DNA of 57,237 nt, filler included, from Sphacelaria rigidula (taxonomy: Eukaryota): NCBI GenBank assembly GCA_964200075.2. It is 4 parts of 4 records of this genome, joined end to end, with 100 filler letters (N's around TTAATTAATTAA, not from the genome) between each part and the next. Parts side by side here need not be neighbours in the genome. Positions count along the whole stretch, not along the records: positions 43,006 to 57,237 come from CAXNAA020002367.1; 3 more parts are not named here. One strand, written 5' to 3'. Of this stretch, positions 1-57,237 are shown piece by piece; the first letter of the stretch is position 1, and each line of letters begins with the position of its first letter. Position numbers and translations under genes: made by a program. A model generated the notes under the pieces. It made no database searches. It had not been told where the DNA came from and saw only the letters and a list, made by a program, of their open reading frames with translations.

Positions 1-2040
1 TGTGTTGCGGCGGCTGTTCGTTTTCTGAGCTGTGGTTTTGTGGTGTGTTGTTTTGTTGTAGGGGTGGGGGAGGGGGGTGGGGGGGGGGGAGTTTGGTCGA
101 TAAACTAAAACCTTGAATAGGGTCCATTGAACCCACATTCGAGGTCGCTCAAAAACAGCGAATTGTGGGGACGCGTGCAGGGAACATCCAAGGAGAAATA
201 CAAACTATACAGGGTACCTACGTATTATCTGCACGACAAGAAAGAAATTGACAGGCAACCTGCAAGAAGTATCGCCTATTATGCGGTAATCATGTATTCC
301 CTAGACGACTTGGGATCCCCCGGATACTCCAGCATGGTGTACTATACTGACTCTTGATGCAGGCAAGGTATACAGAGGTTTCGTCAAGGCCATGAACCGA
401 CTGTATAACACCCCCTTGGGGGTAGAAACCGCTCAAGACTCTCGATTGCTTCTCTCGACAAGCACTTGCTAAGCCCTTCACTGCCGATCGATTTCGCTGT
501 CCCAAACGATCTCAATTTTCGGTCGCGTGACCGATGCCGTGTCGGATAAACTCGGCCGTCATAACAACGGATCAGCGCTTCAGGGATTACGAGCGCTCCC
601 GTACACTAGTGTACATTCCGGACTGCAAATAAGGAAACACACGCGATGTGCGATATGGCATGTGCGGTGTGCCGCACCTGTCCTTTTGTTTCGCGCACAT
701 AGTTCAAGTGCGGCATGATGGAATTCACCGACGGCGAAAAATGAAAATTATGGACCCTTATTTACTCGCCGTCAGGGCAGACAACAAATTTAGACCACTT
801 TTTCGGCGTTCCGAGGGTTCTCTAGGGCCGGCCCCTGGCGGGGGGGGGGCATGTTTGCCGCACACAGCTCCCGGCGTGATGTGCGGAAACCTCGACGTTG
901 CCGCATATGCAGCCTCTGGGCTATCTAAAGCACTGCAACAGATCACTCGGGGCGACGTTGTACTCGTTCATCTGTATACGGAACCGGCACCTTCATGACC
1001 CCCCCCCCGAGCATCTCACCGCTCTATGTTCTGACGCTTGTCCTCCAGGGATAGATCGTGGTAGAGTTTCTTCATGGTCAGTTCCTTCTCCCGCTCCGAT
1101 CGGATCTAAGGGCCGAGCGGTTTAGAATCAAAGACATACACATTGTAGAATCATTTAGACACACTCACACACAAACGCACCGTGGACACCCCAAAAAAAC
1201 CCACGCGTTTCGGAAGGTTTAAACATGCAGGAAAACACGTATCATAACGGAATGGACAGCAGATCTCGAGAAACGACTTCATCCATCAATCGGTCGATTT
1301 ATTGATTGATGGATTGCTTGACTGGTTCATCTTTTTCCCGGATCGACAAGGAGTTCAGTCCTGGCTTCTAACCAGACGTACCCGAAGGTTCACAGACGAG
1401 AAAGCTCGCCAGGAGGAAACTTCGAGGGGAAAGAAAAAAGCAGAGGGAAACAAGCTAACAGGCTGAACTGACAAACACTCCAGACTCGAAAGGACCCCGC
1501 AACAATGACGTACGATGAAGATGCAACGCGAGACGCGGGTGCAGCGCGATACCTGGACGTAAGGTGGCTCTCATGGTACGCGAAGGGTCGACCTTTATGT
1601 TCATCAAATGAACGAGTCGTCACAGCAGGCAGTAGGTATTTATGCCAGTGAACAGTGTCACACATGCAGCGCTTCCGAGAGGTGCGTATAAAACTCCAGA
1701 GCAATGCGAACACACTCTGGCGGAGGAGCACCTTGTCGTTACGGTCATCTACAGCACAAGCCGCCACGAATTCCTGGAGTGAAAATACTCGCGTGACTCG
1801 GGCTCGTGGGATGAGTCGAGGGAGACTCGCCCCCTAGTTTCCCGACTCAGTCCTATGACTCGAGTCGACTTTATCTTTGCTCTGTCGACTGTATTTCGCG
1901 ACCTCAGTCAGCCTCCTCCCCATCTTAATCGATGTACGTGAAGGTTATGTAAGAAGTTTAGCATATTGAGTCTCAAGGGCATCGCGACTGTAAGTGCACC
2001 GCCACACGCTCCGGGGGTGGTATTCTCTGACACAAACAGT

Positions 2041-2085
2041 AGCCAAACGACTAAGGCAAGCAACAAGTGAGTACGACCCCCCCCC
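2041..2085 (+). mobile_element. LINE 3'-terminal fragment with poly(C)
   Basis: aaacgactaaggcaagcaacaagtgagtacgaccccccccc matches the 3' end of the LINE at 47001. Confidence 0.85.
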
Positions 2086-5000
2086 ATCCCGGCGCTTGCA
2101 TGTCCGTACGAGACGTGTGATTCCAAACCATGGCAAGGGCATCTTCTCCCGCGATTTTGCGTGGACGCAATCGCTTCATCTAAGTGGCAAGTCTTCGGAA
2201 CTCGCTTCTTGGCGCTTGATGAATAAACCTGCCCGATAGATGTACTGCAAACGCCTACTTGTCCCTGGGGAAAATCCTTGGTAGTACAGTAGGGGATGAT
2301 CCTTGTCCGGTAGTTTTTCCCGTGCAGTTTTCGAGTAATTTGGACACGCAATGAAAATGAAGCAATCGTTGTGAAGAGACATACGGGTAAAACTATTGTA
2401 CCACAGGCTTCGAACATACATATATTTCTGACTGTCCTCGTTATCGCCCGCGAAAATGAACTTTCGAACACCCTGTTATACATCATGCCCTGTTCAAATC
2501 GATGCTTGGAAACCCTTCTCTGCTTGGAAACGCTTCTCTGGCGTATTTTCCGCCACTCGCCCGTCTACAAAACGCTCAAGGCAAATATGCCTGTATGTAT
2601 GTATGTATGTATATATATATATGTATGTATCAATATACACGTTTGACTCTGGATGAAATCCAAAGAACGGAGCGACGAGGTGAACTGCCAGAATTCGCCT
2701 TCTCCCCGCTACTGAGTATCTGACTACCTCGTATGAGTTTGTTTCTTTGTTTTCACCTCCGTCCAGGTCGAAGTGTTCGCAATGAGTTTAGGCACCTCGG
2801 TACTCCGCGAATGATTGTAATACAGGCGCTTTATCCCTTGCGACGGGATGTCCTCCTGCACCGTGTGTTTTCCGACATATATCCCTCAGCCCCACTTTTC
2901 GTTTTTCCCCAAGTATAATTTCCCTTTCAACAATCGTCAACATCGGGGCCCATTATCTCCATCACGGCGGCGTAAAGCGAAAAAGGCTGTACTGTACTCT
3001 CTCGGCGAGATGGAAATATTTTTGTGACGGTTTCATACATGCGTTACGTGCCTCTTCGCAGGCCCGGCACCCCTCGGATCCGAGGCAGAACCGCCTCTTT
3101 GTTGTTCATGACCTCGTCTTCATGAAAATACCACTCCACGTACATTTTTCATTTCAGCACCGATGCGCGAGTACCTAAATACAAGTGTCGTGGTTATCCA
3201 TCGCTTGGAAACAGGCCGGGTTAGAGAGCAACTGGTAGCTCGGCCGGGTATATAGTACTCGGCGCCTGAACTATTTTTCGTCAAGAAGGGTGTCTTTCTC
3301 GCGACTACTCTTTGATAGATCTCGAAAAGCGCCAGCGTTGATAGATTTTGGTAAGATGAACAGATCGTCTTCTCTCTCCAGTGCCCAAGTTAGTGTTACT
3401 TGGTTTTATCTGGCGATACGAGTAGATACCCCGTTTATCAGGAGGGTGTTATTGACTGTGAAACACAGTTTTTCGGCTCTAGTGTAATGAGCAGGTAGTA
3501 TATTAAAAAACTGTACATTTCTTCACAAATATGGTCGGAACAGGCTCGATCGACCGACCTTCCCGAAGAGTCAGAATCTGAGCTGAAACGTGTCAGGACC
3601 CCCGATGACCGGTCAATCCGTAAGTCACGCAATATTGAGTACAGATGTTTATTTTTTCTTGGAATGTGGAGCGGATACAAGTATCTTCAGATCCTCAATT
3701 GGATGAGCGATGGAAAGAGAAAGAGCCTGAAGAAAAATCGCCAATTACGAAGAAATTACAAAACCAACAGTTAGGGCGCCCAGTGCTGTACGTGTGTTGA
3801 ATTCATGTGCAAGACGGCTGTTAAATTCGACAAGCAGTTCCCTACACGAGGGCACAGGACGCTCCAGGATCTCTATCCACGTGAGGATCACGAGAAAACA
3901 GCAGCGCTACTCTCCCACCGCTTGTTGTTGCATCAATTTCAACAAACGCCGCTATCCCAGTGGATGGTTTGATACCGTGCTGGGGATCGCGAGCCAGAGA
4001 AGGATCGACTGGGATGACGCAAGCCACGGCATATATGAACAACGTGGAGCTCTGAGTTGCTAGTATGGTCGACACGTGAAGAAACATCTCCGTGAACATG
4101 CACGCTCGTTTCCAATTTTTCGGTACTCTTCTAGTTTTATTTATTAATATTATCATTTATTATATTCGTCACATTAGCCCGATCTCTCGAACCCGTGGTC
4201 ACAGAGTGCAAGGAGCATACCACATACCACCCATATCCATATAAATCAAACAGCCCGCAGAGGAAGGCAAGGAACAAAACATCTACACGAGATCACATAT
4301 TATAGGTTACTATTTCCACTACATCTAAATAACTTTATACTTTCGATTTTCTTGAGTTTTTCTCCAGCGAGTGCTCCCGTTCCGTTTCACCTTGGGTACG
4401 TCTTATGCTGTGGACAATGGCCACGACTGCATTCGTAGGAAATTTCTTCATGCGCCTGCAAGATTTTTATTCGTATTTCCTTCGACAGCAATGTCGCAAA
4501 CATTCTTTTAGTTTTCAACGGCACAGCCGATTGATTTCCCGTGACTTACGTAGCCTTGTTTCAGGATGCTCAGAACAGCGAAGAAAAAACAAAAAGGCAG
4601 ACGGCGAAGACTGTCGTGGGGCTGGGGGAAGGGGCGAGGATGGAGGCGTTTCGGGTCGCGTTTTGCACGAGCTAACCACGGCAAGGCATCGGCATTGCGT
4701 GTATTGTAGCAAGACTCCCTTGAGATGCCCACCAGTAGTATTACCAATATGTCCCACACAACTCACCCCGTTTGAAGGCAAGGCTTTTTTCAGACGAACA
4801 TTGACGGAAAGGTGAGATGTATGGTTTGAAAATAGCGCTCCCCTTCGATGGGCTTCTTCTTTATCTTATGTGGACCGCCTTTACACCACCCATCCCACCG
4901 TAGGATCACTCTCCACATGGCCTCATGACTCCAACAGAAATGCCATGATGACTAAAATGCACTCGTGCAGTCGTCGAATTTCGCGTTTTTCATGGCATCT

Positions 5001-5889
5001 GGATTGAAGTTGGTGCAGATTATTAGTTGCACATACATATCATGCGTAGATTCACGGGCGTGCAGTCAACTGGCCTGGCAGGAGCCAGCACGTTTTAGTA
5101 CGAGGAATCCGCAGAAACTGTCCAGGAACCGGAGCCAGTACGGTTCAGTACGTGGTACCAACAGGAACCGTTCGGGAACCAGTACTGCAGCCTGTGTGAT
5201 TCAGCCGAGCCAGAATGGCTCCGTGGCTCCATACTGAAAGCCCTATGGTTATGGTTCAGGGCTGAGGTTCAGAGAGAACGTTTAGGTAAAGCTGTGCACC
5301 AAGCTAGCGGATGACCTCTGGAGAAATAATGAATACACAGCGGTTCAGTGCGCACTAGTCGTCTGCTCAACCCACAAGACCTCTCGTGACAATTGCCTTG
5401 CTCCGCTATGAATGATGCACTGCGAGAAAGCGCGCCATGACCAAATATCAGACCTCTCAATTGCGCAAAGTCGGACCCTACCTACTACACATGTCCGTCC
5501 AATTGGCTTGAAAACCTCGACGAGTCAACTTTGCAGCAACAAACGGATCTTTTGATGCACCAGCACCTCCGTAGGTGAATCTCCCGTTATCCTGGCTCCC
5601 GCTGACGATTTGTTGAGCAAAATAAACCCATCCAGAAACAATCGTGTAGGTGATAGCGGGTTGGCCTTTGCTTCAGCTTGTTGCAGATTTGAACTCGAGC
5701 CCAATCCATCTTCCGCACAAGCATTTTCCCTAAACGACATCGGACCAGGTTTGAACTCAAACCCGAAAACAACTACCTACGATACCCGAATTTTCCTCTA
5801 TTCTCGTTTTTCAGTTCACTCAAGTTCCTTTCTCTTTCTCCCTCCGTCCCTCTGCCCCTCCCTCTGCCCCTCCCTCTGTCCCTCGCCGG

Positions 5890-5969
5890 TGCTCCGTCTC
5901 GGAAGGGATGCGTGGTCAATGGTCGAACGACTAAGGCAAGCAACAAATTCGCCCCCCCCCCCCCCCCCC
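5890..5969 (+). mobile_element. LINE 3'-terminal fragment with poly(C)
   Basis: tgctccgtctcggaagggatgcgtggtcaatggtcgaacgactaaggcaagcaacaaat followed by a long C run. Confidence 0.88.
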
Positions 5970-7362
5970 TCTGTCCCTCGCTCCGTCCCTCCCTCCGCCA
6001 CCCCCTTTATTTCCCCCCTTTCCACTTACTCACCTTCGGTATGTCTATATTGTGACCATGGCTGGACTACAAAGTGATCAGACAGTATGCGAAAATCAAC
6101 CAACATCGTCCCAACTTCAGACCCATATCATTAAAAACTTCCCTACAGTAGCAGATTATATATCATCCTTGCTTATCGCTTTCATTCTCTTCCAAATGAA
6201 TGAACAACCGAACGGACGAACGATCCACTAATTTGCCGCACACTAGAGCACAACACCAAAGATAACATCAGCAGTTGACAACGAAGGCATTTTGTGTTTG
6301 CCCTCTCAATATTGAAAAGAAACTATGGCCAACGTGATAGCCAAAACCTTAGGGGTGCGTGTGTACAATTCTTCGCGTTGGCCACAATGAAACCGTTTTG
6401 CCCACAACATACTCAGGGGGGGGGGGGGGGGAGGGGGGGCCCACCCCCCCCCCTTGTTGTTTGGGGACCACCAACTTCCCCCCCCCCCTCCCCCGGGGAC
6501 ACCCCNNNNNNNNNNCGTTGGCCACAATGAAACCGTTTTGCCCACAACATACTCAGGGGGGGGGGGGGGCAGGGAGCGCTACGCACGTCCTAGTCTGTCT
6601 GTGACGACCATACTTTCACCCCTCCCTTCCTCGGGACAACCCCGTAGCCTACAGAGACCATTCCATCTCTTCCCCCGTACACGCCTAACATTTTTGGTGT
6701 CACGCATTCGATCATTTCTCCCAAAACCCGTCGAAACTCCTTGACTGTTGTTCGTATGTTATCCCCATCCTCGGGTATTCAACGACAGATATCGAAACAC
6801 GAGCAGTCTTCAGGGGAAAATCCGTATCCCCTGGGGTTCACGCCCTCAACTTTCCCTCTCGCCGTTCTTTACGATTTCTCCGGCCGGGCTATCGCGGCGC
6901 GGAGGCTGCTGTGGGAGTTGTACTGCTGAGGTATAAAAATACGAGGAGACAAGGGTTGACCTGGGATCTGGGGGATACAGTGCTGACCATGCTGTACTTC
7001 GCCGTAGCCTCGGGTAAACGACCTTTGAGGCATCAAGAATATATTTACGAGGGTCAGAAAGCTCGAAATTTCTTATTTCCACCGTGGAAAGCGTGAGAAC
7101 GTGAGAACGTGAGTAAACAAAGTAGTCGACTAAGTTCGTTTCACGTGAGTTGACACGGTGCGGAAGTGCTCACCAAATCCCCGAGACCAAGACGCAAGGC
7201 GTGCACCGGGGAAGAGATGGGGTGACCCCTTGAGACCACGGATACGTCCCGAGGAAGGGAGGGGGTTCAAAGTGCGACAGAACAAAAAGGGAAAGTAAAT
7301 TTGAAAATCGATCTCGCCTCGCAACCCCCGAGGTTCGGGTGAGGTAGCCAGGGGAGGGGGAC

Positions 7363-7873
7363 GGGGGTGTACTCATGATCGTCCATGCCGTAGTCGTGTG
7401 ATCATTGACCTCGCATCCGTGCAAAGCCTGAAGGGAGCACGTCGGATTTTCGGCGGAGAAGGCTCGCAATCACCAAGCGCGAAACGCCGTGATGCATTCG
7501 GCGAGTCGCATCAAGGGTGAGCTGCATCCTGCTGGGATTGTTCGGCCCGAAGGGTACTAATGATCTTGCATATGGATAGCAGCCTCGAATAAGTTGCTTC
7601 ATATTTCTGGTATCGCCACTCCCAGAGACAACCACGGGTTACACTGCTTCAGGGGGGTCTCACCATTTAAAACCCCACGCTGTGCAGTCAGCAATCCCCC
7701 TTTTGCGCTGAGTTGAAGTTCTCCTACCCTTCACAATATAATCTAACTCGACCACCATCATGGTTACCGCAAAAACGCAAACGAGAAAAAAGACGGTAAC
7801 CTGATTGCCTGGTTTACGCAGTGGGTGGATGGTGTGCATTACAGCATTGTTGCCAATGCGACGCTAACCCATA
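7363..7873 (-). mobile_element. ~500-nt non-coding SINE-like element sharing the LINE 3' end
   Basis: Colinear with 24797-25288 and 48036-48518 (shared gttcggccc, tggtatcgccact, accaccatcatggttacc). Ends catgagtacacccc on the minus strand. Confidence 0.85.
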
Positions 7874-8933
7874 AATGAAAAGGTAGAGCGCGCACGGGGG
7901 GGGACAAGGGGGGTAGCAATCCTTAAGGGGTCTATTTACAATCTACGGCAAGGCACCAAGATCACCTATGTACTTCGAAATGCTACTGTAAACAGATTCG
8001 TAGTGAAGAAAACAGCAGTGCTAGCAAGCTGCCTGATAGTCATGCCCTTGTGGTCTCTGGCAGTACCCGAATGACGTTTGTTACATTCCATAGAAAAGAA
8101 AAAATGCAAGAGCAGGTCGAATAGAAGGTACTCAATTGCGGGGGATTTTGAAAGTCGCTCTCGAAGTACGCGAATGGAGGTAGGGTTTTAGGGATCGCTT
8201 TCCAGTTATTTTTTTAGGTACGACTCCTAACACTCTACCCTAATTCGAGTACCTCAAGTACGTCTTTCAAAATACCCCGTAATTGAGTATACTCTGCTCG
8301 ACCTGCCCTCGAAAAAATGTTTTGTCGTTTTGTCGCTGTGCCGAAACTCACCTCTCCGTAAAATTTGTCCTTTTTCCGACGCCGGGTGATGATCTCCTTC
8401 CGGTGGTACGCCCTGTCGTTGTAGCTGGCCTCCAACCGCTGGTTTCCGCCACACGGTAAAAACATCAAAAGAAGGAAAGGGATAAACGATCCCCCATCCG
8501 TGTTGTGCGATGCACATGCCACAAATGCGGCGAACGTTTCAAATCGAGGCAGTTCGTTTCCGAAAATAGTTAATCAGCGCAAAGCTTCGCGGTGTATGCC
8601 CAACGAACTACTTGTTGTACAATAGAGAAATTCGGAATACCAGTTTCGGGTTTTGTTTCTTTGCTATATTCATTTCTCAGGTAGTTTTGAAGAAACCACG
8701 GTGTCTGCATCCACCGAACTAGCGAGAAATGAGTATACTGGGACGTATTTCGCCGATGAAAAAATATATGTGGGTTTCCAACACTGCTTCGTCACTTGCA
8801 CAGACTTTTTCATCACTTTTTTGTTCTGTTACGACTTAGTCTGCTCTGTCATTCTGTCCGACCCCCTTTTTTTTCTGTTCCTTCTTTTCCTCAGAGCGTG
8901 TTTCGGTTCTGTTTTTCTTGGGAACGTCTATTA

Positions 8934-9000
8934 TGAGACCACGGCTGGACCCCTGGGGGGTCAGGTAAAGTGCGACAATCAATCAATCAATCAATCAATC
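8934..9000 (+). mobile_element. Retroposon 3' end with (CAAT)n tail
   Basis: tgagaccacggctggacccctggggggtcaggtaaagtgcga + (caat)6; a diverged relative is at ~44503-44560. Confidence 0.65.
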
Positions 9001-10344
9001 AGACTGAATAAAGACAATACTTCATGTAGTCGCCCAGGTGTCTGTATACAGCATGCGGCGAAGGTTCTGGTATAGAGGTATGTCTCGAGTTTCTGCTGGA
9101 ATGATGCGGAAGGCTCCGGGAGTTCGGGCAATGCACGTGGATTATGCGACATGACGGGGTATTCACTCCCCTTTTCACCACCCCCACCGCAGCCGTGCGC
9201 ACGTGACAGAGGGGGGACGGAACGACAGACTAATATCATACGGTTACCGCCTGAAGTCTAGTACTTGTACTGTACCACGATTACCAGGTTAGCTGCGAGT
9301 GTTGTCACAGAGGTGTTACAATACCCGGAGTTTCGGCTCTCCTAATACGTATCGCTAGCCGCCTTTATCTCGAGGCTTCCGTGTTGTATCCTGTGTGCAA
9401 ATTACGGTCCAACAATACTCAAAAGACAAACTGTGGCCTCACGACCCCGAACGTGCGGGGGTCCGCGCGATAGGCGGAGGGACGAAATAACTCGGTACTC
9501 AGTGCAGCCCAGTGCGGGTGGGCTAGTTGGATACATTCATGACAGCGTTAGGTGCCATGGCTACCATCATGACTGTCATGAATTTTGTGTTTTTCACTTT
9601 TCATTTTACTTCGTCATACCTCCGTCCCGCAATTCCACGGGAATAGTTAGCTCGTCTCTCTCCCGGTATCTTTCTTGAGAGTTACTATCGACAATTGGAT
9701 CATGATCATCGCTACTCATTCCTACTTCCCCGTCGGCTGTTACCCCCGAATCACCCGAATACGTCATTTCTGTTGGGTCGAGATTCGAACCCACCACTGC
9801 TACTACGCCAAAACTGGCCGATGACGCACAAGTCCGACCTCCGCGGTAACATAGAGCCAGATGGCTCTGGTGGCGTCTTAGTTCATCCCAGTGATGCTTA
9901 ACCTCAGTGTGGAAACACGATGAATAGGTACCTTGGATCGGATGCCATCTTGCTTCATCCGCTCCTCGAGCTTCTTTTTCACCATCGCTTCCTCCTGGTC
10001 CTTTCTCTCCGCTTTGCGTGCGGCAGCCTGTTCTATCAGCAGCACGGCCGGCAAATGTATTTATTGCATTTGTACACAAAAGGAGCATCGACAAAACGGC
10101 AAACACGAGAGGAAACAGAGAGAACACAAGAAGGGGGACGAAACATTGAAGCTGAATACGTGCGATGACATCTCCCGAAAAAAGAACCGAAGATGATGAA
10201 GTCGATAATTGATTAGTTGTTTCGGTAGTTTGGCAATCGTTTCTTCAAGACATGACGCAGTACGTGTCTTTGTTTGGTATTCTGGGAAGTGCCGAACGGG
10301 AAACACAAATACGACTAACGTACACACACATACCCACTCGTTCG

Positions 10345-11569
10345 TAGGCTTTAGTTCCGTATGCACGAATAAAATTTAGCTTAATTTCGTTTTTTTTAGC
10401 ATAAATAGGCCTGTTTAGCGCAAAGCTTATAATCGGCTTAATACGCTCGAAACGAGCTAAAATTGCTTGAAACGCGCATAAACGCGCATAAAGTTGCGAT
10501 ATTTTTTGCTCGCAAGTGCTCCATGTGGCGTAACTCGTCACCAGACACGCCGACAGGTGTCAGGCTTCAGGCTCCAACACTCAATACTTCAAATTTCCAC
10601 GGTCATGTTCCGTGTTCCTATTTTGTTGCGGGTCTGATGAGCAGGAGACTGCTTCACTTTACATTTAATACACATGGTACTCTGTGTTGCTTTCAAAAAT
10701 ATGACAAGATACTAAATAAACTATACGCTTGTACTTTCTACAGCAGACAGCAGACAGCAGTAGTGACAGCAGCACCAACAGAGACAATTGATGACGAGTG
10801 ATCGCAGAGTTTGTAACTCACGAGGTCATGACGGGCCTACTGTCCGAGAAGGACGACTTTTTGGTCGCGGCCTCAGGCGCGCCCTCGGAGTACGGTTTGC
10901 TGTCATTTTGAGATGACAACAAGAACAGGTTTCCCAGTTGGTATTTCGTGGCGATGGATATTGTACTTATTCGGCCATCGTCCGCGTCTTTGGAGCGAGT
11001 GCTTTCGATCTTGAGGGGGTGCTTAAACTCTCCGCAGGAGCCGCAGGAGAAGGCGTTGACCGGCTCGGATCCGCAGTTACGATGAAGGACAGTCGGTACC
11101 GGTAGTTCGACAAGATTTTCACTTTCGACTGACGGTAGATAATGCGCGGGGGGAGGGGTGGGGGGTGGTAGCTGGTAGGTTGTAGCTTATCGGGCGAGAG
11201 GCCAAAGGCTGCAATGCCCTGTGTCTAGAGGCTACAATGCCGTACTGCTGTATCAAGTATCGTAATTGTAGTGGCGTTTGTTGTTTCCGTACGTGGGTTT
11301 TAGGGTGTAGGTTGTGATCTCCAAACTCAATAACTGACGAAAAGCTTCATTTTTTAATTATAGATAATCAACAAAACTTCGAATGCCCAACTTGTCGTTT
11401 TGTCCTCATGCTAGAAGGCGCGCCTCGTGAGGGGATAGACTGCCAAAACGCCACAACAAGGACGGGGATAAGGCGCATAAAGCGCGCCTACTTTGCGCTA
11501 AAAAAGCTTATAAAAACAAAAACGGAGCTTCATTTCAAGAAAAGAACGCGCATACGGAACTAAAGCCTA
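10345..11569 (+). mobile_element. hAT transposon internal-deletion derivative
   Basis: 20-bp TIRs taggctttagttccgtatgc / gcatacggaactaaagccta. 8-bp flanks ctcgttcg / ctttttcg match at 6/8. Internal relic LLSF*DDNKNRFPSWYFVAMDIVLIRPSSASLERVLS (~10900-11040) matches the hAT C-terminal dimerization motif. Confidence 0.9.
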
Positions 11570-11936
11570 CTTTTTCGCAAAAAATACCGGATGACTGCAT
11601 TGAACATACGTCTACGTATTTTTCGAAGGTGAGCAACTTCCCAAAACACCCTAAATAAGCGTGTATGGGCCTCTCAATCGTAAACGTGCCTATTTCAGTC
11701 CATACACGGTGCCATTCTCAGACTTTCGATAAAAACAAAATTCGAGTAAATATGCTCTTGCTGTAAAGATCCTCACATGCCTCGCATTGACAGCATGACA
11801 AAGATGGCTTGACGCCATGTCCCATGAAAAAGTACACGTGTATTAAATTCCGAACTGTTGAACTGAGCAACCGAAGCTGGACGTCTCTTTACGCGGTCGG
11901 ATCCGCGGTCGGGATAAAAAGATCAATAGAAAGACC

Positions 11937-11992
11937 AACAGCAACAACTAGATCGCCCGCAACAGCAGCAGCAGCAACAACAACAACAACTA

Positions 11993-12025
<33 letters not shown>

Positions 12026-12068
12026 CTCTACTACCTCTACTACCACTACTACCACCACTGCTACTATT

Positions 12069-12117
<49 letters not shown>

Positions 12118-12133
12118 AATAACGACGACGACG
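11937..12133. repeat. Compound trinucleotide microsatellite (GCA/CAA/CTA/GAC)
   Basis: Seen directly; the source of spurious polyQ/polyL/polyC ORFs. Confidence 0.95.
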
Positions 12134-12214
12134 GCCACAACGGCGAGCATAAAAGCTTCATTCTTCTGATGGAAGTACTTCGTGTAGTAGTTGGTCGCAA
12201 AAGCTGCTGAACGG

Positions 12215-12605
12215 CGTTGAAAAAGCACGAAGAACACCACTTATGAGGGAAAGAGCACCCACACACGTAGCACAGATCCAACGCGGTGGACTTACTGTAC
12301 CAGAAGATGTCGAAGAAAAATGGAATGTAGAAAACAATCGCCTCAACGGTCGACGAGGGAAAGGGACTGCTGAAGGGACTGTTGAACTCCTCTCGCGATA
12401 AAAAATAAAGGCAAGCACCGCAGAAGGGAGGTGGAGAACTCAAACAAATAAAAAATAAAAAAACTCCTGTGTTGACCTTCCTCCTGTGTGACCCCGGCTG
12501 GTGCGCCCACATATACCGAAAGGTGTAGACTGGCGTCCAGAATAGATGGGATGACAACACACAGAAATAAACAGAAACAAAAGTAACACAGTATTTCTTG
12601 AACAC
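12215..12605 (+). repeat. Dispersed repeat (SINE body family; copies at 35284-35410 reverse, 36650-36857, partial 22945-22985)
   Basis: Shared gttgaccttcctcctgtgtgaccccggctggtgcgcccacat...accgaaaggtgtagactggc...gggatgacaacacac. Confidence 0.85.
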
Positions 12606-13720
12606 ACCACAAACCAGACACGAGGTTCTAGATACCAGGTACCCTGAATGTTTCCAAATTAAAACGAAGCTCGGAGAAAATACTTGGTCATTCCCAGAAA
12701 CGTTACGGAAGACGATTCAAACGCAACGTGAACAATGGATATAATGGTAAGAACAAAAGACAATGGCCACAAAGTACCAAATACCAGACGTCAGAACAGT
12801 GACGCCAAGCCGAGTGTAGGGAAAGAACTGTAAGTATACTGATGAAGCCATACGTTCTCAAGACTACCAGCTCTAAACGTTGGTCTACTAGAGTATGGAC
12901 CAGCTCCAAACATCGGCCAACACTCGCGGAATTCACGTGTCTCTATGCGAATGGTCATGATGTATTTTTCCCTATTTTTGTCATACACCAGCGTGAAACC
13001 GTCGAAACTAGGAACTGCCTAAATGTACCGTAATGAACAGCACTTGCGAATGAGATACAAACAGCTCCCGTTTCCATCCGACACGGAAAGTTCAACTCAC
13101 ACGCCCCAGCCCTTGCGCGACCGTGACGTACGTAAGTCGTCGGCCACTACTGGTTTTGTCAAAGCGGTGCACGTTGTCCGTACAGAAGGGTGTACCCTTC
13201 GACTTCGACACTTCCCGGATCTCTGTATTTATGATTCACGATTTACATGCAAGCGAAGCCATCCGTTCATCATCAAGAGCTACGGAAAAACAACAACCGT
13301 CGTACTACGCAAAACATGATGCTCTCAACTTACTTCGCGGTTATATTAGTCCTGTAGTCTCCCAGGTGGTGGTCGCATGGCACAACTTGCGTCCCTAATT
13401 CTTGCAGGATTAAAAATTGTGATTCTGGATTTTTTTAATCGTCTCATCCCCGCAATCCTAATACAGTAACAACAGGCTCTTTTCCAGTCGTGTCTTTGAT
13501 GTCATCGTGACGAACGCGCTGCCGCATGTGTCCAGAGGATCATCTTGAGGCCCCTGTTGCAACGCTCCTTGCTTTGAGTGAGGACGCCGATGTCTACGCG
13601 CAAGATGCTGATACGTTGTACGCATATGGATCAAACACAAGAGATCATCCTGGTGGTACGCTATACATATATACACGTTGACCACCTCCTATCAAGAGCA
13701 CGGAACGTTGCAACGTGCAC

Positions 13721-13903
13721 CTGACTCCCTTCTCGGAACTCGTCCGACGCCAAGCGCTTTCGTTCTACTCTCTTGTAGTATCCTCTAGCATCCTCTGACG
13801 TTTGCGTCTCCGCACGGCACTTCCCATCACCTACCTCTGCAACCTTCATGTCGTAAGCGGCTTTCTTGTCCAGCTGTATCTTTTTGTTCTTCTCCATGAC
13901 TTC
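13721..13903 (-). CDS. Putative exon of an unknown charged/helical protein
   Basis: cag|EVMEKNKKIQLDKKAAYDMK...EFREGSQ|gtgcac, 183 nt, phase 0-0. Confidence 0.35.
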
Positions 13904-14179
13904 CTGCACGAAAACGCACACCGGCACACGGAACACACAGAACATATAGAACACGTGTGCGGGTTACTGCCGCGGGTGGTTGTGCATACCACCGCGGGTG
14001 GACACGTTATTGGTACCCAATAAGTCATCACCCATTGGTCTCATTTACGAGGTGGTCTTATCTAGGGGGTGTTGTTCGGTGTATCCTAGTACACTAAATT
14101 GTGGAAGGTGACGATGTATATGATAACCGTGTGATGAGTTTGTAGAGCCCGAAGTGTCATCACCCATGGATGACTGTCA

Positions 14180-14238
14180 GGGGGGGGGGGGGGGGGGGCG
14201 TACTCATTTGTTGCTTGCCTTAGTCGTTTGACCATTGA
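14180..14238 (-). mobile_element. LINE 3'-terminal fragment with poly(C), cut by the scaffold end
   Basis: G run followed by cgtactcatttgttgcttgccttagtcgtttgaccattga (reverse complement of the family end). Confidence 0.88.
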
Positions 14239-14338
14239 NNNNNNNNNNNNNNNNNNNNNNNNNNNNNNNNNNNNNNNNNNNNTTAATTAATTAANNNNNN
14301 NNNNNNNNNNNNNNNNNNNNNNNNNNNNNNNNNNNNNN
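14239..14338. other. Artificial scaffold linker (N44-TTAATTAATTAA-N44)
   Basis: Exactly 100 bp: 44 N, a six-frame stop spacer, 44 N. Identical to the two other linkers. Confidence 0.98.
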
Positions 14339-14932
14339 CCCCCCTGGTTTCTCCTGGAGGCGACACCTAAAAGGATTAGTAAAAACCCCCCAAAACCACC
14401 ACACGTTTTTCCCCCCCCCCCCCCCCCCCCCCCCCAAACATGTGTGCATGTAAATACACTGGAAAATGACACGTTCCGATCGTATGACGAGGTGTTTGCA
14501 CATATTATGGACGGCAAGGATGACAGGAGCGTCACATCCATGAAGAGCACTGTACAGTTTGGGTATGCGGAGTTTTAAAAGCGGTCGATTCAGGAGAAAT
14601 GAGGGTTCGAGAAAGAGGGTGAATGGCATGGCACGCCCATCGTAGAACCTGTGCACTTCCCAGCTTGATGTAAGAGAGAATGGGATTTATGAGAGGCCTT
14701 TTCCGGCTTCATCACCAGCCTTTATAGAACGCTTACAACCACTGTCCAAAGACGGGTACTCGAGTGCAAGGAGAGGATATATGCACGGAAATTATCTTGC
14801 AATACCCACGGCCCGGGCGCTCCTTTTTTCCCGGTGTTCTGGTATTGATTTGAAACTGATTTTCATGTATTTATCTCTCGCCCTCTCACCTTTTAGTCTG
14901 TCCCGTGTGCCCTCGTATGTGGTCGTGTGTTC

Positions 14933-14934
<2 letters not shown>

Positions 14935-14970
<36 letters not shown>
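14935..14970. repeat. (GT)n microsatellite just upstream of an RPB1 acceptor
   Basis: Seen directly. Confidence 0.95.
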
Positions 14971-14972
<2 letters not shown>

Positions 14973-15010
14973 GTTTTTGCTGTTGAAACGCACGCCTTAC
15001 GTACGTCCAG

Positions 15011-15145
15011 ACGCGATTAAATTATCTTCACGAACAGTGTCGGAACTCTAAGAAATGCGTCTTCGGTACGGGTGATTTGGAGCAAGGGATGGACATGGAG
15101 GGGGGCGGGGAGGAGGAAAATGCGGCGGGTTGCGGTGGATTACTG
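15011..15145 (+). CDS. RPB1: RPB1 exon ([10 protein letters not shown]...GCGGLL)
   Basis: cag| ... |gtgagt, 135 nt; clamp zinc-binding C...GCG motif joins in frame to PKFTK. Confidence 0.88.
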
Positions 15146-17722
15146 GTGAGTGAAGGATGGGCTATGACAAAAGCGATGAAAGTACTAATAATAAACATTG
15201 CAATCTGTATGCACCAGTGATGGGTATCGTACCCCTAATCTCGATATATTGTATCTACCCCGCTATATTCGGGATGTATCGTATCGATATCGCATAACGA
15301 TGCGCGACATCTTGAAACCATTTCGTATCCCGTATTCCGCGATATATCGTGCTTATCCGGCGGTGTATCGTGCGATACAAAGTACCGTACGATGCAGTGC
15401 GGGATACAAGATACTATCTGTGCGGTATTTGTGTGAAAACCAGGTTGCTTCTAAATTGTCATCGTTTTCGCAAAGTTCGGAGGCGAATATCCCGATATCG
15501 TATCGATAACGCGAAATTTTGACAACATGTATCGGATATTGTATCCCGTCGACTTCTTTTCTCGATACCCATCACGAGTGTTCACCCTTGAAAGGACTCA
15601 GGCCACCCAAATTCATATTTTATAGACTAAATACATAAATATGTGATTATTTATTTGTTCATTTATTTATTTTCCCTCCACGTTTACCCTGGTCGATTTT
15701 TTGGGTAAAGCACAGATTTCACAGAGTTGTTGTTCAGTCACACTCGTTATAAGTCGTAGTGTGAAGAGATGAAGCGACCTCGGCGGACACGTGTGAGAGT
15801 TCTTCCTCGCTGGGGCGGTTGTATCCATAGCATTTTTCTATATTTTTTCGCTCGTGCGAGTGTTTTCGTCTACCCGGTTTTACTGAGAATTTGCTCACTT
15901 ATAATAGTGGGAGGTAGTTGTCGTCGGTGCTCACCTTTTTCGTGGTGGTCACCTTTTTCTTGTCCAGATCTTCGTCCTTGTATGCGTCCATCGAGGCTAG
16001 TTTACCGGCGTTGGGCTTCCAATGTTCATGGTTGAAATAATTGTACAAGTATCGCTACCCCTAACCCTAACCCCGACGCAACGCATACCAAGAACCCTCG
16101 GGCAAGGGCGGTACGTACATTCCCTAGGCAAAGGGCGGCCTTGGTACCCCAAATGGGCGCCTATTCGACGAAAACGCGTTCTGCGCACGCGAGGAGCACA
16201 CGGGACTGTCAGCCCCACTGAAATTCCGGTTCTTGTTGTTGACACTATAATCACGTAATATCAACCATGGACGTTTGTAGCCCAACGCCGGTGAACTCTA
16301 CTGCGACCATCGGTAGGATCATTTATACCGTACGAAACCGTACAATAATTTACTGCATTGCCCTGTATCATCACTCATTGATACTGTGTGTTGCTGATGT
16401 GACGGCGCTGATTGACATATACAGGGTGTACCGCAGATGTTACATGTGAACTATATCATCCGGGGCGATCGAGAAGCCTCCAATCGATTTTGTCGCAAAA
16501 TTGAGGTGGCGACGCCAGTGGAAGTTGTAATTTTCGCTGGAAAGGTCGAGATATTGTTCGGTAAACCAGATATATTTGAGCTGTGCGGCGGGCTTTGTTC
16601 CCTTGTGTCGGTCGTGTATGCTGCATGCGGTACCATCATCGTCATCGCGATTATCAAGAGCAATGTTGATATCGATAACAACACGCGGGGTAAAATTGTT
16701 CTCCTCGGCCCTCTTGATGCTTGCTGCAATACTATCATCATAGTCGCCATTAGCAAGGGCATTGACAGCGCCGACGTGCTTTGCTGCAAGTAACGTTCCC
16801 TCTATCCTTGCCATGTTTGCTGCCAAACCATCGTGATCATGACCGTCACCATCGAGAACAGCGACACTCGAATAACGCCCCCACCCGCCGCTCGTGTTGA
16901 TCACGACTGCTGTAAAAACCACCATCATCGAGAAAAACAGTAACAACAGTAACAATGATGATGGGGACAGCGATAGAGACGATACTCCAAACATAATTCC
17001 CTCGGTCTAGATCATGTTTATACAGACACCATGAGGATGTTGATCTTGATCATCATCATCATCACCATCAACAACAGCAACAACAACAACAACAGTATTC
17101 TAACAAAATCCCCTGGTTGATCTTACCGTGTTTTGCTGCAACGCCAACACCACCACCAACAACAACAACCCAAAACAGCCCAAGTTCACAAAGACGGGTC
17201 TGAAGGTAGAGGTGGAGTATCCTCCAGACATGGAGGACGTGCCCAGGGGGGGGGACAGGCGGCAGGTTTTGTCGGCCTCGAAGGTCCACGAGATCTTCAA
17301 AAACATTAGCGAGGAGGATATGAAGATCCTGGGTCTTCATCCCGAGTACTCTAGGCCCGACTGGCTGGTCATCACCGTCTTGCCCGTGCCCCCGCCGCAC
17401 GTGCGGCCTTCGGTGGCGCTGGATGCGGGAGCGCGTAGCGAGGACGATCTTACGCACCAGCTGGTGAGGGTTTGTTGTTGCCCTCGCTCTTGCCCTTGCC
17501 CTTGCCCTTGCTGTTGTTGCTGTTGTTGTTGTTGTTGTTGTTGTCAGTATTGTTGATGGTGATGTTTGTTGTGCCATTTTCAGTCGAAGTAAGGGTTTTA
17601 ATTTTAACCCTTCGACCGCGAAGGTACTCCATCTGGATCATGCATAATGTTTTCAAGTGGAATTGATGCCGATTCAACAGAGCACCTACTCTCGCTGTCG
17701 AGGAGTCAGGAGTTGCTTCACT

Positions 17723-17758
<36 letters not shown>

Positions 17759-18035
17759 CGCACGCGTGTGAGTGAGTGGGTGATTCGGTTCAAGCTTTTG
17801 CGTTGATCGATTTTCCGTTGGCTCCTTTGTCGCGATGGTACTCCATCTGGATCATGCATACTATTTTCAAGTGAAACTGATGCTGATTCACAAATGGACC
17901 ACCCCTTGCAGTCGAAGGGTCAAGCGTCGCGCAGGCGTGGGCCAGGTTTTTACTACAGCTGACCGAGACCTGATTCAACCGACTGTTCTGTCGGGATTTT
18001 TTTTCATTGTTTTCATTGAGTGTTGTCTTCAATGT

Positions 18036-18089
<54 letters not shown>

Positions 18090-21000
18090 CGCACGTTTTT
18101 CATTAGGTTTAATGTTTATGTGTGTATTTTGTTCTCTGTTTTTTTCAAGTCCATGTACGCGAGGGTACCGCAAGCCGTACTGTAAATGCAGGACACTAAG
18201 CGTTGCTGTGCCGATGTTTGTACTGTAGAGCTTTTTTCTCGTTTATTTCATGAGCGAGTGCTCCCGTCGTCGCAGACATTGTGAACTCTTCATCGCGGTC
18301 AGATTGTTGCCGCGCAGATGATGTGCTGGATCATTTCACTGCTTGTTTTTTTTCATCCCCATGACCATCCTTCCTTCCCCCCGTCCGCGCTCGCGATGTA
18401 TTTCAGGTGAATATTTGCAAGGCTAACATGCGTCTGGAGGCAAGCGTCAGGACGGGTGAACCGGCGCATATCGTGGAGGCTTTCGAATTACTACTGCAGT
18501 ACAAGGTCGGTGCTGATATCCAGTGCTTCGTGATTACTGGATTGATGGGTTAATCGACCGGCTAACTAACGGACATATCTGACTGATTAAGATATTCATC
18601 TTGTCATCTCGCCAGGTGTGTATTATTTAGTATTATTTATTTTATTATATTATTATTATATTAAAAAACATCAGTCGTCGTGAAAAATACAGTGAACGCG
18701 CTGCCGCGGTATTACCGTACCGCCGGTGATAACAAGTGAAACAGACCACCGTCGGAGCAAATATGATGGCTGGCTGTTTCGTACGAAATGATCGATGTGC
18801 TTTTGAGCAAAATAATATATATATATATATTTTCTCGCGAGATATGCAGGAAAGCCAAACCGCAAGCAGTGTTTGACGGTATGTAGTAACCACCCCACAG
18901 GTGTTTTTGACGGCGTGATGATGTGATGACCCTCCTCAGACAGAGCGAGCACAGCCCTGCGGTTTCGTACGGGAAATAGTTTGCTGAAGGGGGAACAGAG
19001 CACCCTTTTACTCGCGGAGAATAGGGGGGGCAATTCGTTTAACTGTCTGGCGACCGGATCGCGGGTATTGACCAGTATTACACAACCGTGAAAATCAGTG
19101 CGAGCGGGTGGGGAAGGTATTCCATGCACACTGAATCCAATGACATGACAAACCAAACATGTGTACACACGCGCAGCAGATTACTTTCGAATGGTAGGAT
19201 CAGGTGACTGTGACAAGAAACCATCTCTGAAAAGACCGGTTGCTGTCGTGGTATTTTTTTCTCCCTTTTTTTCTATTAATTTCATCTCCCCCCCCCTCCC
19301 CCTCAAGAATGGTCACACGACTAAGGCAGGCAATGAATGAGTACGCCCCCCCTCCCCCCTGCCTTGTCAGTCGTTCCGTGCTGAAAGATCCTGAAAAGAA
19401 AGCGTATTGGCTCGACATACTTTTTTCTTCTGGCCGCCTTTGTGTTTTAAAATGTAGGTGGCCGCTCTATTCGATAACGAGCGAGCGGGACAGCCGCAGG
19501 AGACGCAACGGTCCGGCAAACCGCTCAAGACTTTACGGCAGAGGCTCAAGGGCAAGGAGGGCCGGATCCGAGGGAATCTTATGGGAAAGCGTGTTGATTT
19601 CTCAGCTCGAACGGTTATCACGGCCGATCCTAACCTCGGTATCGACCAGGTGGGATGGGGGGGGGAGGAGGGGGGAGGTGGAGGTGCTTGAGTAGTTGAG
19701 TTCAGAGTCTTCTGTAGTGCTGTGCCAGTTGCCTGAGTGTGCGCTGGCTACAATGCTTGCGGTGCACTTGTGGTACCCATGGTGGAGACTGGTGTTCTTC
19801 TAACAGAAGATAATGGTGAAGCACGTCAGTATCTCGCGTATGCTCTGTCGTTAGTATGCGTCCCAGCAACTCGCACAAGCTCAGCTGTGGGTCATGAAGT
19901 GCCCTCTCTCCCCCCCCCCTCCCCCATGAGACTGTGCATCAAACTCTGATTCGTTTTTCTGGCTCACGCTCGTATCCACCTGTGGTACCCCCTATCGTGT
20001 GAACAGGGGGGGGGGGTGTACTCATTTGTTGCTTGCCTTAGTCGTTTGACCATTGACCACGCATCCCTTCCGAGACTGAGCATGCTCGTGCTCATTCATG
20101 TATAGGTGTTTTGGACAAGTGTGCTGTGCGTGACCTCCCTTGAATGTGGTGTAAGTCGGAGGAGTTCATGGATTGTGGCTGGTGTGACTCGAAAATAAAT
20201 GTTCGGTCCGGATAGATGGTCTAATTTCTGTGAGTATGTTTTTTGCACCGCACATGAATTGGAAAAAAGAAGTCGGATTCGGTTCGTCTTTGAACTCACT
20301 CTTCGTTCTTTAGCGGGAAGGGGGCGGGGGGTGTCGAAGGCGTGTTGGTCGTCACCACCACTTTGGTCTGTTTTGGTTTGTTTGCTTTCTTGTTACTGTT
20401 GTTGCTTGCTGTTGTTTGCCGAAGCAAAATTATGATCAATTTTATGACGACAACAGTGATTCCATGGCTTGATGATGATTATATTGATAATGATAGCAAT
20501 TATAATATATCGATAGTATTAAAATGATAATGATGATAACAATCATGATATTAGTTACCAATCAATACTAATATTGATTTATCCATAAAAATTAAACAAG
20601 GTGGGCGTGCCGAGATCGATTGCTTTGAACCTGACCGTCCCGGAGCTGGTGACGGCCTTTAATGTGGACGAAATGGCGGAGCTCGTGGCAAGGGGTCCCC
20701 TGGAACACCCTGGAGCCAGGTACATCGTGCGGCATGACGGGGTGCGAGTCGATCTGCGGTACGTTCGGAACAAAAACAGCCTGACTTTGCAATACGGTTA
20801 TGCCGTGGAGAGGCATCTGCGCGACGATGATATCATCATCTTCAATCGACAGCCATCTTTGCACAAGATGTCTATCATGGGCCACCGGGTTAAGGTTCGT
20901 GTGTGTTTGAGAGAGAGTATGTTGTGCGTATTTTGTAGCCTTCGTTGTTTGTTTTTGCTCATGCACGTCCATGTGTGGTGGTGTTTGAGACTTGATGATC

Positions 21001-22516
21001 GATGGTGTGGTTGATGGAAAATGGTTGCGGTATGTGATATTATAAAAATGAACGATCAACGATCGCTGCGGTTGTTTTCGACGGTGCTTGATCTTTTATG
21101 ATGGACGATGGATGAATCGTCGGTGGCGAATGATTTGTCACCTTGATTACTGGAGTATGACGAGAGATTGTCACGATAACTGATTGAAGTGTGGCGGATG
21201 TTTTTCACGATGATTGGAGTAAGAAGAGGGATTGTCACGATAAGTTGGGTATAGCTTAACGAGGAATGCAATGAAAAAATTAATGGATTTATCTTCTTCT
21301 GCGGATGGATTCATGTGCACAAAAATAAAGGTGTTGGACTGGTCGACGTTCCGGATGAACCTGTCGGTGACGTCACCCTACAACGCCGACTTCGACGGAG
21401 ACGAGATGAATCTTCACGTGCCTCAGGTGGGCACCGAATTTTTCTGGGGCACAGAAACTAGTGAGGCGTGATGAGCAACAAGGCGGGCACTTGCAGTATT
21501 TCAGGCTTGGCTTGTCACGACCTGCTGTTCATGCAGTAAGATTTGTCATCATATTATCGTGCCGTCTCTTGTCGGTGGGGGGGGGGGGGTCTTGGACCAT
21601 TTTTCAATGATACACGAATCTGCATATCTCTGCATTTTTCGCGTTATCCTCTAGTCTGTATTTCATGCTTTGTTTGTATGTGTTTTGCTGATGTACTGCG
21701 GCATTCAGTGCACGTAGCTGGAGTTTTTGTGCGTGTGATGAGCGTGTGTTCACCCGCGCCTCTTGTGGTTACTCTCGACCCCTTTTTGTGCGTGTGCCTG
21801 ATTTTGTTGTGTTGTGTCTTGCGTCTTGCGTCTTGCGTCTTCCTTCACACCACGGCAACAATAGAGTCTCGTGGCGAAGGCAGAGGCTCAGGAGCTGATG
21901 ATGGTGCCCAGAAATATCGTCAGTCCACAGTCCAACAAGCCCGTCATGGGTATCGTGCAGGTACGGTACAGAGCAGGTTGACTGTTCCTGTTCCCTCCCC
22001 CCCCCCTCCCCCCTCTTTTTGCGCTTTCATGAACATTTAAACCAAAAATCTAACGTTCTACTCTTGCCATCATCCATTCGTGCTCTCTAGTTTTTCAGTC
22101 TCCGTGTTGGTTGCCGTGGAAAATGTAGTCCAAGCCTAGAACATCAAGATGCTGGAACTTATTTCCGAATAGAAGAAGCCGATATGCGGACCCTGCAAGC
22201 TGATGAACACGACGCGATTAGCCGACAGCCCATTAAAAACAAATGCTAACAATCGCGGCGTGCTCTCACGTATTTCCATCAGTCGTTTTTTGGATGACAT
22301 CACACCGTGGACAATAGATTCCATTGTACAAAAAATGTACTGCGTACAGTATCGAATTCATTGTCTGTCGCAATAGGCGCAATAGTCTATACTGTACGCA
22401 GTACACTTTTTGACTGTAATCCATTGTCCAGGGTATGAATGAGATGCAAGGGGCTTCGATTTTAACAGCTCAAACCTTCGTTTTTTTTTTTTTCCCAACC
22501 CGACTGTGGCACGTCT

Positions 22517-22561
<45 letters not shown>

Positions 22562-25500
22562 ATTGTGTCCATCGATCATCAGGACTCTCTGCTCGGAGTG
22601 TGCAGAATGACGAAGCGAGACACGTTCATCGAGCGAGACCTCGTGATGAACCTGCTCATGTGGGTCGAGTCTTGGGACGGCAAGGTGCCTACGCCGGCCA
22701 TCTTGAAGCCGAAGCCGATGTGGACGGGAAAACAGCTGTTCAGCACTATCTGCCCAAAGGTTGGTCTTGCTCCAAACCGAAATCATGAACTTAATCCCGT
22801 CGAATGACGTCCTCCGACCATCCTACTTTTGGTCGGATGAACGAAAATACACGTTGATGTATATATATATATATATACACACACATACATATTCATCATA
22901 CTGATCCGGAAAAAAAAAAGTTAGATTTATTCTTGTAGTGCTGTGAAAAAAAACTCGTGTGTTGGCCCTCCTCCTGTGCGACACACACACACACAGCACC
23001 ACCACCACCACCACAGTGCCATGCCGTGCGCATATGATGCACGTATGTGGCGGAACGTCTTCGAAGGATGTTTTTTCGCGATATGATGCTTTCATTGATT
23101 TCCCCTCTCCTGTTTGTTTGTTTTGTTGGTTTCTTGTGCAGATTAACTTCAAGGCGACGGCGAACGGACACCCGAAGGGCGACAATCCTCTCAACAACTC
23201 CGACACAGAGGTGAGACCTACCTAACCTGCTGCTCTCTGGGTTATCTTTGTTTGTGTGTGACTGTGGACGCAAAACCTGCCGAACATCTCATGTACTCAG
23301 CACACCAGCATACCAGCTTCAAACCCCATCCCCTATTTTTGTAGGGCTAGATACCGGCGCAGCCAGCCAGTACACTAGATCTTGCCAGTGCATAGCTTGC
23401 CTCTGCGCCGGAGCCCCGCTAAGGGTGAATGAGTAAGTTGAAACGTTTACTCAGCCCCGCTGGAGGCGCATTTTTACGCGATTTGGCTTCACTAGAGCAA
23501 AAAAAATGCGAATCCAGCTTCTCCCTTGCGGCGCTCGTCGATGGGTTTCCGGTGACCGATGAGGCGTTATGGTAGGACGTACGTAAATTGGAAAGTACTG
23601 GCAGTAATACTGGTTGCTCTTTTTTCCCAGTACAGATACATACACTGCCGGTACAAGTAGTGCTCTGCCAGCGTGTACTGGTCTAGAACCCAGCCTTTTA
23701 CCTCTTTCGGTTTCTTGTGAGAGGGGTGTCTGCCGTTTCGTTTTTCGTCTTTTGTTGTATTTCGTTCTTTGTACATATAGTTCTCAGTGTATATTTTCTA
23801 TATTTCGACCGTGGGTTTGAATGACGGGCTGATATGACAATAAAAAAACGCAGTACTGAGTCATCCAGGGGCCCTAGATTTTTTTTTCTGGAAAAGTAGT
23901 TCAGAATGATCCAGGGTATCTGAAGCACTGAGCCACCTACCCTGTACCCTGCACTCTGTACCCGGTACCCTCTTTGGAACCTTCTTGCCACAGGCGAACC
24001 GATCTTACCGCAAGACCACACACGTTGTATGGGCTACCCAGTTGAATAATCAAATCTTACTTTTACTATCATGTGCATGTGACCCGGTCTATACGACAGA
24101 ACGATACCCAGGACACGTTAGCCTGTACTTCTTGCTGGACGAGCCGCCGGGCGTTTACTCAGCCTCTTGTGCCACGCGCTGTTTTACTAGTTTTTCTGGA
24201 TATCTTTGTGTGTTTCAAACGTGATGTGAACCTTCTCCCTTTTTTTATTGATCCATTGATTGATAGACAGTTCGGTTGGTTGATTAGGTGGTTGATTAAT
24301 TGGTCATCGTTTATTCTCTAATCCCCGAGGGACCCAGCTATGATTGGTCATCATCCACGAGATAGACGTAACGCACCCAAGAATAACAAAAGGGAAACCT
24401 GCGTTCGCTGAAAAAAAAGTCGGAAAAAAAAAAGAAGACACTCGTGATGGAACAAATAAGTAGAGTGAGCAAAGAATAAAAGAATCGAAACAGACTTTAA
24501 ATCAAAAACATGCGTGTTCGCGTATGTAAATATTTAATATTTGGGTCGTCAGGTGGTTGTGCACGAGGGAGACTTGATCATGGGTCACGTTGACAAGAAA
24601 ACCGTTGGGAGCAGCGCCCAAGGTCTCATCCATATCTCCTGGCTGGAGAAGGGGTGGGACATCACACGACTCTTCATGAACTTGGTGAGCGGATGATGGC
24701 AGGCGCAACTTTGATGCTCGCGTTTTTCAAGTGGTGTTAGTTGGGGTTGGAGTCCGTGTTCCTCTGGAGTCCGGCGGAGACGGGGGAAGGGGGGAAGGGG
24801 GTTGTACTCATGATGTTGCATGCCATGGTCATATGACCATTGACCTCGCGTCTTATACAGCCGGGACAGAGCACGCCGGGTGTTCGCCGCACCAGTCTCG
24901 CAATCAATCGCCAAGCACCAAGCATCGTGGTTTGTTCGGCGAGTCGCATGAAGGGTGAGCTGCATCGTGCTAAGATTGTTCGGCCCTAAGCGTTACTGAT
25001 TGTCTTGCATTCGAATGACAGCCTCCAAGGAGCTGCTTCATTTCCTGGTATCGCCACTTCCAGAGACATCCACGGCTTACACACTGCCTCATGGGTGTCT
25101 CACCATTTAAACACAACGTGGTGTGATCATCCCCTTTTCGCGGAGTTGAGGTTCTTCCACCCCGCACCATATGATCTAGCTCGACCACCATCATGGTTAC
25201 CGCAAAATTGCATGGTAACCTGGTTGTTTGGCTTATGCAGTGAGTGGCCTGTTTTTCAGCGTCGCCGCCAACTGACGCCAATCCTATAGGGGTGGAGGGT
25301 GGAGGGGGAGGGAGGCGAGGGTGTACTCAGGATCTTGTATGTTGTAGGAGTAAGACCATTGATCTCGCATGCCTACGAAGTCGGGATGGAGCACGCCGGG
25401 CTTTCACCGAACCAGGCTCGCAATCAATCACCAAGCGCGAAGCGCCGTGTGGTGTTCGGCAAGTCGCATCAAGGGGTGACGGGGCGGGGGACCCCGATTT

Positions 25501-28149
25501 ACTGTGTCCGGATATAGTATCGTATGCCAATTGCTTCAGCTTCCCGTTGGTTAAATCAAATTGAAACGGTACACCTACAGCCAGTTTTGGAGGTTCGTTG
25601 CGTGGAGTCAAATACCGGAAGATTCGTATCTTGTTCTCAACGGAATCCGGTTTCTATCGTTGAAATTGGGAGGATGTTAGTAGCGAGCAATATATGTTTT
25701 TTTGGACATTCATCGGCGCGGCGCAAGAGGGTTGATCGTCTCATTCGCAACACCAGAATGCCATGGAAGCGCCTGTGTGTACCCGTGGGCGGGGTGGTTG
25801 ATTGATTTATTTTCGAGACAATGAACCCGTCCCAGGACACGGGAGGAGAGGAGAGGTTTTGAAGTATGACATGACGGACAATAAAAAACAGTGGAAATGA
25901 AAGATGACTTCTTTCCTGACGTTTGGCACCTTCGTGTGTGTTGATGTTGATGTTGATGTTGATGTACCATGAACGGCCCTGTTATTTTTGTTCACGTATG
26001 CTCACTGCGGTGTCTCCGGTCTGCTATCCGGGACAGGCGACATTTGTATCACACCCTGAACAAATAGATAGCATTGACAAAAAAGTGTATTGTGTGTATG
26101 ATCGAATCTATTTATTGTAGGTTGCAACACACACTAGATCCGATACTGTATGCAGTGCATTTTTTCCCATTGTTGTCTGATGTCCGGTGTGGTTTATACA
26201 AGTGGAGTCAGTGTCATATCCCACTTCCCCCCTCCCCCCCCCCAGTCCCTCGAAGTGTAGTCCTGGCTCCTGAGTTTCCTCGGTAAATGCTGACGGTACG
26301 CATCAGGTTCAAAAGCTGGTGAACAACTGGCTAGTGGCAACGTCGTTTAGTATCGGAGTTGCGGATACTGTGGCTGATACGGAGACGATTATGACGATCG
26401 GGAGCATCATCGATACGGCCAAGAGGTGAGAGTTGGGGCAGGGAAAAATTACGAGGAGTGTGAGGAAAAATAATAGGTGTCAGAGAGTGTTGAAAGAGAA
26501 AAAACCGGAAGAAACAATGCGGTATAATCTATTATAATTGACGATGACAACATGATAATAACAACAGTTGTTCGTCGGAACAGTTCATGCGCGATAGCGA
26601 TAGCGGTAGCGGAGCAAGCGAGGGAGAGGGGAGGGGGGAGGGGGGTGGGATGGGGGGTCAATCATGCGGGAGAGCGTAGCTGTCCTTTATGTAGCCGATG
26701 ATAAATGTGTAGTACAGTACCTTCGCGACAAAAAAAGCATGTACATAACATTGTTTTGAACCGGTGGAGCATGACAGATGATTATATTTTAAATATGCTT
26801 CCGCCCGAGGATGCTTTATATCTTGAACGGTTCTAGGCTTCGTCGTGAGCGGGGTTTCAAGAAATGCATGTGCGAGTTGTACTTGTAGATTTTTTTGTTT
26901 GGTTCTGGTTTTTCGTTGATTGATTGTCGTACATTATCAACTCAGATGAAGAGAAATTCCGTCCCCGTGGCAAACGTCATACTGTAGTAGACAACGGCCG
27001 ATAAGGCAAAATGGCTACTGCGCGGCTATTTTTTTCAAGTTTTAGTGTACTTTTGAGGGCCCTGCATATCTACACGCCAGTGTAGGGTGGTCATTTTCCA
27101 AGGTTGACGTTCATTTTTCAAAGGGCACGTGATTATTGATTCTACGGGTGGGCATGCACACACGGGCGCTGCAAGAAACAGACCGTGCATAGTTCATTAT
27201 GTGATCGTCAAGGGGGGGACTTCATGGTCGTTACTGCACTGTTATTGTTGTCATTCACGTTTGGGCGCTGTAAGGACCAAACTGTGCATGATTCACGATG
27301 TGATTGTTAGCGGGAGACCTTATGATTGTTGCTGTTACTGTTGTTGTTGTCGTTGACGTTGACGTTGCTGTGTGTAAATTACAGGAACGTGCAGTCGTTG
27401 GTTGAACAGGGTCAAAAGGGAGAGCTCACCATGCAACCCGGCAAGAGTATGATGGAGAGTCTAGAGGCGTCGATCAACAAGGTAAGGTGCTAGTAGGTGC
27501 GGATTTTTTCATGGTGCTTCGATCACAGCACTATTTTCACCCTTGGGGGGAGGGGAGGGGTGGTGATGATGATGATAATCATGTTGGTGATGATGATGCT
27601 GGTGCACACGTCGGACAACCCGCGAGCTACCTGGATATAACTTGTTATTCGAGTACTGGTCCGGATCATGAGCTTGCTCAGTTGGGCACTATTTCCGTAT
27701 TAGCTCTCGACAGCCATGGACGCCGAGCACGCCGTGTAGCGGGAAGGTGAGGCTTTGACTTCTCGGGCACTGCTGTCGCGTGTCTTGTGTTCTTGTACAA
27801 TGGATCTGAGAATTTTCTTCGATTAGTTATTTCAGGTAGATCATGAGCTGTCGGACGTGTGTGAATGAATGGTGGTGGCGATGATGATGGTGACAGTGAC
27901 GTGACGCAGGCATTCAGTGTACTGTACCACAAGCACACGCATTACATGACGTTTTTTTTTCGCTGATGCGTGATTAGTTACGTTATTTTGGCGTTTTTTT
28001 CGTTGCGGGAAAAAAACGCACGCGCACAGGTGCTGAATACAGCTCGAGATGAGTCGGGAACATCGGCGCAGGTCAGTCTTAATGAACGGAACGCGGTGAA
28101 GGCCATGGCCGACGCTGGATCCAAGGGATCTTTCATCAACATCTCACAG
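15011..28149 (+). CDS. RPB1: DNA-directed RNA polymerase II largest subunit, partial gene (13 internal exons; 5' end and C-terminal half including the CTD lie off the scaffold)
   Basis: GT-AG exons splice in frame. They contain [81 protein letters not shown] and [12 protein letters not shown], matching Pol II-type RPB1. Confidence 0.97.
15215..15577. mobile_element. hAT-type MITE in an RPB1 intron
   Basis: TIRs cagtgatgggtatcg / cgatacccatcacga. 8-bp flanks gtatgcac / gtgttcac match at 6/8. Many tatcg/cgata subterminal motifs. Confidence 0.82.
15999..16297. mobile_element. MITE with ~37-bp imperfect TIRs, containing CCCTAACCCTAACCC
   Basis: agtttaccggcgttgggct..aatgttcatggttga versus tcaaccatggacgtt..agcccaacgccggtgaact. 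Confidence 0.8.
17179..17463 (+). CDS. RPB1: RPB1 exon ([10 protein letters not shown]...SEDDLTHQL)
   Basis: cag| ... |gtgagg, 285 nt; [19 protein letters not shown] motif. Confidence 0.96.
17604..17709. mobile_element. ~105-bp piggyBac-like MITE family copy (others at ~17822-17922, 30550-30650, 36301-36406, 38547-38631)
   Basis: Shared core ggta(c/g)tccatctgga(t/c)catgcata...ttca..tg.aa.tgatgccgatt. Ends approximate TTAA-CCC...GGG-TTAA. Confidence 0.72.
18407..18505 (+). CDS. RPB1: RPB1 exon ([10 protein letters not shown]...LLQYK)
   Basis: tttcag| ... |gtcggt, 99 nt, in frame with its neighbours. Confidence 0.93.
19308..19359 (+). mobile_element. LINE 3'-terminal fragment in an RPB1 intron
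   Basis: aatggtcacacgactaaggcaggcaatgaatgagtacgccccccc, flanked on both sides by C tracts. Confidence 0.85.
19458..19649 (+). CDS. RPB1: RPB1 exon (VAALFDNE...DPNLGIDQ)
   Basis: tag| ... |gtggga, 192 nt; [13 protein letters not shown] motif. Confidence 0.97.
20006..20082 (-). mobile_element. LINE 3'-terminal fragment in an RPB1 intron
   Basis: G run followed by tgtactcatttgttgcttgccttagtcgtttgaccattgaccacgcatcccttccgagactgagca. Confidence 0.88.
20601..20894 (+). CDS. RPB1: RPB1 exon (VGVPRSIA...MGHRVK)
   Basis: aag| ... |gttcgt, 294 nt; FNRQPSLH motif. Confidence 0.97.
21331..21426 (+). CDS. RPB1: RPB1 catalytic exon ([32 protein letters not shown])
   Basis: aag| ... |gtgggc, 96 nt; invariant NADFDGD metal-binding motif. 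Confidence 0.98.
21865..21960 (+). CDS. RPB1: RPB1 exon ([10 protein letters not shown]...PVMGIVQ)
   Basis: tag| ... |gtacgg, 96 nt. Confidence 0.95.
22518..22560. repeat. (TGTTGC)n microsatellite upstream of an RPB1 acceptor
   Basis: Seen directly; similar tracts at 17474-17543 and 18033-18089. Confidence 0.95.
22583..22759 (+). CDS. RPB1: RPB1 exon ([10 protein letters not shown]...[13 protein letters not shown])
   Basis: cag| ... |gttggt, 177 nt. Confidence 0.96.
23142..23210 (+). CDS. RPB1: RPB1 exon ([23 protein letters not shown])
   Basis: Polypyrimidine tract plus cag| ... |gtgaga, 69 nt, fills the gap in frame. Confidence 0.9.
24553..24684 (+). CDS. RPB1: RPB1 exon ([11 protein letters not shown]...TRLFMNL)
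   Basis: cag| ... |gtgagc, 132 nt; KKTVG...GLIH motif. Confidence 0.95.
24797..25288 (-). mobile_element. ~500-nt SINE-like element (RPB1 intron)
   Basis: Full-length copy of the same family; G-rich flanks on both sides of the plus strand. Confidence 0.87.
25316..25479 (-). mobile_element. 5'-truncated copy of the SINE-like element, in tandem with the previous copy
   Basis: gggtgtactcaggatcttg...caagtcgcatcaaggggtga matches the family 3' third. Confidence 0.85.
26307..26425 (+). CDS. RPB1: RPB1 exon (VQKLVNNWL...FSIGVADT...AK)
   Basis: cag| ... ag|gtgag, 119 nt, ends in phase 2. Confidence 0.95.
27385..27481 (+). CDS. RPB1: RPB1 exon (RNVQSLVEQ...[15 protein letters not shown])
   Basis: cag| ... 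|gtaagg, 97 nt, completes the phase-2 Arg codon. Confidence 0.94.
28030..28149 (+). CDS. RPB1: RPB1 exon (VLNTARD...[12 protein letters not shown])
   Basis: cag| ... |gtgaga, 120 nt; funnel-region GSKG motif. Confidence 0.96.
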
Positions 28150-28572
28150 GTGAGAGCGTGTCTTTGCTTGCTTGCTTGCGCGAGCGAGCTGGCGGGCGGG
28201 CGGGTTGACAGGCTGCCGAGGGGGTGGTATTAGCTCTTGATGAGCGTTCGACACGTAGACACTGATTCAGTCTGACAGCTCCTCTCCCGATGTGAGCGGC
28301 CGAACGGTTCAGAACAAAACAAACAAGAATTGAATGGTGATATCAGGGAGCTAGTGGGCAGCTGGTGGCGACGTCTCCGAGACCCGCTGTCATTCTAGAT
28401 GGGTTCATACAATCCACGCCCTCTCCCCTCCCCCCGAACTCTATACTGTCGACTGCCCCCACTTTTTTTTTTTGCATTTTTTCGCCGATCTCGTCTTTTC
28501 TGACGCCCGATCGATGCCTTCGTGTCCGATGTGTGCGTGCGTGCGATTGGTTCTTGTTTTCCTCTCCCCCCC

Positions 28573-28672
28573 NNNNNNNNNNNNNNNNNNNNNNNNNNNN
28601 NNNNNNNNNNNNNNNNTTAATTAATTAANNNNNNNNNNNNNNNNNNNNNNNNNNNNNNNNNNNNNNNNNNNN
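28573..28672. other. Artificial scaffold linker (N44-TTAATTAATTAA-N44)
   Basis: Same 100-bp structure; separates the RPB1 scaffold from the RPB2 scaffold. Confidence 0.98.
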
Positions 28673-28736
28673 AACCCCCCAACTCAACCATCAGAAGGTT
28701 ACGAGGTTACCAACTGAGCCACCGGGGCGACCGGCT
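28673..28736 (-). mobile_element. tRNA-derived SINE head, cut by the scaffold end (RPB2 intron 1)
   Basis: Reverse complement agccggtcgccccggtggctcagttggtaa: a canonical A box, same head as 36154. Confidence 0.75.
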
Positions 28737-29300
28737 ATATACTCGGCCAAAACTATTCAATCAATGGCGAATATGAGGTGTAATAACCGTTCACGCAGGT
28801 CTAAACACATGAAGTTGTTGTTCGTAACACACTTCTCAATACTAACGCAAGCACCTGCACATCAAGACAAAGGTTCTAGTAAGATCAAAGCTCGTAAGAG
28901 AACGGCGGCGCGCCCTCTGCGCCAGGTTGACAGGGGGGTTCAGTGGGTTCAACTCCCACACTGCCTTGATAGGGAAATCACGAGGCGCCTACCCCACATG
29001 ACTGCCGCCAGGCAGTGTAGCCGAGCCTCCGGGTAATCAGCCCACGAACCCGATTGCGGGGTAAGTATTAGGTCAGGTTTCCTCCTTCCTTCAAGGAAGG
29101 AAGTTAAAAACCAAGACAACGGTGCATGACACGGCGCGTTCCGAATCCGCACACATATCCAGCACAGTGCCGTTTCTTTCTCTTCATCCCCTACGGGTAC
29201 ATAGTCATGTCCTTGCTTGCCTACAACACAAAAAAAAACAAAGTAAACCCGTGCATCGTACAGAACAATCGCCGCATAACGTCACACGCAGAATCTTCAC

Positions 29301-29687
29301 CTCATCGAATGAATCCAGCTGCTGCCGGACCAAGCCCTTCTCGCTGAAATACGCGCTGATGACAACCCACGCATCTTCCTGCGATATGTCCTCCTCCAAC
29401 GGATCCAACTCCTCTTCGTCATCCTCCATCATGCCGTCCCCCATCGCCCCCCCTCCCGCCCCGTACTGGTTGTACTCATCATCTTCCCCATCCCCCATCC
29501 CGCCCGCCCCTACACCATTCACGTCTCCTTCAGGGTCATAATCGCCATAGTCTCCCTCCTCGACAGCCCCCCCTGCGGCATCGTCGCCGGCGGCGTATAC
29601 GTCATCATCTGCTACCTCATCCGCCGGCAAAACATCTCCTGCGGCGCCGCTGCCTTCGCCGTACTCTCCGTCGTCTTCGTACGACAT
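29301..29687 (-). CDS. RPB2: RNA polymerase II second-largest subunit, exon 1 (129 aa); no further exon found on the scaffold
   Basis: ATG at 29687. Ends [29 protein letters not shown]|gtgaag, the conserved RPB2 N-terminal block. Confidence 0.93.
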
Positions 29688-30549
29688 TTTCGGTGCTGTT
29701 CCTGTTGGATGCACCTCGTCTCCCTCTTCTCTGCCAGTGCTTGCTGCTGTCTAATCACGTGCAAAATGTTCCTATATATCGTTCGATTTTTGTCTCTTAC
29801 TATCTACAGAATCCCCTCCTCCTTTCAATTGAAACAGCACGCTCCTCTTATGGGTGTGGCGCCTGCTCGTGAGATAGACTCCTGAATTGGAAAATGACTG
29901 TACCGCACCAGCACCCAACCTACACGAAGGCTTGCTCCTGCCCCCTTTTCCTCTCTGTTGTTCCTCTTCTGCCAACTGGCTTCGAATGCGTCGTCCACAC
30001 CCCCCCCTGCCTCCTGGCTTGCTCCCCCCCTCTGCAGCTTTGGCCCTGCTGGGTTGAAATTTCGGGAGCCTCAGTTCAGACGGTAGTAGCCCAAACCGCT
30101 CTCAGAAAATTAGCCACCTCGTCCCACCCTCCGACCGCGGTACCCGCTGCCGGTGTGTCGAAAGAATCTTCCGGTTCTATGCCTTGGGAGTATTTGCCTT
30201 GGCTCCCTAGCGTTAGGCGCGGGCGCAAAATCGGCAGCGTTTTGTGGGTATTGGATGGTTTGCTGTACAAATGGTACAGCTAGTGCGTGGGGCAGAACAC
30301 AGACCACTTGAACTGCGAGATTTTATTATCTTGGGGGAGGCTAGGGTGGGCGTTTTTTTCTTTATGCAAGAAACCGCCGTGTACAGAGTGAGTGAGATGA
30401 CCAGTAGCATGGGGTGAGGGGGAAAAAGCACGAAGACATTTTTTGCGTAAAAGGGCATTTAACAGGTGGGGAGCAATAAAACAATAATTTGTGTTTATAT
30501 TGGTGCTCCGTAAATTTGCAATGTACGAATAAGGATGCGACAGTGTTTT

Positions 30550-30650
30550 TTAACCTCGAGGGTAGTCCATCTGGACCATGCATATATATTTTTCACATGA
30601 ACTTGATGCCGATTCCATCGGATGACCTACTCTTGCTGTCTAAGAGTTAA
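30550..30650. mobile_element. ~100-bp piggyBac-like MITE family copy
   Basis: Bounded by ttaa on both sides, with the same core as the 17604 copy. Confidence 0.72.
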
Positions 30651-32324
30651 AGACGAGAACACAGAACGAACACGACCGGTGTAATAAGCCGGAACCATTT
30701 CGCAGTAGGCTACCGTTCAGATCCCTTGTGTTTTACCTATTACAAAGGTCAGATTTTGCCGCCCATCTTTGAAAAAGCGAATAAAACTCCTCGGGAACGT
30801 GACCAGTGCGGACAATCGTTCAAATAGAGCCAGTGTGGCAAGAGGTTCAACACAACTTTTCTTTCCCGCCTCATGTCCAATCCGCCTTCGAGGGCTATAT
30901 CACTGTACTGACACATAAGAAACTTCTGGCGGTGCCAATCAAGTGGGCCTTTTGCATTTGCTGGCTGACTGCTGTACATGGCACTCCATAGTGATATCCA
31001 CGAAAAACGGCAGAAACGGGTACTGTACTGTAGCTTAGTATTATTAAATCCAAAAATACAGAATGGCCACGGGATCGATCATTAAGTACTAGTGCCGAAC
31101 AGTAGTTGTCTACACTGTTTGTAGGTCGATCAACGCCGTCTCAAGTCAATCAATTAGGTCACAAAACTGCACACACGGTACGGTGCTGTCGTGTGGCAGA
31201 TGCATGCTCAAGGGTGTGTATGCACAAGGGTGCCACTTTGTTGGATCAAGATAAGGACGTGCTGTGGTCGCTTGCTTGACCCTTCGCCAGAGATACTTGC
31301 TTTTTACCGCTGATGCTTTTGCTATTTACCTTATACTCACCGCAATGATCTCCATAGAACAGCGCAGCACTGTACAGTAGGTCTTGTAGACTACCAGTGA
31401 GAGAGTTCGGCGCCTCATTGCCTCACCTGCTTTCATGGAGGGATGGCCCATCTGCATCTACAGTAGAGAAACACCGGGTGACTCACGCGACCATTGCACC
31501 GTACTATCAACCACACAACACGTGAAGAGGGGTGCAGCGTTTTCATCAACCACGACTCTGATCTGCTCTGCTAGGCTTGACCTCCGGCTGACTGTTCTTG
31601 CGCATTATAATTAATTGCTCTCCGGCAGGAAGCTATGCATCGATCGCTCAAGTCTACAAACACGAGGCCTGAGCCTGGCCTGGCCTGGCCTGGCCTATAC
31701 ATTTTGGTAGCCCGTTGCTGTACCTGTTGTTGCCTCCCCAACATGGCGAAAACGTGAAAACCCGCGATAAAAATGGACACCGCCTATCAAGAAGTGGAGA
31801 ATCACCAAACCTCTTGTACTATAAAAAAATCGATGACCTACACATCCCAAGGGCACACAGCAGTATAACGTAATTACAGCAAGACACATCCGAGCTCACT
31901 GCAACCCGGAGGCCTGTCCGGGGGTGTCACAGCCAGGTGCTCGCAGCCAGCAACACTCCAAAGGAAAAATCACGAACGCCAACCAGCACGAAATAACCTT
32001 CGCTATTCCTCTGACGTAAAAAAAATTAGACAATCAAAATGTCATACCTTTACTGCACTCTAAACGCTGCTTCCAATTGCTTTCGCAGAGAACGGCCTGC
32101 TGCACTGCTCCGCCCGGTGATGCACTAGCGATTTGAGCTGGAAGATTCAAGAATAACCCAAAGGTAATAGAAACTTCAGATAATCATGACTTTGTTTCAC
32201 GGGGACATTCGGCCGTTCGATCGCCTGATCGCGTTATGACCGTGTCATTTGATTAAAATGTTTTTTTTCTCCACCATCGGTATATGTTTGTTGCATTTCG
32301 CCACTCTCACGCATTATTATATAG

Positions 32325-32798
32325 GCCGGACCGCTGACGAGGATGATGCAGCGTCGCACGGTATCTTTTCGGCACAGCTCTTACGACAAGCCCGGAGGTT
32401 CTGTCAAGTCTACAAGGTAAGGGTAACACGGACGTAACAGGGCGGGGGCACGTGCTGGAAGTTTATTTGTTTTGCACATGTTGGAGAGCTCTCCTTGCGT
32501 GTGTTTGTGCGCCTTCTAGTTCGATCTCACATGAGATTGACATTTCGAGGGGGAACTATCATACCTACAGGAAGTATATGTACTGTCTGCAGCAATGCAC
32601 AACGGACATTGTCAAAACAAAAGAAGGAGGATCTGGGGCGTGTATATTTTGCAACAGACAATCAACTTCCGGTTGGACAGCGCCGACAAAGTCTACCAGT
32701 GCACGGTGCACTACAACCAGTCAGTACAGGCAGTTTTGCGTCCCGTAGCCTACGTGGGGGTGTACAAAGAAAAGGGACCCGCACAAGGGATGCACGTG
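32325..32798 (+). CDS. Two putative exons of an unknown gene (32325-32416, 32658-32798)
   Basis: tag|...|gtaagg and cag|...|gtgagg, phase-compatible: RTADEDDAASHGIFSAQLLRQARRFCQVYK+TINFRLDSADKVYQCTVHYNQ...; no recognised domain. Confidence 0.35.
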
Positions 32799-35700
32799 GT
32801 GAGGATCAAGATCTAACGGCGAATTAAAATGTATACTTGGCGCTTTGAAGTACAACAGTACATGGGTGTCCGCCAAAATTTCGAAAAGATTCGGATATTT
32901 AGTTGGTGAAGTTCACGAAGCGTCTGACATACATCACTTGCATATCTTGAACTTGACTTTGAAAGAACTACTCACCCACTGTAAAATTGAAAAGGTACCC
33001 GTGTCTGTCGTGCAGTGGAGGATACTGTGCTGCACCAATACTGACTGGACTGCACTTTACTGTCCCTCCAGCATCTAGTTTTGCACGCCGTGTAGCATCG
33101 TACACCGCCGTCTACCCTATAGCCCCCACCCCGCCCATTCATTCGACCCGCTCGGTCAGGAATCGTCCGAAAATCCCTCATCTCGGATAAAGACATGAAC
33201 ACAACTTTCTCGAGAGCTTGGAAAAGCCACAAATAATCCAAGAATTACCACCAGAATGCCAAAAATAATGCCTTTCGTCAAGGTTCCCCCCTCGTTTGTA
33301 TATATGCCACATCCAGGCAGGTGCCATGTACTGGCGAGTCTGACTGTGTCATGTAATTCCCCGATGGCTACTCGATGCTGAACACGATAAGCTGCTGGTT
33401 GAGTTGTCGTTCGCGGTGGCCATGCCCTCATCAGAGTTTCCACTGCACGTGAGGTCTCCTCCCTGTTTGGAACGAAATTCGTGATGGGGAACATGGGATG
33501 GGGAGGATGGTTGCTTATCGAGAGCCCTGAAATCTCAGTGCATTTATTAGAGGTTGACCAGAAAGCTGGTATCATGTCCAAGCCTCTCTTCCTTCTTTCC
33601 TTCCTACTGTGACGTGAAGAATTCATGTGTAAACAAGAACGAAGATGAGACATCGTGAACACAGACAGGGTGCCCTGTATTGTCCATGGATCTAGTGCAG
33701 GTATTGCTGTACTTTTATATTATCGACACACAGCTCGTAGGTCAAACTGGGGTTATTTTTTAACCCTTTTTCCATGTTATGTCACGAGTACTTGTACTTG
33801 AACGCGCAACAACAAAGATGTGCACCAAACCTCAACACCCCCAACAAGTTGGAAAAAAAATCCGGAACTTATGACGAGCCTAGACAATTGCACTGCAAAT
33901 AGTGACGTCGTACACACAATGATTTGGATTCGAATACATAGTTGTTCGTCTTCTGACAACATCAGAGTTGGAATTGACATGTGGCCATCGTAAGTTTATG
34001 TCGGAAGTCGTGCAGCTTGTGGCGGTTTTTGTTGTTTTATTAGGGCTATGCCCGCGTTTCTCGAAGAGGTATGTCAATGTGTAATCGCACACTCTGCTGC
34101 CAGAATAACAGAAGCGAAACAACGGATGGCACTACTGTTTGCTCGTAGCGGATGTATTTCACACCATTCATCAGTAGTAGATTGTGGTGTGCTGTCTGCA
34201 ACTGGCAGTCTGCTTCAAGTACGAGAGCCAGTGTCAAGACAGCAGGCGTGCCCAGTCCCCGTTGCACAGTACGGTGTGAAGAAAAGTTACCCCCCATGTT
34301 CGCCCAGTCAACGTACAGGTGAAAATAAAATGCCTGTGACAGGTGGTGGTAAATAGCAGTACATTTGGGTAGTACACATACCCCGTCGATCATTTTCGAC
34401 GATTGGTTGCTCTTGGGCGACAAGCCCTTCGATAGCCCGCCGGATAACCCTACTCACCACTATTCAGGCAAAAAACCCTCGGGTAACGGAAAGGGTCTAT
34501 CTGAAAGGGCGAAGGATGTGTCCACTCCCCGTTGTGCATTGTTCTGCATGACGCAAAACATTGGCACGCGCGCGTTGAGTTTCATCTTTCCGAAATTGAA
34601 TGAGAGACGGACCGCCTATAATGATGATTCTGTAATGGATGGATGGATCGATGCCACGAATGATATATTTTTCTGTTTCATACACCACGATAAATACACT
34701 CGACAACGAGAGATGATGGCTGGTACCGATTTGAAGCATGCCATTCCAATCTTCGCTGCCTCGGACTTCCCTTCGAATCTTCACCTTCATTTTCTTTTGG
34801 CCATCACGAACCCTACAGACAGTCAGCGGAACTTATCTTCTTCCGCTTAAACTGTCAGAGCCCTTGCTGCAGGCTAAACGGATGGGCTTTTTGAAAGGGG
34901 GTTCAAAATTGTTATCTGTTAGTTGTGAAGGACAAGGCTTGCACGTGAGAGGTTTATCCAACTCGAGTTTCCCTTGCGTTACTCGTATGACAGAAACCTA
35001 CTGTCAAATATCGAACAGTCAAACGGTCTGTCGCCAAGCGAACTAGCCTACGCCATGAATATTCGTGCATGCATATGCCGCGGCCAGTAGCAAAATACCG
35101 TCTCAGTGTACACGGCAACAACAGCCATGATCGCACCAACCAATTCATGGCGTGCTGTGGACCAAACGCATGGACGTTGAGTGGATCGATGTTGTCCCCA
35201 TTTGCATCACCTGTACATGACTACGTGATCATGCATAACGAAAAATCAAGCGCGCACACTCGAGAGAAAAATTCAGGATCCCTCATGTGTGTCGTCATCC
35301 CGTATGTTGTTGATGCCAGTTTACACCTTCCGGTACATGTGGGCTCATCGGCCGGGGTCAGACAGGAGGAAGGCCAACGCAGCAGTCTTTTATTTTATTT
35401 TAGCACTTCATCTTCCTCTTGCCGTGTCGATCGAGACAAAAAAGCGATATGCAATTATCAATCATGACAAACTGGACGATGTGGCGGTTCGCAAGCTCAG
35501 AGTCACGACCCGACATTCACACGCGGACAGAGCAGAAATTCCCGGCGAGGTGGTCATCGTGCGTGAGGTGTACCGGCATTCTCCCAATGTCGGAACGCGG
35601 ACCGTCGCTCGCAGAAGCGGCAGCAGCAACATTAGCAGTACTACTGAACAAGCTGATTGAGCCCCACCCCCGACCGCACACAGCTGCTGCTACTGCTGCT

Positions 35701-36153
35701 GCTATCGCTGCTTCCATTACTCGTTTGATAATCAGTCCACGTGTCGACCGTACGACCATGCCGATGACCCTTGCTCGTGGTCGGTGTGCTGGCGGGAATC
35801 TCTGCCCATTCTACAGGCCGAAGGGTCCATACTGAGAGTAATAACTGTGCACCTATGACAGGCGTACGTGTGATCATGAACCAAACAGCAACCAATTTGG
35901 TATCATTTCTTTGTATCATCCGAATGTTCCTCCGTGCTCACAAAAATATACTGAAAAATTCTTTCATATAATTGAACGATTCCGAGGGCGATGAGAATAG
36001 ATCACAGACCGTATATTTATTTTACTGTTATATATTGGGGGCGTTCGACACGGTGAAGGACGGGGGGGGGAGCACTCTCCACTTTTGGGGTATTGTTGTT
36101 GTTGTTGTTGTCTTCGCATTGAAAACCATTCCGATATCTGCGGAGTATACAGA

Positions 36154-36857
36154 AGCCGGTCGCCCCGGTGGCTGAGTTGATACCCTCAAAATCTCCTGGC
36201 GGATGGGTCGTGGGTTCGAATCTCGGATCGACCTGGGTCTTTTCCTCACACAATGCCCAACAGTGGAGAGCGGCTAAGTCGTGTGTACACAACATTCGAC
36301 TTATCCCTTGAAGGACGAACGTAGGTCATTTGTTGGATCGGCATCGATTTCACTTGAACAAGGTATGCACGATCCAGATGGACCACCCTCGCGGTGTAGG
36401 GGTTAAGCGTTGGCCGTGAAGGTAGGGTCACATGCCGAATCCGTATCAATATTCACTCGAAAAAAGTATTCATAAACCAAATGGACTACCTGCACCGCTG
36501 TCTGAGGGTAAACCCTTTCGGGACCGAACTCATGTTTCCGTGAGTCGGCATCATTTTTTTTATCGGAAACGACTGAAGATGATGCCGATTTACGAAGGGC
36601 CCCTACGTCTAAACCACATGTTCCTGCGATTCCGGTACCAAGAGGGTTAACGGTAGACGAGGGAGGGGGACTGCTAAACCCCCCTCGCGATAAAAGATAA
36701 CGGTAAGGAGCGCGGATGGAAGGTGGAAAACGAAAACAAGCATAAAAAAAAAACCCTCATGTGTTGACTTTCCTCTTGCGTGACCCCGGCTGGTGCGCCC
36801 ACATTTACCAAAGAGTGTAGACCGGTTTCCAGATTAGATGGGACAACAACACACATA
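36154..36857 (+). mobile_element. tRNA-derived SINE interrupted by piggyBac-like MITEs
   Basis: Head agccggtcgccccggtggctgagttga (A box) and ggttcgaatc (B box, 36213-36222). The body resumes at ttaacggtagacgaggg...tgaccccggctggtgcgcccacat...gggacaacaacacac, homologous to 12330-12565. Confidence 0.7.
36301..36650. mobile_element. Train of three piggyBac-like MITEs joined at TTAA-like sites
   Basis: ttat-ccc...ggg-ttaa (36301-36406); ttaa...ggg-taaa (36403-36512); taaa-ccctttcgggaccg...cggtaccaagaggg-ttaa (36509-36650). Confidence 0.68.
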
Positions 36858-37048
36858 CTCTGTACTCTGTACTGGGCATCTGTTGCGGACGCCTTCGGTG
36901 GTCACAGGCAAACGACCCCAAAATAGGGTCAAGAAAAAAATCGGACCCAGAAAAAAATCAACATTTCACACAGACGCTATACAAATAACTACTGTATTCG
37001 ACACGGTTTGTTGCCCCGGAACAAAAATATCAAAATATCGCCATCGGG

Positions 37049-37108
37049 TCTAGCCCCCTTTCCGATTCGCTTGGCTTCTTCTAGCCCCCTTTCCGATTCG
37101 CTTGGCTT
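37049..37108. repeat. 31-bp tandem duplication
   Basis: tctagccccctttccgattcgcttggctt at 37049 and 37080. Confidence 0.9.
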
Positions 37109-37562
37109 TGAGGTTTCGAGAATGGCCTCTGGACAGTGATACGGTTGGACAGAAAATGCGGTGTCTGCAGGTATTAATTCGATATCCTGTTCGCTTGGCC
37201 TCCGTACAAGAGTACTGCTTGACAAAAAAATGCTGTGTCTACATGTAGTCGTATGGACTGCAGACGTCGCGTTTTTTTGTCCAACCGTATTTTTGTGCCT
37301 TGGCCATTTTCGGAACCCCGGAGTCAAGCAAAACAAGAACATTGGCTAGACTCCTCTCGGTGGGGTGGTGCAAAGTATCCAAAACTGGAGAAAAAGCCCC
37401 CGGAGAAACTCCAACCGATAAAAACGGTCTCATCAGTGCTCTTCCTCCAATCAGGAGGGTGGCAAGAGTTGAATCGTCACAATCGTTCGCATTCTCAAAG
37501 TTGAATCATTCTTGAATTATCTTGATGAGGCGGGGTCCTACGAACACACACGCATGGATTTA

Positions 37563-37723
37563 GGATTTGTCTTATCGAGACAAAAAAAAGAAGCGAGGAA
37601 CCAAACAAGCATCCAAAAAGATTGAACGTTGATTGCTTTTTCTCACCCGGCGACCAGTCAACTGCTGTTTAACCCTCGTTTCGTTTCTCACTTTTTTTCT
37701 TTTTGTCTCGATAAGGCCATGCC
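37563..37723. mobile_element. Small MITE (possibly Tourist/PIF-like)
   Basis: TIR core cttatcgagacaaaaa / tttttgtctcgataag; flanks tta / ttt. Confidence 0.6.
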
Positions 37724-38926
37724 TTTGAGCGTGTCTTGGCACATATTTTTTGCATCATAAATGTGCGGTGGAAATATTTATTTTGTTCTGATACATCCCA
37801 GAACACGCACACACCACTCAAGATATGCTGCATGCAAGCAGTGCAGACAGTACAGACTGTATTGTATAGTCAGTACACACGTGACCATGAACCGTTTCGC
37901 GAGTTTCACTGTCGTTTCTCGATCGAAATGGTCAAAATTCGCTGGGATCCAACTCGAGAGGAATTAACAAATTTCGCTCAAATCAATTCCACGGCCTCAT
38001 TTTTTTGATCGAAAGATGAGGTGCTGAGACACGCCCGAAGACAGAGCCTCACGTGAAGTGATCGGCCTCCTAATTTCCTGGTCGACACTTGTTGTGGTGA
38101 ACGTCAAAATGGGGGGTACATCTTTTTTCAGCCGAGTGGGGAGATGAGGAAAACAGGTTCGCGCGTACCCCCCAACATGCCTCAAGTTCAATGCAGAGCA
38201 CGGAAACTAACGTTTTTTTGATGGCGACCAGTGCCGTGGCGCTGGCGGGTGTCAACGAGTACCCCCCTGTTGTCCACAGTTTTATTTGGGGTGGGGGTAT
38301 GCCCCCGCATCTTTACCGAGTATGTGTGTTATCCCCCTTTGACCACCTCGAATCGCTCTGAAAGTTGGTCGAAGCGTCGCCTTTGAAGCGCCCGACCACC
38401 AACCATGGAGGTTGCTCCCGACAAAATCCATATCACCACAAATTGACACATTGAGCACAACCAAAGATAAAAAGGATACTTGGCATGTGGAGATGCGTGG
38501 AAATGGGCGGCACAACCAAAGATCCAAACATGGGACAACCTTACGCTTAACTCTTCGACGAGAGTAGGTTAATTTCACCTGATACGAGGATAAATAATCC
38601 AGATGGACTACCATCGAGGTCTAAGGAATAAAGACGCGTTGAAACGCACCGCATAACCGAAGATTCAAACATGGCACAGGTTATGTGTAGATAGGGAGCA
38701 GGGCAGGACCCGTCTTGACCCGTTGGCTCCCAGCCTCGCCTCGGAACAGTTTCATCTGCTGCTGCCGACGTCCAGGAACATTGAAAGGTTTCCAGAGGAC
38801 GAGGCGTAGATTTATGAAGGGAAGGTGGGTGCCTGTTCGGAGCACAGCCGAAAAGCCCACGAAGTCAAGCATAAGTGTATGAAAGTTTCCCGCGGAAAGT
38901 TCTTAGCCAAGAACGAGACCCGAGAG

Positions 38927-40226
38927 TAGAGCCGAGTATCATATCAACTTTTCGAGATATAGTGTACGAGTATCTCTATTACCCCTCCCGAAAAAGGTGA
39001 TATGTCGTAACAGTTTATATATTCGTCGTCATGTTCATATACCCCCCATTTTTCCATACATCGCTATGAATCTGATATATTTAGGGTATATGATATATAG
39101 GGGTATATAGACGATATATATATACTATACATATACTATATATTACGTGATTTCTGGCCTGTGTGACGTGTATCACCTGGCATGTGACCTATTTAACCTA
39201 TGTGGAACATAATACTTTTACATATATAGTCCGACCTTCAGGGCATGTCACAGGTCAGGCGGCAGGCGGATATTATGATACAATGCTCCTTCGGCCGATT
39301 GCAACTGGACGAACCCCGACCGTGAAATCAAGTCAAATAAAGAAAAACTGCATCAAATCAAAACATCGAAAGTTCAGGTGCAAGGGAAGACCCCTGGAAG
39401 CTCGATTCACCGGGCACGGAGTTGCACTACTCCACACCCTGGACAATATATGGTCAAAAGATGCAATAGACAAGAAGTGTACTGCACAAAGTATAGGCCT
39501 ATTGTAACTACTGCCGGCCGACAAAGTTGCTGTAGGCCTATACTTTATGCAGTACGTCTCTTGTCTAATGCAGCTATTGACCATATAGTGGCCAAGGCGT
39601 GCACTACTGCGAAACCCCGAGAAAATAAATTTCACGCCACCCGCTAGATACCTCCCGCTCCCCTCTCGTTACGGGAAGCACGTGCCGATCCTCATTCGGT
39701 AGTCTCTACTGCTTTTGCGCTAATTATTTTGCAATAACACGGCCGTGGAGGACTGCAATTACCACAGATGCTGGTTAGAGTGCAGGAAAATGATGTTTAC
39801 GGCGTTGTCGTCTGAAAGACTCGCGAGTTTCGCGGTGATGGTGTTCCCTGCTACTTGATAGCGTCAAAACTTCACGTCAGCAATAAGAGTCTGATGGACG
39901 TGTGCGTCCCCATTTGTGTAAAGTAGGCGGTCCAAGTTATTGCGCACTGTATAGCACATTGCATCGATGAAAGCCGATATCTTACATGCATCACGTGATG
40001 CAGTTATATATACAGTGTAGATCACCTGATATGGGCTTATATAAGCAACAAACTGTTCAGTATCCCCTGATATAGGCCTACATATCATATACCACGTATC
40101 ATATACCCTTCTAGTCACATTTTGCTGAGGAGGCTCCATATAGGGTATATGATATAAGGTCATGAAAGATATCATTTAGTGTAGGAGGGTATATATACGC
40201 TAGGCCTATATCTATACCAGGCTCTA
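38927..40226. mobile_element. Non-autonomous hAT element (1.3 kb)
   Basis: Perfect 8-bp TSD cccgagag at 38919-38926 and 40227-40234. TIRs tagagccgagtat / ataccaggctcta. TATA-rich subterminal regions. Confidence 0.9.
39433..39601. mobile_element. Hairpin MITE nested in the hAT element
   Basis: ~70-bp imperfect inverted arms (cacaccctggacaatatatggtcaa... / ...ttgaccatatagtggccaaggcgtg). Flanks cactactc / cactactg match at 7/8. Confidence 0.82.
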
Positions 40227-42905
40227 CCCGAGAGGAAAGCAGTGTCCACGTTGATACTTTTGATTAGTCAAAATGGTCACCATGTTCCCGCTCAGATGGA
40301 CTCCAGATGAACTACCTTGTGGCGATGCCGTGTTTAACCGTTTGGGTGATTGCCGCTGAACCGTGAAGAACAGAGGGAAAAGGCGTGTGCTATTTACTCT
40401 GCTCGTAGTCTTTGCCGCATGCCTGGTCCCTCGTGTTGCCAGGAGAACCTCAGGTTGTAGTGTTATTGTGGAGTACTAAGCGAAGACATCAGGGGTGTGC
40501 CTTAGACTGTGATCAGTGGAGAACGATGGCGCGCTGACTTTTTTACCCTTGTGTTCAGCAACGGATGATGGGAAATGCTCGCATGAACGGTGGGGTAGCA
40601 ACAGAAGCTGTGGGAGCGGTACAGAGGCGGCAAAAAAGGGAACACAGTTGAGACGATTTAATGATTGCGCAAGATCAAAACATGCTCCCGGTGTGCCAAC
40701 CCTGCTGCGAACGTAGACTGTTCGGTGGAGAGCTCTGGCACACCGACTGTTTCTTACCATTGCACTCAGCCACTCATGAAAAAAGTTCGTATGTATCCAC
40801 GGTGAAGTAGCTGCAGCAGTGCACGCAGTAAAAGAGGGAGTACAACCAAGCGGTTTGACCTGTGTGCAAGATGAAAACACACTCGACGTGTGCCAACCCT
40901 GCCCCGAACGCGCAAGGAATGCTGAAGAAGTATAGGTGGGCATAGTTCACGTGAGGTCACCCGCGGGGGGTTCGTGGTCAAGGGACTGACAGCATAATCT
41001 ATTGTCCAGCGTGTCCAAGCGTCACATACATGGTCTTGACCACCAATGATCTATTCGCGTGTCATCACATCATCACGTTTTTAATATAGTGTCGGAAAAC
41101 GTTTTTTTAAATCTTAGAGTCAGAGTGGAAGGAAAAATAGCCGGTAACGGTGCACTTTCCGCTATAAAGTGTCTTTAGAGCGATTTTCATAGTTCACAGC
41201 GGAACGAAGGAGAACGCCCACCTTCACCACCACGATCACAACCAGTTCAAAATCAATATACCCTATCAAGCTAAGTGAGACATCTATCATACCTGTAATC
41301 CTCATCACAGAGGACCATCCGCACAGTAGAAACGCTTTGCATCGCAACCAGAAGATCTCTCTGACGCTGCCACGGTGGCATCAACATTCGCTTGGTTACG
41401 ATGAGTGAAAATTCAAATGCTCGGTTGGGTGCACTTCCTTATTTTTGCCAGCTTCAGCTGGCAGAAGACGGTGTAGACGATTCGCAGTCTACAACGCATA
41501 AGCAGTACTACACCTGGCTACATCGCCATTCCGTTAGAGTTCATGACGTCTTGCACCACCGTTACGGGTGGCATGTTGGGAAATCATCACGATGCGACCT
41601 TGTCTGTTGTTTCAAAGTGCTGCTGACTCTTGTGCTGTGCTACTGTACATTTGGCTGTACGGTATCGCCCTAGTTCACCGTACTGCCATGTACTGTTGTT
41701 GTACTGAAGGATTCTCCATTGCACTCTCTGTACTGCACGGGCTGTACTCTACACTGCGCAGCACCACAGTACCCTGTGATGCGCCGTGGTGGATAGAAGT
41801 ACTACAGGTGCAATGGAGCTTCATGTACGGTACGTACTGTGCCGCAGGGTATGGTACAGTCAATGCTTTGTTTAGCTATGCATTTTCGGACTCCACGCAG
41901 GTCGATCGCACGTTTGGCGGCACAACATGGGGTCAATCACGGCGAAGAAAAGAACTCCACATCAAGCCACGTCACATCAGCTTTCGCTACGAACTCTTCA
42001 GCGTCCACTCTGAAGTTTCAGCGCTTCCACTTTGCACTCTGACTCCACGATGAAAAAATATATTTTCCAAAACTCTCTAATATCTCTTTTTTTTTGCCCC
42101 AAATAAGAAAAGGCGGGCGTGTTGTCGTGATCATAAAACTGTGAAGCGTCACACACTCATTAACATCATCGCAATCTTATTTTCATTTTTTTATTTCCGT
42201 CGATCGAGATGGGACGCTGGGTGTATGGGATACACTTTGTTCCTGCGTTGATTCTAAGCGGTCGGCGAGGAGGCGGCCGTATCACCTCTTCTGCTGCACC
42301 ATCTCGAGGCAATCTGCTGTGGCACCATAACTCCTCTGCTGCAAGTGCTTTCGCGCCTGCGTCGATCAGGGTGAAACGCATTGTTGAAGGCGACACGTAT
42401 GCTACTACCGACGACTTCACAACGACCGGTTTAAGTTCCCTTGATAATTTACAATAACTGAGAAAAGCAGCTGGCACGAGGAGAAGAAACGGCCTAGCCT
42501 TACCGAACCGGAACTTCGCCACACTGGACTGGAAAGCAGTGTTGCACATCGAATATCGATAATCGATATGATTTCGATTAATATAGGTGATATGCCATAT
42601 CGGTATCGGAACGTGAAAAACCGATAAATGTGATCTTTATCAATATCGAATATCGATATTCTCGATATATATATATATATATACTCTTCACATGAGCTCA
42701 ATTTCTCGAAACCGTCGTCACAGTAAACGCAGGGGGTGGTATTCCCCGAACGGCAGATCCCCAGTCGACAACTCTTGCAGCCCCCCATCCCTCACTCCAC
42801 AAGCTCCCCTTGACATTGAGTTTGCGCATGTTCGTTTTGACACCTTTTTCTTTTCTAATGAATGAGCAGAGTCGAGGTATGCGCTCCTTCGATCGGAACA
42901 CACGG

Positions 42906-43005
42906 NNNNNNNNNNNNNNNNNNNNNNNNNNNNNNNNNNNNNNNNNNNNTTAATTAATTAANNNNNNNNNNNNNNNNNNNNNNNNNNNNNNNNNNNNNNN
43001 NNNNN
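42906..43005. other. Artificial scaffold linker (N44-TTAATTAATTAA-N44)
   Basis: Same 100-bp structure. Confidence 0.98.
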
Positions 43006-43029
43006 TGTACCCATTCCCCCCCTCTCTTA

Positions 43030-43700
43030 TGCTCCGTCTCGAAAGGGATGCGTGGTCAATGGTCAAATGACTAAGGCAAGCAACAAATGAGTACGCCCCT
43101 CTCTTTGTGGTCGTTTTGTTGTTTTGTATTTTTTCTGTTTCGATGGCTTTTCACCCGAAGTATGTCATGTCCCGGGTCGGCGTGGGCGTCACGCCGCCGA
43201 CTCCACGTACTGATCTGCAGTACGGTCGCGCCCACGGAAGACCGAAAGCTAAACACGACAGAAGATCAACAGCAGAAAGAGTTCGCCCCGCCGCCTGCCG
43301 CTGTACCCGCCCCCCCTCCCCCCCCCTCTTCCTGTCATTCACAATGGTCAAACGACTAAGGCAAGCAACAAATGAGGACGCCCCCCTCCCCCCTCTTCCT
43401 GTTGTAGCTTTGTTGTTTTGTATTTTTTCGGTTTTGATGGGTTCTTACTCGAAGTATGTCATGTCCCGCGCCAGCGTGGGCGTGACGCCGCCGACTCCAC
43501 GCACTGATCTACAGCACGGTCGCGCCCGAGCGAGGCCGAAAGCTGAACACGGCAGAAGAACAACAGCAGCAAGTACCCGCCGAGAGGTCGCCCCGCCCCC
43601 CTTCTGTTCCAGCTGTATTGTTTTATATTTTTTCGGTTTTGATGGGTTTTCACCCTTTTTATATTATGTCCCGCGCCAGCTTGGGCGTGACGCTGCCGGT
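43030..43700 (+). repeat. Tandem ~285-bp unit (two copies plus a partial third); the two full units start with the LINE 3' end
   Basis: LINE ends at 43030-43099 and 43341-43393. The segment ...ttttgtattttt...tatgtcatgtcccg...ggcgtgacgccg... recurs near 43110, 43405 and 43615. Confidence 0.85.
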
Positions 43701-44729
43701 GTGGCCACCCGAATAGAACAGGCGTCCAATCATCTCAATCACCATGCGCATTGTGGCAGCTGGAACATTAGCTACACTGGAAACGACGAGACGACCCGTG
43801 GGTTACCATCCCCACATCGGGCGACGGCACCACCAGTATCCTTTGTCTATCACCACTCTCCTCCAGCTGTGGATTTGATCTACTGTCAGAGATCTGCTGA
43901 TGGTGCGTATTTGATCATGGGCATGCTTCCCTTCTGCTGAAATGTAGCATGGTTGTATCCGCTAGCTAGCGTGCACGAGCTTTCAGTAGTGGTACAAGAC
44001 TCTTCACTCTGCACCATACACGAGCACTACGGCAGGAGAGACGAGGGGAGCGGCAAAGGCGGGGTCGCATAGGAACACGGGATACGATGTACGTGTCAAC
44101 TATTATAGTATAGCTGAACCAGATATTTAAACCAAGGAGTAAATCAGAAAAATTACAGGGTTAGACGTATTAGCGCTCATGTCTCACCCCGGCACAGCTT
44201 ACGAGTGAGAAGTTTTGCTGAAGCGGTGCGGTTGTCAGAGAGCTGAATCGCGAACCTTCTCTCAAGACCTCATCCTTCGTTCAGCGTGCTCAGCTGGAGC
44301 CCTTGTCGAAGCCTGTCGGGGTGTGTCTAGAGAGCAGTGCTAGATGTTCGTCTGGAGTTTTCTTATTTTTCGTGAAGATTTGAATCGACGATGTTCATAT
44401 GTTATCATTTCGTACTCGATTTCATGTCAATTCTCCCTCTTTTCTCAAAGTTTGCTTTTGGCGAGTGTTCCCCTTAATACTACCTCGGGTATATTCATAC
44501 CGTGACACGGTTGGATTCGTAGCGAACACGTTGACGTGAGAGATCAATCAATCAGTCATTCAACCATTTTCTGGAAGATAACAGCGTGTACATTTGATTT
44601 GCCATACTCGGCTTTTCCCCCGCCACACATTCGCCCCCCCCCCCCCCCCGGGCAATGATCATATGACTATGGCATGCAAGATCATGAGAACGCCCCTTCC
44701 CTTCCTCGGGCCGAGTGTGTGCTCTGATG

Positions 44730-45102
44730 TTTTTTTTTCTCACACTTTGAACCCCTCCCCTTCCCCGGGATGAGTCCGTGGTCTCAAGGGACCAATCCAT
44801 CTCTCCCCCGGTATGATGTAATGGCGTAATGGTGTAATGGTGTAATGGTCTCAAGGGATCAACTCATATCTCCTCCGGTACATGGCTTGCATTTTGGTAT
44901 CGCGGATTGGATCATGACTGTAACACTCCCGCACCGCGTCAACTCTCGCCAAGTGAACAACTTTATTTGCCACTTACGTCCCCCCGTTTTTATTGACGGA
45001 CGTCGGATATTTGTAAAAACAAATAAGTGCGTATGGCGGGAATCGAAACCGCACACTTCCGACCTAATACGCTTCGATTGCAGTAATTAGACTACCTGGG
45101 CG
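44730..45102 (-). mobile_element. tRNA-derived SINE with A-rich tail (other body copies at 6609-6750 and 7140-7290)
   Basis: On the minus strand: cgcccaggtagtctaattac (A-box-like), gtttcgattcc (B-box-like), and a body ending cccttgagaccacgg...gggaggggttcaaagtgtgag + A9. Confidence 0.7.
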
Positions 45103-45715
45103 CGGCGACTCCACTGCAAGTAGATGGCCGAAACTTGGGATAAACACATCTTCCATGCAAATCGGGTCAAACCCCGTGGCGCTTTTGCCACGTAGACGTA
45201 TTACCAGTTTGGTCGAAGAGTCCCGACCAATTTTCGTCGATACGATCAAATATGGGACTGATGTCACCACATTCTTTCTTCGGATATATGATGTATTAAC
45301 ACACCACTGAGGGCCCAAGATTCCAGGAATGACATGCATAAGAATTCAGAAAACATTGATAAGCATATCTTCGGAGGATGGGCTTACATGGTTCGCCCAA
45401 CAACGAGTAAATCGCCTCCCCCGGACGTTTTATTTGTGAGGGGAGGAGGCATCTACCGTTTCGACTCACTGCAGAGATCTGGCGATGTGCCTGGCCACGT
45501 CAGATTATCAAGTAATTTTTTCTCGCAAATTCATGACATTGTAATCCGCTCGCATCCTCACCGTGCGACAACTAACACTCCCCCGTCAGAGTGCTCAAAG
45601 GGACGCTAAAGAATTTCAAAGGGTGGTTTTAGTATGGGGTAGCATCCGGGGTAAGGTGCTTTGGGATGTCCATACCACAGGTATCCATCCTGGAATATTT
45701 TGCACTTTTAAACCA

Positions 45716-45773
45716 ATGTACCGCGCAGATATCGGAACGGCTTTTAATGTGAAGACAACAACAACAACAACAA
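45716..45773 (+). repeat. Retroposon-like 3' end with (CAA)n tail (reverse copy at ~36093-36150)
   Basis: cgcagatatcggaa(c/t)gg(c/t)ttt(t/c)aatg(t/c)gaagacaacaacaac is present in both copies. Confidence 0.7.
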
Positions 45774-47000
45774 TGCTCGATACGGAAGGTACTGGAAGAT
45801 ATCAAGACACGTTGTGATGTCGGTGCCTGATATTCCAGGTACCCTCGACTACTTGGTGCCTTCGACATTCGATATCTCACGTACTCTGAAATACTAAGAT
45901 ATTCTGCAGATACCATGCGGCACACGGTACTGCATATACTGTGAAAACTCAGGGTAGTGCCGAGAGGTATGTAAGCCACAGAATCTTCAACCCCGTCCGC
46001 GTCCAAGTAGTCTCAGTGCTTTCGTACGTTCTCGGGAGTGCCGGCACACCTTTAGCACGATTAAATGTTGTGCTGCACATAATTCTAGCCGGACGGTGCT
46101 GTATGGAATGCATGCCAGAATGCTCGGTTCTTCGGGCAGTCGGTACCCCAGGTTATCTGGAATACTCGGTGCCTCCGGCGGTTGATACTCCAAGCACCGT
46201 GGAATAGTTAATGCTTGACGCTTGATGCTGCATGCGCCCTTGAGAAATAAGATTTCAGTACCCGGGGTTCGATGCCCTGCCCTTACCACCCGCGAAGGAC
46301 TTAGTCCGCCCAGATGGAAAGGAGGGGGGCCGGCGCAAGCTGATCGGGCAGGGAGAAGACGTTATAAAATATCTGTCACGTGCTCCGGAGTATCGGGTTC
46401 TACTCGCAAAAGGGAAAGCACAGGAAATGACACCCCTCACCCCCAGGTGAGGATGTGTGGGGGGGATGGTACGAACTACACGAACCAAAAGGGTGCTGTG
46501 CGTACTTCCCGGTATTGTTTTTCATGTGTCAAATATAATCGTCGTGAGCAGGCGACAAGCCGAAACGACACGTGGCAAGCACTGTGCGTGTTCACATTAC
46601 ATGGCCCGACTATCGTTTTTCCTCCTCCTTTTTTTCGCCTCTTTTTGTTTCTTGAAAAAATATGGAGGTATCTACAAACATGTTTCAACCACAACAACGT
46701 TTCTTTCAAACTTGTGTGTTGAAAAATGCATAAGAAGTCATGATCAAACGCCATGTGGGGGCGATATAGGTGCCTACCGTATACCACAACAGCAGCAAAC
46801 CTCACTCTCAAAGTCAAGTGCTATCGAACACCAGCAGATAAGACCGATGCAATCAAAGCCGACACTCACGTTGCCGGAGATGTGGCTCGCTGCGTCCTCA
46901 GCCAGTCTCCAACATGTTTCGCTTTCGCCCGCGCGTCTTCACCCGCCACAGACTCCTTGTCCCCTGAGGATGGCCGGGGGACAGCAGGCGCAAGGGGACG

Positions 47001-48010
47001 CGGGGAGGGGGGGTACTCATTTGTTGCTTGCCTTCGTCGTTTGCCATTGACCACGCGCCCCTTTCAAGACGGAGCACCGTTCGTAGTCCTAATAGAGACG
47101 CCTCCAACATTCCAGCGCTCATTGCGCTTTATCCATACCCCACACTGGAACCTCCTACATATCTTATCCTCGTCCTATTTCGCCGTCTGTGGCCACCATC
47201 TATCTCCTAGTGCAGTCATCGCCTTTTCGTACTGTCTAACGCATCAAATGATTTTACGTCACTTTCGCCTACTACCCACATTTCCGTCTCTGATATGCCC
47301 CGTTCCTCCGCGTGTAGTTCGCATCCTGCCACTTTATGGGTTCTATTCTCTATTGCTTTGCCACAGGGGCAATTTTATGCATATTTTCCCTCCTCCACCC
47401 TGCCCGTTCGTCCTTTTCTTCCATTACAGCCCCATCAAGTATGACTGGAAATCGCTTTCTCTGCATATTCTTCACGATATATTGCCATTTCGATTTTTCA
47501 TGTCTGCTTCAAGTGAGTGCATTCCCAATTCTGCTCTCAATGCTTTATATTACTCGTCGTTTGTGAGCATCCAAGTATTTTCTTAGCTGCTGTCATCTGT
47601 ACTGTTCCCAACTTCTTTACCAACTTCGCTTTTCCCTCCCATACTCCTCCTGCATGTTTTAGCTCTGGTACAATCACACTCATCAGGATAAATATCTTAT
47701 TCCTAGTATCCAGGTGCGAGTCTCTGAGAATCACGTCCACCCTGCCTATTTGTACATTTCCTTTTCTATTACTTTAGTCATGTGTGCACCCTAATAACAT
47801 TATTTTAGATCTCGACGCCAAGGTATGTATACTGGTCTACGATCGGCAGTTCTTCTTTTTCCCACTTCCATTTGAACTCCATCGGGTTCTTCTAATCTTC
47901 GTTACATACCAATACCGCACATTTGTTGACGTTCGCTGTCAATCTCCATTTCCTAGTGTATTCTAGCGCCTGCTCTATGTGTTTCTGAAATCCCTCTGGT
48001 GTTTGTAATC
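47001..48010 (-). mobile_element. 5'-truncated, decayed LINE (non-LTR retrotransposon) ORF2 3' portion ending in a C-rich tail
   Basis: Translates with stops and frameshifts. RT C-terminal region: TPEGFQKHIEQALEYTRKWRLTANVNKCAV...YTYLGVEI and IVPELKHAGGVWEG...KKLGTVQMTAAKKILGC. CCHC knuckle: CPCGKAIENRTHKVAGC. Terminus: ...NG(Q)TTKASNK* gtac cccc. Confidence 0.9.
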
Positions 48011-48035
48011 TGGCAGGGGGAGGGGGGAGGGAGGC

Positions 48036-48518
48036 GGGGGGGTGTACTCATGATCTTGCACACCTTAGTCATAGGACCATTAACCTCGCATCCCTACAAA
48101 GCCGGGACGGAGCACGTCGGGTTTTAGCCGGACCAGGCTCGCAGTCAATCACTCAGCGCGAACTACCGCGATGTGTTCGGCGAGTCGCGTGACGGGTGAG
48201 CTTCATCCTGCTAAGATTGTTCGGCCCGAAATGTACTGAATATCTTGCATATGGATGACAGCCTCCAATTGCTTCATTTTCTGGTATCGCCACTTCCAGA
48301 GACAGCCACGGCCCACACATCGTCTCATGGGTGTCTCACCATCTACACACTACGTCGTATGATCATACCCTTTGCGCGGAATGAAGGTTCTCCCACCCCG
48401 CACAACATGATGTAGCTCGACCACCATCATGGTTACCAGAAAAAAGAAGCAAGCGCAAAACAATTACGCCGTGAGTGGCGCGTTTTGCAGCGCCGTTGCC
48501 AACCGACGCCAACCCCAT
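48036..48518 (-). mobile_element. ~500-nt SINE-like element directly upstream of the LINE remnant
   Basis: Full-length family copy; G-rich tracts at 48016-48042 and 48519-48555. Confidence 0.87.
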
Positions 48519-49498
48519 GGGGAACGGGAGGGGAAGAGGGGGGAGAGGAGGGGGATGGCGAAGGTGGGTGCAATGAAAAGGCAAACCTACCAAACCTAGT
48601 ATAGTTCAGTAGGCATCTTGCCCGCTGCTGTTTGGCGATTCCGTTTGCAAAGGTTACAATTTTCTTCTTCCGATTGTTGATCCACGAGCACGTGCGCAGC
48701 GGGCAAAACAACCGGTGGGTGAGGTGTGTACGTCACACCTGCTCACAACGCGATACCGGGTATTGTGTGTACTGGAGACTCGGTTAATATATGGGCTATA
48801 ATTAGTGGCTGCGCTGCTAGCTCTCGCCCGTATCTGCCCTACTGTGATATCCGCTCCCAGAACTTGTCGCGCTCTTTGTCCCCAGCTCTCAATATCACAT
48901 TAGAACCGTGTTTGCCCTCCTGTGGGAGCATACCCAGAGGATGACATTTTAGCTCTCAAGTCAGCAAGCTCGAGGAGGAAATCGAACCTGGAGGAGATCG
49001 GACCTGGTGCAAAAATCCGTACCCCCAGGCTCCTTTTGTGGTTCAAGGGACCCAACACGAACTGGAAGGGCTTCGACGAGAAACGGGGGGGGGGGGGGGG
49101 AGGGGAAGGAGGGGAACAACCATTTTGGCGGGGAAATTGTAACGCCACCTAAGGGGGGGACCCCCCCATTAGAAGGAGTNNNNNNNNNNCTGGAAGGGCT
49201 TCGACGAGAAACGGGGGGGGGGGGAAGGGAACGAAGGGAACAACCATTTTCGCCGGGAAATTTATAAGCTACCTTAGAGCGGTAGCCGCTCATTAGAACG
49301 AGCTGAATGATTTGATCAGCAAGAACGACAAAGCTGCTGAAAGAGGGAACTATATAGTGGGTTCCATTTGACACGATCTACACGAAGGTTGGAATAAAGA
49401 CAGCAGGAGTTCATCAATGTATGTGAGAGGACACGTTGTATCACGGTCTCTGTGCCCCAAACATGTGCTTCTACAACATTGAAGATCCACCCACGCAC

Positions 49499-52400
49499 CG
49501 CTTCCTGTGCCGGCCGTACTGCGCCCAAGTCCTCCGGCACCATGGGGCATGCAGCCGCCCCCGCCGCCCCCGCCGCCCCCGCCGCCCCCGCCGCCGCCAC
49601 TCCTCCTCCGCCCGATTCCTGAGCTTGACGCACTCTCGCCACTGACCCGGTCACAGGAACAACGCGCTTTGGCATATGGCGTCCTCTGTTGTTGCCTGCT
49701 CCTGAGTCTTCCAGCGATGCAGGGGGTCCCGAAGCCGCGACTGCTGCTCTTCCTTCACCCGATGCTTGACGGCGCTTTGTCCTTCGGTATTCTCCGTCTC
49801 CTTCTCCATCCGCATGGCGGCCCCTCTTCCTCGATCGGACCGCCGATGCTGCGGGTGCTTCCATGTGTGCTGTGGCGACACTCTGTTTTTTCCGCGCGGC
49901 ACGCGACGGATTCCTACGCCCTACCCTCCCCCCTGTCGGTGCGGCCGTGCGCGTATCCTGCCTTGTGACACGCGTTTTCCTGTTGTTGATTGTTCTCCCG
50001 CCACATTTTTCTCCACCACCACGAGACCTCGCTCTCAACACCATACCGCTGCCTTTTCCAGGAGCGTCGGGGACAACCAGACTGTTACTTGCGGGTGTAT
50101 TACAGCTGGATCCTGCCGCCCCTGACTGGCCGCTGCCCAACGCTGCGGCTGCCGCCGTTTCTACGACTTCCTGCGGCAGTGCCGAGGTAACCTTAAAAGC
50201 ATCGCTTTTCGTGCTTTCGCACCAGCGCTGCACCAAGCCAAGCGACACGGGAAAGGAAGAGCATAGCCATGGAGCGATGAGCAGTTAGTTGGACTCTGAA
50301 ATTTCGATACTATAAACGGGCTGGTTCAGTGTCGCATGAGGATAGACCACATACACGTACTGATCTGCGCAGCGACCTAGTCACACGCCTAGCAGACAGC
50401 TTACTGTATAACGATGCACCCTGCAGCTGGTAACGGCGCAAAACGGAACAATCAGAGCCTTCTGTACCCTACGTTGTGACGGTAGTACGCACCAGGTAAG
50501 GCTCGCAATGCGAGACCTCAGCCACACTCCAGCGCGCCGCCAGCTCGCGCGTCACAAGGTGGGAGACGAGCTCAAACAGAGCTGCCGAAGAAATAAAGCA
50601 ACCCGGTGTAGGGATCAACGGGCAGTCGGCGAGCGCGGCACTGTAGTAGTCAATATCTCAGGAACATATTTTCGGCTGAAAACAAGCTTTTCAGCTTTTT
50701 CAGCTACCGAGATTTATCTCAGTAAACGTGCAAATCCAAAAATGACGGACCGAGAAATATGAGCACCCCGTACGACTTTCCGACAACACCAAAAAGTACC
50801 GTTAATTTTGAACAATACAGGCTAACCGATTGTTGGGGTCCTACAGGTATATAGCTCCCCGTTCTGGTTCTTCGATATTCTCCGCGGTAGAACCAGTTCC
50901 GATCGTTGTGGCAAACAATCAGAGCTCCATATGGTTCATATATTTTTTTCGTACATACTCCTTGTGCTACGACTGAAAAAACGTATCATCGAGCCACATA
51001 CGGACAAGAATTCCCCCCCTCCCTAAACAGGATTTTACTGCGTGTTGCCTGACAATACAAGTACTCGGCCTCGCTACTTTACCTATGCCTTCCGATTCTC
51101 GTCTTTTCGGTTGAAGATGACAAATCGCCACTGAAATATTCCCGAACAAGTGACTCCAGTGCTCAAACGATGACTACTGCTGTACTTATGTTAAGCGATC
51201 CAGGCAAGGGAAAACGAAAAGTGCGTTTGTGAATATTGTTGACACCCCTCTGGGAAACCACACAAGTGACGCAAACAGTACCACAGTGTACGTTGTGAGG
51301 CAGGGTTCACACAAGCGAACATCTTCGACTGAAAATGTGCGAATTCAGTGATGAACTATTACGTCTCTCCACTTGGCGTACTCGGTGTACCGATGGCCTT
51401 CCGACCACCTCTTGAACAAGACCCCGTCATGTGGTAGGTTTGAAGCACGCGTGTGCGACTCACCGCTGTCTCCGTCGTTCAGCCAGTCTGGCTTCGTTAC
51501 GAGGCCGGTCATGTGGTGGATCCTCCATCCTTTGTAGTCCGCGATCATTGCACCCAAAGCGTACGCATCAGTCTTCCAGCCATCTTTGCCGAAGGAACCC
51601 CACCGAGCCTCCGAAAATGCCTTGGTCCTCTTCGCCGTGTTGATGAGATGCTGCCAAGGTCACCATGATAGACAATCAGGACCGAAGGGCGTAAGAAACC
51701 TGTGGAACCATCACCCCTCGCTACGCACCGCGCCAACAAAATGGAAAACACGTTGGTCTATACCTAATGAGGTGTCTGTGACGCAAAAAACGTACAACGT
51801 CATAACGATGGGTTGTGTGTTTGACAGCTGTTGCTTGCAGCAGAGTCGTTCATGTCGCGAGGAAAACGAAAAGTCCACGCGGAACCTGTGATGGAATCAA
51901 ACTTCTGCAGTATGTCATGAGAAACTTGCGGCACAACGACTTACCGTCGGCCGTTTTTCTAGCACGATGGCTAACAACAGCATAGGACAAAGGAACGGCT
52001 GTCTCTTGCACGCCGAAAAGACCACGCTTCATGCGGCACGTACTCACCACTAGCGGATCAACTCTGTCCGGCGTGATCCGTTCGGGGATTGGGAACGTTC
52101 CGTGGGCCTAGCATCAGGACACGGAAATATCAAGAAACGCAGGGATCGTGGCGAGCAAAGCGTTGTTGGTCATGCAAGGGTTTGTTGACATGATACAGAG
52201 GATGGCTCAACCATCTCAGACGTGCAAACATGCATTGTCAACCGTACATAGCGTTCAGTAGTAGCAACAACATGAGGGATATAGTGGGCTGGAACTCTGT
52301 TTACCATATCGTGCCACGGCACTGCTGATTCTGCACACAGCGTGACCCATCTGCAAATGATCTCACTGTACTAAAAGAAATTGCGTTGGGAAGATATCAC

Positions 52401-53555
52401 CCGTGCTTGTGGTCCTCAGTTGGGGACACCAAGTAGACTCACATCTTTGAACGCTGCGTTTCCGAAATCGACTAGAGTGGCCAGGCATCTTGGAGTGCCA
52501 TCGACGGTCTCGAACGAGTACACAATGTTATGTTCTGCCACGTCTCCGTGGGTCACTTCCGTGTTGCCATGAATGTGCATCAGGGTGTTGAGCACCTGCG
52601 GCGTAAGGACGGGGGGAGTGATAGGTGAAGAGCCGAGTAAGTACGTTGGCTGTCCAGTTGGCAGGCGCCAGCGTATTTCTCGTCGGTTGGTGAAAAATCC
52701 TCCAAGCTTCGGCCGAGGCATACTCATGTAGCATGGAAACTACAGGAATGTCGACTCTACCGTAGTGTTCAAAACGGCTGAAGCAGTGACCAGCCCGTAA
52801 GGTACGATAAAGCTCCCAGCCAACAGACAAAAAGCCCGGACAATATGCAGATGCCAAACCAGGAACCTACCTGCATAAAGACGTCCATCACGTCTTTTGA
52901 CGACAGGATGGGTCTGCGATCGCGCTCCAGGCACTTGCGGAATTTCTCGCTGATGCGCGAAAGAGAAGACGCGGGGGAGGACGGGGTGTGTGTGTGTGTG
53001 TGAAGCAATCCTGGGGAAATAAGTTTTGGTATTCGAAACCGCGATGTCAAGAACCAACGATATCTTGGGTGGGATTAATCCCACTCCACAGGAAGCAATA
53101 CAAATACCCGTCGAGTGCATCACCCACGACAGGTATCTCAGTCCCTGGAGCGAGCTCACCACACTTTTATGTCTATGGTGTCACTCATCAATAACTCCTT
53201 TCACCCCAAGAGTGCCACCAAAGGGCATGACATTCCAGCAATGTCATACCCTTTGAGCGCGACGCGGTTGCTATCGGGTAGGCAGTCGTGGTCATGCACG
53301 CGTCTGCAACTGTGCGCGTCAATCGAGCACAGTTAACCCAGCCGAACCACCCAGAGGACCACCAACCACAGGTACGGTATACCTTCCACCGTTTTCGAAA
53401 ATGATGGCGTTGGTGTGGCCTTCAGTGTTCTTCACGTATCCAAGCACGTGGACCACGCCGGGAATGTTCGCGCGTCTCATCGCTATGCTCGCGTACACTT
53501 CCGACTCGAATGAGTTCAGCTCTTCCTCCTTATCCAGCAGCTTCACGATCTTATC
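49499..53555 (-). CDS. Divergent multi-exon protein kinase-like gene with a basic low-complexity C-terminal exon; 5' end and some internal exons unresolved
   Basis: GT-AG exons carry kinase subdomains in order. 53555-53383: IVK...FESEV...IIFENGG. 52949-52871: LSSKDVMDVFMQ. 52595-52443: LMHIH...THGDVAEHN...LVDFG. 51650-51464: KTDAYALGAMIAD. 50581-50517: LVTRELAARWSVAE. 50227-49499: Arg/Ala/Gly-rich tail. Confidence 0.72.
52443..52595 (-). CDS. Kinase catalytic-loop/DFG exon
   Basis: cag|GTG...AAAGAT|gtgagt, 153 nt; HGDVAEHN (HxDxxxxN) and DFG. Confidence 0.8.
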
Positions 53556-56500
53556 CTGACGCGTGAATCAAATCCAGAAATGTTATGATGCGACGCGACT
53601 GCGGCATCTCGGATGAAAAAGAAACCAGTAGGGGTCGAGCTTTGAGGGGAATCGTATTTGAACGAAACATTGTACCTTCCTTCCGAATGGTGAGTTCTTT
53701 CCAAGGGTACTGATCGCCGTCCTCGACTTCGCCCTCTGTACGGTACATAAAAAATTCAGCTCACAAGGGCAGTACTTACCGAAAAAAGGGCCTACGTCTG
53801 ACTCGTGCGCGCTGCAGGCTAAATAATGATGAATATCCCCTTATTACCAGTTTTCTTTTCGAAAATAAGGTTGAACATTAAGGTGAGGCTCAACTTCAAG
53901 GCGGTGCCTTCCCTGACCTGAAGTAATGACAGATGTCTTTCATATGGACGGCCCCATGCTCCCCGAGCGAGGCGACCTGAAGTTTTGGTTGTATATCTAT
54001 GGTTTGTTTTTTCGAACAAACTGACAATAACGCTAACGCTTAGGCTAACCTCGACCCGAGGCGTACGAGACCCTCGGGCAAGGGGGGTCCATAGGTTCTC
54101 CAAGGGAAAGTGTGCATTGGCAGACCTCAAATAGACGCCGCAGGCACCGATTTCGACAAAAATACCTTCTGGGCAAGCTGGGTCCACTGCTCACCTGCCC
54201 TAAGCCATAAATTTTCTCAGAACTTTCTCAACGTTAGAATCAAGTACTTATGTGTTAAAACAAAGATATACGACCAAAGCTTTAGGTCTACTGCCCCGTA
54301 ACACACAAAACACATACTAATGCACATACTGCTGTACATACCACCCGCATCTCCTGCCGCAAAACTCAACCAAATATAACATCATAGAGGAGATCCCGTG
54401 ACACAAAGTGGCATCGTGTATCGACAGGTGTGATCCCTTCTTCTTTGAGGCGCTTTCCGGTTTAGAGTAGTTAGGACAGCCCGCAGTGTGCGACCCAAGT
54501 GTGATCCCACGAGAAATGTGTGCAGTAGAGTTCATCATTCGGACGTCTTTAGGATCTTCATGTGGTCTTTACATTATTTCAATTCAAGTTGGCTCCCTGG
54601 GATACAAGGGGAACATGTTGCCCCGGTGCGGCACTTGTCGTGCCGCAACGCGTTCTTATTCAAATCGGCGCCAATTTTGGGAGAAAATGGCGCACGCTAT
54701 TCCCAGATTTAATCCAAGTGATCAGATACAGGAGACTCACGTTATGTAGGTCACGAGTTTGAATCTCGACAAGTTCTTCTCTTTTTCCGTTCCGTCGTTA
54801 AGGTCGTATATTATGCAGGCCATTTTTTTCATTTTTTTTTTCATTTTTTTCTTCATTCAGCGCCGGTGCCGTGCATTGCAGGTTGGTCTGCAGTTCACAG
54901 GGATATGCTCAAGTCGGGCTGCTTTGGTAAACTTGATCAGTTGTGGTGTGACATGCAAATGCGGAATTTACTCTGCTGACCCAGCTCGTTTCATTTCCTT
55001 TCTCTACTGTACTATTTTTCATCCATCATTGATTTTTTCTACACTCACGTACCAGGGGGGGTTCATGCTCCCCCCCGCTCCCCCCCCCGCCCCACCCCCC
55101 CTTCCACGCGCATCAGAGGGGGGTACCCCCCCTCCGACGCCACCTCCCTTTACGCAGGAGTCAGCATATAGGATCGGCTTATATAGGAGTTTGTATACTG
55201 TAGTGTTTGGGAGCAGGGGGGGGGGGGGGTCTAGTATACTCCACCCCTCCCTTGAGGGTGGTTCAAAATAAGAGGAGCGGGTGCGTAGGTGTGGAAAAAA
55301 ATATTACTTCGACGAACACCCCTTTCAAGCCCCTGTCTGTAGTGATATAAACAGTCGATCATTCATTTTGAGGATGGAGCTTTTCATTGAAGATGAAACC
55401 CAGAGAATGGAATTGGTATGGATGCGAAGATTTTACACTCTTCCGCCAAAAAAAAAAAGCAAGTCAACTGCCAAGATGCCCCCGCATACAAGAATCGTAT
55501 GCACCTCATGTATCTTTCGACGGTTTAGCAGGGTTTAGTACTGTATTTTCAGAACATATCAAGCGTTACTTTGCTTGTGGATTTCTCCGCCGTATCTGTT
55601 CTAACCAGCCTGAAACTTGGCACAGAGGTAGACCGCAATGCAGACAGCATATTCCCCGATCGGCGGCACGTTTTACGTGGTGCGCCAGACGCACGAAGCA
55701 AAATACGAATTTTGGGCAATGCCATCGATACGCCCTCAAAACGCAGTCCCCTCGGCCCAGCTGCGTGAGACGTCAGTGGATGCATATGTTGACTTGCAGA
55801 TTTGCTCACTTCCTGCTGGGTGACTCCTGCCCCGGCAAACGAAGCACAGCGATCCGTACTAGGCACAATCTGGATGATGCCATTCTACGCGGTATCGATC
55901 TTGGTATCGCCTGTAGAGGTGCTCACTTCAGGAGACACGGCCGTGCGAGCGCTGTCAGTACTTTTACGCGCTGAAACTTCGACCACATGTCATGTAGATA
56001 ACAGACAATAATCCCATCTTGCTGAATCTGGGGTTGCGCGGTGTGTGCGTGCGTATTGGGGCAAAAATATGTCGGATTCTGTTCCGAATTTTTCTCCTTT
56101 TTTTTTTTTTGGCACAAGACTGTTTATTTCTCCGGGTTTCCATCCTCGATGAAGAGCTCCATCCCCAAAATGGATGGTCGACTGTTTATTGTGGAACACT
56201 ATATGCGAGTAGAACTAAGTAGTCTACAGGGTACCCGAATGACCGTGTGTGGAGACATGAGTAGCATGCAGTAGGCTGTTGTGCTTAGAGTGAAGCCGCG
56301 GTAGTTCCCCCCCCCCCCCGCCCACCAGCCCCAAGACTGTTACGAAGAAAATGGCCATACAGCGCATGATAGCTGGTTTCAGACTGTACGAAACGTTTTT
56401 GATGGACGAAATTGGCGAAAACGATCCCAGGCGTGGGAGTCCCCAACTGATCAGATCCGTTACTATCGACACTGCTGTTTCGGAGATCCCTGGAATTTTG

Positions 56501-57237
56501 GGCGTTTTCAGAACCGGCGCTCAGCGATCTCCGAAAATGAATCGGCTTGATTTTTCTCCGAAGCTGCACGCTGGGAGAAGTCTGAACACTTCGGACTGCA
56601 GCGCAACACTTCGCAGTGCTGCCCTGTGAGCACGCCGCGACTCTCGCGAGCGTGCGATAGTCTTTCAAAAGTTTGCTAGTTACACCCTGGGACACGCCGT
56701 AGAGTGAAAAACACCGTGGATTGGCGGTGGCCATCTTCTTAGACGGCGTGTGCGTCGGCAGCGGTGGTTGAGCTGTTGGGGTCAAGGACGATGGTCGCCG
56801 TTTGCGGACGTGGGCACTTTCGAAGCAAAGAGCAGAAACAATCCAGTAGCTACCTGCTTGCCTGCTGTACTGCTACGAGTGTACGCTACCGCACAGTCTG
56901 CAAATTATATAGCTGGTGGTGTGGTGGGTGTATCGGCGCATAGCCAGCAAATAAATCTTGATCATGGTATCTCAAACTCGGCTCCCGGTATCATCCTGGT
57001 TTGTTTCGTTCAATTTTTTCAAGTGATGGTGATGAGACCCTTTCACCGGCAGGTCAGGTCCTCCTATGAATCGCGATCTCTTTCACTTGAAAAAATAGTA
57101 CACAACTCAGGGCCAGCGAATAAACCAGGATACCTGGATACCTCTGATAATATGCATCGTTGGGAGCTCTCCTAAAAACAGTCAATCATCTATGTTGAGG
57201 ATGGTGCTTTTCATTGAGGATGAGAACCCGGAGGATT

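Follow-up and report, generated by a model that had tools for sequence, protein, structure and literature searches.

A truncated RTE-X-like LINE in Sphacelaria rigidula with a probable element-borne C tail and a preference for C-rich target sites

A stretch of Sphacelaria rigidula DNA (57,237 nucleotides in four joined pieces of assembly GCA_964200075.2; hereafter, the window) holds at positions 47013–48010, on the minus strand, what is very probably a dead, 5′-truncated copy of an RTE-type (RTE-X-like) LINE with an element-borne (C)n tail and C-rich targets.

Results

The first-pass annotation had read the locus as a reverse transcriptase (RT)/CCHC remnant, and tblastn searches with P0160, a full-length relative described below, agree with this reading. 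Window positions 48005 to 47040 aligned with residues 924–1353 of P0160 in five frameshifted pieces of 45–79% identity, with about 100 residues internally absent from the copy. The remnant, which we assign to family A, begins just past the RT active-site region and lacks the first (5′) two thirds of the element. It retains the C-terminal part of the RT, a CCHC knuckle (CPCG...H....C) at about 47330–47374, and the C-terminal peptide. Pfam searches with the five ORF fragments of the copy recovered no families because the sequence of the copy begins only past the Pfam RT core. The 1-kb body was found only once in the window by blastn. In sense orientation the remnant ends in ...AATGGCAAACGACGAAGGCAAGCAACAAATGAGTAC, followed by CCCCCCTCCCCGCGTCCCC. 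The stop codon of the LINE ORF (TGA, 47017–47019, minus strand) is separated by GTAC alone from a decayed C-rich tail (46994–47012, minus strand; sense CCCCCCTCCCCGCGTCCCC), a tract of 19 nt with a C fraction of 0.75 over the first 20 nt.

A homologue search with a 78-amino-acid fragment returned two short proteins, and a profile search of a representative library yielded 482 matches, nearly all of them short fragments. Through an 806-amino-acid match in the latter (P0069), we reached the full-length relatives P0160 and P0161, and the closest named protein relatives are from Ectocarpus sp. CCAP 1310/34. In both full-length relatives, one ORF encodes an APE-type endonuclease followed by the RT (Pfam domains Exo_endo_phos, residues 170–414, and RVT_1, residues 740–989, in P0160; identical order in P0161). 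The closest PDB sequence matches to their RTs are the L1 ORF2p and R2 reverse transcriptases. Their C-termini read ...NGAPSRKG(C/R)VVNGQMTKASNK, which is the peptide that the last 65 nt of the copies encode. Indeed, the 19-residue peptide that had been read earlier from the cleaner copy at 43030 is identical (100%) to the last 19 residues of P0160. As judged from these two ORFs, which end in the peptide from the last 65 nt, the element has virtually no 3′ UTR. The spacing of about 5 nt originally proposed between stop and C run is also accurate: TGA is followed by GTAC and then by G, A, GA or nothing. After the stop, GTAC(G/A) and (C)n make up an extremely short, simple-repeat 3′ UTR, a trait of RTE-type elements (PMC2887409).

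To count copies, we used a profile of the 3′ end (nhmmer, E<1e-3, whole window), which found exactly 13: eight of family A and five of a second family (family B). The eight copies listed previously all exist and lie on three of the four unlinked pieces. That account needs amending in that the copies at 43030 and 43341 occupy adjacent units of a tandem repeat of about 290 bp and share their downstream flank; it also overlooked family B and the restriction of the sequence common to copies to the last ~65–75 nt. Recovery of family A was lower with blastn (seven of eight, with 19308 missed) and with a 37-mer allowing at most three mismatches (four of eight, against none expected by chance). All 13 copies have in common the 3′ end ...GAGTAC (or a variant), with lengths of 31–998 nt in family A and 42–484 nt in family B. 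This constant 3′ end, the variable 5′ ends and the presence of TSDs support the proposal that the copies come from a LINE using target-primed reverse transcription.

A C-rich tract, defined as a C fraction of at least 0.65 in the 20 nt following ...GTAC, comes after 11 of the 13 copies, against a background frequency of 0.008. The claim that all copies end in C runs holds for six of the eight family A copies at this threshold; the copy at 43030 has only C4 before its TSD. Neither a poly(A) nor an L1-type A-rich tail was detected, as a run of at least six A was found within 100 nt downstream in none of the 13 copies. The 3′ flanks past the tail are unrelated except for one paralogous pair and one pair with another common repeat, and the copies therefore share no further conserved sequence beyond the C run. 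Tails are on the sense strand of the element irrespective of the assembly strand (five copies on the plus strand, eight on the minus strand).

The family A copy at 5887–5951 (plus strand, 65 nt, found by blastn and nhmmer), in which the terminal GAGTA is replaced by TC, bears on the origin of the tail. Its 12-nt TSD, TCTGTCCCTCGC, is present as a 5′ copy (5875–5886, plus strand) and a 3′ copy (5970–5981), and the element is separated from the 3′ copy by a C18 run (5952–5969, plus strand). Only CCC precedes the 5′ copy, and the tail therefore arrives with the insertion. The two copies that match the 37-mer with no mismatches carry pure C19 and C11 tails. One (14200–14238, minus strand) is cut by the end of piece 1 and has the tail G + C19 (14180–14199); the other (20018–20082, minus strand, 65 nt) has the tail A + C11 (20006–20017), and neither a C-rich 5′ flank nor a TSD was found for it. 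A fourth copy (2044–2074, plus strand, 31 nt) ends in GA + C9 (2075–2085). Among the least diverged copies, tails span C9 to C19.

This variation in length could reflect an untemplated tail, added either by a nucleotidyl transferase that C-tails the RNA or by an RT that adds G to the primer before copying. The one or two variable bases (G, A, GA or none) between ...GTAC and the run fit such an addition as well. However, length variation is equally expected from slippage on a template, as proposed for the tails of RTE elements in the account given by PMC2887409, and we regard an untemplated origin as unlikely.

Family A lengths, measured from the 5′ junction to ...GTAC, are 31, 37, 44, 65, 65, 67 and 998 nt; the eighth copy, interrupted by the piece end, is excluded from the list. 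The clustering of three of the seven measurable 5′ ends within 3 nt (65, 65 and 67 nt) could suggest that the 31–67-nt copies constitute an independent, very short retroposon whose own 5′ end lies about 65 nt from the tail. The other 5′ ends, at 31, 37, 44 and 998 nt, do not follow this pattern, seven copies are too few to define a preferred start, and the 65-nt sequence is the in-frame end of the LINE ORF. A separate short retroposon is thus improbable, and we treat the short copies as 5′-truncated copies of the LINE. The 37-nt copy at 19308–19344 (plus strand) has a C7TC5-6 tract on both sides (19290–19302 and 19346–19358) and sits between two RPB1 exons. An RPB2 exon of the host has its best matches in Laminaria digitata (87%) and Ectocarpus (82%).

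Family B consists of non-coding sequences of about 480 nt that have only the last 65–75 nt in common with family A (~81% identity over the last 63 nt). A full-length copy of about 475 nt, non-coding and thus non-autonomous, with an A-like 3′ end of ~65–75 nt, is located next to the LINE remnant (48044–48518, minus strand). A second full-length copy (24804–25287, minus strand, 484 nt) starts at the identical 5′ nucleotide. At its 5′ end it borders directly on the tail of the next copy (25323–25475, minus strand), which is 5′-truncated to 153 nt and has a C-rich tail from 25322 to about 25288, so that the two form a head-to-tail tandem. The remaining copies are truncated to about 407 nt (7369–7775, minus strand; C-rich tail at 7351–7368) and 42 nt (44650–44691, plus strand; C16 immediately upstream, 44634–44649). 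A tRNA scan of family B identified no tRNA as its head, and an Rfam scan identified no known RNA head, with one sub-threshold chance match. Because just the 3′ end and tail are common to both families, family B is very probably mobilised in trans through the shared 3′ end. We considered a stem-loop at the shared 3′ end and dropped it: its MFE is no better than that of shuffled sequences (z = +0.84), and none of the 11 pairs predicted in the consensus fold covaries through compensatory change.

The 5′ flanks indicate that C-rich sites are also preferred as targets. A C-rich 5′ flank (C fraction of at least 0.55) is present in nine of 12 copies, against a background of 0.018, although these counts are partly dependent: the sites at 43030 and 43342 are paralogous, and two of the 5′ flanks are tails of earlier copies. 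The 5′-side C tracts noted in the first pass at 5890, 19308, 43030 and 43341 are all present, and 47013 has one too. The remaining three of 12 flanks have a C fraction of 0.2–0.3 and no C run, and C targeting is therefore a preference rather than a rule. Insertion into the tail of an earlier copy is frequent and produces head-to-tail tandems. For example, the C-rich tail of the full-length family B copy at 48044–48518 (48012–48043, minus strand) doubles as the 5′ flank, and possibly as the CCCCCCTCCCC duplication, of the LINE remnant at 47013–48010.

Clear TSDs flank three copies: 5887 (12 nt), 43030 (10 nt) and 43342 (9 nt of unique sequence plus a C tract). The 65-nt copy at 43030–43094 (plus strand) has the TSD CCCCTCTCTT at 43019–43028 and 43096–43105. 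The next copy (43341/43342; 43336–43379, plus strand) measures 44 nt, including 7 unexplained nucleotides at the 5′ junction, and has the TSD ...TCTTCCTGT at 43327–43335 and 43394–43402, with C6-7 T C6-9 before each. A C run marks the start of the TSD at 43030, 43342 and 19308. The TSDs at 19308 and 47013 are nearly all C and T, and they are ambiguous since such sequence is indistinguishable from tail. No TSD was found in four of the 12 copies (A2044, A20082, B7369 and B24804).

The tandem repeat that contains the 43030 and 43342 copies provides a paralogous empty site. Two boundaries of this three-unit repeat hold the 65- and 44-nt fragments, whose TSD variants differ, and the third is empty. 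The empty site (GCCCCGCCCCCCTTCTGTTCC, 43590–43610, plus strand, in the third 290-bp unit) contains a C6 run and no LINE fragment. Thus, C enrichment is seen both in the empty site and in the 5′ flanks. We rejected the reading of the 43030 and 43342 copies as one insertion that was later duplicated because the TSDs match within units (TCTCTT versus TCTTCCTGT) and the fragments have unequal lengths.

Target preference could in principle account for the tails on its own if the element had none and always inserted just upstream of a pre-existing genomic C run. The C-rich 5′ flanks of nine of the 12 copies and the C6 run already in the empty site are compatible with this possibility. Furthermore, at 43342 and 19308 the complete C6-9 T C5-9 pattern is present to either side of the copy, and the tail inserted there may therefore be near zero in length. 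Against it are the unequal C runs before the two TSD copies at 5887 (C18 and CCC), the 20082 copy, whose 3′ end carries C11 while its 5′ flank lacks C, and the entries of the Ectocarpus annotation, which assign '(C)n 3′' to the consensus (PMC12477816). We consider pure targeting very unlikely. The original alternative between a poly(C) tail and targeting of C tracts is therefore best answered by both: the C18 run within the TSD speaks for the tail, and the C-rich TSD starts, empty site and 5′ flanks speak for the targeting.

The window is rich in C/G homopolymers, with 11 C/G runs of at least 12 nt versus two A/T runs. Recognisable copies are touched by 12 of the 49 C/G runs of at least 7 nt (a count that includes the 47007–47013 tail, added manually) and by three of the 11 runs of at least 12 nt. 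These fractions lend little weight to the earlier suggestion that the element explains the G/C runs of the genome. That the homopolymers are sequencing or assembly artefacts, as two N10 gaps within long G/C-run clusters (6506–6515 and 49180–49189, with flanks duplicated across the gap) and two window pieces that start or end in C runs might suggest, is hardly credible given tails that are always on the sense strand whichever the assembly strand, that lie within TSDs and that are independently reported in the Ectocarpus annotation entries (PMC12477816).

Discussion

Nearly all well-studied LINEs have poly(A) tails or tails of A-containing short repeats. The L1 endonuclease, for example, cuts at TTTT/AA, and the T-rich primer pairs with the poly(A) of the transcript. 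The active Sphacelaria element very probably has one ORF, composed of an N-terminal region, an APE-type endonuclease, an RT and a CCHC knuckle, that reaches to within 4–5 nt of the 3′ end, with a (C)n homopolymer replacing poly(A). By analogy with L1, we propose that the endonuclease would nick the bottom strand within or beside a G run, and the freed G-rich 3′ end would then pair with the C tail of the RNA and prime inside (C)n; any poly(A) further downstream in the transcript would therefore never be copied. Homopolymer slippage would vary the length of the tail. Subsequent C>T/G/A substitutions could convert tails to C5-7 T C5-7 patterns.

Several features liken family A to L1: a homopolymer tail, TSDs whose first base is the base of the tail, insertion into older tails, extreme 5′ truncation, an APE endonuclease ahead of the RT, and the best PDB match of the RT. 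It differs from L1 in having a tail of C rather than A, a single ORF where L1 has two, and no 3′ UTR. The existence of a partner with the same specific 3′ end also suggests that the 3′-end sequence is itself recognised, unlike in L1. LINEs with this kind of recognition are termed 'stringent'. Strictly repeat-specific LINEs, such as the microsatellite targeters of the R1 clade, insert only in their own repeat, whereas three of the 12 copies in the window have no C-rich 5′ flank.

Family A has a C-terminal CCHC knuckle, which classic RTE elements are not known to have. The likeness to the RTE clade is otherwise extensive, as described in PMC2887409: one ORF with APE and RT, a minimal 3′ UTR, short 3′ copies and a tail between the TSDs. 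In the lepidopteran RTE LINEs BmRTE and HmRTE and in C. elegans RTE-1, the 3′ UTR is only a simple repeat right after the stop; many copies retain just the RT C-terminus and the repeat, which, located between TSDs, seeds repeats in the genome (PMC2887409). RTE elements differ in having di- or trinucleotide tails and sites that are not sequence-specific (PMC2887409), in contrast to the C homopolymer and C-rich targets of family A.

The closest counterparts are in Ectocarpus. Any claim to novelty lapses here, as (C)n-tailed RTE-X LINEs with C-rich TSDs are already entered in the 2025 TE annotation of this alga (PMC12477816). Its supplementary file 1 describes RTEX-1_Ec32 as 'single EN-RT ORF; (C)n 3′' with a 'C-rich' TSD and RTEX-2_Ec32 as '(C)n termini/TSD' (PMC12477816). 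The same catalogue lists a partner, RTEX-N1_Ec32, of 607 bp, that 'can be present in tandem' and has '60 bp 3′ end 83% RTEX-1/RTEX-2' (PMC12477816). Thus, as far as these annotation descriptions go, the Sphacelaria element is a further example of the recorded brown-algal RTE-X type, and we place it beside RTEX_Ec32 for its single EN-RT ORF, (C)n 3′ end and C-rich TSDs. Its membership of RTE-X, for which we use the term RTE-X-like, draws on the blastp notes of the catalogue and the matching features (PMC12477816). Family B parallels RTEX-N1_Ec32 in the shared 3′ end (63 nt at 81% compared with ~60 bp at ~83%) and in tandem arrangement (one tandem pair in the window), and differs in length from RTEX-N1_Ec32 and RTEX-N2_Ec32 as catalogued (~480 nt versus 607 or 188 bp).

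Other catalogue entries in PMC12477816 also pair a tail repeat with a preferred target repeat: RTE-1_Ec32 with (CAA)n, CRE-1_Ec32 with (CA)n, and unknown7-N1_Ec32 with 'C-rich termini / insertion sites'. This match between tail and target, as described there, is consistent with tail-target annealing. These elements have other repeat units, and CRE has the order RT-EN and a different endonuclease. In the main text of PMC12477816, the terms 'C-rich' and 'homopolymer' are absent and the C tail is not discussed. Our literature search for a poly-C LINE tail, which covered spellings other than the parenthesised 'poly(C)', returned no relevant paper, and papers on RTE-X/RTEX, judged by title, offered no information on tails.

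Because the basic fact is already recorded for Ectocarpus, the value of the Sphacelaria locus is mainly confirmatory, and it probably extends this system to another brown alga. The catalogue entries record the tail and the C-rich TSDs without mechanism or genomic consequence (PMC12477816); the evidence added here is a tail inside a TSD, an empty paralogous site and two independent insertions at one C run. A (C)n LINE with C-rich targets constitutes a natural experiment on the pairing of tail and primer in target-primed reverse transcription. C/G runs can form G-quadruplex or i-motif structures and break assemblies, as in the two gaps in the window, and the element could explain some of the C/G homopolymers carried by brown-algal genomes. 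A broader and more tentative proposition, which we hold to be possible and somewhat short of probable, is that this lineage swapped the L1-style A/T priming for G/C pairing, its endonuclease or RT choosing bottom-strand G runs that anneal to a (C)n RNA tail, and, together with its abundant non-coding partner, may be a main source of the unusually frequent long C/G homopolymers in brown algal genomes.

Coding end of the LINE and its full-length relatives

The feature at 47001–48010 lies on the minus strand, and its sense-strand end reads ...GGTCAATGGCAAACGACGAAGGCAAGCAACAAATGAGTAC followed by CCCCCCTCCCCGCGTCCCC. Full-length open reading frames (ORFs) of its relatives were reached from short-fragment searches via P0069, a protein of Ectocarpus sp. 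CCAP 1310/34, which led to P0160 (1360 amino acids) and P0161 (1328 amino acids). Both carry an Exo_endo_phos domain (APE endonuclease) followed by RVT_1, and their best PDB sequence matches are the L1 ORF2p and R2 reverse transcriptases. Positions 48005→47040 aligned by tblastn to residues 924–1353 of P0160 in five pieces with differing frames (45–79% identity), and ~100 residues were absent from the alignment. The shifted frames and missing residues mark this copy (47013), judged from its sequence, as a dead, 5′-truncated LINE remnant that starts just past the RT active-site region. It retains a CPCG...H....C knuckle, and blastn found no second occurrence of its 1-kb body in the window.

P0160 and P0161 both terminate in ...NGAPSRKG(C/R)VVNGQMTKASNK. 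Exactly this C-terminal peptide is encoded by the final 65 nt of family A, the LINE copies with a common 3′ end (100% identity for the 43030 copy), and the ORF therefore stops 4–5 nt ahead of the C run. Thus, the first-pass annotation was correct in describing a LINE with almost no 3′ UTR.

Copies in the window and their genomic setting

The eight family A copies proposed earlier are all real. A 37-mer found four of them with up to 3 mismatches (0 expected), blastn recovered 7 of the 8, and an nhmmer search with a 3′-end profile matched exactly 13 sites in the window at E<1e-3. These sites are the eight family A copies and five copies of a second element, family B (7369, 24804, 25323, 44650 and 48044). 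Only the last ~65–75 nt are common to the family A copies.

The four pieces (1–14238, 14339–28572, 28673–42905 and 43006–57237) are unlinked and ~14.2 kb each, and no feature can be read across the N44-TTAATTAATTAA-N44 spacers that join them (14239–14338, 28573–28672 and 42906–43005). One family A copy (14200–14238) is cut short by a joint. Two others (19308–19344 and 20018–20082) are bracketed by two exons with Pfam matches to domains 1 and 2 of RPB1, the RNA polymerase II largest subunit (17104–17556 and 20589–21014, both on the plus strand), and are therefore most likely inside RPB1 introns. The host is a brown alga; the first (N-terminal) exon of RPB2 (29208–29687, minus strand) has its best matches in Laminaria digitata (87%) and Ectocarpus spp. 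(82%).

A C tail that arrives with the insertion

In 11 of 13 copies, the 20 nt past ...GTAC had a C fraction of at least 0.65, against a background frequency of 0.008 for such windows; the other two have C4 and then C/T-rich sequence. No A6+ run was present within 100 nt downstream of any of the 13 copies. The sequence past the C tract is unrelated between copies except for the pairs 43030/43342, which lie in paralogous repeat units, and 44654/7369. Tails are pure (C19 and C11) in the two copies that match the 37-mer exactly, and more diverged copies have C5–7 runs broken by T or G, a pattern that fits decay from an originally pure homopolymer.

The copy at 5887 shows where the tail comes from. 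It is flanked by a 12-nt target-site duplication (TSD), TCTGTCCCTCGC (5875–5886 and 5970–5981). C18 (5952–5969) separates the element from the 3′ copy of this duplication, and only CCC stands ahead of the 5′ copy. Hence, this C run came with the insertion. The first-pass annotation had offered a templated poly(C) tail or targeting of C/G tracts as alternatives; a poly(C) tail and such targeting both apply, because the tail is demonstrated at 5887 and the targets are C-rich.

C-rich targets and proposed mechanism

Nine of 12 5′ flanks reached or exceeded a C fraction of 0.55 (background 0.018). C runs also start the TSDs of the copies at 43030 (CCCCTCTCTT), 43342 (43336–43379; C6-7 T C6-9 TCTTCCTGT) and 19308 (C7-9 T C5-6). 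Two of the C-rich flanks are tails of older copies (A47013 behind B48044 and B24804 behind B25323). A strict C-target rule is contradicted by three of the 12 copies, whose 5′ flank is not C-rich, and by four of the 12 in which no TSD was found.

A ~290-bp unit is repeated in tandem about three times over 43006–43900, and the long stop-free frame at 43071–43940 is a read-through of this repeat. Family A fragments of 65 and 44 nt occupy two of the three unit boundaries, each within its own TSD variant, and the third boundary (43590–43610) is empty and reads GCCCCGCCCCCC. One insertion followed by duplication of the unit could account for the two fragments. However, two separate events that hit one and the same C run (43030 and 43342) are more likely, because the TSD copies agree within each unit and not with the other unit. 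In the 43342 copy, seven nucleotides (CATTCAC, 43336–43342) separate the 5′ TSD from the point where homology begins. They match neither element nor target and may be untemplated or template-switch sequence.

The anatomy of the elements is observed directly, and we infer cleavage site, annealing and slippage by analogy with L1. The bottom strand would be nicked in or beside a G run, and the G-rich 3′ end of the nicked strand would anneal to the (C)n RNA tail and prime cDNA synthesis inside it. Cutting of the top strand 6–12 nt or more downstream would generate TSDs starting with C, and homopolymer slippage could produce the variable tail lengths.

A probable non-autonomous partner

Family B is non-coding and about 480 nt long. 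Its two full-length copies (48044–48518 and 24804–25287) have their 5′ ends at the same nucleotide, with a C-rich tract ahead of each, and the remaining three are 5′-truncated. Its likeness to family A is limited to the last ~63 nt (81%) and the type of tail. Scans of family B for a tRNA or another Rfam head found none, and no support was found for a conserved RNA structure in the common 3′ end. Most simply, family B is a non-autonomous passenger of the LINE machinery via this common 3′ end.

Family B also contains a near-copy of its own 3′-terminal motif ~190 nt upstream of its end (GCAAGAT.AT.AGTAC versus GCAAGATCATGAGTAC; 48230–48245, 7554–7571 and about 25000), which may be a relic of internal duplication. 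The 3′ flanks of B44654 and B7369 have 83 nt in common (44730–44812 and 7205–7287; 82% identity) at differing offsets from the tails. This match belongs to a different repeat family, which has C-rich segments (...CACTTTGAACCCC(T)CCCTTCC...) and lies next to both copies.

Contribution to C/G runs

The window has 49 C/G and 56 A/T runs of at least 7 nt, and 11 C/G versus 2 A/T runs of at least 12 nt. The suggestion that tails explain the abundant G/C runs holds only partly in this window: 12 of the 49 touch a recognisable copy, seven as tails (47007–47013 included) and five as 5′ flanks. Only 3 of the 11 longer runs touch a copy, and the largest clusters (6416–6569, 49085–49224 and 55055–55229) have no link to copies.

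Two of these clusters surround assembly gaps. The N10 gaps (6506–6515 and 49180–49189) sit among G12–G16/C10–C11 runs (6380–6580 and 49040–49300) with about 40–117 nt of flank duplicated across each, and probably reflect homopolymers that are hard to assemble, or haplotypes that were not collapsed. At 55040–55232, G7, C7, C9, C7, G6, C7 and G14 runs alternate densely in 190 nt, and this cluster has no LINE 3′ end in its vicinity. The longest homopolymer, C25 (14411–14435, within 14386–14446), has the arms of a short inverted repeat on either side (CACACGTTTTT ... AAACATGTGTG) and no link to a recognisable LINE copy.

Relationship to known elements

The C tail was proposed as a potentially novel property, but it is already on record for homologous Ectocarpus families in the annotation of a curated TE library (PMC12477816). 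RTEX-1_Ec32 (5867 bp) is annotated there as ‘single EN-RT ORF; (C)n 3′’ with a ‘C-rich’ TSD, and RTEX-2_Ec32 with ‘(C)n termini/TSD’. The non-autonomous RTEX-N1_Ec32 (607 bp) ‘can be present in tandem’ and has a ‘60 bp 3′ end 83% RTEX-1_Ec32/RTEX-2_Ec32’; RTEX-N2_Ec32 is 188 bp. Compared through these annotation descriptions, families A and B agree with the RTEX families in all testable features. The same source lists RTE-X as the most abundant LINE group in Ectocarpus (16,418 copies, 3.41% of the genome) and RTEX-N1 as its most abundant single family. The C tail is not discussed in the main text as accessible, which gave 0 matches for ‘C-rich’ or ‘homopolymer’. Our literature searches, which excluded the spelling ‘poly(C)’, turned up no further account of a LINE with a poly-C tail.

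The general architecture, in which an ORF is followed by a repeat-only 3′ UTR and copies are reduced, is shared with lepidopteran RTE elements. As described for these (PMC2887409), a single APE+RT ORF has a simple repeat directly past the stop as its 3′ UTR, many copies are cut down to the RT C-terminus plus repeat, and the repeat lies inside the TSDs and seeds microsatellites. The biological reading first proposed for the Sphacelaria rigidula elements is largely right, in that tail and target preference both exist.
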